Part shown: piece after piece, positions 1-64,000 of the stretch
Numbering within the stretch: the first letter of the stretch is position 1
How the letters are laid out: every line of letters starts with the position of its first letter
Assembly (NCBI GenBank): GCA_963753345.1
Contig: CAVWBU010000015.1
Location: forward strand, 50,337-114,336
Length of the DNA: 64,000 bases
From: an uncultured Fibrobacterota bacterium
Lineage (GTDB): Bacteria > Fibrobacterota > Chitinivibrionia > Chitinivibrionales > FEN-1185
Direction of reading: 5' to 3'
Translations under genes and position numbers: made by a program
The notes under the pieces: model-generated
Told to the model about the DNA's origin: nothing
The model's database searches: none
The model's input: only the letters and a program-made list of their open reading frames with translations

Positions 1-2
1 AC

Positions 3-1271
3 AACTGGCCGGTAACGTATCTGGGCCAGACATCGTCGAGCACCACGTCGTTACCGATTGCAAAGTTTCAACGGGACTTGTTCGCGGCAGTCAAGGCGGA
101 CACCAGTCTTAAGGGGATTCCGGTTTTTCATTCGAGCGAAGCGGGCGGGTCAGAACCGGATAATTGTGGCTTGCAATTCCTCACCATTCCCAGCGGAGCG
201 GGTACTCTGATGCCGGATGGAACCGTGTATGCCGATTACGCCAACACGCACAACTACGTCTGCGGCCACAGCGGGAAGCTCGTTGACAATGTGTGCTGGA
301 GCGCGGAGGACCCGACCCTGAACGGCGACTGGGACGGATTGTACGTTGAGTACGGCCACACCTGGTGGGGGGCAGGCTTTAACGGGTACACCAATAGCCA
401 GCTTGTTACGCTGCCGAGGGTCACCACGGAGACCGGCTGGACCACGAGCGGCAGTGCGACAAGCCTCACGGAAGAGCAGCAGGCAAGGCTTTTTCTTAAT
501 CTCTACCTTGCTGCGTATAAGCGGAACTGGAGCTACACCTTCATTTACATGTTGCGAGACGATCCCAATCAAGGGTACTGGGGCCTTTTCCACACGGATT
601 ATACGCCGAAACTTTCCGGTACCTATCTTCACAGTCTCACCACAATCCTTGCCGACAGCAACGAAATTGCAGCGCTAGGACAGGTCAATTATTCGATTCC
701 GAACCAGCCGTCAACAGTGCATGATCTGTTGATGCAGAAAAGCAGCGGGGTTTATGATCTGGTGGTATGGAATGAAAGGCCGAGCGGGGGATCGAACAGC
801 GTGACAGTGGATCTGGGTGCGAGTTTTCCGGCTGTGAAGGTGTATGATCCGACAACAGGGACGTCGGCGGTTCAAACGCTTGCAGACGTGAACTCGGTTT
901 CGTTGACGTTGAGTGATCATCCGAATATTGTTGAGGTGATTCCCGCCAATTCAATTGCGTTTCCTGCAGCCCCGGTCAGACGTGCAAGCGGTTTCAATGC
1001 ACTGCTTGTATTGACAAGGGGTGATTCTCGCGTAAACACGATTGGGTTTTTGTCAAACGCAAGATCGGGGAACTTTGTTCTGACCGTTTGCGATGTGCGG
1101 GGGAGGGAATTGTATCGAACCGGCGTTCGCAATGCTGAAACAGGCAAAGGCCACACCGTTATTGTGTGGAACGGCAGCACCAATGATGGGACAAGGATCG
1201 GGAAGGGAGTTTACTTTGTTCGGTTTTGTTCAGGAGCGGCGGTCGAAATGAGAAAATTGGTTTTGGATTGA
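3..1271 (+). CDS. Secreted glycoside-hydrolase-like protein, 5'-truncated by the window edge, with T9SS-type C-terminal sorting domain
   Basis: Frame 3 is open from nt 3 (NWPVTYLGQ...), so the TTG at 78 is probably internal. The last ~80 aa (..GKGVYFVRFCSGAAVEMRKLVLD) resemble the Por_Secre_tail-like tails seen on four other proteins in this window. Confidence 0.55.
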   Translation, partial: NWPVTYLGQTSSSTTSLPIAKFQRDLFAAVKADTSLKGIPVFHSSEAGGSEPDNCGLQFLTIPSGAGTLMPDGTVYADYANTHNYVCGHSGKLVDNVCWSAEDPTLNGDWDGLYVEYGHTWWGAGFNGYTNSQLVTLPRVTTETGWTTSGSATSLTEEQQARLFLNLYLAAYKRNWSYTFIYMLRDDPNQGYWGLFHTDYTPKLSGTYLHSLTTILADSNEIAALGQVNYSIPNQPSTVHDLLMQKSSGVYDLVVWNERPSGGSNSVTVDLGASFPAVKVYDPTTGTSAVQTLADVNSVSLTLSDHPNIVEVIPANSIAFPAAPVRRASGFNALLVLTRGDSRVNTIGFLSNARSGNFVLTVCDVRGRELYRTGVRNAETGKGHTVIVWNGSTNDGTRIGKGVYFVRFCSGAAVEMRKLVLD

Positions 1272-1324
1272 TTCCTCTTGCATAAGCGTACGCAATAGCG
1301 TACATTGTATCGTGGAGGCACACC

Positions 1325-1567
1325 ATGACCACCATAACTGTCACGCAGGCGCGCAAGAGACTGTTCAATCTTCTTGACGAGGCGAATTCGTCCCACGAGC
1401 CGATCATGATAGCGGGGAAACGCGGCGGGGCCGTTCTGATCGGCGGGGAGGATTGGTCGGCCATCGAGGAAACCCTGTATCTGACATCGATCCCTGGCAT
1501 GCGGGACTCGATCAAGCAGGGAATGAAGACGCCTCTACGCAAGACCAGCAAAGTTGTCAAATGGTAA
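1325..1567 (+). CDS. yefM: Phd/YefM family type II antitoxin
   Basis: 80 aa. MTTITVTQARKRLFNLLDE...PIMI..RGG.AVLIG.EDW..IEETLYL is a typical YefM signature. Its stop overlaps the next ATG (ATGGTAA). Confidence 0.85.
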   Translation: MTTITVTQARKRLFNLLDEANSSHEPIMIAGKRGGAVLIGGEDWSAIEETLYLTSIPGMRDSIKQGMKTPLRKTSKVVKW

Positions 1568-1827
1568 CATGGCAGCTTTATTACACTAAGCAGGCGCTCA
1601 AAGACGCCAGGAAGCTTTCGTCGTCCGGATTGCGCCCCAGGGCCGAACATCTTCTTTCCATTCTCGCAGCAAACCCCTTTCAGAATCCCCCGCGGTATGA
1701 GAAGCTGGTAGGTGATCTTGCCGGCGCCTATTCACGAAGGATAAACTTTCAGCATCGTCTGGTGTACCAGGTGCTCGAACGGGAGAAGGCGGTGAAGGTG
1801 GTGAGGATGTGGACGCATTACGAGTAG
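1561..1827 (+). CDS. yoeB: YoeB/Txe family type II toxin (mRNA interferase)
   Basis: Internal ATG at 1561 of the listed 1453..1827 ORF gives 88 aa: MVTWQLYYTKQALKDARKL...YSRRINFQHRLVYQV....VKVVRMWTHYE. It is translationally coupled to yefM. Confidence 0.85.
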   Translation: MVTWQLYYTKQALKDARKLSSSGLRPRAEHLLSILAANPFQNPPRYEKLVGDLAGAYSRRINFQHRLVYQVLEREKAVKVVRMWTHYE

Positions 1828-1860
1828 AACGGCGTAAACAAAACGGCCGGCCCGATCTCC

Positions 1861-1931
1861 CGCGCCAGCCGTCAATTCTCGTCTTTTAACTCTTAGCTTT
1901 CAACTTCTCAACTCTCAACCTTCAACTTCTT
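1861..1931 (-). repeat. Truncated repeat module remnant (A 5'-flank homolog plus degenerate GTTGAANN tract)
   Basis: GCGCCAGCCGTCAATTCTC matches the GCGCCAGCCGAATTCTC flank of the A copy at 6588-6606. It is followed by TTCAAC/CTCAAC units (reverse complement GTTGAAGG, GTTGAGAA, GTTGAAAG). Confidence 0.5.
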
Positions 1932-2780
1932 CTACATTCCCCCTTGCTTCTTCTCATCACCCAACATCCTACTGCCAAGGATTTTATTGTCCGACCCGTA
2001 CATACAGCACGGCTGGTTAACTGCCACCTTGAAATCGAGCTTGGCGCGCGGGCTGGCGAATTTCGGGTCGAACGAAAAGTTGTCGGCCGGAACGGTGCGG
2101 TTCACCGCAAGGTTGCCGAACAGGTCGTTCTTGGACAGTTTCGTGCGCTCCGATTTCGAGGACAGCTTGACGCCCAGCCGCTCGTTGAACGCAATCATGT
2201 TGTTTTCGATGATCGCGTCGGAGCTGCCGCCCATCGCGACGCCGTTGTTGCCGTTGAAGCAGATGGTATTGTGGTTGATGGACGTTGCGGTGGAGCGGAT
2301 GTCCCATCCCTGGATGCCCGACCACCGGTTGAACGCAATGATGTTGTCTTCGATTTTCGGCAAATGCCGGACGCAGATGATTCCCGTGCCCCAGTTGTTG
2401 ATGATCCTGCAGTTGACAACGGTATTGCCCGGGTCCTTGGAAAACACGCCGATGGTGCCGCCGCGTATTTCGAAACCGTCGAGAACGCTGTTGGACGAGA
2501 GGGTGACCACGGTCCCTTTGCCGCCGCCGTCGAGGACCGCCTTGAGCGGGTTGCGCGCGGCGCAGACCACGCCGGCCTTGATAAAGACGAGTTCCTTATA
2601 GACGCCGTCGGAAACCCAGACCGTATCGCCCGATTTTGCGCTGATCATGGCCTGGGCAATGGTTTTAACGCCCACCGACGGCACGGAAATGGATTCGGCC
2701 GGCCACGCCGTGGACGACGCAAGGATCGTGAACGCCGCGAGAAAGCAAGGAAGGGTGCGCGTGCGTGAATACAATGTCAT
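1932..2780 (-). CDS. Secreted right-handed parallel beta-helix repeat protein
   Basis: 282 aa with an N-terminal signal peptide. Repeated ..N.I..N...GI.. turns (NCRIINNWGTGI, DNIIAFNRWSGIQG, HNTICFNGNNGVA, NNMIAFNERLGV) are typical of NosD/pectate-lyase-like beta-helices. Confidence 0.7.
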   Translation of the reverse strand: MTLYSRTRTLPCFLAAFTILASSTAWPAESISVPSVGVKTIAQAMISAKSGDTVWVSDGVYKELVFIKAGVVCAARNPLKAVLDGGGKGTVVTLSSNSVLDGFEIRGGTIGVFSKDPGNTVVNCRIINNWGTGIICVRHLPKIEDNIIAFNRWSGIQGWDIRSTATSINHNTICFNGNNGVAMGGSSDAIIENNMIAFNERLGVKLSSKSERTKLSKNDLFGNLAVNRTVPADNFSFDPKFASPRAKLDFKVAVNQPCCMYGSDNKILGSRMLGDEKKQGGM

Positions 2781-2801
2781 ACGGTTGCTCCAATCCTGAG
2801 G

Positions 2802-3611
2802 TTAGTGGGGAAAACGGGCTCCTATGGAAACGTTTGCGCCGGACATCGTGCTTGCCAAAGGAGAATCGGCCGCCAGGGAGAAATCGAAACCTCCCCTCGG
2901 CGCCGTGAACTTCGGATCAAGCGAAAAATTGCTGGACGACTGGGCATTCGGGGTGCGGCCGTTCTTGAAGAAATCGTTGTTCGTCATGCTCATTTTGGAA
3001 AGGTCGAGCGTTTTTACCGCCTCGTTCTGGTTGAAGGCGATGATATTGCATTCCAGGATCATGTTCGAATTTCCGCCGAGCGCCACGCCGTTGTTCATGT
3101 TGTAGGCTATCGTGTTGTGATTGACGGCCGCGCTTGTCGCGGTCAGGTTCCAGCCCTGGATGCCCGATCCGCCGTTGAACACAATGACGTTGTCTTCGAT
3201 GCGGGGGACGTTGCCGACGCACATGATGCCCGACTCGCGGTTGCCGGTGATCCGGCACGAAAGGATTGCGTTGCCGCCATGCGACGACAGGATTCCGATC
3301 GTGCCGTTGCGGATCTCGAATCCGCACAAGGTGGCATTGGATCCCATGGTTACCACGGCGCCTTTTCCGCCTCCGTCAAGTGCGGCGCCGAACGGCGACG
3401 CGGACTTGAGCACCACGTCGGATTTGAGCATCACGCTGCCGGTGCAAACGCCGTTGGCGACCAGCACCGTGTCGCCGGCCATCGCCTTGATCATGGCCAG
3501 CGCGATGGTTCCCGCCCCGGCCGACGGAACGGAGACGAGCTGACCCGCCATCGCCGCACAGCAGGCCCCCGCGGCACAGCAGAATGCAATGGAAACAAGG
3601 ATCCGCTTCAT
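2802..3611 (-). CDS. Secreted right-handed parallel beta-helix repeat protein (tandem paralog)
   Basis: Colinear paralog of 1932..2780 with the same SVPS.G..TIA.AM..A..GDTV opening and the same beta-helix turns. Start moved to MKRIL (3611) so that a signal peptide is N-terminal. Confidence 0.7.
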   Translation of the reverse strand: MKRILVSIAFCCAAGACCAAMAGQLVSVPSAGAGTIALAMIKAMAGDTVLVANGVCTGSVMLKSDVVLKSASPFGAALDGGGKGAVVTMGSNATLCGFEIRNGTIGILSSHGGNAILSCRITGNRESGIMCVGNVPRIEDNVIVFNGGSGIQGWNLTATSAAVNHNTIAYNMNNGVALGGNSNMILECNIIAFNQNEAVKTLDLSKMSMTNNDFFKNGRTPNAQSSSNFSLDPKFTAPRGGFDFSLAADSPLASTMSGANVSIGARFPH

Positions 3612-3628
3612 AGCCTTTGCTCCGCGCA

Positions 3629-6140
3629 TCACTTCTTGACGCCGATGTTCATGCGTATCATCTGCGTATGGCCGCGCACAAGATCTTCCACGTTGATTCG
3701 CGCGAGATAGGTGCCGGGCGCTACGAACGTCCCGGAGCCGGTCTTGCCGTCCCAGATGAAGAACAACCGGACATTGGTCTGGTCGATGAGCATTTCTTTC
3801 TTGTTGATTACCACGTTTCCCACGGCATCGAGAATGGTGATTGTCGCGCGCACTTTCCCGTTTTCCAGGTCCTGTTTCACGGCCGGCAGGAGCGAAACCT
3901 CGATTCGCGTGCCGGTCTTGATGCCGGAATTTCCCTGCAACTGGTACGGAATAGTGCTCGTGCGCGGGTTAAACGGGTTTCCGCCCGCGATCTGGTTTGT
4001 CACGATGGAAACCTCGCCGCACAATTCAAGATTGAACGAGCGCGCGCCGGCCACGACGCTGTCGAGCCCCGAGAGTCTGGGGCCGGTGCCGGGGAAAACG
4101 TACAGGAACCTGTCCGACAGCTGGACCACCGTTGCCGTGCTTATGGGAACCGTGCTGCCGTCCTGCGTGTTGATGATTGCGATAAGCGAATTCGGGTCGA
4201 GGGGAGTCGGGGGGTTCGCCACGGGCTCGCTGAAAATCACCCGGAGGGTGTCGGCGTTGGGCATGGGAACAAAGCACACGCTCTTGACAACCGGTTCTGC
4301 GCCGTCGATGATGTTCGCCACATAGGCCGACCGGCCGTCGGCGGTGACGGGCGCGGGGGAGAGGGTTATGGTGGCCGACGTCCAGCCCGTTTCCAGCGTG
4401 CTGCCGGTGTTTTCCTGGAGCACCACGTGGATGGTGCGGCTTCCGTCGGAGGTCATGGACACCGCGGTGAGCGTGACCTTTGCGCCGCCGTCGTCCGAAA
4501 CGATGTTCATGGCCTGGATCCACTGCTGCACCGTAGGCAGCGCGGCCGCAAGGCTCACCGAATCGGGGAACACGATGTCTATCCTGTCAAGGTGCCCGTT
4601 GCCGTTCGTGTCAAGCAGCGTGGCGGTTACCGGCACCGGGCCGCTCACGCCGGTGCACACAATGAGCGCCGTGCCCGGAGTAAGGCCGGCTTCGGTGGCG
4701 GTGAGCGTGGTGTTGCCGTACGATTTTTCCGCGATGCTCGCCGCCCACTGCCTGGTGGCAAGGGGCGTGGCAGTGGCGGTGGCCGGGTTTGCGGTGGACC
4801 ACGCCGCGGTGGTTGCAAAACTGACGAAATTGCCATAGGCGTCACGCACCACCGCGTACACCGTGACGTTCGCGGTCCTGTCGACGGTGATGGTGCCCAC
4901 GGGCCTGTCGTTCCGCGTTTTCCTGGCAAGCGAGTCGGCTTCGATCACGATATGGGTTCCGGGACCCGGGCCTATGTACACCGAGATCGGTGGTGATGGC
5001 ATTTGTTCGGGATGTTCGGGTCCTTGAACGGTGGCGGTGATGAGACCGATACCGAATGCTTGGTTGGGTGTGAGAGACCGGTCGGACGACCCTGCAGCGA
5101 GTGAGAACAGGATTCCCCGCCGAATCACGGAAGTCATGGTCCAGGTCACGAGGTTGTCCGCTGGAGGGAACCCAATTGTACAGGCTGTCGAACACATGCG
5201 CATAAATCGTAAAGGGTTGGCCCGCGGTCGCGCTGTCGATCCCGCCAAGCGCCGGATTGTTGGTTCCCGGCGCACCTGGTTTCGAATACAACTGCAGAAA
5301 CCCAGGGCCTCTTATGATGTAGAGGCCGGTGACATGGTAGACGATATCGTTGAAATTTTTGTCGCCCGCACCGTTCCACCCGAGAGCAGCGCCGGGATTA
5401 ACGTCGTTTTCATCTTCAAATCCGAATTCCGCTGTATCGGAATTGATATTCAGATTCTCAAACCGAACCCAACCCGCAACACACCACCTGCGGCCCTGAG
5501 GATAGTTGTTGCCGACCGCGCCCCATTGATTATTTGGAAAGGCCGTGGAAATGTCGGTGCTCCAGAAACGGTCGTTGTTTACCCACGCAGGAACGTCCAG
5601 TGGACTGCGGTTTGGACCGGAGTATCGTGCCCCAAGGTTGTAAGGCGCCGGAATGGTATCAGCCCAGTTCGGATTGTGCGGATCCGTCCAATGCCCCGCG
5701 CCCCAATAGGTCTGGTAATCGAAAATTACGGTATCCAGGTTATGAATTTTTCCCTGCGCCGCATTCGTCAAGTCCACCTGATTATAGGGAAGGCCTGCGG
5801 GTCCAACTACTTCATGATTGGTCATGATAAAAATCCGGGTGTATCTTTTGCCTCCAGTCGCAACTATTGATCCGGTATCGTTTGGAACCATTAAATAGAG
5901 ATACCCAAGCCAAGAGGCCTGCGACCCGAGATAGGTGACAACCAGAGGCTTTGTCGTATCGCGCAGAAATGGCGCCCCCATATAAAGAGAATCGGCAACG
6001 AATACAGGCGTATTGCCTTTGTTCCAGTAATTGACGTTTTCGCCAAGATTGGTTGTGCCCTGAGAAAAGACTGCGGTGCTCAGAGAGAAGATTGCCAGAA
6101 GCAAATATACGGTGATCGGTCCAACCCGCCTGTGGGGCAT
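3629..6140 (-). pseudogene. Large secreted Ig-like-repeat protein with T9SS-type C-terminal domain; reading frame broken near 5160
   Basis: ORF 4842..6230 is sensible down to ..IYAHVFDSLYNWVPSS, then turns into R/H-rich nonsense. ORF 3629..5275 becomes sensible from ADNLVTWTMTSV.. (a Big_2-like pattern) and ends in a CTD (GTYLARINVEDL...IGVKK). The two halves join with a 1-nt shift around 5160-5170. Signal peptide from MPHRR at 6140. Confidence 0.55.
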
Positions 6141-6399
6141 GTGTCGGGCTTCCCTCACCAAGCGATACTGCTGCGCCCGTAATTGAAGCGCTAAAAACAA
6201 CACAAGCGATAACGGCCAAAGAGTTTTCATAGCCTGCTCTTCCCCCCGGTTAACCGACTATGCAAGAACCATAATCTCTTCTCGGCCTAACCGCCCTTTT
6301 CGGGGCGGCCAAACGGTACTGCCTATAATATAAGTATTTTTGCCCCGAAAAGTGCAAGTCGAAACATTGGAGGAGACAGGATGGCTCCAGTATATAGAG

Positions 6400-6600
6400 A
6401 TGGGCGTTCCCCGCTCCCTCGACTCCGCTCGGGGGCGGGTCGGTCATCCCTGCGGGCTCGGCTGTTCGCCTCGTTGCCGGACCGCCCTAAGCCGTTGGCG
6501 CGGGTCGGCCGGCAATCCCGCTACGGCGGGACCGCTCCGGTCCCCCTAACGCGCGGCAGAAGAAATCCCATCAGTCAATCTCATCTCTTGCGCCAGCCGA
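6400..6600 (-). repeat. Family-A structured intergenic repeat (full length, mixed type I/II)
   Basis: The minus strand reads GGCTGGCGCAAGAG..TTGACT..GCCGCGCGTTAGGGGGACCGGAG..TCCCGC-CGTA-GCGGGA..TTGCCGG...CCGGCAACGAGGCGAACAGCC...GGGGAACGCCCAT. Confidence 0.85.
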
Positions 6601-6636
6601 ATTCTCATTAAGGAGATCAACGATCTTGCATGAATT

Positions 6637-6667
6637 TTTTCAACTCTTCAACTATTCAACGTTTCAA
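6637..6667 (-). repeat. GTTGAANN tandem octamer tract (4 units)
   Basis: The minus strand reads GTTGAAAC GTTGAATA GTTGAAGA GTTGAAAA, directly 3' of the B copy. Confidence 0.8.
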
Positions 6668-6828
6668 CTGCTCCCCGTGGGTGCCCCCACAACCATGTAT
6701 CGCGCTTGCCGCTGCACCATCAAGGGGTGCACCCTGGAGGGGGTAGCGGAGGACCAGACGCGCATCTCCGGAATGCTGGTTTGCTAATATGCGCGGTCGG
6801 GCCGCAGCTAGGGGGATACATCCCCCAT
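6668..6828 (-). repeat. Family-B structured intergenic repeat (subtype B1)
   Basis: The minus strand reads ATGGGGGATGTATCCCCCT...GGTCCTCCGCTACCCCCTCCAGGGTGCACCCCTTGATGGTGCAGCGGCAAGCGCGATACATGGTTGTGGGGGCACCCACGGGGAGCAG. It starts about 10 nt after the radical SAM stop codon. Confidence 0.85.
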
Positions 6829-6838
6829 AAAAGCTCTC

Positions 6839-7831
6839 TTATAGAAATTTACGCGGAAATTTCCTCCTGTAAACGATGTACTTAGTGAACGCATACGACG
6901 CCTTTGCCGCAAGGCTCATTAGCGTAAGGCGGCTGAATGCCGCCGTATACGAAGGGTCGAAGTAGCAGTTGATATGGCAGCCTTCGCAGAAAGGGTAGGA
7001 GCCCTGGCGCCGAATCGATTCGCCGCGGCCGGGATCACGCAAAGCTTCTGCCAGGGATTCACCGACAGGCACGAATGCGGCGGCATGATGGAAACAGGGA
7101 AGCGCGATCCTGTTGTCGGGAAGCACCGCGATGGCGGAAGACGCCGCCCTGCACGGGCTTCGCGCGGTATGGTTGCCGCCGTCGGACCGGAGCGCAAGGT
7201 GCGCCCTGTTGAGATAAACACCCGGCTTGCGCGACCAGGCACGGGCCTTTTGGTGCGTTTCCCGGCTTGCGATGTCCTTTCCGTCGAGGGAAAACACAGG
7301 ATCGAGGATGGCCATGAGTCTGTTGTTGCGCGCCAGCTCGTACACGCCCCGGAACGAGTCGATGTTCTCATTCGTGTAGGTAAAGAGCAGGTCCGGAACC
7401 AGATTGTTGGCGAGGGCGGCCGGGATGCTTTCGAGAACTTTGGAGTATGAATCGCAGCCGCGGATCCTGTTGTGCAATGCGGCGGTGTCGGCATCAAGGC
7501 TGAAGTGAAGGAGGCCGACGAGCCCGGCAAGCTCGCGCGCGCGGTCGGGGAACAGGAGACAGTTGGTGGTGACCGAGGTGATGAATCCGAGGCGCAGGGC
7601 CGCGGCGCAAAACGCGGGAAGGTCCGGGTGGAGCAGCGGTTCCCCTCCTGTAAAGTCGACGAAACGGCAGCCCGCGCGCCTGGCATCCGCGAGGTTTTGC
7701 AGAACCTGGGCGGGCTGCGCGTCGGCCTTGGGTTTGTCCTGCCAGATGGTGCAGAACGCGCAGGCCGCATTGCACCGGTTGGTCACAAAGTACTGGAGGA
7801 GGATCGGTCTCAGACGGCCCGCCCTTTCCAC
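6839..7831 (-). CDS. Radical SAM protein
   Basis: 330 aa. CNAACAFC (CxxxCxxC) cluster motif near the N-terminus, followed by a GGEPLL motif. Cys-rich C-terminal part (CEGCHINC). Confidence 0.8.
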   Translation of the reverse strand: MERAGRLRPILLQYFVTNRCNAACAFCTIWQDKPKADAQPAQVLQNLADARRAGCRFVDFTGGEPLLHPDLPAFCAAALRLGFITSVTTNCLLFPDRARELAGLVGLLHFSLDADTAALHNRIRGCDSYSKVLESIPAALANNLVPDLLFTYTNENIDSFRGVYELARNNRLMAILDPVFSLDGKDIASRETHQKARAWSRKPGVYLNRAHLALRSDGGNHTARSPCRAASSAIAVLPDNRIALPCFHHAAAFVPVGESLAEALRDPGRGESIRRQGSYPFCEGCHINCYFDPSYTAAFSRLTLMSLAAKASYAFTKYIVYRRKFPRKFL

Positions 7832-8940
7832 GCAACCTTGCGCGTGAACGGGATGACAAGCGCGAGCACGGCGGTTTCAAACAGCATGAACACAAAGTAA
7901 ACAGGAAACAGGAGCGCGTTTTCGCTTGAGCAAGTCTTTCTGAACCCGACATGGACATAGGCGATTGTCAGAAGAAAATTGAAAAAAGCGAGCATCGCCG
8001 CGGCGCCCGAAACAAAACCGGCCAGCCCTGCGACAAACGCGACATTCTGGAAGGTGAGCAGAAGACCCGGCCAGAGCAGCGGCGAGCGGAAGGTAAAACC
8101 TCCCCGAGCCCACCGGAGAGCCTGGTGATAAAACCGCCCCGCGGTTTCACACGGGGAGGTGAACGCCTGCGCCGAAAACGGCTCGGCAGGAACAATCTGC
8201 ATCCTGCGGCGCCTGAAGGCGGCATACAGGTCGCGGTCCTCCACCATGCTGTAGCCAAGGCCAGCCTGGCCGCCGATGCCGTTGTACGCGTTTTTCCGCA
8301 CCAGAAGGTTGTTGCCCATGCACGAGCCGCCGATGCCGGCGATGTGGAACGCGTAGGCGGTCGCGAAAAGAAATTCCAGCTGGAACCGCTGGACAAAAGA
8401 GAAAACGCCGCTGGTTTCTTCCATGAGTGCGGTGCGGCCGAACGTCATGTCGCCGCCGCGGGCCGCGTTTTTGGCCCAGGATGCAAGCCAATCCTCGGAA
8501 AACCGCATGTCGGCATCGCTGAACAGAAGCCATTCATGGTGGCTGCGGGCCGCACCGACGTCCAGCGCCTGCTGCTTGCCGGAGAGCCGGACGCGGGCAT
8601 CGTACGCCGAGTCGGCAACGGAAATCGGCGCCGGGAACGCGCCGACGAACGGCTCCATTGATTTCCGGTAATCGTCGGAGGAGCCGTCGTTGACCAGTAT
8701 CACTTCCCAGGCGCCGGCGTATTGCTGGGACGCAAGCGAGGCGAGAAGGCGTCCCAGATTGTGCGCCTCGTTGCGAAAAGGAATTATCACCGAGATGCCC
8801 GGCAGCGTTCCTGCGGGATCGGGCGGCGGCGCGCGGAGCGCGCGGTGCGCGGCAAGGCGGGCAATGAGCCACACCAGCAGACCGGTGTAGGCCGCACACC
8901 CGGCGATAACGGCAAGATCTGTCACGGGAACGTCACTCAT
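7810..8940 (-). CDS. Family 2 glycosyltransferase, membrane-anchored
   Basis: Start moved to MSDVP (8940) within the listed 7810..9591 ORF. GISVIIPFRNEAHNL..L.SL..Q...WEVILVNDGSSD and a DAD motif are typical of GT2. N- and C-terminal transmembrane segments. Overlaps the radical SAM start by 22 nt. Confidence 0.8.
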   Translation of the reverse strand: MSDVPVTDLAVIAGCAAYTGLLVWLIARLAAHRALRAPPPDPAGTLPGISVIIPFRNEAHNLGRLLASLASQQYAGAWEVILVNDGSSDDYRKSMEPFVGAFPAPISVADSAYDARVRLSGKQQALDVGAARSHHEWLLFSDADMRFSEDWLASWAKNAARGGDMTFGRTALMEETSGVFSFVQRFQLEFLFATAYAFHIAGIGGSCMGNNLLVRKNAYNGIGGQAGLGYSMVEDRDLYAAFRRRRMQIVPAEPFSAQAFTSPCETAGRFYHQALRWARGGFTFRSPLLWPGLLLTFQNVAFVAGLAGFVSGAAAMLAFFNFLLTIAYVHVGFRKTCSSENALLFPVYFVFMLFETAVLALVIPFTRKVAWKGRAV

Positions 8941-9075
8941 GCATAAAGAAATTGTTGATACGGCGCCGGTTATTGTATAATTATAAATAGAATCTGCTGT
9001 TGTAAATATACGTGCGAGCCGGTGCGTGCAGACATCCAAAACAAACGCCAACGGGAGAGTGGAAAAACACCTGCC

Positions 9076-9462
9076 ATGACAAAGGGAATCGGCGTCGATG
9101 TGGTCGAGGTCCGGAGGATGCGCGAGATGATCCGGAAATACGGGGACCGTTTCCTGCAGAAGGTGTTTACACCGTCGGAAATCGTCTTCTGCGAGAAGAT
9201 GGCTGCGCCCGAAATACATTTTGCCGGAAGGTGGGCGGTCAAGGAGGCTTTCTACAAAGCGTTGCCGCGTGAATGCCAGGTTCTGTCCGGGTGGAAAAGC
9301 GTGGAAATCGTTCCCGGCGCGTCCGCGGCTCCGGTGATATCGGTGTGCAGCGGTTCTCTCAAGAGCGAAATGGACAAATGCGGAATTGAACGAATTTTCT
9401 CGTCGATCAGCCATGAAAAACAGGTGTGTGTCGGGATGGTGGTCATGGACGGCAGGGGATAA
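9076..9462 (+). CDS. acpS: Holo-[acyl-carrier-protein] synthase
   Basis: MTKGIGVDVVEVRRM......FL.KVFT..E........EIHFAGRWAVKEAFYKAL is a typical AcpS signature. Start set at the ATG at 9076. Confidence 0.85.
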   Translation: MTKGIGVDVVEVRRMREMIRKYGDRFLQKVFTPSEIVFCEKMAAPEIHFAGRWAVKEAFYKALPRECQVLSGWKSVEIVPGASAAPVISVCSGSLKSEMDKCGIERIFSSISHEKQVCVGMVVMDGRG

Positions 9463-9529
9463 GGCCGGGGACGGTTGTATCCTGCAGGGTCGCGCGGCGA
9501 AGCGCGCCATAGGCATCGGGAGGCAGAGC

Positions 9530-10282
9530 ATGCATCGTGTCGTGAATGGAGTTGCAGCGCGGTTTCTTATCGTGTGGTATCCGTTTTTCATGGCAGCGCC
9601 GTTATTCGGTCAGGAGCCGGAATCAAGTCCGCAGGAAGCGGCCCCTCCCGCAGAGCAGACGGCTCCGGCGCCAGCGGCGCCCGCGGCTGCTCCCGCCGCA
9701 ACGGTGCAGGATGCCGTGCTAGAAGGCATTCAGGTTTCAAGCGAGCCGTCCAAGGACAACCCGAAGGATTTTGTCGTCACCTGCTATTTTATATTCCACG
9801 ACAAACCAACCAGCTATTTTTATGAAACGAAACGGAAGAACAACAAGCTGATATTCGAATTCAACGATGCGCAGACGGGCACGTCTCCCATACCCTCCCA
9901 GAGGGTGTCTCCCATCGATGGGTTCCTGCTCGAACAGCGCAAGGTTGACATCAATAAGGACGTAAAAGGCCTTACGCCTGAGTGGCACGATCAGCTGTAC
10001 GTCACCTTCAGCCTTTCCGCGATTCCCAAGATTCATGTCGCCGACGAATACAACGTGATCTCGTACAGCTTCACCTGGTCCACCGACCCGGCAAAGCTCA
10101 AGATGCTTATTGACAATACGGGAAAAACGAACTGGGGGCTTGTGGGCGGGCTGGCCGGCGGCGGCGCCGTCGCGGTCGGGGTCGCCCTCTATTTCCTGCT
10201 CAAGCCTGCTCCTCCGCTCCCGGCTGCGTCGCCGCTGGACACCTCCGATCTTCCCGGGCGTTCGCTGCCGATGCGGTGGTAA
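9530..10282 (+). CDS. Signal-peptide protein with P/A-rich linker, AMIN-like beta domain and C-terminal TM anchor
   Basis: 250 aa from MHRVVNG. The core (VLEGIQVSSEP...CYFIFHDKPTSYFYETKRKNNKLIFEFNDAQTG) looks AMIN-like; this is inference only. It is a tandem paralog of the next gene. Confidence 0.55.
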   Translation: MHRVVNGVAARFLIVWYPFFMAAPLFGQEPESSPQEAAPPAEQTAPAPAAPAAAPAATVQDAVLEGIQVSSEPSKDNPKDFVVTCYFIFHDKPTSYFYETKRKNNKLIFEFNDAQTGTSPIPSQRVSPIDGFLLEQRKVDINKDVKGLTPEWHDQLYVTFSLSAIPKIHVADEYNVISYSFTWSTDPAKLKMLIDNTGKTNWGLVGGLAGGGAVAVGVALYFLLKPAPPLPAASPLDTSDLPGRSLPMRW

Positions 10283-10340
10283 AGGTATTGACACCTCCGC
10301 ATACGGAGGGTATTTTTCATCAACGTTGCAAGGAGGCCGT

Positions 10341-11120
10341 ATGCGCGGATGCGGACATAAATTTCTTAAACGCTTTCTTATCCTGTGGTTTCCCTTTTGC
10401 ATGATCGCCCCCGCATTCGGCCAGGAGGCGCCGAAGGAGCTCGTGCCTCCGTCAGAGGAGCCGGCCCCGCCCCCGCAGCCTCCGGCCGGCACGCCTCAGT
10501 CCCCTGCGCCTCAGTCCGTCGCGCCTGTCAACCCTGTGCAGAACGCGGTCATCGAAGGAGTGCAGCTTTCCAGCGAACCTTCGAAAGAAGCGAACGAAAG
10601 CATCATCACCTGTTACTTTATTTTCAGGGACAAGCCTTCCAGCTATTTCTACGAAGTAAGGAAGAAAACAAACAAGCTCGTTTTTGAATTCAACGACACG
10701 CAGAAGGGCAACTCGCCGGTCGCTTCGCAGAAGCTTGCCCCCATCGAGGGCTTCGAGCTCGAGCAGGGCAAGATCGACGTGAACAAGGAAGTAAAGGGGC
10801 TCAATCCCGAATGGCACGACATGGTGACGGTTACGTTCAGCCTGAGCGCGATCCCGAAAATCAACGTGGCCGATGAGTACAACGTCATTTCCTTCAGCTT
10901 CAAGTGGTCCAGCGATCCTGCAAAGGCAAAAGCGCTCGTTGCGCACGAGGGCGGCGTGAGTCCCGGCGCCGTGGTCGGCATAAGCGGAGGGGTCCTAGTG
11001 GCGGGGGGAATCGCGGGATACTTCATCTGGAATGCTCTTAAGTCCCGCCAGCCCACCGGCCCCCTCGGTGACGTTGATACGTCCGACATTCCCATCCACG
11101 TGCAGCCGCTTTGGAAGTAA
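10341..11120 (+). CDS. Paralog of 9530..10282 (AMIN-like domain, C-terminal TM anchor)
   Basis: 259 aa from MRGCGHK, with an AGGAGG ribosome-binding site upstream. Same architecture as 9530..10282 and many identical blocks (CYFIF.DKPSSYFYE..KK.NKL.FEFND.Q.G.SP, LSAIPKI.VADEYNVIS.SF.WS.DPAK). Confidence 0.55.
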   Translation: MRGCGHKFLKRFLILWFPFCMIAPAFGQEAPKELVPPSEEPAPPPQPPAGTPQSPAPQSVAPVNPVQNAVIEGVQLSSEPSKEANESIITCYFIFRDKPSSYFYEVRKKTNKLVFEFNDTQKGNSPVASQKLAPIEGFELEQGKIDVNKEVKGLNPEWHDMVTVTFSLSAIPKINVADEYNVISFSFKWSSDPAKAKALVAHEGGVSPGAVVGISGGVLVAGGIAGYFIWNALKSRQPTGPLGDVDTSDIPIHVQPLWK

Positions 11121-11165
11121 AGCGGACCGGCCGGGTGCCCTAAGTTGACATTTGCGATGGTTCGC

Positions 11166-11205
11166 GGGAAGGGGGAGCGCAGTGCGGCTCTCCCTTTTCC
11201 GTTTG
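11166..11205 (+). terminator. Candidate intrinsic terminator after the AMIN-like paralog pair
   Basis: GGGAAGGGGGAGC-gcagtgcg-GCTCTCCCTTTTCC imperfect hairpin, followed by a T-rich GTTTG run. Confidence 0.4.
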
Positions 11206-11324
11206 TGCCGCGGATCCCAACGCAGTTGTTTTGCCGGGGCGGGGCTCTCCATAGTATTTTGGATGCGTGCGAGGCTTGGTGTCCGCGAGGGGCGTTGTAA
11301 CGTCGGCAGCTCCGGAGAAAATGC

Positions 11325-12008
11325 ATGAACGCGCAGGAAATCGAAACAATTGCGGCGGGCGTTCCGCTATTTTCCTGTTTGTCGAGCATGGACCGTTCGG
11401 CAATCTGCAGAATCATGATTCCCAGAACATTCAAGGCAAACGAGGTGATCGTCCACGAGGACGACGACGAAGGACAGACGTTCTTCGTGATCGTGTCGGG
11501 CCGGGTGCATGTGGCGGTCATCACGTCGGAGGGCAAGAGCGCCATTCTCGCCACACTCAAGCAGGGCGATTTCTTCGGGGAAATGGCGATACTCGACGGC
11601 GAGCCCCGCAGCGCGTCGGTGATCGCGTCGGAGCCGTGCACGCTGCTCATGCTGTACCGCAGGATGTTTATCGACATCATGCAGCGGTATCCCAAGATCA
11701 CCATCAGGATCCTTGTCGAAATGTCGAAGCGCCTCAGGCGCGCCAACAAGCATATCAATACGCTGTCGCTCATGAGCGTCTACGGCCGGGTGGCCGACGT
11801 TCTTCTCCAGCTGGCAAAAGACCAGGGAATAAGGGCGGGAAGCATGATCATCGTCCCGAACAGGCCCACCCACCAGGTGATCGCCGACATGGCCGGGACG
11901 AGCCGCGAAACCGTATCGAGAATTATGTCGCAGCTACAGAAAAAACACTACATCGCCGCCGAAGGAAAGAAACTGGTAATATTGAATGAAGAAAAACTAC
12001 TCGATTAG
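11325..12008 (+). CDS. Crp/Fnr family transcriptional regulator
   Basis: 227 aa. cNMP-binding domain (GDFFGEMAILDGEPRSASV) plus a C-terminal HTH (TH..IADMAGTSRETVSRIMSQL). Confidence 0.85.
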   Translation: MNAQEIETIAAGVPLFSCLSSMDRSAICRIMIPRTFKANEVIVHEDDDEGQTFFVIVSGRVHVAVITSEGKSAILATLKQGDFFGEMAILDGEPRSASVIASEPCTLLMLYRRMFIDIMQRYPKITIRILVEMSKRLRRANKHINTLSLMSVYGRVADVLLQLAKDQGIRAGSMIIVPNRPTHQVIADMAGTSRETVSRIMSQLQKKHYIAAEGKKLVILNEEKLLD

Positions 12009-12756
12009 CATTCCCGCCGACCTTCTCTGGAAGGTGATCCTGCCCTCGGCGGTCGTTCTGTGCCTCGCGGGAGGCGCGGCCGGGATTTTCATTGTTGACA
12101 AACTGGTGATGCCGGGCATCGTGCATACCGACCGCCAGGTGGTCGCCGTGCCCTCGCTTGTCAAGCTCCCCTGGGAAAAGGCGCGGCAGCGTCTGTTCGA
12201 CGTGGGCCTGCGGCTGCAGGTGAGGGGACGGCAGTACGACGAGAAGATCGCGCGCGACGGCGTGATAAGCCAGCAGCCCGGGGCCGACGAGAAGGTGAAG
12301 AAGGGCCGGATGGTGGCCGTCGTGCTGAGCAAGGGCTCGGAGACCGGCGTGGTGCCGGACGTGCGCAAACTCATCGAACGCAAGGCGGTGATCGAATTGC
12401 GCAAGCAGGGCTTTATCGTCGGCAAACGCAAACACGATTTTTCCGACTCGCTCGAAAAGGACATGGTGGTCCAGATGTCGCCCGCGCAGGGCACGTCGAT
12501 ATCCAAGGAAATGCCCGTCGACCTCGTTATTTCCGACGGCGTGAAGCCCACGCACGCCGACACGCCCAACCTTATCGGAGAAAGCCTTCTCGACGCGAAG
12601 AAAAAGATCGAGGACGCTGGGCTCAAGCTCGGGAAGCTCGACTACAAGTCCAACGCGACCCTTTCGCCGGGGACCGTGATTTCGCAATCGGTGCCGCCCG
12701 GCAGCAGCGTGCCGCTCCAGAGCGCCGTCAATATCGTCGTTTCGGTGGTGAACTGA
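11986..12756 (+). CDS. Membrane-anchored stand-alone PASTA-domain protein (three PASTA repeats)
   Basis: 256 aa. N-terminal transmembrane segment, then three repeats of about 65 aa (VPSLVKLPWEKARQRL.., VPDVRKLIERKAVIEL.., TPNLIGESLLDAKKKI..). Overlaps the crp-like gene by 23 nt. Confidence 0.7.
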   Translation: MKKNYSISIPADLLWKVILPSAVVLCLAGGAAGIFIVDKLVMPGIVHTDRQVVAVPSLVKLPWEKARQRLFDVGLRLQVRGRQYDEKIARDGVISQQPGADEKVKKGRMVAVVLSKGSETGVVPDVRKLIERKAVIELRKQGFIVGKRKHDFSDSLEKDMVVQMSPAQGTSISKEMPVDLVISDGVKPTHADTPNLIGESLLDAKKKIEDAGLKLGKLDYKSNATLSPGTVISQSVPPGSSVPLQSAVNIVVSVVN

Positions 12757-12760
12757 TCCC

Positions 12761-14539
12761 ATGCGTTTTCGCGCATTTCCCCCCTGCCGTGTCCTGCGGA
12801 ACCGCCGATGTCGCTCCCGCGCGGTTGTGCTCTGTCTGAGCGCGCTGCTGGCGGGGTGCGCGTCGGGTCAATTCCCGTTAATCAAGCCTGCGGAACGGCA
12901 TTCGAGGGACTGGTACGCCCACCGGCGGGCCCAGGACTATTTCATAAGGGCCAGAGAGCTTGAGCGCCATGGGCTCACACAGATGGCGGTGCGGCTCTAC
13001 GAGATGGCGCACGACCTCGATCCGGGCTCGGCCGCGCTCAAAGACGTACTGGTCCAGCGGTATATTTATCTCGAGAAATTCAATCAGGCGCTGCTGTGCA
13101 TACGGGGCCAGAAAAAAGAAACCGAGATTTCCGATTCCGACAAGACCTTGTGCGCGAGCATCTACATGCGGATGGGACAGTACGTCCGCGCCGCCGACCT
13201 CCTGGAATCGGTCGCCGTCAAGAGCAGGGAAACGCGCTACATGCTCGGCATTCTATATGAATCGCAGGGCAATATTGCCATGGCCATCGCGAACTACAGG
13301 GCGTATCTTGACAAAGACACGTCGTCGGTCGACCTGGTCCTCAGGGTGGCGGCCCTGTACGGGAGAATGCGGAAGTGGGCCGCGGCGGAGAGCCTGCTTG
13401 TCGAAACGGGGGCGACCGGCGGCAAGAACCCGAGGCTGTTCAACGCCATCGGCGAGGTGAAGCTTGCGAAAGGAGATACCGCGCTCGGCCTTGACTTCTT
13501 CAAAATGGCGGCGATGATCGATTCGGGGAATCTCGACGCCGCCAGGAACATCGCGCAGGTGCTCATCCGCAAGGGCGACTGGGCCGCCGCCATCCCTTAT
13601 TATGAGAAGCTGCAAACCTCCGACAGCACCGGCGAGCTGTTCGGAAGAACCCTGGCGGTTCTCTATTATTACGGGAACAGGTACGAAAAGGCGAAGGCGC
13701 TGCTCCGCACCATGCTTGCCTCGGACATCGAGGATTTCGAGCTCCACTACTATCTGGGACTCGTTTACGGCGCGCAGGATAGCCTCGATATGGCGAGGGT
13801 CGAACTCGAGAAATCGCTGGTGATCCGGCCCGACTATGCCGACGCGTGGATACAGGTGGTGTATCTCGACATCAAAGAGAAGGAAATGGATGCGGCGCTC
13901 GCCGATGCGGGGCGCTTTACAAAAAGCGTGGCCGTGAGCCCGGCCGCGTGGCGGACGCTGGGCTACGTGTACAACGTGCGCAAGGAGTTTTCGGCGGCGC
14001 TTCCGCACCTGCGGAAGGCGGTGGGCCTCGACTCGCTCGACGCGTTCGCGCTGTACGAGCTGGGCAGCGCGCTGGAACGCACCGGCGATTGCGGCGCGTC
14101 GGCCGTGGCGTTCAGGCGCGTTTTGCGCCTCAAGCCCGACGAAGTTTCCGCCGCGAATTATCTGGGCTACATGTGGGCCGACAAGGGCATCAAGCTCGAC
14201 AGCGCCAGGGCGCTTATCGGATTTGCCGTGCGGCGCGACACGGCCAACGGCGCGTTCCTCGATTCGTATGCGTGGGTGTTCTACAAAATGGGAATGCTTG
14301 ACAGCGCGCTCGTTTACATGCGGAAGGCGATCAAGCTGATCAACGACGACGCCACGGTGATGAGCCACTACGCGGACATCCTTCTCGTCACCGGCAGCAG
14401 ACGCGAAGCGCTTGCGGCGTTCAGAAAGAGCCTCAACATCGATCCGAAATCGGACGAGAGCGACCACGTGCGGAAAATGATCGGCGAGATCGAGGCGAAA
14501 CAGGATGAGAAACCGGAGAAAAAACCGGCAGCGAAGTGA
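12761..14539 (+). CDS. TPR-repeat lipoprotein
   Basis: 592 aa. Lipobox LLAGC. Multiple TPR-like A..Y..AL..DP repeats throughout. Confidence 0.75.
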   Translation: MRFRAFPPCRVLRNRRCRSRAVVLCLSALLAGCASGQFPLIKPAERHSRDWYAHRRAQDYFIRARELERHGLTQMAVRLYEMAHDLDPGSAALKDVLVQRYIYLEKFNQALLCIRGQKKETEISDSDKTLCASIYMRMGQYVRAADLLESVAVKSRETRYMLGILYESQGNIAMAIANYRAYLDKDTSSVDLVLRVAALYGRMRKWAAAESLLVETGATGGKNPRLFNAIGEVKLAKGDTALGLDFFKMAAMIDSGNLDAARNIAQVLIRKGDWAAAIPYYEKLQTSDSTGELFGRTLAVLYYYGNRYEKAKALLRTMLASDIEDFELHYYLGLVYGAQDSLDMARVELEKSLVIRPDYADAWIQVVYLDIKEKEMDAALADAGRFTKSVAVSPAAWRTLGYVYNVRKEFSAALPHLRKAVGLDSLDAFALYELGSALERTGDCGASAVAFRRVLRLKPDEVSAANYLGYMWADKGIKLDSARALIGFAVRRDTANGAFLDSYAWVFYKMGMLDSALVYMRKAIKLINDDATVMSHYADILLVTGSRREALAAFRKSLNIDPKSDESDHVRKMIGEIEAKQDEKPEKKPAAK

Positions 14540-14599
14540 CGTGCCGCCGTCGCCGCACCAGCGCCCTCCGCATGTATCCTCCGTCACCCAAAGCTTTCG

Positions 14600-15325
14600 A
14601 TGCGCACACTCACCACAACAATTGCCACCTGCTGCCTGCTGCTTCTTGCCTGCACGGTGCGGCCGCCGCTCACCATGGATGCCGCGGTGGCCTCGATTGC
14701 TCCGGTTGCGGCGGCTGCCGACAGCGTGTTCTCCGTGCAGGGAAGCGGAACCGTTGCGGTGATGCAGAACGGGCAGGAACTTGCCGTAACCTTCGACCTC
14801 TCGTGGAACGGCGATTCTTCGTTTGCCGCGCAGTTCTACGGACCCATGGCTATGCCGCTTGCCTCGATACGCAGCGTCACTGCGATGCGGTGGCTCGTAA
14901 CCGCGGGCGATTCCCAGTACACGCAGCACCCTTCGCAGCGCGTAAGCGTGGGGCAGGGGTTCGTTGATTTTCCGATGACCTGGGCGGAACTGCTTTCTGC
15001 CCTTACGCTCAGGTACCCATGCGCCGCGCACCTGCGCGGACGTCCCGACAGCATGTTTACCGACAGGAAAGGCGCACATTGTCTGTGGCGGTCGCGCCGC
15101 TGCGGTGAGCAAACCCTCGACATTCAGGTTGCGCTCGATAATAAAACAGACCGCTTGGCCGAAATCAGTTATGGTGCGGGCGGAACCGCGGGCGCAGGGC
15201 TGATTTTCGGAAAATTCCGCGATGGCCGGCCCAAAGAAATCCGGTTCGTTTCTTCAGACAACAATTATTTTTACGTCACCTATCGCGCACTCACCGTGAA
15301 TTCCCGGAAGGTCCGGTTGCCATGA
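14600..15325 (+). CDS. Lipoprotein of unknown function (possibly LolA/LolB-fold)
   Basis: 241 aa. Signal peptide with a LLLAC lipobox. Overlaps the start of the next gene by 4 nt. The fold assignment is a guess. Confidence 0.45.
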   Translation: MRTLTTTIATCCLLLLACTVRPPLTMDAAVASIAPVAAAADSVFSVQGSGTVAVMQNGQELAVTFDLSWNGDSSFAAQFYGPMAMPLASIRSVTAMRWLVTAGDSQYTQHPSQRVSVGQGFVDFPMTWAELLSALTLRYPCAAHLRGRPDSMFTDRKGAHCLWRSRRCGEQTLDIQVALDNKTDRLAEISYGAGGTAGAGLIFGKFRDGRPKEIRFVSSDNNYFYVTYRALTVNSRKVRLP

Positions 15326-16347
15326 TTCGAAGAATCGCGTTGACCGCATGCGCAGCGGCCTGCTGTGCAGGAACCGCGTTTGCGCAGTCGGACCAGGCGG
15401 GCACGCGGGCATTCCCCTTCCTCAATCTCGATTACGACGCGCGCACCATCTCCATGGGCGGCGTGTCGGTCGCCGTGCCCAACGATTTGTACGGCGCGGT
15501 GAGCAATCCCGCGGCAATCGGCTACGTTTCAAAACGTCAGGTGGTTCTCGGGTACCGCTCGGTTATCGACGACGTGTGGGGAAGCCCGGTGGCGGTGGCG
15601 CTGCCGTATTCAAACTGGGGAACGTTCGCGCTCAGCCTTGTCAACATATCCTACGGATCGCTTACCGAGGTCGACGAAGGCGCGGACGGAACGCCGCAGA
15701 CCACCGGAATTACATGGCATTCGTATTCCTTCGCCGGCAGCCTTTCCTGGGCGAAAATCGTGTGGGAGTCGCTTTCCATAGGAGGATCGCTGCGCGAGGT
15801 TCACGACTATATCGGGAATTCGGGCGGCACCGCGGAGCACTATACCGCCGACGCCATTGTGGTCCAGGGCGGGCTCCAGTACCGGTGGAACGGATCACGG
15901 GTCATTGTCGGACTTGCCGTCAACAACGCGGGGCTGATGATCTCGAGCTATTCCGACGAGACCGAGGACCTCAATATGCCCGTGTCGGTGTCGGCCGGCG
16001 TTTCCTACTCTCCGGAATACATCCCCAACCTGCGCGTTGCCCTCGACCTCGCACAGCCCGTGGACGGTTTTCTCACCTACAAGCTCGGCGGCGAGCTTGA
16101 CATTTACAAAAGGTACGTGATCCTCCGCGCCGGGTATTCCTTCAGCGAGCCCGACCTCGAATCCCAGATCAAGGTGTTGCAGGGCGAGAGTTCCGACGGG
16201 TACCAGAAATCCAACTGGGCAGGGTTTTGTTTCGGCGCGGGCTTCAACGCCGACATCGGCGTGGTGAATGCCGGACTCGACGTGGCGGTCCAGCTTATTC
16301 AGGACATGAACCCCGCGCTCGCCGTGAGCGTGATTGCAGGGTTCTGA
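15322..16347 (+). CDS. PorV/PorQ-like (UPF0164-like) outer-membrane beta-barrel protein
   Basis: 341 aa. Signal peptide ending AFAQ. N-terminal GTRAFPFLNLDYDARTISMGGVSVAVPND..GAVSNPAAIG matches the PorV-family opening motif. Alternating beta-strand pattern, ending in F. Confidence 0.55.
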   Translation: MIRRIALTACAAACCAGTAFAQSDQAGTRAFPFLNLDYDARTISMGGVSVAVPNDLYGAVSNPAAIGYVSKRQVVLGYRSVIDDVWGSPVAVALPYSNWGTFALSLVNISYGSLTEVDEGADGTPQTTGITWHSYSFAGSLSWAKIVWESLSIGGSLREVHDYIGNSGGTAEHYTADAIVVQGGLQYRWNGSRVIVGLAVNNAGLMISSYSDETEDLNMPVSVSAGVSYSPEYIPNLRVALDLAQPVDGFLTYKLGGELDIYKRYVILRAGYSFSEPDLESQIKVLQGESSDGYQKSNWAGFCFGAGFNADIGVVNAGLDVAVQLIQDMNPALAVSVIAGF

Positions 16348-16394
16348 AGACCTTCCGCGATTTCTCGTATTATACATTGTAATAAAAAAGAAGA

Positions 16395-16590
16395 ATGGGC
16401 GTTCCCCTCCCCCTCGACTTCGCTCGGGGTTGGGCCGGTCTCCCTCCGGGCTCGGCTTCTCGCCTCGTTGCCGCCTGCCACTAAGGCCCTTCGGGCCGTG
16501 GTCGGGCGGCGATGCGCTCTTGCTCACCCTCCGGTCCACCTAACGCGCGGCAACGAAATCTATTCTGTCAATCATTTCTTCTCGCGCCAG
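16395..16590 (-). repeat. Family-A structured intergenic repeat (type I, full length)
   Basis: The minus strand reads CTGGCGCGAGAAGAAATGATTGACAGAATAGATTTCGTTGCCGCGCGTTAGGTGGACCGGAGGGTGAGC...GCCGCC...GGCGGCAACGAGGCGAGAAGCC...GGGGAACGCCCAT. Its 3' end lies about 48 nt after the PorV-like stop codon. Confidence 0.85.
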
Positions 16591-16616
16591 TCTTCAACTC
16601 TCAACTTTCAACTATT
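16591..16616 (-). repeat. GTTGAANN-type tract (3 degenerate units)
   Basis: The minus strand reads GTTGAAA GTTGAGA GTTGAAGA. Confidence 0.6.
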
Positions 16617-16646
16617 TTTCTCGGTGCGGCCACAACAATGCATGGT
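16617..16646 (-). repeat. Family-B 3'-end fragment
   Basis: The minus strand reads CCATGCATTGTTGTGGCCGCACCGAGAAAA. Compare the B1 3' part ACATGGTTGTGGGGGCACCCACGAAGAG. Confidence 0.5.
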
Positions 16647-16694
16647 CTTGCACAAAGGGAAAAGTGAAAGTCACGTGATACCCGAAGAGTGGTA

Positions 16695-16872
16695 TTTGCG
16701 CCAGGGGCGACTGGAGGTCGTGCTGGAGCACGATGCTGCCCGGACCCGCCGCAACGCGGCATAGGGCCGTGGCAGCCCGAGGCCTTGGCCGAGACCGGAA
16801 GGAGAACCGGTGCCGAAGGCAGGCGCCCAATTCTTTAACTGGGTTTTTGAGACAGCCTGAACTTCCCCCGCA
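16695..16872 (+). repeat. Family-A repeat (type II, lacks 5' TTGAC arm) plus C extension
   Basis: GCGCCAGGGGCGACTGGAGGTCGTGC-TGGA-GCACGATGCTGCCCGGACCCGCCGC..GCGGCATAGGGCC..GGCAGCCCGAGGCC..GAGACCGGAAGGAGAACCGG...GGCGCCCAATT, followed by the C extension CTTTAACTGGGTTTTTGAGACAGCCTGAACTTCCCCCG. Confidence 0.8.
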
Positions 16873-16879
16873 AAATGAG

Positions 16880-17965
16880 CTACTTCTTGATTTTCGAAGT
16901 GGTTCCAACCATAAACTCAACCTTCATCTCCACCGTGTTCGAGAAGAACGAAAGCTTGTCGTCCGGGTCGCTTCTGTCGGTATTGATATCCTTGTTGAGC
17001 ACGAACCCCTTTTTTTCCCTGAAAAACCCCAGGTACCGCCCCACATAGCACACAGAAACCTCCATACCCGAGGTTTTCGACAATGCGCGCTGGGACGAGA
17101 TGCCGATTCTCCATCCGCCGCCGTACCCCCAGGCGTAGAAGTTCCTAAGGTTCGCCCTGGCCGCCACAATCACCGAATCCGGGACGCCGGACCAGGCGAC
17201 CGAAGTCTGTTTTGACAGATAGGAATACGGCAGGATGTATGCGCCCACGATGACGGACGTGCGGTCCACGCCTTCTATGCGGAACAACTTTTCGTCAAGG
17301 CTGTGCCGATACAGCATGCCCACGTTGAAGGTGTAGGAATCGAGCGATTGCCGGTAGTTGACTTTCCCGGACGCGGTGTCGCGCTGGAGCGTGGCCTGGA
17401 GCACCTTGCCGATGTAACAGAAAGAGCCTTCGAACGACACCGAACTCTTGCGGTAGACGAGCGGGGTCCAGGAGACCGATATCGGGAAAAGGATGTTGTA
17501 GGTGTTCACGGGTTCCGTCACCGACATGCCGAACGTGTCCGGATTCATGGGCAGAATCTTCTGCACCGAATCCGGGAGGTTGCTCTGCCAGTCGTTGAAA
17601 ATGTCGAACGATCCCAGCGCCCAGCCGATGCCGAATCCTATCGAAGGAATCTTGAGGAAAAGGCTGGCGGTGTCTTCAACCGCAACAGCGGTTTTCCTCT
17701 GGAGCTGAAGCGCTGTCCTTTTCAGAAGAGAGTCGTTTGACAATGACGCCGGGTTCTTCTGCGTTGAATCGGAAACCTTAACAGCGGCAGGAGCGGTGGA
17801 TGTGTCCTTTGACTGAAGAGATGCGGGCCTTTTGAGAGTGTCCGCAGGCGAGGGATTGACTTTGAGGGAATCACGGTCTGCGCAATACGCCTGCGTTGTA
17901 CAGACAAAAGCCGCCGCAATGACGATCATCAACAAGGATTGATGAAAAGATGGCGAGTGGTTCAT
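16880..17965 (-). CDS. Secreted/outer-membrane protein of unknown function
   Basis: 361 aa from MNHSPSF (17965), whose ATG overlaps the tsaB stop in an ATGA arrangement. Signal peptide, S/T/A-rich linker, then a beta-rich region ending in an aromatic-rich segment. Confidence 0.5.
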   Translation of the reverse strand: MNHSPSFHQSLLMIVIAAAFVCTTQAYCADRDSLKVNPSPADTLKRPASLQSKDTSTAPAAVKVSDSTQKNPASLSNDSLLKRTALQLQRKTAVAVEDTASLFLKIPSIGFGIGWALGSFDIFNDWQSNLPDSVQKILPMNPDTFGMSVTEPVNTYNILFPISVSWTPLVYRKSSVSFEGSFCYIGKVLQATLQRDTASGKVNYRQSLDSYTFNVGMLYRHSLDEKLFRIEGVDRTSVIVGAYILPYSYLSKQTSVAWSGVPDSVIVAARANLRNFYAWGYGGGWRIGISSQRALSKTSGMEVSVCYVGRYLGFFREKKGFVLNKDINTDRSDPDDKLSFFSNTVEMKVEFMVGTTSKIKK

Positions 17966-18663
17966 GGTGTCGGTACCGTCCGTTTCTTTTCTGCCTGCAC
18001 CTCGCTGAGGTAGCGCGGCACGATGTTTTCCGCAGTCGTCCATCCGGCGCTGTCGCCGTTGCGGAGGCCGGCAATCATGGCGCAAGAGAGCCCGCGCTGG
18101 AGCGGGAATCGTTCAACGGGAAATACCGAAGTCCTGCCTTTCAGAAAATCGAATGCCGTGCTTCTTGCATAGCCGAGCGTGTCCGTGATCACAATGTCGT
18201 TATTGGAAACGGCCTGCTTGAATTCCTCGACCGTGGAGAGAACGTCGTCCGAGAGGCGCGCCATTGCGCCGCCGCATTTTTCGAACCTGGCCGAGAACAC
18301 CTGGCCGTTGCGCGCGTCCGACGCGCACACGATGAGGGCGTCACGCGCGTGCCAGGCTCCCGCCATGCTTTCCAGAGAGGAAACCGGCAGCACGCGGCCG
18401 TCGCGGCCGAAAAGAAAACCCTTGAGAAAAGCAATGCCGATGCGCAGGCCGGTAAACGAACCGGGCCCCACCGCGATTGCGGCATGAGAAATTTCCGAGG
18501 GTTTCACCTTGTTCGCGGCCAGAAGATAATCCACTGCCTGGCTGATGTGCTCGGCGTGCGAATTGCGCAGGTATCTCGACACCGCCATCACGGGACAGCC
18601 GTCCGAGGCGAGGCCGATGCCGAGCTCGATGGACGATGTGTCGATGCCGAGCGTGTGATTCAT
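17962..18663 (-). CDS. tsaB: tRNA threonylcarbamoyladenosine biosynthesis protein TsaB
   Basis: 233 aa from MNHTLGIDTS. GIDTS....G.......H.E.....V...L........I.AIAVGPGSFTGLRIG is the YeaZ/TsaB signature. Confidence 0.85.
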   Translation of the reverse strand: MNHTLGIDTSSIELGIGLASDGCPVMAVSRYLRNSHAEHISQAVDYLLAANKVKPSEISHAAIAVGPGSFTGLRIGIAFLKGFLFGRDGRVLPVSSLESMAGAWHARDALIVCASDARNGQVFSARFEKCGGAMARLSDDVLSTVEEFKQAVSNNDIVITDTLGYARSTAFDFLKGRTSVFPVERFPLQRGLSCAMIAGLRNGDSAGWTTAENIVPRYLSEVQAEKKRTVPTP

Positions 18664-18671
18664 GCTGGGTG

Positions 18672-19715
18672 TCAGGGCGTTATCGGGTTTTTGAGCGCGA
18701 CCTGTATCATCAGGTCGATAAGCTGCCTGTACGTGCCTCCGGCCGCCTTGAAAGATTTGGGAAGCAGCGAATTGGCGGTGAGGCCCGGAAGCGAGTTGAT
18801 CTCGAGAACGTACAGCGTTCCGTCTTGAGCGAGGATCATGTCGGTGCGCGACACGCCACGGCACGAAAGAATCGCGTGGCATCGCAGAGCAAGGTCCTGG
18901 ATCCGGTTGACAAGCTCCTTGCCGCGCCGGATGGGCACGATTTCCTCGGATCCGCCGTCATCGTATTTCGCCTTGAAGTTGAAGTAATTGGCCTTGAGCG
19001 GCCGGATCTCTACGGGCGGAAGCGCCTTGACAGTGCCGTCCGGCATTTCGAGCACCGGACAGGTGAATTCCGGGCCCTTGATTCCTTTCTCTATGAGAAT
19101 CTCCGGAGAATACTGGAGCATTTCCTCCATTTTGGTGCCGAGTCCGGCGCCGCAGTCCACGCGGGTCATGAGTCTGCTCGAACCGGACTGCGGGCACTTT
19201 ACATACATGGGATAATCGAGCCTGTCTGCAAGGAAACGCCACGTCACTTCCGGATGGCCTCTCCCAGCGATGTAGAACGGGGGAGTCTTGATGTTGTTCT
19301 GTTCGAACATGAACTTGGTAGCGATTTTATTCATTGCCACTGCGCTTGCGAATACGCTCGACCCGGTGTAGGGGACCATGATGGTGTCGAGGTATCCCTG
19401 CAGCAGGCCGTCTTCCCCGAAGGAACCGTGCACGGCGAGAAAGGCGACGTCGCAGTTTTTCCAGACCGCCTCGGACGCGTACGGCTTGAACGGCCCCTTA
19501 AAGCGCTTGCTTTTTGCGGGGTCGGCAAGCTCGTCTGTCGTGGGAAGATTCTTCGCAATATCGCAAAAGAAGAATTCCTGGTCTACGGAAATCACCACCG
19601 CTCTTGCAGAATATTTCCTGCGGTTAATGTTTTTGAGGACCTCGTGTCCGGACAACAGCGAGATTTCGTGCTCGGCCGAAGGGCCGCCCATCACCACGTT
19701 TACGCGGAGAGGCAT
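18672..19715 (-). CDS. ddl: D-alanine--D-alanine ligase
   Basis: 347 aa. GGPS.EHEISL.S, HG.FGEDG.LQG.L, and an ATP-grasp C-terminus (RTD....[15 protein letters not shown]). Confidence 0.93.
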
Positions 19716-21034
19716 AGGTTTGCTTCCTTTATTTTTTTAGCGATGACGTCGACGCATTGCGCGGCCGCGATGCGGTACTGCTGGCGTGAATCGCGCTCCC
19801 GCACCGTCACGGTGTCGTCCTGGATCGACTGGCCGTCCACCGTGATGCAGTAGGGGGTGCCTGCCTCGTCCTGGCGCGCATATCGGCGGCCGATCGCAGA
19901 ATTAAGATCGAAAGAAGCCCGCACCGAATTGTCAAGCAGATCCTTGTATATCTTTTCCGCCTTTTCCGGCATGCCCTCCTTCTTCACAAGGGGGAGCACC
20001 GCCGCCTTGATGGGCGCGAGCGCCGGATGGAACCGCATGATCACCCGCTGGGCGTCCTCCTTGTCGACGTCGTACGCGTCGATGAGGAAGGCGAGCGTGG
20101 CGCGGTCCGCGCCGGCTGCCGGTTCGATCACGTAGGGGAAAATGTGCTGCTTGGACTCCTCGTCGAAATAGGAGAGGTCCCTGCCGCTGGACTCCGTGTG
20201 CCTTTTAAGGTCGAAATCGGTGCGGTTGGCGATGCCTTCCAGCTCGCTCCACCCGAACGGGAACTGGTATTCCACGTCGGCACAAGCCTTGGCATAATGC
20301 GCAAGCTCGTCCTGCGCATGATCGCGCAGCCGGAGGTTGTCTTTCTTGATGCCGAGCCGAAGATACCACGAAAGCCTCGCGTTGCGCCAGTATTCGTACC
20401 ACTCTGCGTCGGTGCCCGGCATGCAGAAGAACTCCATTTCCATTTGCTCGAACTCGCGCGTGCGGTAGGTGAAGTTGCCGGGCGTTATCTCGTTGCGGAA
20501 GCTTTTGCCGATCTGGGCGATGCCGAACGGCGGCTTGAGCCGCGCGGCCTGCTGGACATTGAGGAAATTTACGAAAATGCCCTGCGCAGTTTCCGGCCGC
20601 ATGTACACGACCGCCGAAGAGTCTTCAACAGGGCCCATGAATGTTTTAAACATCAGGTTGAATTTCCGCACGCCGGTGAGCTCGCCGCCGCACTTGGGAC
20701 ATTTTGTGAGGTCGGTGAGGTGGTCGGCGCGGAACCGTTCCTTGCACGATTTGCAGTCGACAAGCGGGTCGGTGAAGCCAGCGAGATGGCCGGACGCTTC
20801 CCAGACCTTGGGATGCATGAGAATTGCCGCGTCGAGTCCCACGATGTCGCGGCGGTTGGTCACCATGGACTTCCACCATGCCTCTTTGACGTTGCGCTTG
20901 AGCTCGACGCCGAGAGGGCCATAGTCCCAGCAGCTTGTCAGGCCGCCGTAGATCTCGCTTGACTGGAAAATAAATCCGCGTCTCTTGCACAAAGACACGA
21001 TGGTTGTCATGAGGTCGGGAGCCTTTTGAGCCAT
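19700..21034 (-). CDS. glyQS: Glycine--tRNA ligase (class II, GlyQS type)
   Basis: 444 aa from [27 protein letters not shown]...[36 protein letters not shown], and IEPAAGADR. Confidence 0.95.
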
Positions 21035-21045
21035 TACATATTCCT

Positions 21046-22041
21046 TTATGTCTTCAGCGTAAGCTGCTGTTGTTTCGAAAGATACTTCTTTAGATTCAAG
21101 GTGAGCCTTTGCATGATCGGCTTGGAAACATCCACCTCGAAATCCATGCCGGTTATCATTTCGTAAAGACGGATATACCGGTGCGAAAGCTCGATCACAA
21201 GTTCTTTCGGTGCAGCCGGCAGCACCGCGTCCTTGTACGGATCGCAATGCTCCTTGAACCAGAGACGCAGAAATTCCTTGTCGATGTTTTCCGGTTCCTG
21301 CCCGTCTTGTATGCGCTGTTTGTAACTGTCCGCGAGCCAGTAGCGCGAAGAGTCCGGGGTATGGATTTCGTCAATGAGCAAGATGTTCCCCTTGTCGTCC
21401 GTGCCGAGTTCGTATTTGGTGTCCACCAGAATGAGACCGTTCTGGCCCGCGATGTCGGTTCCGCGGCTGAAAAGCCCGAACACGATTTCCTCGAGTTTCT
21501 TCCACGTCTTTGCGTCGACAATGCCGCGGCCTACGATTTCCTTTGCGGAAATCGATTCATCATGCTCGTCCGATTTCGTGGTTGGCGTTAAAATCGGCTT
21601 GACGAATTTCTGGTTCTTGGTCATGCCGTCCGGCAGTATGTTTCCGCAAATGTCGCGCTTCCCCTTGGTATACTGCGTCCATGCGGACGTGTCGGTCGAC
21701 CCGGTGAGATACCCGCGAACCACGAATTCGACGGGGAAGACCCTGCATTTTTTCGCCACCGTAACGTTCGGATCGGGCACGTCGAGCACCGCGTTTGCGA
21801 CAATGTCACTTGTGTTGTCAAACCAGAACGCGCTCACCTGGTTGAGCGCCTGTCCTTTGAACGGGATCGAGGCGAGGATGCGGTCAAAGGCGCTCTGGCG
21901 GTCGGTGGTGATGAGGAGCATCCTGTCGCCGAGATCGTAGGTGTCGCGCACCTTGCCCTTCTTCCGATTCGGCACGTTGAGAAACGACGTGTCGTCGAGG
22001 CAGTTGGCAAGGTTTTTTTCTATAAGTTCTTTTGAAACCAT
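21046..22041 (-). CDS. purC: Phosphoribosylaminoimidazole-succinocarboxamide synthase (long form)
   Basis: 331 aa from [14 protein letters not shown].......ITTDR.SAFD, and LVDTKYE.G......[14 protein letters not shown]. Confidence 0.93.
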
Positions 22042-22147
22042 GAATGGTCCTGCGGGCCGGATCGGTTTGAAAAGCGGTTGGTAAAGCACTTGGAAAACGA
22101 TGTAACAAAATAGTTTATGTCGGATATGATCGGATAGGAGGAGAAAA

Positions 22148-22162
22148 AATGGGCGTTCCCCC
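22148..22162 (-). repeat. Isolated family-A 3'-terminal motif
   Basis: AATGGGCGTTCCCCC (minus strand GGGGGAACGCCCATT) with no A core attached. Confidence 0.5.
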
Positions 22163-22191
22163 ATGTAGAGCTGTATCAAAATAATGCAAAT

Positions 22192-22336
22192 TTGGTGGGG
22201 GAGGTGTCCCCCTGGCCCCAAGTCTCCTCGCCACGCTCCGCGCGTCTGCGGGGTCTTGGGGCACACCCCCTCGTGGGTAGCCCCCTATGGAGTTACTTTG
22301 CGAGAAAGAAGCCTAGGCTGCGGGGGCACCAAGAAA
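22192..22336 (+). repeat. Family-B structured intergenic repeat (subtype B2, divergent middle)
   Basis: TTGGTGGGGGAGGTGTCCCCCTGG....GGCACACCCCCTCGTGGGTAGCCCCCTATGGAGTTACTTTGCGAGAAAGAAGCCTAGGCTGCGGGGGCACCAAGAAAC. Confidence 0.8.
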
Positions 22337-22381
22337 CATTGTGGAATGATGATCGCAGAATGCGGAATAAGGCAGAAGAAT

Positions 22382-22436
22382 GTCATTGCGAGCCCCTCGT
22401 CAGAGCTCGGGATAAACTCCGCGAAGCACCGTAACT
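22382..22436. repeat. GTCATTGCGAGC-type short palindromic repeat (family D)
   Basis: GTCATTGCGAGCCCCTCGTCAGAGCTCGGG...CGCGAAGCACC. It shares the GTCATTGCGAGC..GCGAAGCA frame with 54358..54386. Confidence 0.5.
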
Positions 22437-22590
22437 AGGATCGCATACAATCCTAAAGGAGTAGCTGCGAAGCGAATCTACAGTTGATTCTTCAGAATAT
22501 GAATTCCTTTTGACCTCTCCCCCAACCCCTCTCCGGACAGAGAGGAGAGTGACAGATGCGAAAGCCGTGCTGAGAGTTGGGCTGTGTCTT

Positions 22591-22772
22591 ATGCGCCGCG
22601 CCAGGCCGGACTGCAAGGTGCGCCAGAGCGCATTGCCGGCCGACCCCGCCGCCAGGCATAGGGGCGGTTCGGCAACGAGGCCTTGGCCGAGCCTGGAAGG
22701 AGGGCCGCCGCCGTCTTCGGCGGGGCGCCCAAATCTTCTCTTGAGTTTTGAGACCGGCTGTGCTTCTCCCCC
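22591..22772 (+). repeat. Family-A repeat (type I, no 5' TTGAC arm) plus C extension
   Basis: GCGCCGCGCCAGGCCGGACTGCAAGGTGCGC-CAGA-GCGCATTGCCGGCCGACCCCGCC..GGGGCGGTTCGGCAACGAGGCCTTGGCCGAGCCTGGAAGGAGGGCCGCCGCC-GTCT-TCGGCGGGGCGCCCAAAT, followed by C (TTGAGTTTTGAGACCGGCTGTGCTTCTCCCCC). Confidence 0.8.
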
Positions 22773-22974
22773 GATATTAATTGAATTTGAATTTAAAGTC
22801 CCATGTTTTCAATTTGGCAAATATACGATAGAAGGGTTATATTCTGTAATAGGGGGAAGATTACCGCGCGCCTGCGCGGTCGACCATCGGTTCCGGTTCG
22901 CGGTACTGATATTTCCGCTAGTGAAAAATACTCCAATGTCAATGACGTACTTTAAGCGTTAAAGGGGGAGTGCT

Positions 22975-25776
22975 ATGAGGTGCAGAGACAAGTTTGTGAT
23001 GTTGTCGATCATTGCGGCAATCGCCGTATGTTCCGCCGAAACCTATGTCCCGCAGTTCGGCAACCGGGTCAAGATCAACTTCGGCGCCACGCCGTGGAAA
23101 TTCACGAAAGGCGACGCGCTCAACGCCCAGCTCCCGGCTACCAGCGACGCCGCGTGGAGCACGGTGGGCGTTCCGCACACCTGGAGCGACACGGAATCGT
23201 TCAACAACCAGATGGGGGGCGGGGCCACGGGTTCGATGTACGGCGGAGTTGCCTGGTACCGAAAGCACTTCACGCTTGACAACGGCTATTCCGGCAGAAA
23301 ACTGTTCGTCGAAATCGAGGGTGCGCACCTGGGCGCTGCGGTATACATCAACGGAACGTTTCTCCCCGGCAACGACGGCATCAACGCCAATGCAACGCAT
23401 GTGGTGGGGTTCATCGGGTTTGTCGTGGATATCACGCCGTATGCGAAATTCGGCGGCGCGGACAATGTCCTGGCCGTTCGGATGAGCGGCAACGGCGGAT
23501 TCTTCACCTATCCGGGGTTCTCGATAGACTTCCGGTTCGGCCAGGGAGACTACGGGCTTTTTCGCCCCGTGTGGCTCCATGTAACCGACCCCGTCCACGT
23601 GCCGCTTAACGTGTACTCGGTGCTCAACCAGTGGGGAACCTACGTGGCCACCGTGTCGGCCACCGACGCGTCGGCAACCATCCGCGTGCTCACGAACGTG
23701 AGAAACGACAATGCCGCGGCACAGACCGTCACCCTCACCACCAAGGTGGTTGACGCAGCAAACAACGTGGTTTTGACAATGGATACCACCCAGTCGGTGG
23801 GAGCGGACACGAATTACGCGTTCGACCAGACCGGAACCATCGCTAACCCGACATTGTGGTATCCGGCGGGCAGCGCTTTTGGGAAGCCCTACATGTACCG
23901 GGTGTACCATATTGTCAAGGTGAACGGGAATGTGGTCGATGTCTTCGAAAGCCCGCTCGGCATACGGGTGATCACGTGGGACAAGAACTTCCCGTATATC
24001 AACGGCCACCAGCACTACATGTGGGGAGTTTCGGGCCGTTACGACTATCCCGCGCTGGGCACGGCCGTTCCCGAGGAACAGCAGTGGCGTGACGTGAAGC
24101 TCGCCGGCGAATGCAGCGCAAACCTGTGGCGGCCTGGCCATTCTTCGTCGAGTCCGGAGTTTGTCGCCGCGTGTGACGAGTACGGCGTGATGCTCGTGCA
24201 GCCGAGCGGCGAGCTCGAAGGAACGTTCGCCACGGGCAATCTCAACCCCACCAAGCAGGCCTACAAGACCCAACTGCACCGGGACATGGTCATCCGCGAC
24301 AGGAACCATCCGTCGGTCCTTGCGTGGGAAGTGAGCAATGGCCCCATCGATCCCACGTTTGCTTCCCAGCTCAAGACGGTTGCAAAGACGTGGGATTTTG
24401 TCAATACGAGGCCGCAGTCCGACAGGGGAGGGAGCGCGGCGGATCCGACCATCGCAGACCTGATCTCCTGTTCCTCGTCCGGCTGCGAGATCGCCATGAA
24501 GAACGGACTGCCGAACACCCCGTGCTGGGGTGCCGAGGCTTGGGGCGGCAACCGCACCGCGCGGTTTGCATGGGATTATGAGATCGCGTTTGCCGGCCAG
24601 TACATTCAGAACTGGAGAAAGTCCAGACAGGCGAACTGCTTCGGTCTTGCGCACTGGTATCTTTGCGAGGCGCCGGGCGAATCAGGCGCGTTCCTGGAAG
24701 GTGTTGCGGAAGGCAACGTGCGGTCGTTCGGTTCATCGATGATGGATTTCAACCGCATTCCGAAGCTGATGTACTACATCTACCAGGCGGCATGGACGCC
24801 GTATTCGGTGAAGCCCGTGGTTGCGCTTGCGCATCACTGGAACAGGTCGGGCACCGTTCAGGTCAATGCATTCAGCAACTGCCCGAGCGTTCAGCTCAGG
24901 ATCAACGGCAACGCCCAGGGCGCAAAGACCCCGAATGCGTGGACCGGCACGGGCGACGGCACCGACCAGAACACCACGCAGCTGCCGTTTCAGTGTTCCT
25001 GGAGCGTGTCGTGGGCCGCGGGTACGGTCCGCGCCGAGGGGCTTGACGCAAGCGGAAACGTTGTCTGCTTTGACGAAAGGACGACCGCGGGCGCACCGGC
25101 TAAGATCGTCTTGAGCGTTGAGCCGCCGCTTGTCAAGCCGGACGGCGACACGTTCCAGATCACGGCCAACGGCAGCGACGCGGCATTCATCCTTGCGAAG
25201 GTCGTTGACGCAAACGGAATCTGGTGTCCCACGGCGAGCAATCCGGTAACGTTCTCCGTTTCCGCGCTGGGCAACTACCGCGGCGGGTCGGACCAGTACG
25301 TTACCTCTGGGAAACCCATTGACTACCATTCGCCGCTCGACCCGGAACTTTCCGCAGAAGGCGGTATGTGCAAAGTTGCGGTGCGCTCAATGTTCACGCC
25401 GGGAACGGTGACGGTCACCGCCGCCTCCGCGGGACTGACGTCGGGCACTGCGTCGTTCACCGTGTATCCCGTGCCTCCGGTTCCGCCGGTTTCTGTCCAC
25501 AATCCTGTTGCTCTTCCCGGCGCATCCGTCGCGCAGATTGTCCGCATGAGGTCGGTCGGCAACGGCGTGCGGTATTTCCTCACGAGGCCCGCAGGCGTTT
25601 CGTTTGAAATTCTCGACGCCGCAGGCAAGATCGTGCAGAGGACCGCAATCCCGGCGCAGACTCAGGGATGGCACCTGCTGCGGCTTGATCAGGCGAAAGG
25701 TTCAGGGGTTTACATGGTGCGATGCACGGTTGACGGAGGAGGGCGGAACGTGTGCAGGGTGGTGATGACGAGGTAG
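22975..25776 (+). CDS. Secreted glycoside hydrolase family 2-like protein with Ig-like domains and T9SS-type C-terminal domain
   Basis: 933 aa with a signal peptide. GH2-like N-terminal sugar-binding region (WYRKHFTLD...GAAVYINGTF). Big_2-like domain (GDTFQITANGSDAAFILAKVVDANG). CTD ending GSGVYMVRCTVDGG..VCRVVMTR. Paralog of 60039..62819. Confidence 0.72.
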   Translation: MRCRDKFVMLSIIAAIAVCSAETYVPQFGNRVKINFGATPWKFTKGDALNAQLPATSDAAWSTVGVPHTWSDTESFNNQMGGGATGSMYGGVAWYRKHFTLDNGYSGRKLFVEIEGAHLGAAVYINGTFLPGNDGINANATHVVGFIGFVVDITPYAKFGGADNVLAVRMSGNGGFFTYPGFSIDFRFGQGDYGLFRPVWLHVTDPVHVPLNVYSVLNQWGTYVATVSATDASATIRVLTNVRNDNAAAQTVTLTTKVVDAANNVVLTMDTTQSVGADTNYAFDQTGTIANPTLWYPAGSAFGKPYMYRVYHIVKVNGNVVDVFESPLGIRVITWDKNFPYINGHQHYMWGVSGRYDYPALGTAVPEEQQWRDVKLAGECSANLWRPGHSSSSPEFVAACDEYGVMLVQPSGELEGTFATGNLNPTKQAYKTQLHRDMVIRDRNHPSVLAWEVSNGPIDPTFASQLKTVAKTWDFVNTRPQSDRGGSAADPTIADLISCSSSGCEIAMKNGLPNTPCWGAEAWGGNRTARFAWDYEIAFAGQYIQNWRKSRQANCFGLAHWYLCEAPGESGAFLEGVAEGNVRSFGSSMMDFNRIPKLMYYIYQAAWTPYSVKPVVALAHHWNRSGTVQVNAFSNCPSVQLRINGNAQGAKTPNAWTGTGDGTDQNTTQLPFQCSWSVSWAAGTVRAEGLDASGNVVCFDERTTAGAPAKIVLSVEPPLVKPDGDTFQITANGSDAAFILAKVVDANGIWCPTASNPVTFSVSALGNYRGGSDQYVTSGKPIDYHSPLDPELSAEGGMCKVAVRSMFTPGTVTVTAASAGLTSGTASFTVYPVPPVPPVSVHNPVALPGASVAQIVRMRSVGNGVRYFLTRPAGVSFEILDAAGKIVQRTAIPAQTQGWHLLRLDQAKGSGVYMVRCTVDGGGRNVCRVVMTR

Positions 25777-25811
25777 TTTGACAAAGCATAAATATCAAGA
25801 AGAAGAAAGAC

Positions 25812-25982
25812 TTGGGCGTTCCCCAAAAGGAAAGGCGCATTCATATGTGCCTTTCCTTTTGGGTCGGTCTCCCTCCGGGCTCGGCTGTTCGCCTCGTTGC
25901 CGCCTGTCCCAACCGCCTTCGGCTAGGGATCAGGCGGCAATGCGCTCCAGCGCACCCTCCGGTCCACCTAACGCGCGGGCAG
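25812..25982 (-). repeat. Family-A structured intergenic repeat (type I core, long terminal hairpin)
   Basis: The plus strand reads TTGGGCGTTCCCCAAAAGGAAAGGCGCA-ttcatat-GTGCCTTTCCTTTTGGGTCGG...CGCCTCGTTGCCGCC....GGCGGCAATGCGCTCCAGCGCACCCTCCGGTCCACCTAACGCGCGGG. Confidence 0.85.
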
Positions 25983-26041
25983 AGTGTGGGGTGCCGATGA
26001 CCTTCCAATTCTGATTGACAAAGTATACTTTTTCAGGCGGA

Positions 26042-26064
26042 GCGCAGGCGTTGCGCCTCGCGCA
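26042..26064. repeat. 23-nt GC palindrome-containing repeat (family E)
   Basis: GCGCAGGCGTTGCGCCTCGCGCA. The same string with one substitution occurs at 32410..32432. Confidence 0.55.
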
Positions 26065-26085
26065 GGTTGCGGCGCTTTTACAAAC

Positions 26086-26139
26086 TTCTTAACTGCTCAA
26101 CTTCTCAACCTCTCAACTTTCTTCTCGCGGTGCCCCCCC
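26086..26139 (-). repeat. GTTGAGNN octamer tract plus family-B 3'-end fragment
   Basis: The minus strand reads GGGGGGGCACCGCGAGAAG (B 3' end), followed by GTTGAGAG GTTGAGAA GTTGAGCA GTTAAGAA. Confidence 0.6.
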
Positions 26140-26202
26140 AGATAGTCTTTTTTTGCTCTACTAGATACTCTTTCTCTTTTTCGAAATCTCCCAACAAAAT
26201 TC

Positions 26203-26231
26203 TTGACACGTTACCCCTATATGTGTATATT
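26203..26231 (+). promoter_or_regulatory. Candidate sigma70-type promoter of lexA
   Basis: TTGACA (26203-26208), a 17-nt spacer, then TATATT (26226-26231), about 50 nt upstream of the lexA ATG. Confidence 0.55.
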
Positions 26232-26237
26232 ATACAC
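26223..26237. promoter_or_regulatory. Candidate LexA operator (perfect inverted repeat GTGTATA-T-TATACAC)
   Basis: 15-nt perfect palindrome overlapping the putative -10 box. It resembles the gammaproteobacterial CTGTATAT..ATACAG box but is one nt shorter. A second TGTATAC occurs at about 26247. Confidence 0.5.
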
Positions 26238-26279
26238 GTCACCCATGTATACTATCCACCCACCCAATGGAACCACGAA

Positions 26280-26957
26280 ATGACATCTGCCATGAATATC
26301 AGCAGTGCAGGCGAGGGCGATAAAACCGTCACCGAAACTGCGCTCACAAAGAAGCAGAAAATGGTGCTCGACTTCATCGAGTCGCGGTACGTGGAGGCGG
26401 GGAGAGCGCCCACGTACGAAGAAATCGCGGCAAAGTTCAAATGGCGCTCGGCAAATTCCGTCACCAACCATGTCGCTGCGCTGCGAGAAAAGGGCTACAT
26501 CGCCGAGACAGGAGGCAAAAACCGTCACGTGACGCCCACGCGCATCGTGCGCATGCATCCGCGGCAGACCACGCGAATTCCTCTTATCGGCAGCATTGCG
26601 GCCGGCGCGCCCATCGAGGCGATAGAAAATGTTGAGACCTGGTTCGAATGGGACGCGCTCGGCGTCACCAACGAGCGGGGAGACAAGTTCGCGTTGCGCG
26701 TAAAGGGCAATTCCATGGTCAACCGCGGCATCCGCAACGGTGACATCGTGGTGGTGCAGCGCCAGTCGTTCGTCACGCGGCGCGACGTTGCCGCGGTGCG
26801 CGTGGGCAGCGAAGTCACGCTCAAGTATGTAAAGCAGGAGGCAAACAGCATAAGGCTCATACCCGACAACGACTTCGTTGCGCCATTGACCGTCGCGCCG
26901 ACAGATGATTTCGAGGTTATGGGGAAGGTGGTAAGGCTATTTAGAGAGGATATATAA
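26280..26957 (+). CDS. lexA: LexA repressor
   Basis: 225 aa from MTSAMNI. Winged-helix N-domain (KQKMVLDFIESRYVEAGRAPTYEEIA), an Ala-Gly cleavage site (IAAGAPIEA), and a catalytic Ser (GNSM) and Lys (TLKYV). Confidence 0.92.
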   Translation: MTSAMNISSAGEGDKTVTETALTKKQKMVLDFIESRYVEAGRAPTYEEIAAKFKWRSANSVTNHVAALREKGYIAETGGKNRHVTPTRIVRMHPRQTTRIPLIGSIAAGAPIEAIENVETWFEWDALGVTNERGDKFALRVKGNSMVNRGIRNGDIVVVQRQSFVTRRDVAAVRVGSEVTLKYVKQEANSIRLIPDNDFVAPLTVAPTDDFEVMGKVVRLFREDI

Positions 26958-26974
26958 CTAAAATAATAAATAAG

Positions 26975-27142
26975 ATGGGCGTTCCCTTGGCAGAGGCGCA
27001 AGATTTTTCGCCTCTGCCAAGGGCGGCCCTCGCTCCGGTCTCGGCCTTCGGCCTCGGGCGGCCTGCCACAAAGGCCCTGCGGGCCGTGGTCAGGCCGCAC
27101 CGTGCTCCAGCGCGGCCTCCGTTCCGGCCTAACGCGGCGCAG
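26975..27142 (-). repeat. Family-A structured intergenic repeat (type II-like, no 5' arm)
   Basis: The plus strand reads ATGGGCGTTCCCTTGGCAGAGGCG-caagattttt-CGCCTCTGCCAAGGGCGGCC..GGTCTCGGCCTTCGGCCTCGGGCGGCCTGCC...GGCCTAACGCGGCGCAG. It starts 18 nt after the lexA stop codon. Confidence 0.8.
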
Positions 27143-27205
27143 AGGTTTGTTGGCCTGTCTGTTTTATTCTGCATCCGCCCTAACTTTTTGCAGGTTTTTA
27201 AACAG

Positions 27206-27412
27206 ATTGGCGCGAGATGTGATATTGACAGAATAGACTTCAGTTGCCGCGCGTTAGGTGGACTGGAGGGTGAGCAAGAGCGAATTGCCGGCCGACCCCG
27301 GCCGAAGGCCCTCGGGGCGGTCCGGCAACGAGGCGAAAGCCGAGCCCGGAAGGAGACCGACCCCAGGTAGGAGGCGAACGGCCGTGCGCCTCTACTTGGG
27401 GAAACGTCCCAA
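27206..27412 (+). repeat. Family-A structured intergenic repeat (type I, full length)
   Basis: ATTGGCGCGAGATGTGATATTGACAGAATAGACTTCAGTTGCCGCGCGTTAGGTGGACTGGAGGGTGAGC..ATTGCCGGCCGACCCCGGCCGAAGGCCCTCGGGGCGGTCCGGCAACGAGGCGAAAGCCGAGCCCGGAAGGAGACCGACCCCAGGTAGGAGGCG..CGCCTCTACTTGGGGAAACGTCCCAA. It ends 34 nt before the dnaE2 ATG. Confidence 0.88.
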
Positions 27413-27445
27413 CTCTTATAATAATAATAATGAAAAAACATAAAC

Positions 27446-30400
27446 ATGAACTTCATCCACCTCCACACCCACTCCGAATACTCCTTCCACGCCGGGGTCC
27501 CTAAAGTAAAGGAACTCGTGGCCGCGGCAAGGGCGCACGGCATGGCCGCGCTGGCCCTCACCGACACAAACCGCATGAGCGGGCTCATCGATTTTTACGT
27601 TTTGTGCCTTGAAAACGGCATAAAGCCCATCCTCGGGGTTGAACTCACCGATCCGAAACACGACTGTGACAACATAGTGGTCGCTCGCAAAGAACAAAAA
27701 CGGCTACGCAGACATGTGCGAGGTCATCACGCAGCGCCAGCTGCACCCGGAGACATTTGCATTCGGCAGGGTGTTTACAAAGGAATATCCTGACCTTTTT
27801 CTTCTTACGTCTTCGCCGCGCCTGCTGCGCGAGCTGGCCGCAACGCCGAATGCAAGGAACCTGTACGCGGAGATGCTCCATCTCGATGCTGCCTCACGCG
27901 ATGAGGCAAAGAAACTCTGCTTTATTGCGCAGCAGTTCGGCGTTCCGCTTGTTGCGGCCAACAACGTCCATTTTCTTGCAAAGCAGGACTGGGAGACGCA
28001 CCGGATACTTGCGCGCCATAGGCCATGTGTTCAACGCTGTCGCGGCTTAAACCGGAAGAGGTGATGGCCGACGCCGCGTATTTCTGCACGGCTGAAGAAA
28101 TGTGCGAACGGTTTCCCGGCCACGTCGAAGCGCTTGTCAATACCGCCAGGATCGCAGACCAGTGCAGGGCCGATCTGGAACTGGGCAACTGGATCTTCCC
28201 CAGAATTTCCGTGCCCGACGGTTTTACACCCGAGCAGTACCTGGAGAAGGTCGCGCGAGACGGGCTCGAACGCAGATACGGAGCCACACCTTCGTACCCA
28301 AAGGCAAAAGAGATTCAGGAAAAGGAGCTCGCGGTTATCAACAAACTCGGGTTTTCCTCATACTTCCTTATGGTAAAACAGGTGCGCGACTGGGCAAACA
28401 GCCGCTATAGCGGAGGGTTTAGAAAACCTGACGACTGCACTCTCATGCGCGGGTCTGCCGCAAACAGCATCACGTTTTACAACATAGGTGCAAGCGATTT
28501 GGACCCGGTGCGTTACAACCTCTACTTCGAGCGGTTTCTCAACGAAGAACGGGCAAGCCCGCCCGATGCCGATCTCGATTTCGGCTGGGACGAGCGCGAC
28601 GCGGCGTTCGACTACTTTGTCAATACGTGGGGCCGCGACCGCGTGGCCGTGATCTGCACGGTCAACCACATGAAGCGCCGCGCCGCATTCCGCGAGGTCG
28701 CCAAAGTTTTCGGCTTTAGCGAGGAACAGGTGACCGGTCTTCTGGAGCACCGCGTTCTGCCCGAGCACGACCCGGACATCCAGCGCATACTCGCGTACGC
28801 AAACAGGGTGCGCGGCAAGCCGCGGTTCCTGGGCCAGCACCCGGGCGGCATCGTCGTGACCAACGGCCCGGTATGGCGGCACGTGGCGTGCGAATATTCC
28901 GGCGGCGTCAAGAACAGGGTCGTCACGCAGATCGACATGCATTCCGGTATCGACGAGCTCGGGCTCATCAAGTTCGACATCCTCGGCAACGGCAGCCTTT
29001 CGGTGCTGCGCGACACGCTGTTCCAGATAGAGAAACAGGGCCACGCCGATCCCCGCGTATGGGACGCGCAGTACGTGCAGAACGATCCTGCGGTGCTCGA
29101 CATGATCGAAAATGGCCGCACGCGCGGCATTTTCTACATCGAGTCCCCTGCGCAGATGAAGCTCAACAGGCAGGCTCTGGCGCGCAGCTTCGAGGAGATC
29201 GGCATCACGTCGAGCGCGGTGCGGCCGGCAGGAGCACAGTACACAAAAGTGTTTGTGGAACGCCACCGCAAAATGAAGCAGGGGATTGTCGATTGGAAAT
29301 TTGTACACCCGTCGCTTGAGCCCATATTGTCCGAAACGCACGACTGTCTGGTATACCAGGAAGATGTGGTGAAGATCTGCAGGGAGATCGCGGGGATGAA
29401 CTTTAAGCGCGCCGACCGCGTGCGTAAGATGATGAACAGCCAGCACGACGGCGCGCCCGACGATTACGAGGCGGTCGCCAGGGAATTCATGGAGGGCTGC
29501 ATGGCGCATAAGGGATTGTCGCGGCCGCAGGCCGGCGAATTGTGGGAGCGGGTGAGCTCGTTCGTGGGGTTTTCCTTCTGTAAATCGCACAGCCTTAGCT
29601 ATGCCATACTGTCGTTCAAGTGCGCCTTTCTCAAGGCGCATTATCCGGCGCAGTTCATGGCGTCGGTGATTTCCAACCTGCACGGATTTTACTCTACCGA
29701 CACCTACCTCAACGAGGCACGGCGGCTGGGCATCACCATAAACCCCGTCCACATCAACGCGAGCAGGGTCGAAAGCCGCGGCAAGGGGCGGTTTCTTACC
29801 GTGGGACTCATGCACGTCAAGGGTATGAGCGTCCGCACCCTGCGGTCAATTATTGACGAACGCGCTGGAAACGGCCCGTTCCGCGGCCTTCTCGATTTCA
29901 TCCGGCGCACCACCACGGGAAAAAGCGAGATCGAGAAGCTTGTGCGGGCCGGATGCTTCGACGGGTTCAACCTGAACCGGCCCGAGCTTCTCGCCCTGCT
30001 CGACGCAGCGTACGGCGGAGCGTGCGGCGCGCGCGATGCGCGCAGCGCAGAGAGTGACCTGTTCGGCGGCCTGCGGCCGTCCGATATGGATCTGCACCCC
30101 GGCCTTTCCGATTATTCCCTTACGCGCAAATGTCTTGACGAACTGGAACTTCTCGGGTTCATGCTGTCGGGCAACATCCTCGACATCCTGGATCTGCACC
30201 CCGAGGCGCGAAATGCGGTGCTGTGCGGCGATGTCGCTAAGCACGCAGGCCGCGGGGTGAAAGTGTTCGGGTGGCCCATCACGTCGCGCGTGCATCCGGT
30301 GCCGGGCAGGGGAGACATGAAGTTCATCACCGTGGAGGACAAGTCGGGCTGCGCCGACGTCGTGCTGTGGCCCGACGTTTACAAACAGTACGCCGATGTC

Positions 30401-30592
30401 ACGCTGAGGCCGGGCCCGTTCGCCATTTCCGGTTATGTCAAGGAACAATTCGGCGTCCCGTCCGTGTTCGCGCAATCGATACGCGGGGTGGAGTGGTCGC
30501 CGTCCATCGTGGATTTCGAGCTGGCGAGCAAGAGATTGATGAAGTCTTACAATGAGGAATTTGTATACAGAGATGCAATTAAGGCAGCATAG
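27446..30592 (+). pseudogene. dnaE2: Error-prone DNA polymerase III alpha subunit (DnaE2/ImuC-like), reading frame interrupted at least twice
   Basis: PHP domain start MNFIHLHTHSEYSF. Frame 2 (27446..) must switch to frame 0 at about 27683 (..DNIVV|LAKNKNGYADMCEVITQRQL) and back to frame 2 at about 28022-28030 (..WETHRILARHR|CSTLSRLKPEEVMADAAYF). The remaining 855 aa are intact. Total length is about 1049 codons, typical of DnaE2 rather than DnaE1. Confidence 0.85.
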
Positions 30593-30605
30593 ATATAAAT
30601 AAAAT

Positions 30606-30762
30606 TTTAGTGGGGGAAGGCTCCCCCTCGCTTCGGCTCGGCGCTCGTATTTTCAAAGTTCATCTCATTCCGCGCCGGTCCTACGCTACCCCCTCGTGGG
30701 TAGCCCCCTAGAGAGTTGATTGGCAAGAATGAAACTTGGACTGCGGGGGCACCAAGAAAGAG
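30606..30762 (+). repeat. Family-B structured intergenic repeat (subtype B2)
   Basis: TTTAGTGGGGGAAGGCTCCCCCTCGCTTCGG...CCGGTCCTACGCTACCCCCTCGTGGGTAGCCCCCTAGAGAGTTGATTGGCAAGAATGAAACTTGGACTGCGGGGGCACCAAGAAAGAG. It starts 14 nt after the dnaE2 stop codon. Confidence 0.85.
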
Positions 30763-30783
30763 AGTTGACAGTTGAAAGTTGGA
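30763..30783 (+). repeat. Degenerate GTTGANNN tract
   Basis: AGTTGACA GTTGAAA GTTGG. Confidence 0.45.
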
Positions 30784-30784
30784 G

Positions 30785-30916
30785 GCTGGCGCAAGAAATA
30801 CCAATTAACTGAATAAATTACTCCTGCCGTGCGTTAGGCAGCCCGAGGCCGAAGGCCGAGACCGGAAGGACGGCCGACCCGACCCCGAGCTTAGTCGAGG
30901 GGAAGGGGAACGCCCT
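30785..30916 (+). repeat. Family-A repeat, internally deleted type II derivative
   Basis: GCTGGCGCAAGAAATACCAATTAACTGAATAAATTACTCCTGCCGTGCGTTAGGCAG joins directly to CCCGAGGCCGAAGGCCGAGACCGGAAGGACGGCCGACCCGACCCCGAGCTTAGTCGAGGGGAAGGGGAACGCCCT. The central helices are missing. It ends 32 nt before the imuB-like ATG. Confidence 0.75.
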
Positions 30917-30947
30917 GCTTTAAGCTTTAATTGCAGAAAAAGAACAA

Positions 30948-32153
30948 ATGAACTGGTATATAAGCATTTACATTCAGGATTTTCCGGCCCAAGCATACGC
31001 GGCGTATCACCCAGAAATAGTGGGCATGCCGTATGTGATGGCCCGTCAGCGGGCCGACAGCCACAAGAGCGTGGTGACGTCGCTGTCGCCCGAGGCGCAG
31101 GCCAGGGGGATCTATCACGGGTTTTCGGTTGCGCGCCTTAAAGAACGCTTCGGCGACGTTCGTATTGTACAGGAAGACCCATCGCTCGCGGCCGCAATCG
31201 CCGGCGATCTCGGCGCGGTACTGGCCGCGTTCTCGCCCGATGTGCGTGTGGACAAACGCGGAAACGCTCTTGTCAACGTGAGCGGCATGCAGCGGCTTCT
31301 GGCGGCGCGGTTTGGAACGCTGCCCGGAGAAATCCGCGCCGCTGTGAAATCGGTACTGGCCCTGCGCGCCTGCGCATGCGGCGCGGCCGCGTCGCCGTAC
31401 GTGGCGTTTATGGCCGCCCGCGCAGCCGCGCCCGACGGCGTTGTCGTATGCGAACAGGGCGCCGAGGCGGCCATGCTCGCGCCGGTCGCGGCAGCGGCCC
31501 TGCCCGGCCTTTCCGATGGCGTAAAGCAGCGGCTCGCCGATTACAATATACGCACGGTCGCCGACATTCAACGGCTTTCCGAGGGTTTTTGTGCGGCCAG
31601 GTTCGGCGAGGAAGGCGTACGGCTGCACGCCATGGCGCACGGCATGTTCCTCGAAGCTCGGCCGCTGTCCGCCCCTCCTGACATCGAATACGGCCGCACG
31701 CTCGCGCGCGACGAGAACGACGCTGCCGCACTGAAGAGCCATATACGATACATTGCAGACAGGCTCGCGTTCGAGCTGCACGCGGCCCAAAAGCAGGCCG
31801 GCAGCGTGGCGTTTACGGTGCGCTATTCCGACAACAAGGCCGTGCGGCGCTCCATGAGGCTTTTGTCGCCCACGGCAGATTTCACCACGCTGTACGAATG
31901 CTGCTGCCGGCTGTTTGCGCAGGCCTGCGACCGTCGCATCGCGGTGCGGCGGCTGTCGGCGTCGGCGCGGCCGTTTGACGAACGCGAATGCCAGCTCGAT
32001 CTGTTCGACAACGCGGCGCAGGTGAAGCAGGAGAACATCGGCAGGAGCATAGGGGAGATACGGGTGAGGATGGGGTTTGGGATTGTAAGAAATGGCAATA
32101 TAGAATACAATGCCGTCGGGGGAGAGGTACAGCCTGTCTCAAAACCCAGTTGA
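30948..32153 (+). CDS. imuB: Y-family polymerase-like protein lacking the canonical catalytic motif (ImuB-like)
   Basis: 401 aa. Y-family fold pattern, but it opens YISIYIQDFPAQAY instead of the DinB-type IDMDAFF. It lies next to dnaE2. The last ~12 codons and the stop lie inside repeat element C. Confidence 0.62.
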   Translation: MNWYISIYIQDFPAQAYAAYHPEIVGMPYVMARQRADSHKSVVTSLSPEAQARGIYHGFSVARLKERFGDVRIVQEDPSLAAAIAGDLGAVLAAFSPDVRVDKRGNALVNVSGMQRLLAARFGTLPGEIRAAVKSVLALRACACGAAASPYVAFMAARAAAPDGVVVCEQGAEAAMLAPVAAAALPGLSDGVKQRLADYNIRTVADIQRLSEGFCAARFGEEGVRLHAMAHGMFLEARPLSAPPDIEYGRTLARDENDAAALKSHIRYIADRLAFELHAAQKQAGSVAFTVRYSDNKAVRRSMRLLSPTADFTTLYECCCRLFAQACDRRIAVRRLSASARPFDERECQLDLFDNAAQVKQENIGRSIGEIRVRMGFGIVRNGNIEYNAVGGEVQPVSKPS

Positions 32154-32300
32154 AGAGCTGGGCGCCTGCCTTCGGCACCGGTTCTCCTTCCGGTCTCGGC
32201 CGCAGGCCTCGGGCTGCCTGCCACGAAGGCCCTGCGGGCCGTGGTCAGGCAGCACCGCGCTTTGGCGCGGCCTCCAGTCGCCCCTGGCGCGCGGCAGAAG
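32117..32300 (-). repeat. C extension plus family-A repeat (type II)
   Basis: The plus strand reads GGGGGAGAGGTACAGCCTGTCTCAAAACCCAGTTGAAGAG (C), then CTGGGCGCCTGCCTTCGGCACCGGTTCTCCTTCCGGTCTCGGCCGCAGGCCTCGGGCTGCC...CCTCCAGTCGCCCCTGGCGCGCGGCAGAAG. It is colinear with the reverse complement of 16695..16872. Confidence 0.8.
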
Positions 32301-32409
32301 CGCATTACCGCAATTGTACTTGACGCTAGCGAAAGAGGGACAGTAAATTTTATCGCCGCAGAGCGGCATACCATAGCGAAGGCGTTGCGGAAACGTGACG
32401 CGCGCAATG

Positions 32410-32432
32410 CGCAAGCGTTGCGCCTCGCGCAC
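32410..32432. repeat. 23-nt GC palindrome-containing repeat (family E)
   Basis: GCGCAAGCGTTGCGCCTCGCGCA. One mismatch to 26042..26064. Confidence 0.55.
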
Positions 32433-32499
32433 GTTTCTGCTGGAAAGGGTGTGGGTGCAGATCGCCGCACGCCGTGTCGGCGGGCGGAAGCTGCACCCA

Positions 32500-32530
32500 G
32501 GGGAAACCGCGCAGCGGTGTCCCCACCAGA
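32500..32530 (-). repeat. Family-B 5'-end-like fragment
   Basis: The minus strand reads TCTGGTGGGGACACCGCTGCGCGGTTTCCCC. Compare the B 5' variant TTGGTGGGGGCACCGCTTTGCGTTTCCCCC at 39640-39672. It lies 24 nt upstream of the DUF72 ATG. Confidence 0.5.
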
Positions 32531-32553
32531 TATTTTCACTAATATTGATTTCT

Positions 32554-33489
32554 ATGGAAACTAAACCTACTAAATGGCACCCCTTCGAAATCCCGCCGGA
32601 CATAACTTCGCAGGGATTTTACATCGGCACGTCAGGCTATTACTTTGACGACTGGATCGGGGTGTTCAATCCGCCAAGGCCTAAACGTTTGCAAAAAGCG
32701 GAAGACATTGCGCCTCGCGAGGACTTCGACCGTCTCATGTTTTGCCAGAAGTACTTTCGCCTTATTGAAATAAATTCAAGTTTTTACATGGAGCCGGCCA
32801 AACAGACGTACCTTGACATGGAACGCCGCAGCCTGGTAAACTCCCTGTTTGCGGTAAAGGCGCACCAGAGCGTGTCGCACACAAAGGAATGGGACGCACA
32901 GAAGTCAAAAGAAATGATGGAGCGCCACATCGATGCGGTGGCGCCGCTCGTGGAGTCCGGACGGTTTTACAGTTTTCTGATCCAGCTTGAAGACCGCAAC
33001 GCGCACAGCCTCAGAAAGCTGGACTACTTGCTTGCGGTATGCGAACCAGCGACAAGCAGGAAAATCGACGTGCACATCGAATTCAGGCATATCACCTGGC
33101 ACCGCGAGGCTGTACTGCAGAAGCTCAAGGACTTCGGGATAGGCATCTGCAACACCGATATGCCGCAGTTTCCGCATGTGTTTCCGCTCAAGGCGTATGC
33201 CACGACGCCAAAGGGCTATGTTCGATATTCGGGAAGGAATATGGACAGCTGGTATCCAAAAGACAAGGCGAAAACCGCCCGCGAGCGGCTTGCCCAGCGC
33301 AACAACCGTTACGATTACCGATATAGCGGGGACGAAATTGAACAGCATGCGGCGGATCAGATCAAACTGGCGCAAAAGACGAATGTCGTTGCAGCGGCGT
33401 ACAACAACCATTTCAATGCACAGGCGGTGCAGAATGCAATCGAGAACATCAAAGTGCTCAATGAAAAGTTGAGGGAGGGAAAGTCATAA
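32554..33489 (+). CDS. DUF72 (UPF0759) family protein
   Basis: 311 aa from METKPTK. FYIGTSGYYFDDW.GVFNP.. and ..EINSSFY are typical DUF72 opening motifs. Confidence 0.72.
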   Translation: METKPTKWHPFEIPPDITSQGFYIGTSGYYFDDWIGVFNPPRPKRLQKAEDIAPREDFDRLMFCQKYFRLIEINSSFYMEPAKQTYLDMERRSLVNSLFAVKAHQSVSHTKEWDAQKSKEMMERHIDAVAPLVESGRFYSFLIQLEDRNAHSLRKLDYLLAVCEPATSRKIDVHIEFRHITWHREAVLQKLKDFGIGICNTDMPQFPHVFPLKAYATTPKGYVRYSGRNMDSWYPKDKAKTARERLAQRNNRYDYRYSGDEIEQHAADQIKLAQKTNVVAAAYNNHFNAQAVQNAIENIKVLNEKLREGKS

Positions 33490-33525
33490 CGCATTGATCC
33501 GTACAACGTGTTGCGTTCTCGACTT

Positions 33526-34746
33526 TCAAATCTTTGGTTTGTCAACGTGCGGATTTTCCGGCCCTGTCAGGTCCGTCCCCCGCACCACAATATCGTCGCC
33601 GAACCTGTCGGCGAGCCTGTCGATGGCACGCTCGGACTTTTCCCACGGCACCTGAGAGTTGTCCTGTTTGAAAAGATCAAGCTGCACCTCCCCGCCGAAT
33701 CCGGTAATACCCACGCCGATCAGCCGGAGCTTGAAATTCCTGGGCAGGGAATCACACAAGATAACCGCATGAGTGAATATGGCATTTGCGAGGGAAGTGG
33801 GAGAGGCGAGCGTGGTACGCCGGGTATGTTTTGTAAAGTCGGCGCCCCGGTAAATAAAGACCACTGTCCTTCCCACAATGCCAGCTTTTCGTGCGCTCCG
33901 GGACACATCCTGCGACAGCGCGAGCAGCGTTTTCTTCCATTGTTCCCGGTCTGACGAGTCCTTTTCAAAGGTATGCTCCCGGGAAATGGACCGTGCATCC
34001 TCATCGTTTCCAACAGGCCGGTTGTCGATGCCGCGGCACAAGTCATACAAATCGACGCCCGATTCACCGAATGCCTGCACCAGGGACTCTTGCGACCTTT
34101 CTTGAAGGTCTCCAATGGTGATGATCCCCATGCTGCGCAGCACGGCCTCGGTCTTTTTCCCCACGCCCCATATTTTTCCAACCGGGTGCGGTGCGAGCCA
34201 CAAGACGATTTCCTGCGGATCGGACGGAACAAGGGTCAGACCGTCGGGCTTGTGCAGGTCCGACGCGAATTTCGCAAGGAACTTGTTCGGTGCCACGCCG
34301 ACGGACGCAGTAAGGGACAGCCGGTCCTTGATGGCGTGGCGTATGGCGGTTGCGACGGACTTGCCGTCGCCGAAAAGTTTACCGGTTCCGGTGGCGTCAA
34401 GAAATGCCTCGTCAACCGAAACCTGCTCCACAACCGGGGAGAAGCTGTGCAGAATCCCCATCACCCTGTGAGACTCTTCACCGTAGACCTCCATGCGGGG
34501 CGGCAGAAAAACGGCCTGTGGGCAGCGCCTGAACGCCTCGTTGATCGGCATGGCCGAGTGTATGCCGAATTTCCTCGCCTCATAGCTTGCGGCAGCAACG
34601 ACCCCGCGGTGTCCAGGCCTCGCTCCGACCACGACCGGTTTCCCTCGGTAAACAGGGTTGTCGCGCTGTTCTATCGAGGTGAAGAAAGCATCCATGTCGA
34701 TGTGGAGAATGATGCGTTGGATGGATGATCCCAAATTGTGAGGCAT
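33526..34746 (-). CDS. dinB: DNA polymerase IV
   Basis: 406 aa. ILHIDMDAFFTSIEQRDNP.YRGKPVVVG, SYEAR.FGI.SAMP, and SIDEAFLD are canonical DinB motifs. Confidence 0.93.
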   Translation of the reverse strand: MPHNLGSSIQRIILHIDMDAFFTSIEQRDNPVYRGKPVVVGARPGHRGVVAAASYEARKFGIHSAMPINEAFRRCPQAVFLPPRMEVYGEESHRVMGILHSFSPVVEQVSVDEAFLDATGTGKLFGDGKSVATAIRHAIKDRLSLTASVGVAPNKFLAKFASDLHKPDGLTLVPSDPQEIVLWLAPHPVGKIWGVGKKTEAVLRSMGIITIGDLQERSQESLVQAFGESGVDLYDLCRGIDNRPVGNDEDARSISREHTFEKDSSDREQWKKTLLALSQDVSRSARKAGIVGRTVVFIYRGADFTKHTRRTTLASPTSLANAIFTHAVILCDSLPRNFKLRLIGVGITGFGGEVQLDLFKQDNSQVPWEKSERAIDRLADRFGDDIVVRGTDLTGPENPHVDKPKI

Positions 34747-34786
34747 AATAACAAATTATACATGACGCGGTTAAGAAAAAAAAAGA

Positions 34787-34822
34787 GTTGAAGCGTTGAA
34801 AAGTTGAAACGTTGAAAAGTTC
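34787..34822 (+). repeat. GTTGAANN tandem octamer tract (4.5 units)
   Basis: GTTGAAGC GTTGAAAA GTTGAAAC GTTGAAAA GTTC. No B copy lies upstream in this case. Confidence 0.8.
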
Positions 34823-34867
34823 TAAATTAAAAATAAAACGTCCCCCCTTGATTTATAGCGAATGCCG

Positions 34868-35051
34868 ATTGGCGCGAGAAAAACTAATTGTCTAAAAGGG
34901 AGGCTATTGCCGCGCGCCAGGCAGGATCGGAAGGTGAGCTAAAGCGAATCGCTGGCCGACCCTCGCCGTGGGCGCTAAGGGCGGTCCAGCAACGAGGCCG
35001 TAGGCCGAGCCTGGAGGGAGGGCCGCCGCCGCGTAGCGGCGGGGCGCCCAT
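34868..35051 (+). repeat. Family-A structured intergenic repeat (type I, full length, divergent)
   Basis: ATTGGCGCGAGAAAAACTAATTGTCTAAAAGGGAGGCTATTGCCGCGCGCCAGGCAGGATCGGAAGGTGAGC..ATCGCTGGCCGACCC...GGGCGGTCCAGCAACGAGGCCGTAGGCCGAGCCTGGAGGGAGGGCCGCCGCC-GCGT-AGCGGCGGGGCGCCCAT. Confidence 0.85.
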
Positions 35052-35075
35052 ATTCTTTTACATGAAAGGGAAATG

Positions 35076-35888
35076 CTACGTGACCTGGATCAGCCCGCTG
35101 CTGATCTTCTCTATCTTTTCGAGACTGGCGAGGAATGCGTCAACCACCCGCGGATCAAATTGTTTGCCCCGTTCACTCTTTATGACCTCGATCGCATCGG
35201 GAATGGAGGTGGGGTCCTTGTAGGAGCGTTTCGATGTGATTGCGTCAAACGTGTCGGCGAGCGCCACGATCCTTCCCGGAAGGGGAATGGCGTCGCCTAT
35301 GATACCGCACGGATACCCGGTGCCGTTCCACCGTTCGTGATGGGTAAGAGCGATCTGCCCGGCAACGGTGAGAATGTGCGACTTGGAATTGGCGAGGATT
35401 TCCGCGCCGATGACCGTGTGCCGCTTCATGATGCTGAATTCATCGTCTGTCAACCTGCGCGGCGCGGTGATGATGTAATCCGGTATGCCGATCTTGCCGA
35501 CATCGTGCATGGGTGCGGCATAGAGGATGGTGAGAACGTCCCGTTCGGAAAGCCCCATTTTCTCGGCGATGACCGCGCTGTACCTGCTCATGCGCGCGAT
35601 ATGCTGACCGGTGAACTCGTCTTTGTACTCCACGGCCAGCATCAGCCGGTGGACCGTGTCGTAATACGCTTCCTGCAGTTCATTGTTCACCGACTTGAGC
35701 ATCGAATTGTTCCTCTGCAGGTCTTCGGCGTACTTCTTGAGCTGCCGGTTGGTGGCGGCAAGTTCATTGCGGTGTTTTTTTGTTTCCTTGTAGAGGCGGG
35801 CGAAATCGCGAGCGTACCTGATGGACTGCGACGACGCGAGCTCCAGTTCCTTCTTGAGGGCTTGCGTCTTCGCCGACCGGAGCAGCAT
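35076..35888 (-). CDS. HD-GYP domain protein (probable c-di-GMP phosphodiesterase) with N-terminal coiled coil
   Basis: 270 aa. HDVGKIGIPD and HHERWNGTGYP motifs. Confidence 0.85.
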   Translation of the reverse strand: MLLRSAKTQALKKELELASSQSIRYARDFARLYKETKKHRNELAATNRQLKKYAEDLQRNNSMLKSVNNELQEAYYDTVHRLMLAVEYKDEFTGQHIARMSRYSAVIAEKMGLSERDVLTILYAAPMHDVGKIGIPDYIITAPRRLTDDEFSIMKRHTVIGAEILANSKSHILTVAGQIALTHHERWNGTGYPCGIIGDAIPLPGRIVALADTFDAITSKRSYKDPTSIPDAIEVIKSERGKQFDPRVVDAFLASLEKIEKISSGLIQVT

Positions 35889-35903
35889 GTGACGGTCCTT
35901 TCT

Positions 35904-36284
35904 CTATGCGCCGACGCCGCCGAGCGAGAGGTTGTCGATGCGCTGAAGCAGGTCGAGAGGGCTGAATGGCTTGATAAAGTAAGATTCGGCCCCCGCCTTG
36001 AGAGCTTCCTTCTGAACCTGCTTTTCATCGGTTCCCGTGAGGATTATTACCTTGCAGTTCTTGGTGAGAGGATTGCTTTTAATGGTCCTTGTCGCCTCGA
36101 TGCCGTTGATGCCGCCCTCGAGCGTGACGTCCATGATGATGAAATCGGGCTTTTCCACGGTCGCAATGGCGATCGCGCGCATGGCATCCGCCGCTTCGAG
36201 AACCCGGTATTCGGTAGGGTCAAACGTTGCAATGACAAGTTCTCTGATGTCCCTGTTGTCATCGACGATAAGGAGCTTTTTCAT
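35904..36284 (-). CDS. Response regulator receiver protein (single REC domain)
   Basis: 126 aa from MKKLLIVDDN. DFIIMDV phospho-acceptor Asp context and the KPF motif. Confidence 0.85.
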   Translation of the reverse strand: MKKLLIVDDNRDIRELVIATFDPTEYRVLEAADAMRAIAIATVEKPDFIIMDVTLEGGINGIEATRTIKSNPLTKNCKVIILTGTDEKQVQKEALKAGAESYFIKPFSPLDLLQRIDNLSLGGVGA

Positions 36285-36525
36285 TTGGTCCTGTGTGCGT
36301 GAATGTGTAATCACTGGGGAAAATTCGATTGCATATTTCCTAAGAAACGGCTCGTAGAACATCTATTGTAGTATTCGGGACGGACAATGTCAATATTATG
36401 GCTGTTAAGCGACGACATTTTGCCGTTCGACATCTGTCGCGTCTGCCAGCTTTGAGAAAGGGCAAGGATAGCGGCGCGACGTTTCCCCAGGGGACGCGGG
36501 GATTGCAGGCGCACGATTTGTGCGG

Positions 36526-36876
36526 CTAATGCTGCGCAACGGAAGGGGACGAAACGAGTTCCGCTTCGGATCCGACAATCCGGATCATCCTGTCGAAATC
36601 GATCACGGTGAGAATATCGAGGATGTTGCTGTTTGCTTCCACGATCGCAAGATGGCCTCCTGCGTCTTTGATCATCTCCAGGCAGGCAATAAGCACCGCT
36701 ATCGATCTTGTGTACAAATAGGAGGATCTGGTGAAGGCGAGGGCAATGTTCATAGCGCCTTCGACAAGGTGCCGCTCAATGCGCTTCTTGAGATCAGCCA
36801 GGTCGGAATTGAGCACAACGTCCTCCCTGAAACGGAAGACGGTGTAGTCGCCCTTCTTGTATGTGTCAATATCCAT
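36526..36876 (-). CDS. STAS-domain protein (anti-sigma-factor antagonist-like)
   Basis: 116 aa from MDIDTYKKGDYTVFRF. Pattern ..L......L...I........NIAL.F....Y..S..I..L......IK..GG.LAIV. The start could also be the upstream ATG at 36942. Confidence 0.65.
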   Translation of the reverse strand: MDIDTYKKGDYTVFRFREDVVLNSDLADLKKRIERHLVEGAMNIALAFTRSSYLYTRSIAVLIACLEMIKDAGGHLAIVEANSNILDILTVIDFDRMIRIVGSEAELVSSPSVAQH

Positions 36877-37097
36877 GTCGACGGCCCGCCTGCGCGGAAC
36901 GGGGTATCTCTGTAGAGGGGAATAAAATAGATTATGACGCACAGCGGCATGATCCTAATACTTGGAATGATTTGTTCTGAATCCTTGTGCGGCCGTCATG
37001 CAGATTGTACTTTATCAAACACGGGCATTAGGATATATTCCAAGGATTTGTACCACCGCCGCATGTCAGGTTTTCACCAATAAAAGGAAACACCCCG

Positions 37098-38204
37098 ATG
37101 ATTTCTGCCGGTGAAGCTCCCCGCGCCAGCCTTCTGCTTATCGACGACGAATTGCCGATATGCATCGGCGTTTCAGGCCTGCTGGAGATGATGGGATTTA
37201 CGTCCAGCTACGCGCTCGATGGCGCTGAAGGAATGCAGTTTCTCGAGGAACACCCCGAAACCGATGTCGTTCTTCTCGATATCAATCTCGGGGCCGGGAA
37301 ATCGGGCATGGATCTTCTGCCGGAGATCCGCGAGCGGTTCAAGCATGTGCAGGTGATGATGTTCACATCGCACGATTCGCTCAGCACGGGACTGGAGTGC
37401 ATGAAGAAGGGCGCGGCCGACTACCTCACCAAACCCTTTGACGAAAAGGATTTTCTCAAGAAGATCCCCGCGGTGATCGCAAAGAAAAATATGGCCCGGC
37501 TCAACGAGCTGTATTTCGGGATCCTCATCCATGACCTCAAGAGCCCGCTGCAATGCATTGTCGGGGCGTGGGAAATTTCAAAAACGTACCTTCCGGAAAC
37601 GCTTACCGAAACACAGCGCCGTGTGGTCGCGACGGGCGACGCGGGAATAGTTCAATTGAAATCCATGATTGACAACATGCTCAGCGTTGCGAAGCTTGAG
37701 TCGGGAACGTATCCTGTGGTCAAGGAAGAATTTTGCGTGAATCGGACGGCCGAGGAAGTCTTGAGCCCCTTGCGTCTTCAGATTGCGTCTTCGTCACGGA
37801 GAATTGACGCCAAATACTCCCACCCAGGAGAATACCGAATCGTTTCGGACAAGGAACTGTTCGCGCGTGTGCTGTTCAACATCCTTGTCAATGCCATCAG
37901 GTATACGCCGTCCGGCGAAAAGATCACGGTGAGGTTCGAGCAGAAAGAGAACGGGGAATTTAAGACCGCGATCCACAATCCCGGATCGTATGTGGAGCGC
38001 AATCACCGGGAAGACATTTTTGACAAATTCGCGAGCGTGTATCTGACAAGACAGGGCTCCGGAACCGGCAATTTCGGGCTTGGTCTCACCTTTTGCAAGA
38101 TGGCGGTCGAGGCAATGGGCGGCAGGATCTGGGTCGAGTGCGAAGAAAATACGCCGTCGGCCACGTTTAATTTCGTGGTAAAGGCCGACGGCTCGCCCTT
38201 GTAG
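37098..38204 (+). CDS. Hybrid REC-histidine kinase
   Basis: 368 aa. N-terminal REC (LLLIDDE...VVLLDINL...KPF), a HisKA H-box (HDLKSPL) and HATPase_c (NAIRYTP..., GLGLTFCK). Confidence 0.85.
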   Translation: MISAGEAPRASLLLIDDELPICIGVSGLLEMMGFTSSYALDGAEGMQFLEEHPETDVVLLDINLGAGKSGMDLLPEIRERFKHVQVMMFTSHDSLSTGLECMKKGAADYLTKPFDEKDFLKKIPAVIAKKNMARLNELYFGILIHDLKSPLQCIVGAWEISKTYLPETLTETQRRVVATGDAGIVQLKSMIDNMLSVAKLESGTYPVVKEEFCVNRTAEEVLSPLRLQIASSSRRIDAKYSHPGEYRIVSDKELFARVLFNILVNAIRYTPSGEKITVRFEQKENGEFKTAIHNPGSYVERNHREDIFDKFASVYLTRQGSGTGNFGLGLTFCKMAVEAMGGRIWVECEENTPSATFNFVVKADGSPL

Positions 38205-38263
38205 CATTTCCCTTTTGCAGGGTTGACAAGTTTGCGCCCTCCAGCTATTTTCTTGCCCACCCC

Positions 38264-39253
38264 ATGAACCTTCTTTCAAAAGCGCACGATCTGCTGCAAA
38301 AATCGCTTGATGATTGCATTTCCCCGCAGGATCTCGACGCCGTTATCGCATGGCCTTTGGAGGAAATCTCGCTGCTGTTCGCATGTGCCGATCGTGTGAA
38401 GCGAACGTTTTTCCACAACACGGTCGATCCGTGTGCGCTCATGAACATCAAATCGGGAAACTGTTCGGAAGACTGTGCGTTCTGCAGCCAGTCATCGCGC
38501 AACAAGACCGACGTGCCGATACGGGATTTGGCGGGTAAGGACGAGATTATCGCCGCCAGCAGAGCCGCGGCGGAGAAAGCCCTTGCTTTTTGCGTGGTTT
38601 CCAGCGGCAGGCGGGTCGCACCCACCGAACTCAAGAAGGTGGCGGCCGCGCTCAAACAATGCCGCGGAGAAAAACACGCTTCCCTTGGTATTCTTTCCGA
38701 AGAAGAATTCCGGCTGCTCAAGTCAGCGGGCGTGACGTGCTATAACCACAACCTTGAGACGAGCAGGCGGTACTACGCATCGATCGTGTCAACTCACCGG
38801 TACGATGACCGTGTGAATACGGTGCGCGCGGCGCAAAAGGCCGGACTTCGCGTGTGCTGCGGAGGGATATTCGGCATGGGCGAGACGTGGGAAGACAGGA
38901 AGGCCTTGTGCCTGGAGCTTGGGGCGCTCAATGTCGACACGATACCAATGAACTTTCTTATTCCCATCCCCGGCATACGGGTGGCGCCGGCCTCGGAGTC
39001 GCCGCTGGAGTTTCTCAAGATCGTATCGATGTTCCGGCTCGCTCATCCCCGCAGGACCATAAAGGTCTGCGGCGGCAGGGAAAAAAACCTCGGCCCGATG
39101 CAGTGCCTTATTTTCTGCGCCGGTGCAAACGGATATATCTCGGGCGGATACCTTACGACGCAAGGAAACGGGATAGAGGCGGATGACGAGATGATAAGGC
39201 TTCTTGGATTGACAAAGAAGCACGTGAGGAAGATGGCACTTTACCCTATATAA
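38264..39253 (+). CDS. bioB: Biotin synthase
   Basis: 329 aa. IKSGNCSEDCAFCSQS radical SAM motif, YNHNLETS, and the GGI.GMGE motif. Confidence 0.92.
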   Translation: MNLLSKAHDLLQKSLDDCISPQDLDAVIAWPLEEISLLFACADRVKRTFFHNTVDPCALMNIKSGNCSEDCAFCSQSSRNKTDVPIRDLAGKDEIIAASRAAAEKALAFCVVSSGRRVAPTELKKVAAALKQCRGEKHASLGILSEEEFRLLKSAGVTCYNHNLETSRRYYASIVSTHRYDDRVNTVRAAQKAGLRVCCGGIFGMGETWEDRKALCLELGALNVDTIPMNFLIPIPGIRVAPASESPLEFLKIVSMFRLAHPRRTIKVCGGREKNLGPMQCLIFCAGANGYISGGYLTTQGNGIEADDEMIRLLGLTKKHVRKMALYPI

Positions 39254-39258
39254 ATAGG

Positions 39259-39420
39259 ATGGGCGTTTCCCTCCCCCTCGACAAAGCTCGGGGTCGGGTC
39301 GGCCCTCCCTCCGGTCTCGGCCTTCGGCCTCGGGCTGCCACGGCCCTATGGCCCACAGGGCCGGGTCCGGGCAGCATCCCGCTTTGGCGGGACCTCCGGT
39401 CCTGCCTAACGCATGCGCAT
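39259..39420 (-). repeat. Family-A structured intergenic repeat (type II, no 5' TTGAC arm)
   Basis: The plus strand reads ATGGGCGTTTCCCTCCCCCTCGACAAAGCTCGGGGTCGGGTCGGCCCTCCCTCCGGTCTCGGCCTTCGGCCTCGGGCTGCCACGGCCCTATGGCCCACAGGGCCGGGTCCGGGCAGCATCCCGCTTTGGCGGGACCTCCGGTCCTGCCTAACGCATGCG. It starts 6 nt after the bioB stop codon. Confidence 0.85.
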
Positions 39421-39529
39421 GTGACAAGTGCTGACCCGAATTTTCGCAAATGCTTGACATGCGACAGTTGACAAAAGTGCGTGCATCCTAATTCACTATT
39501 GCCGCGAAGCGGCATTCCATTGAGGTTGC

Positions 39530-39672
39530 GTTGCGAAGGGGCGACGCCACGCGAGCGTAAGTCGAGCGTACTTGGCGCGCCCCTTTGCTGGAGGGGGTAG
39601 CGGAAGACACCGGAGGCCGAAGGACGAGGAGGCTGGAGCGAGGGGGAAACGCAAAGCGGTGCCCCCACCAAG
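39530..39672 (-). repeat. Family-B structured intergenic repeat (divergent copy)
   Basis: The minus strand reads TTCTTGGTGGGGGCACCGCTTTGCGTTTCCCCCTCGCTCCAGCC....GTCTTCCGCTACCCCCTCCAGCAAAGGGGCGCG...CGTCGCCCC. The 3' boundary is uncertain. Confidence 0.65.
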
Positions 39673-39747
39673 AACTTCAATTCAAATCTTGGCTTTGTTA
39701 TTAATTTCTTTTTAATGCCTTTCTTAAATTTTTCTCACATTCCCGGC

Positions 39748-39776
39748 TTGACTCCTATGCCCGAAAACATTATTTT
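39748..39776 (+). promoter_or_regulatory. Candidate promoter of the carAB leader
   Basis: TTGACT (39748-39753), a 17-nt spacer, then TATTTT (39771-39776). Confidence 0.35.
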
Positions 39777-40023
39777 GGTACAGGCTTAAGAGGGGGCCAA
39801 AACACAAAATGTTGTACTGCAAAGAGAGCGTGCATCCAAAATGTGGGGTGCCGTCGGGCACCTGGAAAGGTGCAGGGATTTAGAAAATGCGGAAAAACGC
39901 CGGGCATATTTTCAATCTTCTCCTACCGTGCCGGGCCTTTTTCTCTTCTCTCCTCCACGGAGGCGTATGGCCTCCGGGAGTCCCGGTTTCAACAAGCCGG
40001 ATTTTCCCGAAAAGACATCTACC

Positions 40024-40059
40024 ACGAAAAGGGTAGGTGTCTTTTTTTTGATATGATTA
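40024..40059 (+). terminator. Intrinsic terminator inside the carA 5' leader (attenuator candidate)
   Basis: GACATCTACC-acgaaaa-GGGTAGGTGTC, followed by T8. It ends about 60 nt upstream of the carA TTG start. Confidence 0.65.
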
Positions 40060-40119
40060 TATATGATGAGAAATGATGATCGCGTTTGCAACTGTGGAAA
40101 TCCATCAGAGGGGTGATTC

Positions 40120-41211
40120 TTGAAAGGTATACTGGCTCTGGAAGACGGAACCGTGTTCGAAGGCGAAGGCTTCGGCGCGCCTGGCGAAGCATGCGGTGAG
40201 GCGGTATTCAACACGAGCCTTACCGGATATCAGGAGGTGCTCACCGACCCGTCATACTGTTCGCAGATCGTGACCATGACCTATCCGCTTATCGGCAACT
40301 ACGGCGTGAACGACGCGGACATCGAATCATCGCGCATTCAGGTGTCGGGCTTTGTTGTCAAGGAGTATTGCCCGTATCCGTCCAACTTCCGCTCGCAGAA
40401 ATCGATTTCAGATTACCTCAGGGAAAGCGGCATCGTGGGCGTGGCGGGCATCGACACGCGCAGGCTCACGCGGCGGCTGCGCATCGCGGGTGCCATGAAG
40501 AGCATTGTCTGGGCGGGCGAGAAGGCGCCGCCCGTTTCGGCACTTGTTGACAAGGCGAAAGCCTGGGAGGGACTCGTTGGCCTCGACATTGTCAAGAACG
40601 TGACCTGCACAAAGGCTTACGAATGGGAACCGTCGAAAAACGGCCACCGGTTCAATGTGGTGGCGTTCGACTTCGGTATCAAGTTTAACATCCTCCGCAT
40701 CCTCAAGTCGCTCGGGTGCAAGGTGACCGTGGTGCCTGCGTCAACCACTGCGGAGCAGGCGCTTGCATACAAACCCGACGGTATTTTTCTTAGCAACGGC
40801 CCTGGCGACCCTGCCGCGGTCACCTACGCCATTGAGACCATACGAAAACTGTTGGGCAAGCGACCGATATTCGGCATTTGTCTCGGCCACCAGCTTCTGG
40901 GCCTTGCGCTGGGCGCGAAGACCTACAAGCTCAAGTTCGGCCACCGCGGGGCGAACCATCCAGTCAAGAACCTGGAGACCGGCGCCATCGCAATAACGTC
41001 GCAGAACCACGGGTTCTGCGTGGACATAGAAAGCCTCAAGGCGCGCGGGGTCGCCATGACGCACGTGAACCTCAACGACCACACCTGCGAGGGCCTTTCC
41101 GATAAGTCAAACAGGATGTTCTGCGTGCAGTATCATCCGGAAGCGTCCCCAGGGCCGCACGATTCAGGATATCTGTTCAAACAGTTCATCACCATGATGG
41201 AGAAAGATTGA
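40120..41211 (+). CDS. carA: Carbamoyl-phosphate synthase small (glutaminase) subunit
   Basis: 363 aa with a TTG start. [15 protein letters not shown]...GE.VFNTS.TGYQE.LTDPSY, and the catalytic GICLGHQ motif. Confidence 0.95.
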
Positions 41212-44499
<3,288 letters not shown>

Positions 44500-44512
44500 G
44501 GAAGACATTGTC

Positions 44513-44673
44513 GAGTGGGGGAGGTCTCCCCTCGCTACGGCCCGGCCGCGCAGGTTTGCAAAGTAATATTCCGAATGTGCGCGTCCGGTCCTCCGCTACC
44601 CCCTCCTGGGTGGCCCCCTTGATGGCGCAGTGGCAAGCGCGACACATGGTTGTGGGGGCACCGACGAAGAGCA
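44513..44673 (+). repeat. Family-B structured intergenic repeat (subtype B1)
   Basis: GAGTGGGGGAGGTCTCCCCTCGCTACGGCCC...CCGGTCCTCCGCTACCCCCTCCTGGGTGGCCCCCTTGATGGCGCAGTGGCAAGCGCGACACATGGTTGTGGGGGCACCGACGAAGAGCA. It starts 14 nt after the carB stop codon. Confidence 0.88.
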
Positions 44674-44709
44674 GTTGAAAAGTTGAAACGTTGAATCGTT
44701 GAAACGTTC
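44674..44709 (+). repeat. GTTGAANN tandem octamer tract (4.5 units)
   Basis: GTTGAAAA GTTGAAAC GTTGAATC GTTGAAAC GTTC. Confidence 0.85.
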
Positions 44710-44744
44710 AAGAGATCGAGATTCGGAACTTTTCTTGTGGAGCA

Positions 44745-44844
44745 ATTGGCGGGAGACCCGGCCTCAAGGCATAGGGCGGGCGGCAACGAGGCGAATAGCC
44801 GGCCCGGAGGGAGACCGACCCCGCGAAGCGGGGGAACGCCCAAT
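44745..44844 (+). repeat. Family-A repeat, internally deleted type I derivative (~100 nt)
   Basis: ATTGGCGGGAGACCCGGCCTCAAGGCATAGGGCGGGCGGCAACGAGGCGAATAGCCGGCCCGGAGGGAGACCGACCCCGC-GAA-GCGGGGGAACGCCCAAT. It keeps both termini but lacks the TTGAC arm and the GCCGCGCGTTAGG..GGAGGG part. Confidence 0.8.
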
Positions 44845-44906
44845 GATTTTATTAATTGTTTATTTATTGCAAACTTCACCAATATATTAAAAACGGGAGC
44901 CTCACC

Positions 44907-46514
44907 ATGCCCAAGTACATCTTTGTGACAGGCGGAGTCGTGTCGTCCCTCGGAAAGGGAATTACCGCGGCGTCAATCGGGGTGCTTCTCAAGTCGCGCG
45001 GGCTGCGGATCGTGCACCAGAAATTCGATCCGTACCTCAACGTCGATCCGGGCACCATGAACCCGTACCAGCACGGTGAAGTGTACGTCACCGACGACGG
45101 CGCGGAGACCGACCTCGATCTCGGCCACTACGAACGGTTCACCGGCGTCACCACCAACAAGAACTGCAACTACACCACGGGCCGCATCTACGACGCCATC
45201 ATCAAGAAGGAGCGCAGGGGAGACTACCTGGGAGGAACCGTGCAGGTGGTTCCGCACGTCACCACCGAAATCTGCAACAGCATCCGCAGCGTTGCCTCGG
45301 CGGAGGTCGACGTGGTGATATGTGAAATCGGCGGCACGGTGGGAGACATAGAAAGCCTTCCGTTCCTCGAGGCGCTGCGGCAGTTTAGGCTTCAGGAAGG
45401 CCGCAATAACGTGCTGTTTATCCATGTGACGCTTATCCCGTATTTGAAAATGGCGGGTGAAATCAAAACAAAGCCGACCCAGCATTCGGTGGGAAAACTT
45501 CGCGAAATAGGCATCATGCCCGACATGCTGATCTGCCGCACCGAGAAACACATCGACAAGGACTCGCGCAAGAAGATCTCCCTGTTCTGCAACGTTGACG
45601 AAGAGGCGGTGATCGAGGCTTTCGACGCTCCCCATTCGATCTACGAAGTGCCGCTCGACTTTGCGGCGCAGGACATAGATCAGGTGATCATCGATATTCT
45701 GGGGCTGCGGGCGGGCCGGCGCAACCTCAAGGCGTGGCGGGACTACGTCGACCGCGTGATCAACGCGGAAAAAACGGTGAATATCGCCATCGTGGGAAAA
45801 TATTCCGAACTGCTTGACGCGTACAAATCGATTCATGAATCTCTCAACCACGCCGGCGCGTTTCACAGCGCGAAAGTCAAAATACTGAGCGTGTCGGCCG
45901 AAGACATCGAAAGAAACGGCGCCGACAAAATTCTCACGGATGCCGACGGCATATTGGTGCCCGGCGGATTCGGGGGCAGAGGCGTTGAAGGTAAAATTCT
46001 CGCCGTGAAATACGCGCGGGAAAACAAGGTGCCGTATTTCGGCATCTGTTACGGCATGCATATGGCAGTGATCGAATTCGCCCGCAATGTCCTGAAGCTT
46101 GAGTGCGCCGACACCACGGAGAACAACGCGGAAACAAAGTACCCCGTCATCCATTTGATGGAGGAACAGAAACGCATCATGAACCTGGGCGGCACAATGC
46201 GCCTCGGCGCTTTCCCCTGCACGCTCAAGAAAGGGACTGCAGCGCGCAAGGCATACGGCAAAGATCAGATCAGCGAACGCCACCGCCACCGGTATGAATA
46301 CAACAACGATTATCGGGAACAATTCGAGAAGGCCGGACTTGTCGTATGCGGTGAATCGCCGGACGGCATGCTTGTGGAAATGGTGGAAATAGAAAATCAT
46401 CCATGGTTCGTGGCCGTGCAGTTTCACCCGGAATTCAAGTCGAGGCCGGTTGATCCGCATCCGCTGTTCAGGGATTTTGTGGGGGCGAGTATTAAGTATG
46501 GCGGGAAGAAATAG
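44907..46514 (+). CDS. pyrG: CTP synthase
   Basis: 535 aa from [19 protein letters not shown]. GATase domain with GICYGMH. Confidence 0.97.
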
Positions 46515-46525
46515 AGATAAGATTC

Positions 46526-46649
46526 TTGGTGGGGGAAGTATCCCCCCTGCCTGCGGCCCTGCGGTCCTCCGGCACCCCCTCCTGGGTGCTCCCCATGATG
46601 GTGCAGCGGCGAGCGCAATACATGGTTGAGGGGGCACCCACGAGGAGCA
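46526..46649 (+). repeat. Family-B structured intergenic repeat (subtype B1, short)
   Basis: TTGGTGGGGGAAGTATCCCCCCTGCCTGCGGCCCTGCGGTCCTCCGGCACCCCCTCCTGGGTGCTCCCCATGATGGTGCAGCGGCGAGCGCAATACATGGTTGAGGGGGCACCCACGAGGAGCA. It starts 12 nt after the pyrG stop codon. Confidence 0.9.
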
Positions 46650-46689
46650 GTTGAAAAGTTGAAACGTTGAACAGTTGAAGAGTTGAAAA
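46650..46689 (+). repeat. GTTGAANN tandem octamer tract (5 units)
   Basis: GTTGAAAA GTTGAAAC GTTGAACA GTTGAAGA GTTGAAAA. Confidence 0.88.
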
Positions 46690-46727
46690 ACAAAGAAAGA
46701 AACGTTGGTTGATGTATGCGAATGCGG

Positions 46728-46924
46728 GTTGGCGCGAGAAGAAGTAGTTGACTGAAAGGAATTCTGTTACCGCGCGTTAGGTGGACCGGAGGGTGAGCTA
46801 AAGCGAATTGCCGGTCGACCCGGCCGAAAGGCATAGGGCGATCCGGCAACGAGGCCGAACGGCCGAGCCCGAAGGAAGACCGACCCGACCCCGAGCGAAG
46901 TCGAGGGGGAGGGGAACGCCCAAT
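46728..46924 (+). repeat. Family-A structured intergenic repeat (type I, full length; reference copy)
   Basis: GTTGGCGCGAGAAGAAGTAGTTGACTGAAAGGAATTCTGTTACCGCGCGTTAGGTGGACCGGAGGGTGAGCTAAAGCGAATTGCCGGTCGACCCGGCCGAAAGGCATAGGGCGATCCGGCAACGAGGCCGAACGGCCGAGCCCGAAGGAAGACCGACCCGACCCCGAGCGAAGTCGAGGGGGAGGGGAACGCCCAAT. Confidence 0.9.
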
Positions 46925-46940
46925 TCTTATCGTATCTTGT

Positions 46941-46963
46941 AAAGCGGTGCCCCCACCAAGAAC
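46941..46963 (-). repeat. Family-B 5'-end fragment
   Basis: AAAGCGGTGCCCCCACCAAGAAC is identical to the string at 39654-39676. It lies 33 nt upstream of the purF start. Confidence 0.6.
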
Positions 46964-46995
46964 TACTGATTGATATTTAAACTTAACAATAGGCA

Positions 46996-48408
46996 GTGAT
47001 ATCCATGAGCACCCTCATCGACGGCATGGGCGAACAGTGCGGCATCTTCGGGATTTTCAACAGCCACGAAGCAGCGGAACTGACCTACCTCGGCCTGTAC
47101 GCGCTCCAGCACCGCGGCCAGGAAAGTTCCGGCATCGCGGTGTCGAACCAGACCACCGTCACTATGTACAAGGCAATGGGCCTGGTGAACCAGGTTTTCA
47201 AGCATCAGAGTTCGATTGACAATCTCAAAGGATCGAGCGCCATCGGCCACAACCGGTACTCCACCACGGGATCGTCCGATCTCGCCAACGCCCAGCCGAT
47301 TCTCGTCAACTGCCGCATGGGCCAGATAGCGGCCGCCCACAACGGCAACCTTACCAACACCGCGGCGCTCCGCACCGAAATGGAGAACGACGGTTCAATT
47401 TTCTCCTCGACGACCGACACCGAGGTAATCGTGCACCTCATCGCGCGGTCGAAGCGCGAAACCGTGGACGCCATGATCCTTGACGCGCTCTCGCGCGTCA
47501 AGGGGGCGTATTCCATTTTGTTCCTTACCAAGGACGCGCTGTACGGCGCGCGCGACCCGCGGGGCTTTAGGCCGCTCATCCTTGGAAGGACAGGCGACAT
47601 TTCGTTCCTGTCGTCGGAGACCTGCGCGTTCGACCTGGTGGGAGCGTCGATCGAGCGCGAGGTGAAGCCGGGTGAGATGGTGCGTATTGACAAGAACGGA
47701 ATCCAGAGCTTTTCCATCCCCGTGTTCGAACGCATCAAGCGTCCGTCGTACTGCATCTTCGAATACATTTACTTTTCGCGCCCCGATTCGTTCGTGTTCG
47801 GTGAAAACGTGGACAAGATACGGCGGAGGCTCGGCCGCCAACTCGCCAAGGAGCACCCAGTCAAGAGCGCGGACTTCGTGATGGGCGTTCCCGACTCGGC
47901 GACAACGGCCGCGCTCGGGTTCGCGCAGGAGAGCGATCTCAGGTTCGACATCGGGCTCATCCGCAACCACTATGTGGGCAGGACCTTCATCCAGCCCGTC
48001 CAGGCGGGAAGGGACCTCGGGGTACGCATCAAGTTCAATCCTGTCAAGGGCGTTCTCAAGGGCAAGAAAGTTGTCGTTGTCGACGATTCCATTGTGCGCG
48101 GCACCACCATGCGGAAGATTGTGCAGCTCCTTCGCACGGCGGAACCTGCCGAGATCCACCTCCGCATTTCGTCGCCGCCCATTGTGAGCCCGTGCTTCTA
48201 CGGCATCGACATGCCCACCAAGAAGGAACTCATCGCCTCGGAGAAAACGGTCGAGGAAATCCGTAAGTACCTCGAGGTGGATTCGCTCGGCTACCTTTCC
48301 ATAGACGGCCTGCTATCGGTTGTCAACGAACCGCGCTCGAATTTCTGCGCCGCGTGCTTTACGGGGGAATATCCGGTTGAGGTTTCCGGCGAGAAAGGTC
48401 ACTGCTAA
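46996..48408 (+). CDS. purF: Amidophosphoribosyltransferase
   Basis: 470 aa. N-terminal propeptide, then CGIFGIF (the Ntn Cys). PRTase motif VVVVDDSIVRGTT. C-terminal Cys ligands. The start could be the GTG at 46996 or the ATG at 47005. Confidence 0.95.
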   Translation: MISMSTLIDGMGEQCGIFGIFNSHEAAELTYLGLYALQHRGQESSGIAVSNQTTVTMYKAMGLVNQVFKHQSSIDNLKGSSAIGHNRYSTTGSSDLANAQPILVNCRMGQIAAAHNGNLTNTAALRTEMENDGSIFSSTTDTEVIVHLIARSKRETVDAMILDALSRVKGAYSILFLTKDALYGARDPRGFRPLILGRTGDISFLSSETCAFDLVGASIEREVKPGEMVRIDKNGIQSFSIPVFERIKRPSYCIFEYIYFSRPDSFVFGENVDKIRRRLGRQLAKEHPVKSADFVMGVPDSATTAALGFAQESDLRFDIGLIRNHYVGRTFIQPVQAGRDLGVRIKFNPVKGVLKGKKVVVVDDSIVRGTTMRKIVQLLRTAEPAEIHLRISSPPIVSPCFYGIDMPTKKELIASEKTVEEIRKYLEVDSLGYLSIDGLLSVVNEPRSNFCAACFTGEYPVEVSGEKGHC

Positions 48409-48422
48409 TTTCAGGAGTGTTT

Positions 48423-48581
48423 TTTGTGGGGGAAGGTTCCCCCTCGCTCCGGCCCGTCGCTCCGTCAAATCTCTGCTCGTTGGTCCTTACGCGCCGGTCC
48501 TCCGCTACCCCCTCCTGGGTAGCCGCCTTGACAAAGCAGCTGCGAGATCAAACATTGTTGTGGCGGCACCCACGAAGAGCA
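48423..48581 (+). repeat. Family-B structured intergenic repeat (subtype B1, GCCGCC/GGCGGC variant)
   Basis: TTTGTGGGGGAAGGTTCCCCCTCGCTCCGGCCC....CCGGTCCTCCGCTACCCCCTCCTGGGTAGCCGCCTTGACAAAGCAGCTGCGAGATCAAACATTGTTGTGGCGGCACCCACGAAGAGCA. It starts 15 nt after the purF stop codon. Confidence 0.88.
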
Positions 48582-48591
48582 ATGGTAAAAG

Positions 48592-48630
48592 AGTTGAGAA
48601 GTTGAGTAGTTGATAACTGGTAGTTGATTG
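48592..48630 (+). repeat. Degenerate GTTGANNN tract
   Basis: GTTGAGAA GTTGAGTA GTTGATAA CTGGTA GTTGATTG. Confidence 0.6.
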
Positions 48631-48647
48631 ATCTCTTGGGTATTTCG

Positions 48648-48848
48648 ATTGGCGTGAGAAGAAGTGGTTGACTGACAAGACTCCTTCTGCCGCGCGTTAG
48701 GCAGGACTGGAGGTCCCGCTAGAGCGGGATGCCGCCCGGACCCGGCCGCTACTGCGGCATAGGGCCGAGGCGGCCCGAGGCCGAAGGCCGAGACCGGAAG
48801 GACGGCCGACCGGAGCCTGCGTCTTGACGAAGGCTCGGGAAACGCCCA
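48648..48848 (+). repeat. Family-A structured intergenic repeat (type II, full length)
   Basis: ATTGGCGTGAGAAGAAGTGGTTGACTGACAAGACTCCTTCTGCCGCGCGTTAGGCAGGACTGGAGGTCCCGC-TAGA-GCGGGATGCCGCCCGGACCCGGCCGC-TACT-GCGGCATAGGGCCGAGGCGGCCCGAGGCCGAAGGCCGAGACCGGAAGGACGGCCGACCGGAGCCT..AGGCTCGGGAAACGCCCA. It ends 15 nt from the stop codon of the convergent ychF-like gene. Confidence 0.9.
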
Positions 48849-48863
48849 CCTTGATGATTTGAA

Positions 48864-49934
48864 CTAGACATTGAAACGAATCGACAAAATATCGCCGTCC
48901 TTGACAATGTATTCCTTGCCCTCCATCCTGAATTTCCCCGCGTCCTTGACGCCCTGTTCCGATCCCGCGGCAACGAGATCGTCGTAGGAGAAGCACTCTG
49001 CGCGGATGAAGCCGCGCGCAAGGTCGGTATGGATGGCGGCGGCGGCCTCGACCGCGGTGACGCCCCGCACGATCTCCCAGGCGCGCACCTCGTCTTCCCC
49101 AACGGTAAAGAAGCTTATATATCCGAGCGTCTCGTACGCGACAAGCGTGAGCCGGTCGGCCGCAGATTCACCGATTCCCATGTCGTCCATGAATGCCTGA
49201 ATCTCCGCGGCATCGGTAAGCCGCGAGAGTTCCATCTCGAAATTCCCCGCGCATTCGATGATCTTGTAGCGGCCGGCCAGCTCCTTGACCAGCGCCGGGT
49301 CCTTCTTGAACCGGTCTTCACTGGAGTTGACGATAAGGAAGAGCGGCTTCTGGGTAAGGAGCTGGAAACCGCGGAGCATTTTCTTCTCGTCGGCCGAGAA
49401 TTCGAGCGTGCGGATAGGCTGCATGGCGGTAAGCGCTTCCATAATTCTTTTAAGCAGCTTTTCCTCGGAGGCCAATGCCGGCGTCATGCCGCCCTTTGCG
49501 GATGCGGCTATCTTTGCTATCCGGTTTTCCGCGATGATCTGGTCCGACAGCAAGAGCTCCTCCTCGATGGCCTGCAGGTCGGCCGCAGGCGAGGGGGCGA
49601 TGGAAGGATCGGGCGCAAAATTCCTGAGAACAACCGCAAGGCTGTCCATGGTTTTTACAAGGCGCATAAGGTCCGGAGCGAACAGCTCCTGTTTCTTCGA
49701 CTCGTCACGTTCCACGCCCACGAAATCGACCAGCTCGATTCTGGCGTACACGGTTTTTTTCGGATTGTACATCCGCGAAAGCTTGGTGATCCGCTCGTCG
49801 CGCACGTCAACAACAGCGACGTTCGGTTCAGCTTTCGCCGCGGCGTAGGCCGAGACAAGCGCCTGGGATTTCGACAGCGCGTTGAAAATGGTGGTGGTGC
49901 CGGATTTTGGAAGACCGATAAGGCCGATTTTCAA
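48864..49934 (-). CDS. ychF: YchF/Obg-like ATPase with TGS-like C-terminus; Walker A lysine replaced
   Basis: 356 aa with a TTG start. The C-terminus GFIRAECFSYDDLV..GSEQGVKDAGKFRMEGKEYIVKDGDILSIRFNV is YchF-like. The P-loop reads GLPKSGTT where YchF has GLPNVGKS. Confidence 0.8.
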   Translation of the reverse strand: MKIGLIGLPKSGTTTIFNALSKSQALVSAYAAAKAEPNVAVVDVRDERITKLSRMYNPKKTVYARIELVDFVGVERDESKKQELFAPDLMRLVKTMDSLAVVLRNFAPDPSIAPSPAADLQAIEEELLLSDQIIAENRIAKIAASAKGGMTPALASEEKLLKRIMEALTAMQPIRTLEFSADEKKMLRGFQLLTQKPLFLIVNSSEDRFKKDPALVKELAGRYKIIECAGNFEMELSRLTDAAEIQAFMDDMGIGESAADRLTLVAYETLGYISFFTVGEDEVRAWEIVRGVTAVEAAAAIHTDLARGFIRAECFSYDDLVAAGSEQGVKDAGKFRMEGKEYIVKDGDILSIRFNV

Positions 49935-50172
49935 GCAGGGCTCCTTTGAGAATGAGAATAAGGGGAGGATGAAAATAGAAGATGCGGAAGAAAGGCAGGG
50001 GAGGAGAAACGGGGGAAGAGATCCGCGTGGGCTGAGTGGATAGTATGCCGATGGGTTTTACGGTGATGTGCGGGGAGGATTTAGTGCCAACGTGTGCCGC
50101 ACTGCCCGCCGTGCCCGCCTATAATCTCGCCACCCCACGGAAGCCACGACGGAGTCTTCGACACGGCTGGCT

Positions 50173-50201
50173 GACATGACGGGTGTCGAAACCGTCATGT
50201 C
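50173..50201. other. Perfect 10-bp stem hairpin in the ychF upstream spacer
   Basis: GACATGACGG-gtgtcgaaa-CCGTCATGTC. No flanking T-run. Function unknown. Confidence 0.5.
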
Positions 50202-50312
50202 AAGCGGGCATGGCGCGGCTGCGTGAGTTGGTGGCCCGTGTATGTGGCATTTGTTTCTTGGCGCGCGTCAAATTTTGTCTTTTCAATAAAACTTTGCAAA
50301 ATATAGCAATAT

Positions 50313-50747
50313 TTAGTGCTTCTTGTGCAATGTTATTGTAGGTAAAACCCATTCTCCTTTGGCATTTTGTTTTAACGATTGAAGCTGTGCGTTGGAGAGG
50401 CTGTCGTAGTATGTTGTAATGCTATCTCCCTTTATCAGAATCCTTAATGGACCACACTCCCATTGCTCTACCTTGTCGTTTATGCAGTGGGACATCGTGA
50501 CTCCGCCAGCTCCGAAATTGCCAATTGAATCTGGGTGAGACGGCTGCATCCCTGCAACATCTTGCGGAGTAAGATAGAAATCAAGATTACTGGAATAAAC
50601 GGAAAGACTTGGGTAGAAAATAGCTCCGCTATCAACGGCCAAGGAACCCCTATAAGCTATGAGTTCGCTAGATGTATCCCAGCAACACGAAAAGAAACTA
50701 AAGGGAAGAAACATAAGAAAGAGGCCGGAAAAGTTACTTCTGTACAT
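50313..50747 (-). CDS. Small hypothetical secreted/lipoprotein-like protein in the AT-rich islet
   Basis: 144 aa from MYRSNFSGLFLMFLPFSFFSCCWD (hydrophobic leader with Cys). AT-rich codon usage unlike neighbouring genes. No recognisable family. Confidence 0.4.
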   Translation of the reverse strand: MYRSNFSGLFLMFLPFSFFSCCWDTSSELIAYRGSLAVDSGAIFYPSLSVYSSNLDFYLTPQDVAGMQPSHPDSIGNFGAGGVTMSHCINDKVEQWECGPLRILIKGDSITTYYDSLSNAQLQSLKQNAKGEWVLPTITLHKKH

Positions 50748-51306
50748 TATTGCCCCATTGTTTGAAATATCCGAAGTCAAGGATAAGTCCAATTGTTAAC
50801 CCAGATTGATAAGGCTCCGTAAAACCAGTTGTGAATATTTCGAAAAATTCTCCGATTGCCATAAATGGAAGGGGCGAAAACATGATATTGTCCCCAATCT
50901 TATAAACAGCCGAAGTCTTATTGAGTTCCAAATATCTATTGCTTTCAAGCCAAACACCTCGGTAAATACTATGGGCTATTCCGATACCGCCATAAACATC
51001 GAGCATGAACTTCCACCATTTCCATAATCTGCCATAACATGGCACCAATTCGTCATACAATTGGGTAGGCGTTACCGATACTTTGTGAAATGTATATGTC
51101 TCATCGGCGTGGGAATAAATGATCTTGATCAAATGTTTATGAATTGTACCGTTGAGTTCGAAAGAGAATCCTGTCATTGAACTGTCTTCCAGCAAGAGCA
51201 TTTCCGAAACCTTGGAAGAAACCCAAATTGATGAAAAATCTTCGGAGGAATTGCATATGGAAATCAACGAAAAGACAAAGATCAGAAATTCAATCATTAC
51301 TTTCAT
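50734..51306 (-). CDS. Small hypothetical secreted/lipoprotein-like protein in the AT-rich islet
   Basis: 190 aa from MKVMIEFLIFVFSLISICNSS (hydrophobic leader with Cys). Its end overlaps the start of the downstream ORF by 14 nt. No recognisable family. Confidence 0.4.
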   Translation of the reverse strand: MKVMIEFLIFVFSLISICNSSEDFSSIWVSSKVSEMLLLEDSSMTGFSFELNGTIHKHLIKIIYSHADETYTFHKVSVTPTQLYDELVPCYGRLWKWWKFMLDVYGGIGIAHSIYRGVWLESNRYLELNKTSAVYKIGDNIMFSPLPFMAIGEFFEIFTTGFTEPYQSGLTIGLILDFGYFKQWGNNVQK

Positions 51307-51577
51307 TGAAATGACCTTGACATGCGCAAACAAAGATTTCTAATAACTGTGAAAATCAGCGCGCGTCTCTTCAATGCCACAAACATGGACACCAACTACA
51401 GGTATGTCGCGATTCCACATTCCACCCAAAATGGCTTCTTATCCTACTTATCGCCGATGGCAGTCATACAGTTGATAACAAAACAATTCATGCGTTCCCT
51501 GGAAGCAAGGACAATTGCAAAAGCGGACCCAGCGAAGAAAGTGACAAAGACATGAAGTAAGTAAGTGCATGGTGCCA

Positions 51578-51737
51578 CCACTCTTCGTGGGTGCCGCCTC
51601 AGCGATGTATGGTCTCGCAGCTGCTTTGCCAAGGCGGCTACCCAGGAGGGGGTAGCGGAGGACCGGCGCGTAAGAACCAACGAGCAGCGATTTGAGGGAG
51701 CGATGGGCCGGAGCGAGGGGGAGCCATCCCCCGACGA
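51578..51737 (-). repeat. Family-B structured intergenic repeat (subtype B1, GCCGCC/GGCGGC variant)
   Basis: The minus strand reads GTCGGGGGATGGCTCCCCCTCGCTCCGGCCC...CCGGTCCTCCGCTACCCCCTCCTGGGTAGCCGCCTTGGCAAAGCAGCTGCGAGACCATACATCGCTGAGGCGGCACCCACGAAGAG. It is the closest relative of the 48423 copy. Confidence 0.85.
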
Positions 51738-51840
51738 ACCTGTTTTTCTTTGATCAAACTCCGCTCTTTTCCCGTCCACCCCCTTTCCCATTCCAACCGC
51801 GCATGGCTTCTTGTATTTTCATAGTGAGGAACCACGCCCA

Positions 51841-53139
51841 ATGCAATCGCCCTTTCCCTTCCGACAACGTCTGTTTCGCAATGGTGCGGGACTTTTACCG
51901 GCCCTCTGGTTTGTGCTGCTTGTTCCACGTCTGCTCTCAGCCGAGCCCATCGTGCTCACCGGCAAAATGGTCCCTGCGCTGCTCGGTAAAACCATCGCGG
52001 GCCTGCGCGTGACCGGTCGCGCGGGCGCCTGCATCCCTTTCCAGATCGACCAGGTCGTCAACGATGATTACGTGTGTCCGTCGGGCAAGGAGCCCAACAC
52101 GGGCAGCGGCATTCTTGACACGTGCGACGAGATAGTGTTCCTGTGGGATGACGCGGACACTGTCGAGCCCAAGGGCCCGGCGGGGACGGGGAGCGGGGTC
52201 TGGGTCAGAATCAGCCACGGTATTGAATCGCGCTACGTGTGTCTCGTCGACAACGCGGCACTTCCGCGCTCCACGGTGTCGTACATCGACTACGACGACG
52301 CCGCGCAGCTCGTGACAACGCCCTACTACTATGCGACGTTCGGCCGCAACCGGTTCCATTTCACGCGCGCGGGCGTCATGGACTTTGCCAGCGACAAGTT
52401 CGTCAACGTCACCAACGAGCTGCGCATCAAGATCTTTCTGCGGGCGCTGTGGGGCCTTTTGCCCATCAGCTACACCGAAAACAGCATGGTCTGTTTTGTA
52501 AAGCGCTACAAGGCCGGCCCGATCCGGCTCATCAGGCGCGGCGATTTTCACCTCAACCTCGGATTGTTCATTCAGGGGAGCAGGGCGGCGGTGAACCAGA
52601 TCTGCTACCCGCAGCTGGTGAGGGTGCCCGTGTACGTCAATCTGCCGTTCCGGTTTAAAACGCTTTTTTCCGAAGCCTACATAGAAATGACCCCGGTGAT
52701 CCGGCAGGAGGCCGACGATTTTTCATTCCGCGTGACGAGCCACGGCTTGTGTTTTCCAATGGGCCGTAACCAGCACATCGATACGCTGGTTGCCCTCAAT
52801 CCCAACCGCACCTGCATGATCATGAGCAATGCCACCCTCGGCTACGGCTGGCTGCTCGACGCGGCCATGGCCCCAGAGTTGATTTCCGGCAGCGGGTACT
52901 GTATAAAGATCCCGTCGGATCGGGATGGCGCAGGACAATGCGGGTTCAGACTCGGAGTGCGCGACCTGCCCAAGGGGTATTATCTCATCGGAAACTGGGT
53001 TCTGTTCTCAAAGGACGGAGCGGCAGGTCTGCCGGACGCGTGCGACCGTCTTTCCAATATGGCAGCGGTTGCGGTCGAGGGAAACCCCGCGCAGATGAAC
53101 AACCAGCTCGACAGGGTTTTTGCATTCCACAAGAAATAG
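51841..53139 (+). CDS. Secreted protein of unknown function
   Basis: 432 aa from MQSPFPF. Signal peptide (LLPALWFVLLVPRLLSAEP). No family recognised by eye. Confidence 0.5.
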   Translation: MQSPFPFRQRLFRNGAGLLPALWFVLLVPRLLSAEPIVLTGKMVPALLGKTIAGLRVTGRAGACIPFQIDQVVNDDYVCPSGKEPNTGSGILDTCDEIVFLWDDADTVEPKGPAGTGSGVWVRISHGIESRYVCLVDNAALPRSTVSYIDYDDAAQLVTTPYYYATFGRNRFHFTRAGVMDFASDKFVNVTNELRIKIFLRALWGLLPISYTENSMVCFVKRYKAGPIRLIRRGDFHLNLGLFIQGSRAAVNQICYPQLVRVPVYVNLPFRFKTLFSEAYIEMTPVIRQEADDFSFRVTSHGLCFPMGRNQHIDTLVALNPNRTCMIMSNATLGYGWLLDAAMAPELISGSGYCIKIPSDRDGAGQCGFRLGVRDLPKGYYLIGNWVLFSKDGAAGLPDACDRLSNMAAVAVEGNPAQMNNQLDRVFAFHKK

Positions 53140-53155
53140 CGGCGGGTCCACGGGC

Positions 53156-54115
53156 ATGAAGAAGAAAAAGACGAGGGTCGTGGACTGGGATCGGTTTTCG
53201 CTTGCGCAACTGTGCAAACGGATCATCTCCCTCGATGTTCCGTTTGGTGAGCTTGCGGAATCCCTGCAAAACAAGACGTATGCCCTGTGCGTGGAAGGAA
53301 AATGCAGGAGCGCAACGCGCGAACTTGGCCGCATGGTTGAATTCTTCGAGACCAGGCAGGGCAAGAGCGAGGATGAGCGCCGTGATCTGGCGGACATCTG
53401 CATTCTGATTGGCGAAGTGAACCAGTATATCGGAGCGTTCAAACAGAGCATCAAATGGTTCTGGAGGGCGGCTGCGGCGTTCGGAGGCTATGCCATGCCC
53501 TTCCATAACCTTGCCACGTCGTTTATGGAGCTCGGCGACATCAAAAACGCGATTGCAAGCCTCGAACGGGAAACAGCGCTCGAACCGGGAAATTATTTTT
53601 CCCGGTTGCGGCTCGCCGATTTGTACGAACGCAGGGGCGAGGCGAATAAAGTCGAAAAGTGCCTCGAAAGCCTGCTTCAGCGAAACCCGGACAACATCCA
53701 GGCGCTTCACAGGCTCATTTCGCATTACGAACAACAGAAACCGGCAATAAACGTGAAGCTCCTCAGGCGCCGGCTCCTGTCGGTGAGCAGGAAGTTCAGC
53801 GAGATGGAAATGGTGATCGTGGTCTACCACCTGTGCAGGGAAGAACAGTTTGACAAGGCCCTGCGTTTCCTTGACGTCAAGCTGGGCGAGAATCCGGCAA
53901 TGACCATGCTGTACCTTCTCAAGGCGCACGTGTTCGGGCGGTTGCACCGGTTCTCCATGAAACGCCGGGAGCTGGCCCAGTTTAAACGCCGCTGCTGGGG
54001 AAAACCCGAGTACATGCAGAGCAAACTTGACGAATTCGAACACGTGTTCGGGAAAAAGGCGGTGGAAAATCTGGGGAAGATATTGATGGTGACAAATCCG
54101 AATATAAATAACTAA
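53156..54115 (+). CDS. TPR-repeat protein
   Basis: 319 aa from MKKKKTRV. TPR-like repeats (AIASLERETALEPGNYFSRLRLADLYERRGEANKVEKCLESLLQRNPDN..). Confidence 0.62.
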   Translation: MKKKKTRVVDWDRFSLAQLCKRIISLDVPFGELAESLQNKTYALCVEGKCRSATRELGRMVEFFETRQGKSEDERRDLADICILIGEVNQYIGAFKQSIKWFWRAAAAFGGYAMPFHNLATSFMELGDIKNAIASLERETALEPGNYFSRLRLADLYERRGEANKVEKCLESLLQRNPDNIQALHRLISHYEQQKPAINVKLLRRRLLSVSRKFSEMEMVIVVYHLCREEQFDKALRFLDVKLGENPAMTMLYLLKAHVFGRLHRFSMKRRELAQFKRRCWGKPEYMQSKLDEFEHVFGKKAVENLGKILMVTNPNINN

Positions 54116-54127
54116 ACAATTAGTTTT

Positions 54128-54291
54128 CTTAGTGGGGGAGGTATCCCCCTCGCTCCGGTCCGGTCGCGCTGTTTGTAAATCACCATCCAGAATGTGCGCG
54201 CCCGGTCCTCCGCTACCCCCCTCCTGGGTGGCCCCCAAGTAAGTTTGTTTGCAAGAAAGTTGCTTCGGTTGGGGGGCACCCACGGAGAGCA
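54128..54291 (+). repeat. Family-B structured intergenic repeat (subtype B2)
   Basis: TCTTAGTGGGGGAGGTATCCCCCTCGCTCCGGTCC....CCGGTCCTCCGCTACCCCCCTCCTGGGTGGCCCCCAAGTAAGTTTGTTTGCAAGAAAGTTGCTTCGGTTGGGGGGCACCCACGGAGAGCA. It starts about 13 nt after the stop codon of the TPR gene. Confidence 0.88.
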
Positions 54292-54325
54292 GTTGAAAAG
54301 AAAAAGCGTTGAAAAGTTGGAAAGC
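54292..54325 (+). repeat. Degenerate GTTGAAAA tract
   Basis: GTTGAAAA GAAAAAGC GTTGAAAA GTTGGAAAGCC. Confidence 0.6.
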
Positions 54326-54357
54326 CAATGCCCGAAAACAGGACATGGGAAACCAAG

Positions 54358-54386
54358 TGTCATTGCGAGCGCAGCGAAGCAATCAC
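54358..54386. repeat. GTCATTGCGAGC-type short palindromic repeat (family D)
   Basis: GTCATTGCGAGCGCAGCGAAGCAATCAC, with ATTGC/GCAAT arms. It is inserted between the octamer tract and the A copy. Confidence 0.55.
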
Positions 54387-54435
54387 CCTACAACTTTTAC
54401 CTAAAAGAACCTTGTCTGATTTGCTGCGCATGCCG

Positions 54436-54650
54436 ATTGGCGCAATAAATATGAATTGACAGAATAGATTCCCTCTGCCGCGCGCTAGGGGCGACTGGAG
54501 GTCCCGCCATAGCGGGATGCCGCCCGGGCCCGCCGCTGCTGCGGCATAGGGCCGGGGCGGGCCCGAGGCCGCAGGCCGACGACCCTTGGAAGCACCCGAA
54601 GGGGTGGACCGGAAGGAGAACCGACCCCGCAAAGCGGGGGAACGCCCAAT
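54436..54650 (+). repeat. Family-A structured intergenic repeat (type II, full length with extra internal hairpin)
   Basis: ATTGGCGCAATAAATATGAATTGACAGAATAGATTCCCTCTGCCGCGCGCTAGGGGCGACTGGAGGTCCCGC-CATA-GCGGGATGCCGCCCGGGCCCGCCGC-TGCT-GCGGCATAGGGCCGGGGCGGGCCCGAGGCCGCAGGCCGACGACCCTTGGAAGCACCCGAAGGGGTGGACCGGAAGGAGAACCGACCCCGC-AAA-GCGGGGGAACGCCCAAT. It ends 26 nt before the gltX ATG. Confidence 0.9.
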
Positions 54651-54676
54651 TCTTATAACTAAAAGAAACCAAAATA

Positions 54677-56149
54677 ATGTCATCACCTATTCGCGTCAGA
54701 TTTGCTCCATCACCCACAGGATACCTCCATGTGGGCGGGGCGAGGACCGCGCTGTTCAATTACCTTTTTGCAAAGCACAGCGGCGGGACGTTTATTCTCC
54801 GGATCGAAGACACCGACCGGTCCCGTTTCGTCGAAGGCGCACTCAGGGAAATCTACGACGGTCCTGCATGGCTCGGCCTTTCGTGGGACGAGGGGCCGGA
54901 TGTGGGCGGCAATTTCGGCCCCTATGTCCAATCGGAGCGCCTCGACCTCTATCAGAAATACGCGGGAGATCTTCTGGACAGGGGTTTGGCCTACCGTTGC
55001 TTCTGCACCCCGCAGCGTCTCGAAGAGGTGAGGCGTGACCGCGAAAAGGCAAAGATGCTTACCGGGTATGATCGGCATTGCCGCGACCTAGACAAAGAGG
55101 AAGTCGCAAACAGCCTGAAGGAAGGGAAGAAGTACACGGTCAGGCTTAAGGTTCCCCTGGACAGAAACATTGTGTTTAGCGACATGATAAGGGGGTCCAT
55201 AGAATACAAAAGCGATGTGCTCGACGACCTTGTTCTCCTCAAGTCGGACGGGTTTCCCACCTACCATCTCGCAAACGTGGTTGACGATCACGAAATGAAA
55301 ATATCGCATGTGCTGCGCGGCGACGAGTGGATTTCGTCAACGCCGCGCCACATCCTGCTGTACGAGGCATTCGGATGGACGCCGCCCGCGTTCGCGCACA
55401 TGCCCGTGATACTCGACCCGTCCGGTGGAAAACTGTCAAAACGCAAGGGCGCGGCGTCGGTGACGGATTACCGGAACAGGGGCATCCTGCCGGAGGCGCT
55501 GTTCAATTTTCTGGCGCTGCTCGGCTGGTCGCCGGGCGGCGGCGACGAGCGCGAGAAAATGACGCGCCAGGAAATCATCGAGGCATTCGCGCTCGACAAG
55601 ATTTCTCCCAAGGCCGCGGTGCTCGACGAAAAGAAGCTCGACTGGATGAACGGACGGTACATGGCCGAATATCCCGCTGAGCGGCTTGTTGCTGATGTCT
55701 GCAGGCTGTGGAAGGAAAAGCAGACCATTGCCCCGGACAGGAGCGAAAGCGACCCGTACCTGCTCGCCGTGGTGCGAATGTTCAAGGACAGGTCAAAGCG
55801 CATTAACGAAATCGCTGATAATTCAGTGTATTTTTTTCACGATCCGGCGACATATGAGGAAAAGGCAGCCACGAAACATTTCACATTGCAGGCGGCAGAA
55901 ATTCTGGAAATGTTGGCTGATAAGATAGCTGTGCTTGAACCCTATTCCAAGGATTCGCTTGATGCTCTTATTCATGCTTGCGCTTCTGATACGGGTTCAC
56001 AGATAGGAGATCTTATTCATCCGACAAGACTGGCCGTGAGCGGCGTGAGTTTTGGACCGGGGTTGTTTGAGATGATGGAAACTATAGGTAAAGAAACTGT
56101 GGTGAGGAGAATAAGAAAGGCAATTGATAAAATAAGAAAGAAAGATTGA
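54677..56149 (+). CDS. gltX: Glutamate--tRNA ligase
   Basis: 490 aa. RVRFAPSPTGYLHVGGARTAL (HIGH-type motif), RIEDTD, and KLSKRKG (KMSKS). Confidence 0.95.
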   Translation: MSSPIRVRFAPSPTGYLHVGGARTALFNYLFAKHSGGTFILRIEDTDRSRFVEGALREIYDGPAWLGLSWDEGPDVGGNFGPYVQSERLDLYQKYAGDLLDRGLAYRCFCTPQRLEEVRRDREKAKMLTGYDRHCRDLDKEEVANSLKEGKKYTVRLKVPLDRNIVFSDMIRGSIEYKSDVLDDLVLLKSDGFPTYHLANVVDDHEMKISHVLRGDEWISSTPRHILLYEAFGWTPPAFAHMPVILDPSGGKLSKRKGAASVTDYRNRGILPEALFNFLALLGWSPGGGDEREKMTRQEIIEAFALDKISPKAAVLDEKKLDWMNGRYMAEYPAERLVADVCRLWKEKQTIAPDRSESDPYLLAVVRMFKDRSKRINEIADNSVYFFHDPATYEEKAATKHFTLQAAEILEMLADKIAVLEPYSKDSLDALIHACASDTGSQIGDLIHPTRLAVSGVSFGPGLFEMMETIGKETVVRRIRKAIDKIRKKD

Positions 56150-56150
56150 T

Positions 56151-56272
56151 TTGGTGGGGGAAGTTTCCCCCTGCCTGCGGCCCTACGGTCCTCCGGCACC
56201 CCCTCGTGGGTGGCCCCCAAGGAAGTTGATTTGCAAGAAAGATGCCTCGGTTGGGGGGCACCCACGAAGAGC
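56151..56272 (+). repeat. Family-B structured intergenic repeat (subtype B2, short)
   Basis: TTGGTGGGGGAAGTTTCCCCCTGCCTGCGGCCCTACGGTCCTCCGGCACCCCCTCGTGGGTGGCCCCCAAGGAAGTTGATTTGCAAGAAAGATGCCTCGGTTGGGGGGCACCCACGAAGAGC. It begins directly after the gltX TGA (56147-56149). No octamer tract follows. Confidence 0.9.
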
Positions 56273-56335
56273 GGCTGTAGTTAATAATCAAATGACAAGA
56301 GGTTAATTCCCTCTTTGTAAGGAAAGCGGGGAAAA

Positions 56336-56500
56336 CCTTCTGTCCGCGCGTTAGGGGCGACTGGAGGTCCCGCTGAGGCGGGATGCCGCCCGGACCCGGC
56401 CCTGTGGGCCATAGGGCCGTGGCGGCCCGAGGGCGGAGCCCGAGACCGGAAGGAGAACCGACCCGAGCCCGAGCGCAAGCACGGGCGAGGGGAACGCCCA
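56336..56500 (+). repeat. Family-A structured intergenic repeat (type II, no 5' TTGAC arm)
   Basis: CCTTCTGTCCGCGCGTTAGGGGCGACTGGAGGTCCCGC-TGAG-GCGGGATGCCGCCCGGACCCGGCCCTGTGGGCCATAGGGCCGTGGCGGCCCGAGGGCGGAGCCCGAGACCGGAAGGAGAACCGACCCGAGCCCG..CGGGCGAGGGGAACGCCCA. It ends 40 nt before the glnS ATG. Confidence 0.88.
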
Positions 56501-56540
56501 GTCTTTCTTACTATACCAAAAAGGAAAAAGAGAGAACATC

Positions 56541-58254
56541 ATGACAGAAGAAAAAGTAAATCAGATTGCACCAGAATCCGAAAAACCCGCAAACTTCATC
56601 CGCGAGATCATCGCGCAGGACCTCGCATCGGGCAAGGTGAAGAAAGTGGTAACGAGGTTCCCGCCCGAGCCCAACGGCTATCTGCACATCGGACACGCCA
56701 AGGCCATAAGCATAGATTTCGGAATGGCCATGGAATTCGGCGGCGAATGCCACCTACGCTACGACGACACCAACCCGAGCAAGGAAGACCAGGAATATGT
56801 GGACGCCATCCAGCAGGACGTACGGTGGCTCGGCTACGACTGGGGAAAGCACCTCTATTATGCGTCCGATTACTTCCAGCAGATGTACGAGTGGGCGGTG
56901 CACATGATAAAGGCCGGCACGGCATACGTGTGCGACCTTTCTGCCGACCAGATGCGCGAGTACCGGGGCACGCTTACGCAGCCGGGAAAAGAAAGCCCGT
57001 ATCGCAACCGCACCGTAGTGGAGAACCTCGATCTGTTCGAGCGCATGCGCAAAGGGGAGTTTCCGGACGGCTCCCGTACCCTCCGGGCAAAAATAGACAT
57101 GGCATCGCCGAACCTTAACATGCGCGACCCCGCCATGTACCGCATCGTCAAGAAACCCCATCATCGCCAGGGCGATGCATGGTGCATCTATCCAATGTAC
57201 GACTGGGCCCAGGGCAACGAGGACGCCATAGAAGGGCGTCACGCATTCCCTCTGTTCGCTCGAATTCGAGAACCACCGGCCGCTGTACGACTGGTTCTTA
57301 AAACATGCGCCGGTGCCGTGCATTCCCCAGCAGCGGGAGTTCGCGCGTCTCAATCTCACCTATACCGTCATGAGCAAGCGCAAACTGCTCCAGCTGGTGG
57401 AGGAGAAATATGTAAGCGGCTGGGACGATCCGCGCATGCCGACGATATGCGGCATGCGGCGGCGCGGGTACGCGCCCGAGGCGATCCGCGCGTTCTGCGA
57501 AAAAATCGGCGTTGCCAAACGCGACAGCATGGTCGAGGTTGCCCTGCTAGAGCATTGCGTGCGCGAAGATCTCAACAGGCGTACGCCGCGTGCCATGGCC
57601 GTGCTGCATCCGCTCAAGGTCGTCATCGACAATTATGCGGACGGTAAAACCGAAGAGCTTGACGCGGTGAACAATCCCGAGGACCCTTCGATGGGGAGCA
57701 GGAAGGTTCCGTTCTCGAAAGTGCTTTACATCGAGAAAGAAGATTTCATGCTCGATCCGCCCAAGAAATTCTTCCGTCTTTCACCCGGCAGGGAAGTGCG
57801 GCTTCGGTATGCGTATTTCATCACCTGCACGTCGGTGGAAAAGGATGCCGCGGGTACGGTGACCGCCGTGCACTGCACTTACGACCCCGCCACGCGGGGC
57901 GGTGCCGCGCCCGACGGCCGCTCGCCAAAGTCAACCATGCACTGGGTTTCGGCGCAGCATTCGGTCTCCGCGGCAATCCGGCTCTACGACTATCTCCTGA
58001 CAAAGGAAAACCCGGCGGACGTCGCCGAGGGCATGGATTTCAAATCGCTCATCAATCCGCAGTCGCTCGTCGCGGTGAACGACGCCCGTCTGGAGCCGGC
58101 GCTCGCGCATGCAATGCCGGGCGACAGATTCCAGTTCGAGCGGGTGGGATATTTCTGCGCGGATACGGTCGACTCAAAACCGGGGAAACCGGTGTTCAAT
58201 AGGACGGTGTCGCTGAAGGATACGTGGGCGAAGATACAGAAGAAGCAGAAGTGA
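56541..58254 (+). pseudogene. glnS: Glutamine--tRNA ligase with a +1 frame disruption at 57234-57237
   Basis: Frame 0 gives ..NFIREII..DL......[20 protein letters not shown]... up to DAIEG, then nonsense. Frame 1 from 57235 reads [22 protein letters not shown]...[13 protein letters not shown].. through to the stop at 58254. The join DAIEG|[10 protein letters not shown] matches the conserved GlnRS block. One extra nt lies in or next to a GGG run. Confidence 0.85.
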
Positions 58255-58273
58255 AATTCCACATAAAATAAAA

Positions 58274-58314
58274 ATCCCGTTTCCCTGCCTTTGCAAGTGG
58301 AAACGGGATCTTTT
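58274..58314. terminator. Bidirectional intrinsic terminator between convergent glnS and the RRM-protein gene
   Basis: Perfect 11-bp stem ATCCCGTTTCC...GGAAACGGGAT (14-nt loop), followed by CTTTT on the plus strand and preceded by AAAATAAAA (a T-run on the minus strand). Confidence 0.8.
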
Positions 58315-58347
58315 ATCGGAAACCGCAACCTTCCGGTAAGGCTCTGC

Positions 58348-58653
58348 TTACCAGCGTCCGCCGCCGCCTCCTCCTCCGAACCCGCCTTTGCCGCGTCCGC
58401 CTTCCGGCTTTGGACGGGCCTCATTGACGGTGAGCGCGCGGCCTTCGAGCTCTTTGCCGTTCATGGCTGCGATGGCTGCCTGTGCTTCCTGGTCCGAACC
58501 CATTTCCACGAAGCCGAACCCCTTTGACCTACCAGAGTCCCGGTCGGTGATGACCTTGGCCGAGGCTACTGTCCCGAACCCTGCGAACATTTCCTGCAGC
58601 GAGCTGTCGCTAACGCTGTAGGGCAGGTTGCCTACATACAACTTGTTACCCAT
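58348..58653 (-). CDS. RRM-type RNA-binding protein with Gly-rich tail
   Basis: 101 aa. RNP2 KLYVGNL and RNP1 KGFGFVEM, with a C-terminal GGRGKGGFGGGGGGG tail. Confidence 0.9.
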   Translation of the reverse strand: MGNKLYVGNLPYSVSDSSLQEMFAGFGTVASAKVITDRDSGRSKGFGFVEMGSDQEAQAAIAAMNGKELEGRALTVNEARPKPEGGRGKGGFGGGGGGGRW

Positions 58654-58689
58654 CGAAACACTCCTTTAGGGCAGATGGTGACACTGTAC

Positions 58690-58720
58690 GGTTGCCACGG
58701 CGATGACTCACCGTGCAACC
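58690..58720 (-). promoter_or_regulatory. 5'-UTR stem-loop of the RRM-protein gene
   Basis: The minus strand reads GGTTGCACGG-tgagtcatcg-CCGTGGCAACC (10 bp with one bulge), about 35 nt upstream of the ATG. A possible TTTACC..TATTAT promoter lies just upstream. Confidence 0.45.
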
Positions 58721-58814
58721 GCTTTCGTTGATAATATAGTTTCCTCGCGAAGGTAAAGCACTTTTTTTGATTTTTAGGTGGTTTTTCGGAAATCCGGGTC
58801 CGGCGGTTCCGGAT

Positions 58815-60017
58815 CTAGCGGGCGATGAGAAACGGCACAACGCCGATGCGGTTGCCGCACGAAAAGAATTCCACATAATATGTCCCGGGCCTTATTCCCT
58901 TAAGGTCAAGCTCTGCGTATCCACCCCCGTACCCCTGCTTGACAAAAGCAGGTTGTGCAATCATGGTTCCCCTTGCATCAACAAGCGTGAACGAAACGCG
59001 GCCAATGTCAAGCCCGGTACCGGCGATTCGCCAGCGGCGGGCTCCACAGGAGGTGATGGACAACCCGTCGATCGCCGGAGGACGGCCTCCAGATGCAGCG
59101 CTGGTCGTTCCCATCACCGCGTCGCGCACTTCGCCGAGGAATTTCGGGACCACGGTGTAGGGGTCCCCCGAAAGGGCCTCAAGCAGCAGGTACCCGGTAA
59201 AACCTCCGGTCCGAAGAATGTTCACCACGTCCGGCAGGTCGTTCTCCACGTTCTGCTTGATGAGGAAATTCGTCGCATACGGCAAGGCGGCCGCGAGGTC
59301 GGCGTCCAGGTTGGCGGTGACGAAAGAGCCGGTGTCGAGAAGGACGCCGAAATTTGAAGAGTTTACGAGTCCGACGAGCGTGATGATCTGTGCCGCCGTG
59401 GTGAGCAGGTCGGCGTGGTTCTGCACCACGATTTTCACACCGTAAGGTTGCGCGTAGTCGGCGCACTGCTTCATGCAATCGGCCGTCCAGGCTGCGACCT
59501 CGTTCCAACTGTTCGCCGAGCCCGAAGGCAGGGGCCCGCAGAAGACGCGCAGCACGGGCGCGCCGAGTTTGGCCGCCACGCCGACCCAGTTCTTGACAAG
59601 CTGGACATCCGCAGCGCGGGCCGCCGCGTCGGTGGAGGCGAAGTTGTCGTTTACCCCGGTGCCGCTGATGGCGATGCCCGACGCGGCGGCCTTGTCCTTG
59701 ACACTCGCGATATATGCGTCGGAGGGAACGGCCGGGTATCCCGGGAAGTAGTATCCCTGCATGTCGATGGCGTCGAACCCGTTTGTTTTGCAGAAGTCAA
59801 TTGCGTCGGCAAGGGTCATTCCCGGCGATACGCCGTTTGCGCCGTTGGTGAGCAACGTGTTGAAAGAATAACAGTTGAGGCTGATCTTGTAGGGCCCGCC
59901 GTAATAAGATACGGCAAGGGAGCTCTGAGCGAACGCACTCCGCGCGTACAATGGCATTCCCATCGCAGCGGCAAGCGGCACCAGCGATGCGGCGGAGACG
60001 AATTCTCTTCTGTTCAT
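58815..60017 (-). CDS. Tat-signal xylose-isomerase-like TIM-barrel protein with T9SS-type C-terminal domain
   Basis: 400 aa. MNRREFVSAASLVPLAA twin-arginine-like leader. Sugar-phosphate isomerase/epimerase-like core. CTD ending GIRPGTYYVEFFSCGNRIGVVPFLIAR. It begins 21 nt downstream of the GH2 stop codon. Confidence 0.6.
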   Translation of the reverse strand: MNRREFVSAASLVPLAAAMGMPLYARSAFAQSSLAVSYYGGPYKISLNCYSFNTLLTNGANGVSPGMTLADAIDFCKTNGFDAIDMQGYYFPGYPAVPSDAYIASVKDKAAASGIAISGTGVNDNFASTDAAARAADVQLVKNWVGVAAKLGAPVLRVFCGPLPSGSANSWNEVAAWTADCMKQCADYAQPYGVKIVVQNHADLLTTAAQIITLVGLVNSSNFGVLLDTGSFVTANLDADLAAALPYATNFLIKQNVENDLPDVVNILRTGGFTGYLLLEALSGDPYTVVPKFLGEVRDAVMGTTSAASGGRPPAIDGLSITSCGARRWRIAGTGLDIGRVSFTLVDARGTMIAQPAFVKQGYGGGYAELDLKGIRPGTYYVEFFSCGNRIGVVPFLIAR

Positions 60018-60038
60018 GGTGTCTCCAATCCTGCGATG

Positions 60039-62819
60039 CTACTGCACCACCACAATTCGTTTTGCAATGGAGAATTGCCCGTCGGCGACACACCGCACGA
60101 TGTAAACCCCGTTGCCGACGGTGCCGGTCGCCGAAGCACCGGGCAACTGAATGGAATGCCATCCCTGTGCGCGCGGTGCTGAAGGCATGCGCACAACTGC
60201 TCTTCCGTTCGCGCCGAGCACTTCGACCGTCACGTTCGCCTGCCTGCCGATAAAATACCGGATGATGCCTCCATGCGCGGCTACGTTAAATGCGGGCAAA
60301 GAAGCATTGTCGAGCTGCTGCACAGTCCGTCCGAATGAAACCGCAGTGTAGTCCGGCACAGGATATACCGTGTACGCGGCGGTGGCCGTGCCGTTGAGGC
60401 CCACGCCCGTCGCCGAAACCGTGACCATTCCCGCATCAAACGTAGAGCGCACTGCGATCTTGCACATGCCGCCCTCGGCAAGCATGTACGGATCGCCGGG
60501 ATTGGCGCCGGCGTCCTGATTGGCGCCGCCGCGGTAGGTGCAGGGCCCGGAAACGCTGAAGTTGATCTGGTTGGTTGCCGTGGGAACCCAGAGGTTGGTT
60601 GCATCCGCAACGGTTGCAAGGATAAACGCGCAGTCGGAACCGTTGGCCGTTATCTTGAACACCTCGCCGTTCGGCTTGACAAGCGGCGGTTCAACGGTGA
60701 GCAGGACATGGTCGGCCGCGCCGGCGGTCTTCTTCTCGTCAAAGCAGACCGTGTTGCCCGCAGAGTCCAGGCCTTCGGCCCGGAGCGTCCCCGCCGCCCA
60801 CGTCACGTTGTCCCACCAGCACTGGTACGGCAATGACGTGGACGTGTTCGTCTTATCGTCGTTGTCGGTCAATTCGGGATTGGGCTTTTTCACGCCGAGA
60901 CTTGTGCCGTTCAAAAGGAGCCGCACGCTGTCGCAATTGCTGAAAACGTTGACCCGTACAACGCCCGTCCGGTTCCAATGATGGGCGATGGCAACCGAGG
61001 GTTTTACCTTATAGGGTATCCATGCGGCCCTGTAGATGTAATAGATGAATTTCGGGATGCGGCTGAAATCCATGATCGACGTTCCGAACGACCTGCCCAA
61101 GCCGGTTTCGCCCGGCGACTCTGCCAAATACCAGTGCGCCAGGCCGAACGCGTTCGCCTTGATGTCGTTCTTCCAGTTCTGCAAATATTCGCCGGCAAAC
61201 AAGAGCTCGTTGTCGTAGTCGTAACGGAACCCCTTGGTGCCCCATCCCTCCGCGCCCCAGCCCGGGAAATCGGTGCACAGCGAGTTGAGCTTCTGGCCGG
61301 CTTCGCATCCTGTCAATGAGCACGAGATCAGGTCGGAAACCTTGTCCTGGCAGGCGCGCAGATACCCGCGGTCCGACTGCGGGTGCTGCGTGATGGGGTC
61401 CCACAGTTTCGCGAGGTCTTTGAGCGACTGGGCATAGCTCGCGGTGATGCCGGCGTTGCTCACTTCCCAGGCGAGAATGCTCGGGTTGTTCCGGTCGCGC
61501 ACGATCATGTCGCGGTGGCATTCGTTCTTGAGCAGGCACGAGGGTTCGGTGCCGGTCACGGTCGCAAACGACCCTTCGCCTTCGCCGCTGGGCTGGACGA
61601 TCATGACGCCGTACGCGTCGCCGGCCTCCACCAGCTCGCGGCTGTGGCATGAATGACCCGGTCTCCAGAGCCTGGCGCCGCATGCCGCGGCAAGCTTGAC
61701 GTCGCGCCACTGCTGTTCCTCGGGTACGGCCGAACCGAGCGCGGGATAGTCGTAGCGGCTGGCCACTCCCCACAGGTAATGCTGATGGCCGTTGATATAG
61801 GGGAAATTGATGTCCCAGGTGATCACCCGGATGCCCAGCGGGCTCTGGAAGACGTCGACCGTGGTATTCCCGACTTTCACGATGTGAAAGACTTTGTAGA
61901 GGTACGGCGTGCCCCATGGGCTGTTTGCCGGATACCACAGGTGCGGGTTCGGAATGTCGCCGGACTGGTCGAACACGAAACTTGAGTCCGCGGCGATTGA
62001 CTGCGAGCTTGTCTTTGTCAAGACAACCGTGTTGGCCGAGTCAACCACCTTCGTAGTGAGCGTGACCACCTCGGCCGCGCCGCTTTCATTCTGAACATTG
62101 GTCATCATCCTCACCGTGGCCGAGGCATCGGTGGCCGAGACCGTGCCCACGCAGGTGCCCCATTTATTGACAACCGAATACACGTTCTGCGGAACATACA
62201 CCTTGTCGGTGATGTGCATCCACACGGGCCGGAACAGCCCCCCGTCATTCTGGCCGAATCTGAACGACATGGAGAAATTCGGGTCGGCAAAGAGCACGCC
62301 GGCATTACTGCTGATGCGCACCGCAAGAACGTTGTCGGCGCCGCCGAACGTCACCTTGCCGGTGACGTCAACGATAAACGGGATGAACCCGATCACGTGC
62401 GTTGCCTGAGGGTTCACCACGCTGTTACCGGGGATAAAGGTGCCGTTGATGTACACCGCGCAACCCACATGCGCGCCCTCGAACTCGATGAAGATGTTTC
62501 TTGACGCATAGGCGTTATCGAGCGTGAAGTGCTTCCGATACCAGGCCATGCCGCTCCAGGCGCCGCCCGTGCCTGCCGCTGTATTGGTGTAGGTGTCCAT
62601 GTCGTTCCAGCAGTGGGGAATGCCCACCGTGGTCCAGCCCACGTCGCTGAACGTTGGTGCCTGGGCGCCCACGGGATCGCTCTTGGTGAACTTCCAGGGC
62701 GTTGCGCCCATGTTGATCTTCACCCGGTTGCTCGGTTCGCCGGTGTAGATTTCGGCCATGCAAACAGAAATGGCTGCTGACAGAATAAGAAACGCGCTTG
62801 TAAGCAGGCGGATCCTCAT
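60039..62819 (-). CDS. Secreted glycoside hydrolase family 2-like protein with Ig-like domains and T9SS-type C-terminal domain (paralog)
   Basis: 926 aa from MRIRLLTSAF (62819). Colinear with 22975..25776 (NRVKINMGATPWKFTKSDP.., WYRKHFTLDNAY, GEVFKITANGSDCAFILATVADATN). CTD ending GNGVYIVRCVADGQFSIAKRIVVVQ. Confidence 0.72.
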   Translation of the reverse strand: MRIRLLTSAFLILSAAISVCMAEIYTGEPSNRVKINMGATPWKFTKSDPVGAQAPTFSDVGWTTVGIPHCWNDMDTYTNTAAGTGGAWSGMAWYRKHFTLDNAYASRNIFIEFEGAHVGCAVYINGTFIPGNSVVNPQATHVIGFIPFIVDVTGKVTFGGADNVLAVRISSNAGVLFADPNFSMSFRFGQNDGGLFRPVWMHITDKVYVPQNVYSVVNKWGTCVGTVSATDASATVRMMTNVQNESGAAEVVTLTTKVVDSANTVVLTKTSSQSIAADSSFVFDQSGDIPNPHLWYPANSPWGTPYLYKVFHIVKVGNTTVDVFQSPLGIRVITWDINFPYINGHQHYLWGVASRYDYPALGSAVPEEQQWRDVKLAAACGARLWRPGHSCHSRELVEAGDAYGVMIVQPSGEGEGSFATVTGTEPSCLLKNECHRDMIVRDRNNPSILAWEVSNAGITASYAQSLKDLAKLWDPITQHPQSDRGYLRACQDKVSDLISCSLTGCEAGQKLNSLCTDFPGWGAEGWGTKGFRYDYDNELLFAGEYLQNWKNDIKANAFGLAHWYLAESPGETGLGRSFGTSIMDFSRIPKFIYYIYRAAWIPYKVKPSVAIAHHWNRTGVVRVNVFSNCDSVRLLLNGTSLGVKKPNPELTDNDDKTNTSTSLPYQCWWDNVTWAAGTLRAEGLDSAGNTVCFDEKKTAGAADHVLLTVEPPLVKPNGEVFKITANGSDCAFILATVADATNLWVPTATNQINFSVSGPCTYRGGANQDAGANPGDPYMLAEGGMCKIAVRSTFDAGMVTVSATGVGLNGTATAAYTVYPVPDYTAVSFGRTVQQLDNASLPAFNVAAHGGIIRYFIGRQANVTVEVLGANGRAVVRMPSAPRAQGWHSIQLPGASATGTVGNGVYIVRCVADGQFSIAKRIVVVQ

Positions 62820-63025
62820 AACGGTTTTCCTCCGGTTTGTGGGCGGGCGAGGCTCCTGTCGGAAGATGACGCCGATTGCGGGTGAGCAGCCATCCCCGGC
62901 GGCTTCTCCATAATATAAGAGAAAACCATTGCGGGTTCCTGGGAAAACTTGCGCGTTTGGTAAGGAACTGGTTTCACGGGGCAATCGCGGCTGCACGCCG
63001 CGAACTATTTTGAACAACCGATGCC

Positions 63026-63586
63026 ATGAAATCCTCCTCTTCATCCATTTTGCTTCGCGCTGTCGTCCGTCATCCACTCACCGATGTCACGCTTTTTGCA
63101 GGACAAACCGCATCCGGCATGGTTGTGGCGGGCATTTGCTTCGGCATGGTCAGGTCGCTTGGTCGACAACATGCGCAGGACTCGACAATACCCGAATTGC
63201 AGGAGTGGACCGGATTTGTAAAGGATTTCCTATCCGGTGGTGTGCGGTCGCTCAAAGAATTACCGCTGGATTTCACAGGATTCACGCCATTTGCAAAATC
63301 AGTTGCCGCCGCGTGCCAAAGAATTTCTTATGGCGCCACGGTGTCGTACTCACAGCTTGCCGCAATGGCAGGACACCCGGATGCCGTCCGCGCTGCAGCA
63401 TCGGTAATGCGAAATAATAGGTTTCCGCTGGCCGTGCCTTGCCACCGGGTGATTGCGAAGAATGGACGACCTGGCGGATTCATGGGGACAAGAACGGGCA
63501 AGCCTCTAGCGCTCAAGGCGGCACTGCTCGATATGGAACGAAAGGCCCTCGGTTTCCGTTCCCTTACAAAAAACCTGGCTCCCTGA
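63026..63586 (+). CDS. ogt: Methylated-DNA--protein-cysteine methyltransferase
   Basis: 186 aa. Active-site PCHRV (LAVPCHRVIAKNG..GGF) and the helix-turn-helix block TVSYSQLAAMAGHP.AVRAAASVMRNN. The start may be internal. Confidence 0.88.
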   Translation: MKSSSSSILLRAVVRHPLTDVTLFAGQTASGMVVAGICFGMVRSLGRQHAQDSTIPELQEWTGFVKDFLSGGVRSLKELPLDFTGFTPFAKSVAAACQRISYGATVSYSQLAAMAGHPDAVRAAASVMRNNRFPLAVPCHRVIAKNGRPGGFMGTRTGKPLALKAALLDMERKALGFRSLTKNLAP

Positions 63587-63705
63587 CCAACTGCCCACAA
63601 AAATTACTAAGAACAGTATTGAAAATCGTGCACTGTAGTGGTATAATCATTCTGCCGGTATACAGACCGTTGCCGGCATAGCACACTTTTCCCCTTGGCG
63701 CGTCA

Positions 63706-64000
63706 ATGAACATGGAGCCGGTTATGGCAAAGCGTGAATCCGCCCACGATCGACGAATTCACCCGAGACTTCCCTGCAATTCGTCGCCTTTTCAGGTGTC
63801 TTTCAGGTGCAACGGCGGGGACATGTCGGCATTTGTCGAGGATATTTCGTCCATGGGCGCCAGGCTGCGCATGAATAAGGCATCGGAGCACATTCCTTTT
63901 CTCATCCAGGGGGAGTTTACCTACACGTTTCATACCGCGCTCGGTCCCACGCAATGCAAGGCGAAAACAGTGTGGGTGCAGCGCAAGGGCGTTGAATTCT
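63706..64000 (+). CDS. PilZ-domain protein, 3'-truncated by the window edge
   Basis: It is open to the window end, so it is not in the ORF track. MNMEPVMAKRESAHDRRIHPRLPC....GDMSAFVEDISSMGARLRM matches the PilZ RxxxR ... D.S..G motifs. Confidence 0.6.
   Translation, partial: MNMEPVMAKRESAHDRRIHPRLPCNSSPFQVSFRCNGGDMSAFVEDISSMGARLRMNKASEHIPFLIQGEFTYTFHTALGPTQCKAKTVWVQRKGVEF

Follow-up and report, generated by a model that had tools for sequence, protein, structure and literature searches.

The intergenic spacers of an uncultured soil or peat bacterium of the Fibrobacterota (Chitinivibrionales) hold an abundant repeat built from two structured blocks, A and B, and a tract of octamers. We regard it, with moderate confidence, as a new, lineage-specific, BIME/BOX-like family of modular, non-autonomous, structured interspersed repeats of an uncultured Chitinivibrionales clade. 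The repeats are probably co-transcribed into UTRs. The fold of the larger module, A, is unusually complex, strongly conserved and without counterpart in Rfam 15. Copies appear, vanish, invert and swap between close relatives far faster than the flanking genes diverge.

Repeat modules in the window

The window is the whole 64-kb stretch of DNA that was analysed. Starting from the three modules at 44500-48863, profile searches and a covariance model found 16 A copies (2 of them partial) and 9 B copies, and a scan for tracts of at least three GTTGANNN octamers found 9 tracts. The preliminary description had counted about 16, 10 and 10 by hand. Every copy is intergenic, and the elements amount to 4372 nt, or 6.8% of the window. 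Exact matches of two diagnostic patterns numbered 13 and 7, compared with 0.00 expected from dinucleotide shuffles. An assembly artefact is excluded because the elements recur in a strain of 95-98% identity that was assembled independently, in three GTDB MAGs and in 120 JGI metagenome contigs. Pfam agrees with the names given earlier to carB, pyrG, purF, ychF and the TPR, gltX, dnaE-like and radical SAM genes. No domain of a transposase, reverse transcriptase or recombinase was found in the approximately 55 ORFs of the window, as had been noted, and a search of Rfam 15 with the repeats gave no match, in line with the earlier failure to recognise a described family.

The modules in the carB, pyrG, purF and ychF gaps are composed as follows.

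44508-44680, plus strand: B copy after carB (nhmmer)
44674-44713, plus strand: octamer tract, five units of GTTGAANN (tract scan)
44703-44841, plus strand: A copy with a replaced 5' half, A44742 (covariance model, 33.4 bits)
46520-46657, plus strand: B copy after pyrG, short form without the variable hairpin H2 (nhmmer)
46650-46689, plus strand: octamer tract, five units (tract scan)
46727-46925, plus strand: A copy, subfamily I (covariance model, 111.6 bits)
48418-48589, plus strand: B copy after purF (nhmmer)
48593-48616, plus strand: octamer tract, three units of GTTGAKNA (tract scan)
48647-48852, plus strand: A copy with leader and core, subfamily II, its 3' end and the stop of the convergent ychF being 11 nt apart

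The order B, octamers, A is present in all three gaps as first described, and the tracts of five, five and three units lie within the reported range of three to five. From the stops of carB, pyrG and purF, it is 17, 16 and 19 nt to the initial G of the B hairpin. The A copies leave 61 and 70 nt to the starts of pyrG and purF, and 11 nt to the stop of ychF. Since ychF is on the minus strand, the third module sits between convergent genes and is not its leader. The B copy after carB comprises H1 (GGGGGA..UCCCCC), a second hairpin that varies, H3, whose loop is CCUCCU, and H4, followed by a purine-rich tail. True homology of the A copy that follows it spans only about 44740 to 44845; at this site, the 95-98% identical strain (L001) has an intact A and is missing B. 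The A copy after pyrG divides into a TTGAC-containing leader (46727-46772) and the core fold (46773-46921).

The remaining copies in the window are listed below.

1897-1926, minus strand: isolated octamer tract of four units; neither A nor B is recognisable close by (tract scan)
6402-6835, minus strand: complete module after the radical SAM gene, with B at 6662-6835, octamers at 6637-6668 and the A core at 6402-6553
16397-16828, both strands: head-to-head A pair between convergent genes, partners from different subfamilies (A minus 16397-16547, octamers minus 16591-16612, A plus 16697-16828)
22187-22730, plus strand: divergent spacer with B (22187-22343), A (22597-22730) and, between them, another hairpin repeat (22384-22430)
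25814-26117, minus strand: solo A (25814-25975) with octamers (26086-26117, minus), its 3' end adjoining the stop of the upstream plus-strand gene
26977-27383, both strands: head-to-head A pair (A minus 26977-27136, A plus 27250-27383; covariance model)
30602-30916, plus strand: B (30602-30771), three octamers (30764-30785) and A30784 (30784-30916), an A with an internal deletion, after the dnaE-like gene
32160-32291, minus strand: solo A (covariance model)
34787-35049, plus strand: octamers (34787-34818), leader and A core (34913-35049) without B, 3' end toward the stop of a minus-strand HD-domain gene
39261-39413, minus strand: solo A; 8 nt separate it from the stop codon of the upstream plus-strand gene (covariance model)
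51573-51743, minus strand: solo B next to a low-GC island, with no preceding stop codon (nhmmer)
54124-54647, plus strand: B (54124-54299), partial octamers and A (54481-54647, with a 27-nt mini-insert at 54580-54606) upstream of gltX; hairpin repeat at 54361-54383
56146-56499, plus strand: B and A after gltX (at 56146-56280 and 56347-56499), without an octamer tract

The modules at 54124-54647, 30602-30916 and 6402-6835 bear out the recurrence described after the TPR, dnaE2 and radical SAM genes, the last on the minus strand, and the pair after gltX lacks octamers as described.

Structure of the blocks

The core of A is a multi-helix fold of 130-165 nt, in which three hairpins stand on a long irregular stem accompanied by a side hairpin; GGAG/GGAGG internal loops are conserved, and approximately 44% of the copies carry a leader of about 65 nt. 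Compensatory substitutions maintain this fold. Across 51 copies, 93.2% of cells are paired, compared with 30-48% when the partners are slid, and double changes occur at 24 of the 36 pairs; the observed values were reached in none of 500 shuffles. A set of 149 independent metagenome copies gave 93.5%, with double changes at 30 of the 36 pairs, and RNAalifold, run unaided, returned the identical architecture. The two strands are not equivalent, with 192 G-U against 113 A-C and 121 G-A against 67 U-C.

Block B is approximately 120-175 nt long and forms three or four hairpins, three of them conserved, and the CCUCCU of the H3 loop is near-invariant. The octamer tract is a variable microsatellite at the junction of the inner ends of the two blocks. 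In the minimum-free-energy fold of a whole module, CCUCCGG of B is complementary to CCGGAGG of A.

Arrangement and placement relative to genes

The blocks occur in two assemblies, B followed by A (42 cases) and head-to-head A pairs (20 cases), and no tail-to-tail or tandem A pairs were found within 450 nt. Therefore, the 3' end of A or the 5' end of B always points outward, toward the flanking gene. A co-oriented A follows 42 of the 51 B copies. The head-to-head partners are heterotypic, with an identity of 63% compared with 73% for random pairs, which fits avoidance of long palindromes.

A strong preference for gene 3' ends had been proposed. This is a bias and not a rule. In 29 of 45 copies, the B hairpin lies 6-57 nt past a co-oriented stop; in tandem spacers, B followed by A is co-oriented with the genes in 16 cases and anti-oriented in 4. 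The same assembly is also found in divergent spacers (6), besides those 4 anti-oriented ones. The 3' end of A is located at a median of 32-53 nt from a gene boundary, and 34 of the 66 classifiable A copies point toward the stop of a convergent gene (34 versus 32).

Distribution and turnover

The family is confined to one Chitinivibrionales clade, represented by three Fibrobacterota/Chitinivibrionales MAGs and by peat and soil metagenome contigs, apart from a convincing A homologue in a Deltaproteobacteria MAG. This homologue (L042) is full-length and scored 47.7 bits, compared with at most 22.8 bits in 76 control loci; its occurrence in another phylum hints at a function of A's own. The density of A is uneven, with 1 copy in 21.6 kb of one relative (L100) compared with 16 in the 64-kb window.

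Comparison of orthologous spacers, which had been suggested at the outset, revealed presence, absence, inversion and subfamily swapping among close relatives at shared housekeeping loci. The pyrG-purF spacer is filled in the window and in L102 and empty in L100 (154 nt) and L101 (88 nt), so that the module is missing in relatives whose PyrG is 88-93% identical; the A copies at this site belong to different subfamilies in L102 and the window. In L102 the purF-ychF module is inverted, and the purF stop marks the exact point at which its A breaks off. Incomplete copies, truncated or with internal deletions, are common, and nested copies were seen.

Target-site duplications were no more frequent than in shuffled controls; therefore, the repeats are no classical MITE. 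No clean empty site was alignable in the orthologous spacers of the relatives, and with duplications at chance level, recombination alone could yield the polymorphism. Among the 474 genes that flank 185 A copies, none of those present in multiple copies is a transposase, and no TnpA, TnpB, IscB, IS110 or reverse-transcriptase gene was found beside any of approximately 250 copies. An IS4-type insertion adjoining a module in L101 was the sole transposase seen.

Comparison with known systems

BIMEs and REPINs (REP with RAYT; Enterobacteria and Pseudomonas) resemble these repeats in that they are extragenic, clade-restricted, structured and of high copy number, lack target-site duplications, lie frequently just after stop codons, and have units of fixed orientation with specific linkers. 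The Y and Z units, the two types that alternate in BIME clusters, can be likened to the heterotypic A partners. However, a REP is an imperfect palindrome of 20-40 nt, far smaller than the three-hairpin, 135-165-nt fold of A, and here a second, unrelated block B is present and a RAYT was not found. REPINs are inverted doublets (PMC3116915) like the 20 head-to-head A doublets, although REPIN arms are similar, whereas here the two partners resemble each other less than random copies do.

BOX of Streptococcus pneumoniae (boxA-boxB(n)-boxC) is likewise tripartite, intergenic and extensively structured, with tandem central units of variable number between two different end modules. Its central unit is a 45-nt module, whereas here it is an 8-nt microsatellite; the end modules here are 2-3 times larger, and A shows deep covariation and has a relative in another phylum. 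Sequence similarity is not expected. BOX is described as a co-transcribed family of one species group only, judged parasitic (PMC3049150), and BOX and REPIN together provide a precedent for modular or doublet-shaped, structured, co-transcribed, clade-restricted families (PMC3049150, PMC3116915).

MITEs and Correia/NEMIS elements, derived from DDE transposases, are also non-autonomous and intergenic, with possible co-transcription, and the composite ends here are weakly inverted (TGGGGG...CGCCCA). However, the present repeats have no target-site duplication and terminal inverted repeats of at most 6 nt, and in contrast to young MITE families, identity among the copies is just 60-85%, and their differences include compensatory changes. 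HEARO/IscB omega-RNA, IS605-orfB RNAs and group IIC introns share with A a large conserved fold in many copies per genome, a fold 3' end that is the element boundary, and a location just downstream of genes; group IIC introns insert after terminators. However, A has no match to those Rfam models, no adjacent ORF and no group II domain V/VI features.

Origin and possible roles

A composite, non-autonomous, BIME- or MITE-like element had been one of two initial proposals. Its BIME-like form is broadly supported by the copy number, intergenic location, turnover, nested and truncated copies and fixed syntax; the classical MITE part did not hold, and no mobilising gene was found. The other proposal, a host-selected RNA punctuation cassette with B as a cis-acting 3'-UTR stabiliser or terminator and A as a 5' leader or insulator of the next cistron, is unlikely in our view. 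The sense bias of B after stops, the 16:4 co-orientation and the strong conservation of structure lend it weak support, as do the near-invariant CCUCCU loop of B and the GGAGG-like loops of A, which might pair mutually, as in the whole-module fold, or contact ribosomes. However, about half of the A copies point toward a convergent stop, where the mRNA would contain the complement of A. The modules in divergent and anti-oriented spacers, the absence and inversion of modules in close relatives and the unrelated functions of the flanking genes also argue against it, and by eye, variants of the B loop do not covary with the A of the same module. A gene-specific regulatory role is not supported.

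A and B may instead be the ends, or the guide or scaffold RNA, of an unseen autonomous element that mobilises them in trans, which we consider improbable. Candidates are IS200/IS605-type PATEs with an omega-RNA-like right end, an IS110-type bridge RNA, a RAYT-like system or a retroelement, whose enzyme would bind the A fold as RNA or single-stranded DNA. With its approximately 150 nt, multi-way junction, conserved internal loops and tandem G-A motifs, A is nearer to protein-bound scaffold RNAs than to REP hairpins; its 3' end is always the outer boundary beside variable flanking DNA, it has a homologue in another phylum, and the lack of target-site duplications is compatible with HUH or serine-type mechanisms. 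RAYTs are typically single-copy (PMC5581495), and on that account missing one in partial data is expected. However, none of the corresponding genes adjoins a copy, the HEARO, IS605-orfB and group II intron models gave no match, B and A share no subterminal hairpin, and the sole transposase seen is of the IS4 type. That A represents multi-copy small-RNA genes, with a promoter in the TTGAC-containing leader, an end near CGCCCA plus a U-rich tail, and B and octamers as unrelated neighbours, is very unlikely. TTGACA-like boxes in the conserved leader, a hairpin with a U-tract (CCCAG..CUGGGUUUU) terminating some copies, divergent-looking head-to-head pairs and the wobble and G-A asymmetry favouring the A strand are consistent with it. 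However, there is no -10 element at a workable spacing, a consensus promoter scan of the modules was empty, more than half of the copies are missing the leader, and truncated or internally deleted copies are frequent. Moreover, co-oriented A copies follow B so regularly that the two blocks are not independent.

For the preferred BIME/BOX-like family, which is also similar in kind to Correia elements, the fold would be kept because it is recognised or tolerated. A single-copy trans-acting enzyme encoded elsewhere may recognise it as single-stranded nucleic acid, or the repeat may be co-transcribed in a 3' or 5' UTR, where GC-rich structure after a stop would be harmless or mildly useful, for termination or for protection of the 3' end. 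Exchange between copies by recombination and gene conversion, both favoured by the octamer tract, could homogenise and reshuffle the modules. The small hairpin repeats of other kinds nested within modules are in favour of this reading. Against it stand an A fold much more intricate than any REP, BOX or Correia unit, a full-length homologue of A in another phylum, target-site duplications at chance level, a co-orientation with tandem genes that a purely selfish element does not need, and the lack of a mobilising gene, both in the window ORFs and as a multi-copy gene among the 474 flanking genes.

Occurrence of the modules in the window

As the preliminary description had proposed, the carB-pyrG, pyrG-purF and purF-ychF gaps each contain a B block, GTTGAANN octamers and an A block on the plus strand (44500-48863). 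A and B are two folded intergenic repeat modules, and the octamer tract is the short tandem repeat that joins them. ychF, which had been taken as the gene downstream of the third module, is encoded on the minus strand; therefore, the purF-ychF module lies between convergent genes. The 5' half of the A copy in the carB-pyrG gap (A44742) was lost or replaced. A profile search seeded with the three modules of 44500-48863 gave 16 A and 9 B copies in the window. Together with 9 octamer tracts of at least three units, these numbers agree with the hand counts of about 16, 10 and 10. The covariance model recovered 15 of the 16 A copies, and the internally deleted A30784, located after the dnaE-like gene, was detected with nhmmer only. 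Diagnostic patterns gave 13 and 7 matches in the window against none expected, and the A, B and octamer elements account for 6.8% of its length. The gene names assigned earlier were borne out by Pfam. None of the approximately 55 ORFs of the window encodes a transposase, reverse transcriptase or recombinase, as had been stated.

The repeats are not an assembly artefact, because a strain 95-98% identical to the window (contig L001; identity measured in the flanking genes), which was assembled independently, also has them, as do three GTDB MAGs and 120 JGI metagenome contigs. The A and B models also explain why MAG assemblies break at these spacers; the L001 contig, for example, ends within a module.

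Fold of the A block

RNAalifold and covariance-model alignments gave concordant architectures for A, which is 130-165 nt long and consists of 10 helical segments. The closing helix P1 (GCGUU/AACGC) covaries to GCGCC/GGCGC. P1a, P1b and Px form a long irregular stem that is split by conserved purine-rich internal loops, with GGAC and GNA on the 5' side and GNAGGGAG on the 3' side. The junction bears three hairpins: P2 with a tandem G-A motif (GAGC...GCGA), the long P3 with a variable tip, and P4 (GGCC-GAA-GGCC), which is held between invariant CGAGG and CCGAG. A variable hairpin, P6, is located directly 5' of the 3' strand of P1. A leader of about 65 nt with TTGAC-like boxes is found in about 44% of the A copies. 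The pairing was evaluated in two sets of copies, as follows.

Pairing and both-side changes in the A fold
Window and MAG loci: 51 copies; 93.2% of cells paired; slid controls 30-48%; both-side changes in 24 of 36 pairs; shuffles reaching the observed value, 0 of 500
Metagenome contigs (independent set): 149 copies; 93.5% paired; slid controls not above 47%; both-side changes in 30 of 36 pairs; shuffles, 0 of 500

Compensatory changes in the 149-copy set are exemplified by P1b (U-A in 72 copies, C-G in 65) and Px (G-C in 122, A-U in 19). Pairs other than Watson-Crick are distributed asymmetrically: wobble pairs (192) outnumber A-C (113), and G-A (121) outnumbers U-C (67). This asymmetry, which is moderate and not decisive, indicates that the annotated strand of A is the one that folds, as RNA or single-stranded DNA.

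Two structural proposals were abandoned. The local hairpin P5 (CCGG..CCGG) of an early model gave way to helices P1a, P1b and Px, whose long-range pairing shows covariation. A longer helix in A6597m, formed through a 2-nt insertion, was not borne out by other copies with that insertion.

A subset of A copies has a conserved 3' extension, TTTTGAGACAGGCTG(A/T)AC(T/C)TCCCCC (window 16830-16870, 22735-22775 and 32115-32160; loci L026 and L082). The end of this extension is the reverse complement of the B start (GGGGGAAGT); consequently, a B-like GGGGGAAG motif read from the opposite strand again follows the stop codon of the neighbouring gene.

B block and octamer tract

B consists of three to four hairpins, and the three conserved ones are 92.6% paired. 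The 5' hairpin is GGGGGA-N4-UCCCCC, and H2 is a variable region of at least three types. H3 (GCUACCC/GGGUAGC) has a near-invariant CCUCCU loop, and H4 (CCCCC/GGGGG around a variable insert) covaries to CCGCC/GGCGG; the block ends in a purine-rich tail. High conservation of its sequence leaves it with modest covariation (double changes in 4 pairs). The octamer tract comprises 0-9 GTTGANNN units of the types GTTGAA, GTTGAG and GTTGAC. It lies 3' of B, and it also lies 5' of A at sites that have no B. Folding of the whole module paired CCUCCGG of B with CCGGAGG of A, a contact for which covariation gave no support. A contact between the CCUCCU loop of B and GGAGG/CGAGG of A is complementary, but inspection by eye showed no covariation across modules, and we regard it as speculation.

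Small repeats associated with the modules

The modules carry nested small repeats. A 27-nt hairpin, CGACCCTTGGAAGCACCCGAAGGGGTG, is found inside A copies at three different positions. GA is always on its 5' side and GACCG usually on its 3' side. Its appearance is that of a very small hairpin that moves or recombines site-specifically.

Sites of the 27-nt hairpin
Window: 54580-54606
Other loci: L043, L046, L114 (two sites), L123, L127, L129, L202, L210

Another small hairpin repeat, CATTGCGAGC...GCGAAGCAAT, lies between B and A (window 22384-22430 and 54361-54383; locus L053, about 290-330). It bears a GAGC..GCGA tandem G-A motif, as do helices P2 and P6 of A. A hairpin of about 70 nt is nested in the P3 tip of two A copies of the same MAG (L017, 517-720; L101, 2628-2835).

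Position and syntax

All copies are intergenic. In most full copies, the B hairpin starts 6-57 nt past the stop codon of a co-oriented gene. In the metagenome sample, 29 of 45 B copies follow a co-oriented stop (median 17 nt), and 12 of 45 adjoin the start of a divergent gene. The 3' end of A is near a gene boundary, which may be a co-oriented start further on (32 copies, median 53 nt) or a convergent stop that it faces (34 copies, median 32 nt). A co-oriented A is found within 26-293 nt after 42 of 51 B copies. Such B-then-A composites in tandem spacers are co-oriented with the genes in 16 cases (10 in the metagenome sample and 6 in the window) and anti-oriented in 4 (binomial p about 0.012); a further 6 occupy divergent spacers and 2 convergent ones. 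The strong preference for gene 3' ends that had been proposed is retained for B, in its bias after stop codons and in the 16:4 co-orientation, but as a preference and not a rule.

The syntax is strict: A copies also form 20 head-to-head pairs, and no tail-to-tail or tandem A pairs were found within 450 nt. Identity within a head-to-head pair is lower than between random A copies (63% vs 73%), and the partners usually belong to different subfamilies.

Distribution across lineages

In a scan of the genome collection, three MAGs had true copies: Fibrobacteres bacterium fen_1185, Fibrobacterota MFD03044.bin.1.58 and Chitinivibrionales SMAG_U9540. The window itself is part of a metagenomic contig. 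The nearest PyrG proteins (88-93% identity) are from uncultured Fibrobacterota, and the named relatives are annotated as Chitinivibrionales, Chitinispirillaceae or Fibrobacter sp. One full-length A homologue was found outside the phylum, at locus L042 of a Deltaproteobacteria MAG with 70% GC. It scored 47.7 bits with the covariance model, against 22.8 bits or less for 76 control loci picked by the same pattern, and has compensated changes in P1, Px and P2. A beta-propeller gene is located downstream of it, and tandem repeats of about 62 nt (L042, 2300-2480) lie immediately upstream. All remaining pattern matches in the genome collection (Streptomyces and others) arose by chance in coding DNA of high GC content, with covariance-model scores of 22.8 bits or less, and the four in viral contigs were each a chance match within a coding region.

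The preliminary description had recognised no described RNA family, and Rfam 15 gave no match in the window at gathering thresholds. At E<=10, only noise was obtained in 44480-48900 and around the L042 homologue. A tRNA and tmRNA search found none, and a literature search on repeats in Fibrobacteres or Chitinivibrionales returned nothing relevant.

Turnover between relatives

Orthologous carA-carB-pyrG-purF regions were retrieved through PyrG homologues.

Module content of orthologous spacers in relatives
L100 (PyrG 93%): carB-pyrG, A only; pyrG-purF, 154-nt spacer without a module
L101 (PyrG 88%): carB-pyrG, B, A and an IS4-type transposase; pyrG-purF, 88-nt spacer without a module
L102 (PyrG 89%): carB-pyrG, module present; pyrG-purF, module present

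Presence/absence polymorphism at orthologous spacers, which had been suggested as a check, was thus found; the pyrG-purF spacer, for example, is empty in L100 and L101 and filled in the window and L102. In L100 and L101 the empty spacers have unrelated sequences, and exact insertion boundaries were not definable from their alignment. L102 has modules in all three gaps. Its purF-ychF module is inverted, with A cut exactly at the purF stop codon, and its pyrG-purF A belongs to a different subfamily from that of the window. Even L001, which has diverged by 2-5%, has octamers and an intact A without B in the carB-pyrG gap, where the window has B, octamers and the half-replaced A. Two neighbouring spacers of L001 share a near-identical octamer-leader segment that is unlike that of the window. 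These differences, together with the nested small repeats, show that the modules turn over and homogenise much faster than the genes diverge.

Two genes were also observed in these regions. In L101 (8752-9927; MFD03044 MAG), an inserted IS4-type DDE transposase (DUF4372 and DDE_Tnp_1) separates the A copy from pyrG. L100 (5898-6257) and L101 (4466-4834) have a small PF05635 (23S_rRNA_IVP) gene between carA and carB; it is absent in the window and L102, where carA and carB abut.

Comparison with known systems and interpretation

The elements had been proposed to be either a non-autonomous composite of the MITE/BIME type or an RNA punctuation cassette. Their abundance, syntax and turnover agree with the former. 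However, a MITE of the DDE type is flanked by a target-site duplication, and in 66 composites the direct repeats had the same length distribution as in shuffled pairings of the flanks and were no more frequent. The outer ends share only TGGG(G/C)G...C(G/C)CCCA, and we know of no insertion sequence with such ends. For the 474 genes that flank 185 A copies, the screen covered the multi-copy clusters; these contained no transposase and comprised ABC ATPases, glycoside hydrolases and other housekeeping proteins; the IS4-type insertion beside the L101 module is the only transposase seen. REP, BIME and REPIN elements likewise form extragenic inverted doublets and clusters in a fixed syntax, as in the 20 head-to-head A pairs and 42 B-then-A composites. 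However, their unit is an imperfect palindrome of about 20-40 nt, which differs from the 10 helical segments of A and the three to four hairpins of B. They also include a RAYT (Y1 HUH transposase) gene flanked by repeats, and none was present among the window ORFs or the multi-copy flanking genes. RAYTs are described as typically single-copy in PMC5581495. BOX elements also have two distinct end modules and variable tandem central units, a likeness of architecture and not of homology. IS200/IS605 PATE and omega-RNA have related subterminal hairpins at both ends. H1 of B and P6 of A are unrelated; full-length copies of that family carry tnpA or tnpB, and neither was seen in the window ORFs or the multi-copy flanking genes. 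Terminator-targeting class C group II introns are marked by domain V/VI and by 5' GUGYG and 3' AY boundaries. This class was rejected: no match to Intron_gpII or group-II-D1D4 was obtained even at E<=10, and neither the octamer tract nor the fold of A is compatible with such an intron.

The alternative of an RNA punctuation cassette has the orientation bias of B in its favour. However, a gene-specific regulatory role is disfavoured, since the modules are polymorphic in their presence at housekeeping genes and A occurs in mixed orientations. A riboswitch or cis-regulatory leader was rejected, since A precedes starts 32 times and faces convergent stops 34 times, the neighbouring genes are unrelated, and L100 and L101 lack the pyrG-purF module. 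A consensus scan of 44400-49000 for promoters and terminators gave no enrichment and nothing consistent within the modules.

The results as a whole fit a new family of intergenic repeats that are modular, structured and non-autonomous. The family is abundant, conserved in fold, ordered in syntax, confined to intergenic spacers, fast in turnover and restricted to a clade. The closest in kind are BIME/REPIN (as described in PMC3116915) and BOX elements (as described in PMC3049150). Such repeats would be co-transcribed into UTRs, and the modules may be reshuffled by recombination at the octamer tract. The A fold may persist as the target of a trans-acting enzyme, or because a GC-rich structure beside stop codons does little harm or brings a slight benefit. 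Most interspersed repeats of bacteria are simple hairpins. The covariation of A is as strong as in accepted functional RNAs, yet its strain-to-strain turnover resembles that of selfish DNA. If an enzyme recognises the A fold, this points to an undescribed mobilisation system, for which HEARO RNA, later shown to be the guide of IscB, is a precedent; if A and B act in mRNA, it would mean genome-wide modular structuring of UTRs in a poorly known phylum.

It is unlikely, in our estimation, that A is a previously unrecognised structured-RNA class with its own biochemical role, either serving a single-copy trans-acting enzyme as scaffold or guide or acting as a catalytic or self-propagating RNA. Such a class would be old enough to occur in both Fibrobacterota and a Deltaproteobacteria lineage, and in Chitinivibrionales it would have reached hundreds of copies. 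Its partner modules would be B and the octamer tract, and the strict B-then-A and head-to-head syntax would stem from the way it propagates. This idea is kept alive by how complex A is, by its relative in another phylum and by the bias of B in orientation. Whatever their role, the A and B models serve as a clade marker and should be masked in riboswitch and small-RNA searches of peat and soil metagenomes.

Other features of the window

A 300-nt direct repeat (9774-10073 and 10603-10902) is 71% identical between its copies; the ORFs of this region match no Pfam family. A low-GC island at 50260-51340 (0.40 vs 0.575 for the window) contains two minus-strand ORFs without a Pfam match and is probably foreign DNA; a solo B copy lies at its edge. 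An SOS-mutagenesis-type cluster with lexA occupies 26067-34746 and includes the following genes.

27446-27793, PHP-domain ORF, 231 nt from the rest of the dnaE-like polymerase
28025-30592, remainder of the dnaE-like polymerase
30948-32153, Y-family polymerase
33526-34746, minus strand, dinB-like gene

The dnaE-like polymerase, comprising the PHP-domain ORF and the remainder, looks split or frameshifted. A GlnRS/GluRS-type synthetase at 56541-58254 is also read in two overlapping frames (56541-57647 and 57313-58254), which suggests a frameshift or a sequencing error.

Follow-up and report, generated by a model that had tools for sequence, protein, structure and literature searches.

The repeats and their genomic setting

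The stretch of DNA analysed here (the window, 64 kb in length) stems from a Chitinivibrionales bacterium, a soil member of the Fibrobacterota. It carries 16 copies (iterated nhmmer), about one per 4 kb, of an intergenic repeat of about 150 bases which has the same seven-helix shape in every copy and which we term Family A. The motif at its end, GGGGAACGCCCA, occurs 15 times in the window with at most one mismatch, compared to 0.6 expected occurrences. A covariance model detects 89 copies, counting the window and related genomes together. Family A matches no RNA family catalogued in Rfam: at the gathering threshold, Rfam 15 returned nothing for the whole window, the region 46500–47010 gave only chance matches below 20 bits at E ≤ 10, and six loci with distant homologs yielded only a tRNA at E ≤ 1. 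No earlier description was retrieved by literature searches on the motif strings, Chitinivibrionia or structured intergenic repeats.

The first copy in the window (6401–6595, − strand), detected by nhmmer and scored at 74.7 bits by cmsearch, carries an optional 5′ extension. So does the copy at 16396–16589 (−), whose 3′ end and the stop of the gene 15322–16347(+) are 49 nt apart; it stands head-to-head with a copy at 16695–16829 (+) that has a CC/GG type of closing helix (P1) and faces with its 3′ end the stop of the gene 16880–18085(−). The same P1 type occurs in the copy at 22595–22731 (+, 112 bits), and an isolated end motif with a T-tract but without the core (GGGGGAACGCCCA; 22150–22162, −) is located upstream of purC. 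Two further copies are placed just behind genes: that at 25813–25977 (−), its 3′ end 37 nt past the stop of a GH2 gene and its hairpin P7 with a terminator-like palindrome, and that at 26976–27138 (−), 19 nt past the lexA stop. The latter is head-to-head with a copy at 27248–27411 (+; 5′ extension from 27208) upstream of a dnaE2-like gene. An internally deleted copy, in which a GGCAG..GGCAG segment is gone (30787–30916, +), lies upstream of an imuB/dinB-like gene, and the next one (32159–32293, −) either overlaps the stop of the gene 30948–32153 or directly adjoins it.

In the second half of the window, a copy with 5′ extension (34870–35050, +) has its 3′ end 26 nt from the stop of an HD-domain gene (35076–35888, −), and the copy at 39260–39415 (−) is situated 7 nt past the stop of the gene 38264–39253(+). 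A 5′-deleted copy (44709–44842, +) lies upstream of pyrG, where the orthologous site in a relative (L059) holds a full-length one. The copy at 48650–48848 (+), which has the extension, ends 16 nt from the stop of ychF(−), and the composite filling this spacer is inverted as a whole in L059. At 54438–54648 (+), 28 nt upstream of gltX, the extension is combined with an extra hairpin inserted after P6. The last copy (56345–56500, +), upstream of a gluQ-RS-like gene, has an ortholog in another relative (L028), with a core identical at 118 of 120 positions.

The fold of the reference copy

The fold is described for the copy at 46728–46934 (+). In the modelled structure, the strand that ends in GGGGAACGCCCA and a T/U-rich tail forms a closed domain of about 135–165 nt, composed of the closing helix P1, an irregular rod (P2-P3-P4), a junction with P4a, P5 and P6, and finally the hypervariable P7.

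Upstream of the domain, a tandem array of an 8-nt unit, (AGTTGAAN)n (46638–46699, +; family D1 of the repeat search), represents a feature found in the same orientation on the 5′ side of many copies. It is followed by the conserved 5′ extension TTGGCGCGAGAAG..TTGACTGAAnAGA.T.C (46728–46770, +), defined by an alignment of 23 copies and found in these 23 of the 85 Fibrobacterota copies. Three or more GTTGA motifs precede 13 of the 23 copies with the extension versus 5 of the 62 without it. The extension might be a promoter or an extra RNA segment. A sigma-70 scan found no match in the extension or elsewhere in the unit; sigma-54, ECF and Bacteroidetes-type promoters were rejected by eye on spacing.

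The 5′ strand of P1, GCGTT (46774–46778, +), pairs with 46915–46919 and closes the whole fold. Its two variable positions are occupied by UA in 61–64, CG in 15–19 and GC in 4 copies of the covariance-model alignment. GCGUU/AACGC covaries to GCGCC/GGCGC; in other phyla we find GCGUG/CACGC, GGGUG/CACCC and GCGCG/CGCGC. The 5′ strand of the rod (46780–46793, +) consists of P2 (GGT), a GGA loop, P3 (CC), a second GGA loop and P4 (GGG), and its 3′ strand (46868–46881, +) of P4 (CCC), a GAA loop, P3 (GG), an AAG loop and P2 (ACC), these 3′ loops being GGA and GAG, respectively, in most copies. The rod thus carries two invariant, purine-only, near-symmetric 3×3 internal loops, which are conserved across phyla. 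Pairs in its helices vary compensatorily (P3, CG:52/UA:27; P4, GC:73/AU:10 and GC:61/UA:10). A preliminary description of this DNA had regarded several of these blocks as invariant and single-stranded-looking; they pair instead, GCGTT with AACGC in P1 and GGACCGGAGGG with CCCGGARGGAG.CC in P2–P4, and both pairings covary.

P4a (46794–46807, +) is a hairpin with tandem G.A, TGAGC-TAAA-GCGAA, that shows double changes in 5 of 5 pairs and reads TGCGC/GCGCA or CCCGC/GCGGG elsewhere. P5 (46808–46849, +) is a long bulged hairpin (TTGCCGG TCG A CCC ... GGG CGA T CCGGCAA) seen in the MFE fold, with double changes in 11 of 13 pairs. It is the helix to which the preliminary description had drawn attention, and all coordinates and sequences quoted there are correct, including TTGCCGG (46808–46814) and CCGGCAA (46843–46849). 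The helix variants reported are indeed present: GCTGG/CCAGC in the copy at 34870, GCCGCC/GGCGGC at 16396, 25813, 48650, 54438 and 56298, and a G.U variant at 22556.

P6 follows within CGA-GGCC-GAAC-GGCC-GAG (46850–46867, +), as delimited by invariant columns and pair counts. Its flanks are an invariant CGAGG and CCGAG, which could lengthen P6 by a tandem G.A and one C-G pair. The small GGCC-loop-GGCC hairpin and the TCCCGC/GCGGGA hairpin were both found as had been described. P7 (46884–46913, +), the hairpin before GGGGAACGCCCA, is, as noted previously, unrelated in sequence between copies; it is equally variable in length (13–45 nt) and has been swapped even between orthologs. The 3′ strand of P1 (AACGC), CCA and the T-rich tail (46915–46934, +) form the fixed, gene-proximal terminus of the element. 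The tail has 55% T and 17% A at positions +3 to +12, and this is the same in all contexts.

Covariation and selection on the fold

In a plain MAFFT alignment of 44 copies, the proportion of paired cells is 81%, compared to 35–54% with slid partners, and there are 151 double-change cells compared to 52 ± 6 after shuffling, with none of 500 shuffles as high. The model-fitted alignment of 89 copies has 85% of cells paired and 353 double-change cells, again unmatched by any of 500 shuffles, and double (compensatory) changes are seen in 32 of the 41 modelled base pairs; in slid controls, 36–52% are paired. For P1 and P2, such changes extend across phyla. The same helices are recovered independently by RNAalifold. 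An additional helix (P0, AUUGG/CCAAU, connecting the 5′ extension to the tail) was considered and dropped, as it showed no covariation.

Further support comes from the orthologous pair mentioned above, where the core is conserved at 118 of 120 positions despite an identity of only 81–90% in the neighbouring coding sequence. Taken together, the double changes, the shuffling results, RNAalifold and the conserved core strongly support the initial proposal that selection acts on the fold and not on the sequence alone.

The folded strand

Wobble pairs are uninformative as to the strand because G.U and A.C are both rare (14 and 9, or 0.7% and 0.4%, among about 2030 pairs in P5 and P7), and splitting the signal by context gave no significant result. 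The wobble evidence had previously been called mixed, a caution that these low counts justify. RNAalifold, applied to both strands as had been suggested, did not discriminate between them, the values being nearly equal (−89.6 vs −86.7).

Two independent results nevertheless back the strand preferred in the preliminary description. Hairpin loops on the strand ending in GGGGAACGCCCA include 69 GNA and 29 GNRA, a total of 98 versus a single UNC, and this asymmetry points to the strand with that end and the T-rich tail as the one that is folded. The minimum free energy of this sense strand is also lower, by a mean of 2.5 kcal/mol and in 70 of 86 copies (p = 4e-9).

Helices that are almost purely Watson-Crick are unusual for a functional RNA and speak for a second reading, in which the structure is that of single-stranded DNA. 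A transposase or recombinase acting in trans on ssDNA would then recognise Family A as its substrate, be it a HUH/Y1 enzyme (as for REP-RAYT and IS200/IS605) or a structure-reading recombinase (as for attC-IntI), and the fold would be selected for mobility, not for host gene expression. C-GNA-G triloops are classic stable DNA mini-hairpins of the d(GCGAAGC) type, and the C-G-closed GNA triloops (69 of 371 loops) fit ssDNA equally well. Also in favour are the lack of wobble asymmetry, the inversion of a whole spacer and cassette swaps, the mobile, recently expanded and across phyla patchy nature of the element, and the lack of terminal inverted repeats (TIR) and target-site duplications (TSD), in which it resembles HUH elements. 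However, the long-range helices P1–P4 are only 2–5 bp long, connect strands more than 100 nt apart and covary strongly; this, together with the invariant purine-only loops, is typical of tertiary folds of RNA and atypical of known ssDNA transposon ends. The hairpin nearest to the terminus, P7, is hypervariable while the hairpins of IS200/IS605 and REP elements are conserved. There is no leading-strand bias, as 10 copies in the window are on the + and 6 on the − strand under a monotonic rise of the cumulative GC skew, and the order GTT...AAC is opposite to that of attC. Neither a Y1 nor a RAYT gene was found near any copy, the sole RAYT-like gene seen being in L063, a genome sample without Family A that has its own, different REPs. 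We consider an ssDNA substrate unlikely on this evidence.

More generally, when ORFs up to 1.5 kb from the copies were clustered all against all, only spurious ones that overlap the repeats emerged, about 550 kb of fragments from genomes bearing Family A contained no recurrent ORF beside copies, and Pfam scans of neighbours in four lineages identified ordinary genes only, with no mobilising protein near any copy.

Placement relative to genes

A prominent property of Family A is its polarity, with a fixed 3′ terminus always abutting a gene end. Measured from the 3′ end, the median distance is 29.5 nt for the 36 copies at stops and 83 nt for the 40 copies at starts, and on the 5′ side the next gene is at least 74 nt away (median about 300 nt). 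All six spacers with two copies have them head-to-head. Half of the copies point at gene stops; transcription of their sense strand would yield RNA antisense to the gene there, which counts against a use of the fold as RNA. The 5′ side is variable and modular, containing the 5′ extension, the 8-mer array and a hairpin B.

Of 76 copies, 40 are located 14–190 nt upstream of a codirectional start codon, as would be expected for a cis-regulatory leader (a riboswitch, protein-dependent attenuator or antiterminator RNA) controlling the downstream gene. The complex junction fold, the invariant unpaired purines and the U-tract are in accordance with such a role, and several of the downstream genes belong to nucleotide metabolism (purF, pyrG, purC). 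But the other 36 of the 76 are directed at a stop codon, other downstream genes are unrelated in function (gltX, dnaE2, imuB, pgi), the same genes in sister species completely lack the element, different subtypes replace each other at one site, and Rfam provides no match. The stop-facing copies and the presence/absence polymorphism largely refute a leader function, which we regard as most improbable.

The T-rich tract is intrinsic to Family A. The distance to its start is about 5 nt from P1 and about 11 nt from P7, a spacing that does not suit a canonical intrinsic terminator, and a consensus scan did not call the element as one. If Family A does terminate transcription, genes located 14–40 nt downstream would depend on read-through; hexamers resembling a −10 box are not in excess after the element and are no commoner before starts than before stops.

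A conserved 5′ extension and a sense-specific fold followed by a U-rich tail would also suit a family of self-contained sRNA genes, in which a promoter would reside in the 8-mer array and the extension, the core would be the RNA and the U-tract the terminator. Acting in trans, such an RNA might, in its many copies, sponge up or scaffold a protein with affinity for the GGA-rich purine loops. GGA/AGGA motifs are exposed in the internal loops, and neighbouring genes have only a weak relation to the orientation of the copies (24 to 12 in tandem contexts). We find this very unlikely, as the extension is restricted to 23 of 85 copies, the sigma-70 scan recognised no promoter, and both the gene-proximal 3′ end and the expression of genes 14–40 nt downstream are left unexplained; hundreds of near-redundant genes absent from sister species would better suit a selfish element.

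A constant 3′ terminus combined with a variable but colinear 5′ side (hp1-B-8mer-ext-A) is reminiscent of SINE-like retro-elements. A reverse transcriptase (RT) supplied in trans would start at the 3′ end of an RNA that terminates in GCCCA and the U-tract, giving copies with a constant 3′ end and a variable 5′ extent that includes co-transcribed upstream modules. Whole composites are 72–78% identical at non-orthologous loci, there are a few 3′-only fragments (L034, L050, and those at 22150 and 44709), the fold is specific to the sense strand, and the distribution is patchy and crosses phyla. On the other hand, the 5′ ends fall into two classes and do not form a continuum of truncations, target-site duplications and an A-rich tail are lacking, and no RT gene was seen in the neighbourhoods examined in about 550 kb of related sequence. 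No SINE-like element of this kind is known from bacteria, and retro-copying of this type appears highly improbable.

Recent invasion and exchange between genomes

Relatives were reached by a homology search with purF, and copy numbers can be related to purF identity: beside the 16 copies in the 64-kb window, there are 4 in 21 kb at 96% identity, a single one in either relative at 92% and 88%, 2 at 87% (in a locus of 16 kb), and none in 64 kb at 74–82%. Relatives with 74–88% purF identity have the same gene order with spacers of 20–90 nt and lack the element at those sites; in the window, synteny is kept and spacers are enlarged from 21–88 nt to 400–600 nt. Conserved gene order with short, element-free spacers in the relatives indicates a recent invasion that split an ancestral operon-like cluster. 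By comparison of these sequences, Family A has recently entered one Chitinivibrionales sub-clade, filling the 20–90 nt spacers of the ancestral carAB-pyrG-purF cluster and many other spacers. Filled and empty orthologous sites show no duplicated flank.

At the orthologous pyrG-purF site one subtype has been swapped for another, and the whole purF-ychF composite is inverted, showing that recombination between near-identical genomes exchanges copies and turns them round. In one host MAG, many contigs break off within a Family A copy, a warning that such repeats fragment MAG assemblies.

Distant homologs occur between ordinary genes in a Deltaproteobacteria MAG and in other non-Fibrobacterota MAGs. 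Searches with blastn of 72,556 plasmids with the Fibrobacterota and delta-type cores gave no match, and a pattern scan of viral contigs gave 0 matches. In a metagenome scan, the delta-type pattern was too narrow and its single match is attributed to chance.

Interpretation

Family A is best read as a new, horizontally spreading intergenic module that folds on its sense strand. Of the explanations for its function, we favour, tentatively and at somewhat less than an even chance, a non-autonomous repeat whose fold is used as RNA at gene boundaries. This fold would be used within run-through or UTR transcripts, where the closed structure and the U-tract may serve as a leaky terminator, an RNA-end stabiliser or an insulator. 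It would keep transcription arriving from the spacer from entering the adjacent gene unprocessed, and its effect on neighbouring genes could be analogous to that of REP/BIME, ERIC, BOX and Correia elements. The invariant purine loops may be the docking site for a mobilising enzyme or a host RNA-binding protein.

A bolder version, which we consider distinctly unlikely, is that Family A represents a new class of mobile structured RNA, a 3′-anchored protein-docking domain that spreads between genomes and phyla in an RNA-dependent manner (by retro-copying or RNA-guided recombination) and, across the whole genome, insulates or punctuates transcription units at gene boundaries. If this were true, a selfish RNA fold would have rebuilt operons into monocistronic units.

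Family A behaves as a young invasive element, being absent from sister species and having split the conserved carAB-pyrG-purF cluster. It is a natural case of an invading structured module that reshapes operon architecture and UTRs, and it points to a protein partner, or a means of mobilisation, by which a complex nucleic-acid fold is read.

Comparison with known systems

We considered resemblances to SRP RNA (CCGGAAGGA), the glycine riboswitch, retrons and attC and rejected each of them because of its pairing pattern, covariation or box order. The attC sites (VCR/XCR-type) share with Family A a conserved structure with variable sequence, a similar length, a location flanking genes, a terminal structure that varies, and a closing helix that contains GTT/AAC and is recognised on a single folded strand. 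Family A differs from the attC box order (5′-RYYYAAC ... GTTRRRY-3′) in the reversed order GTT...AAC, which holds on both strands, and it occurs in both orientations between housekeeping genes. It has neither a co-oriented cassette array nor intI, and it lacks an R/L box pattern with extrahelical bases.

RNAs of mobile elements (IscB/TnpB omega-RNAs including HEARO, IS110 bridge RNAs, domains of group II introns) are likewise highly structured, 100–300 nt long, multi-copy and patchy across phyla with a sharp 3′ end. These adjoin their own protein gene and their variable parts are guides, while Family A has no associated ORF, is followed by a semi-conserved T-tract rather than a guide, and matches no Rfam model. 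The specific assignment to an IS200/IS605 PATE or TnpB omega-RNA was rejected because P7 is hypervariable, both orientations occur despite the monotonic GC skew, no associated ORF was found and the 3′ flank is a semi-conserved T-tract.

Correia/NEMIS, ERIC/IRU, BOX and RUP elements are interspersed and 100–200 bp long, as is Family A; they are co-transcribed with their neighbours, fold as RNA and may carry promoters or processing sites, and BOX is modular like the hp1-B-8mer-A composites. They are, however, long hairpins of terminal inverted repeats, Correia and RUP having target-site duplications in addition, whereas Family A is a multi-branch domain without TIR or TSD and has a cross-phylum distribution. 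An assignment to MITEs (Correia, RUP, IS-derived) was rejected, as the ends share at most TGG...CCA and conservation continues upstream of the TGGCGC block.

REP/BIME elements (REP-RAYT, REPINs) are similar in being high-copy, GC-rich, self-folding, intergenic and non-autonomous, in forming mosaic spacers at gene ends and inside operons, and in lacking TIR and TSD; they affect mRNA stability and termination. REPs are single imperfect palindromes of 20–40 nt in which a 5′ tetranucleotide is conserved, and they depend on a linked RAYT gene. An assignment to this class is rejected, because the Family A core is a multi-helix domain of 135–165 nt; for Family A, no RAYT link was found in the about 550 kb of fragments read, and the fold is a seven-helix junction of about 150 nt with long-range covarying helices, invariant purine loops and a strict 3′-end polarity. 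Known bacterial interspersed repeats (REP, ERIC, BOX, Correia) are simple palindromes, whereas the multi-junction fold of Family A is the size of a riboswitch and combines more than 30 covarying pairs with invariant purine loops that span phyla.

Fold architecture and covariation

Family A, an intergenic repeat of about 150 bases with several helices, is present in the window in 16 copies on both strands (iterated nhmmer), two of them internally deleted, and as one further isolated end motif. With at most one mismatch allowed, GGGGAACGCCCA, the end motif, is counted 15 times where 0.6 occurrences would be expected, and at about one copy per 4 kb nearly all long intergenic spacers are occupied. 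The copies are not recent identical duplicates, and the preliminary description of that at 46728-46924 matches the sequence exactly.

Single-sequence folds of 76 copies, RNAalifold and pair counts all agree on one architecture, described here with the coordinates of the copy at 46728-46924. Helix P1 (GCGTT 46774-78, AACGC 46915-19) closes the domain and is followed by an irregular rod composed, from the P1 side, of P2 (GGT/ACC), a 3x3 internal loop (GGA/AAG), P3 (CC/GG), a second 3x3 loop (GGA/GAA) and P4 (GGG/CCC); in most copies AAG is replaced by GAG, and GAA by GGA. The rod ends in a junction carrying the hairpins P4a (46794-807), P5 (46808-849, the helix singled out originally) and P6 (46853-864), the last with invariant CGA and GAG on its sides, which may extend it by tandem G.A and one C-G pair. 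Hairpin P7 (46884-913) lies 3' of the closed rod, is unrelated between copies in sequence and length (13–45 nt), and precedes the 3' strand of P1, CCA and a T-rich tail. The invariant blocks that had looked single-stranded are therefore largely paired, being mostly the two strands of P1 and the two strands of the rod.

Selection at the level of the fold, with compensatory changes, is borne out by two alignments, in both of which none of 500 shuffles reached the observed covariation. When 44 copies were aligned with MAFFT, with no use of structure, 81% of the cells were paired versus 35–54% with slid partners, and double changes affect 21 pairs (151 cells versus 52 ± 6 in shuffles). A covariance model (R1, with rough E-values) searched against the window and 57 loci yielded 89 copies; the alignment fitted to it, which is biased toward structure and agrees with the MAFFT-only result, has 85% of cells paired and double changes in 32 of 41 pairs (353 cells). 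In these 89 copies P1 pairs exchange UA (61–64) for CG (15–19), P3 CG (52) for UA (27) and the outer P4 pair GC (73) for AU (10), while CG, GC and UA are swapped at almost all positions of P4a and P5.

Strand and nucleic acid

Wobble pairs, at first read as mixed evidence on the functional strand, are uninformative and nearly absent, P5 and P7 holding 14 G.U and 9 A.C in about 2030 pairs. RNAalifold, which recovers the same helices, gives the two strands nearly equal energies (-89.6 and -86.7). Two other signals point to the strand ending in GGGGAACGCCCA: it has the lower minimum free energy in 70 of 86 copies (mean 2.5 kcal/mol, p = 4e-9), and its hairpin loops are asymmetric, with 69 GNA, 29 GNRA and 14 other G..A versus a single UNC, the complement being the mirror image. 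At +3 to +12 past GCCCA the T-rich tract is 55% T and 17% A, identical across contexts. The folded strand may be RNA or single-stranded DNA: triloops of the C-GNA-G type and the scarcity of wobble pairs fit DNA, and the long-range covarying helices of 2–5 bp and the invariant purine-only loops fit RNA. We consider it unlikely that Family A is a single-stranded DNA substrate for transposition.

Gene context and associated modules

In 76 Fibrobacterota copies surveyed with a codon-usage gene caller, the 3' end of the core points toward a codirectional start in 40 (median 83 nt, with crude starts biased late) and toward the stop of a convergent gene in 36 (median 29.5 nt). On the 5' side no gene comes closer than 74 nt (median about 300 nt), and this is equally true of copies lacking the optional 5' extension. 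In all six spacers that contain a pair of copies, the pair is head-to-head with its 3' ends facing out; between tandem genes, 24 copies are co-oriented and 12 opposed. A cis-regulatory leader would suit the copies facing starts; with nearly half facing stops, we regard it as very improbable.

Family A is a mobile, recombining module with a sense-strand fold and a fixed gene-proximal 3' terminus. Our tentative reading, quite possible but short of probable, is that it is transcribed within spacer and UTR RNA, where the closed fold and U-tract would act as a leaky terminator, end-stabiliser or insulator toward the adjoining gene and the invariant purine loops would dock a protein. That the copies form a family of sRNA genes seems improbable. 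Neither the polarity rule nor the near-absence of wobble is fully explained by any model.

Where present, modules are ordered hp1, B, (AGTTGAAN)n, 5' extension, Family A, and non-orthologous loci share whole composites at 72–78% identity. At long window spacers, stops are followed by a small hairpin (GGGGGA-nnnn-TCCCCC) and the long B hairpin (CTCCTGGGTGC.CCCC ... GGGGGCACCCA.GAGGAG), or have the reverse complement of Family A immediately after them. The small hairpin lies 5-25 nt past stops, and this second repeat family (44515-44650, 46530-46655, 48425-48580, 54133-54270, 56155-56270, 30611-30760, 6640-6830(-) and 22190-22352) resembles a terminator or a module of 3' UTRs; fragments are inverted at other sites, e.g. 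46942-46965. The 8-nt unit AGTTGAAN forms arrays of 4-6 tandem copies, always 5' of a Family A copy and in the same orientation (34775-34836, 44662-44731, 46638-46699, 48581-48626, 54280-54325 and about 6640-6700(-)); a different 8-mer array (GGATTGCG) lies upstream of pyrG in L061, where this site is free of Family A. Some copies are joined directly on the 3' side by a third module, AACTGGGTTTTGAGACAGGCTG..CTTCCCCC (16830-16875, 22735-22780, 32100-32158(-); also L053, L016, L010 and L044). Some P7 hairpins hold an A-tract/GC-stem/T-tract palindrome resembling a bidirectional intrinsic terminator (25813-25870(-), 26976-27030(-); L016:5179-5240), and 9 of 13 long-P7 copies point toward stop codons.

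Recent invasion and distribution

Loci obtained via purF homologs, with copies counted by cmsearch, all share the gene order carA-carB-pyrG-purF. The window (purF 100%, 16 copies in 64 kb) and L059 (purF identity 96%, 4 in 21 kb) have cluster spacers of 400–600 nt. L060 (92%, 1 in 21 kb) and L065 (87%, 2 in 16 kb) have copy-free pyrG-purF spacers of 153 and 87 nt, L061 (88%, 1 in 21 kb) has a copy-free cluster with spacers of 85–88 nt, and L062, L063 and L064 (82%, 77% and 74%) have no copy in 64 kb and spacers of 21–170 nt. We conclude that Family A invaded recently and lengthened the spacers within an ancestral gene cluster that was probably co-transcribed. These spacers are insertion hot spots; in two relatives a 23S_rRNA_IVP-family gene separates carA from carB (L060:4137-4496, L065:2737-3138), and in one an IS (DDE_Tnp_1) separates carB from pyrG (L065:7510-8232).

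The orthologous pyrG-purF site is occupied by the UU/AA-P1 subtype in the window and by the CC/GG-P1 subtype in L059, with flanks otherwise orthologous, which is a cassette swap; the purF-ychF composite is inverted as a whole unit between the two. In the orthologous gltX-gluQ copy the core is identical at 118 of 120 positions, with adjoining CDS at 81–90% and P7 wholly replaced, which indicates either that purifying selection acts on it or that gene conversion has occurred.

Among the matches listed when the GTDB species genomes were scanned with a pattern, most fell in three Fibrobacterota/Chitinivibrionales MAGs. The taxonomic range is at least that of the lineages named here, and the host genomes were covered as fragments. 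The purF homologs carry the name Chitinivibrionales, and L028 is orthologous to 56339-58642 of the window (90.5% identity). Outside the phylum, R1 finds full-length copies in a Deltaproteobacteria MAG (L013, L014, L019; 38–54 bits) and in L041 (44 bits), a contig of 81% GC assigned to a Klebsiella bin. As judged by eye, the same core is also present in L017 and L051, from two lake MAGs named 'proteobacterium'. Distant copies carry compensatory variants of P1 (GCGUG/CACGC, GGGUG/CACCC, GCGCG/CGCGC) and P2 (GCC/GGC), retain the blocks GGACCG.AGGG and CGAGG-hairpin-CCGAGCCCGGARGGAG, and likewise have ordinary genes as neighbours, as in the copies upstream of pgi and after rplQ. In two loci of the Deltaproteobacteria MAG (L014:4195-4255, L019:3290-3350(-)), the 3' end CACGCCCAG recurs about 30 nt downstream (..CACGCCCAGAAGATC); the second occurrence may serve P1 as an alternative partner or be an insertion footprint. 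Many short contigs of the SMAG_U9540 MAG (DATFYJ01) start or stop within a copy (L004, L008, L012, L020, L031, L038, L044, L048), so Family A probably fragments short-read assemblies of its hosts.

Other features of the window

Inverted repeats of 152 nt (48428-48579 and 51581-51732, 92% complementary) lie on both sides of ychF and a low-GC stretch (46–48% GC, 50000-51500), in which the ORFs at 50313-51333 had no Pfam match; the enclosed segment may be invertible or foreign. An SOS-mutagenesis-like cluster (26067-34746) comprises lexA, a dnaE2-like polymerase and an imuB/dinB-like IMS protein, with a second Pol IV encoded on the opposite strand, and Family A copies separate each gene from the next. 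The dnaE2-like gene (27446-30592) is spread over three ORFs, and at 3629-6230 two long ORFs in different frames overlap; these are frameshifts (assembly errors or pseudogenes).

Comparison with known elements

Rfam 15 contained no match, even in a permissive search, and none was found in the plasmid and viral sequences searched. As terminal inverted repeats and target site duplications are both absent, Family A is not a classical MITE. Its size and fold exclude REP elements, and attC sites are excluded by the reversed GTT...AAC order, copies in both orientations and housekeeping neighbours. The hypervariable terminal hairpin, the lack of replication-strand bias and the absence of tnpA/tnpB among the neighbours rule out an IS200/IS605-like element. 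A gene-specific riboswitch is ruled out because half of the copies point toward stops and sister species have the same genes without Family A. We give little credence to a SINE-like retro-element. No transposase, RT or nuclease recurs among the neighbours of copies in any lineage examined. L063, a locus free of Family A, has a RAYT-like Y1 transposase gene (13560-14330; NF047646, 72.6 bits, below cutoff) between its own GTGTGGCACTGT... palindromes, which is a separate REP system within the same order.
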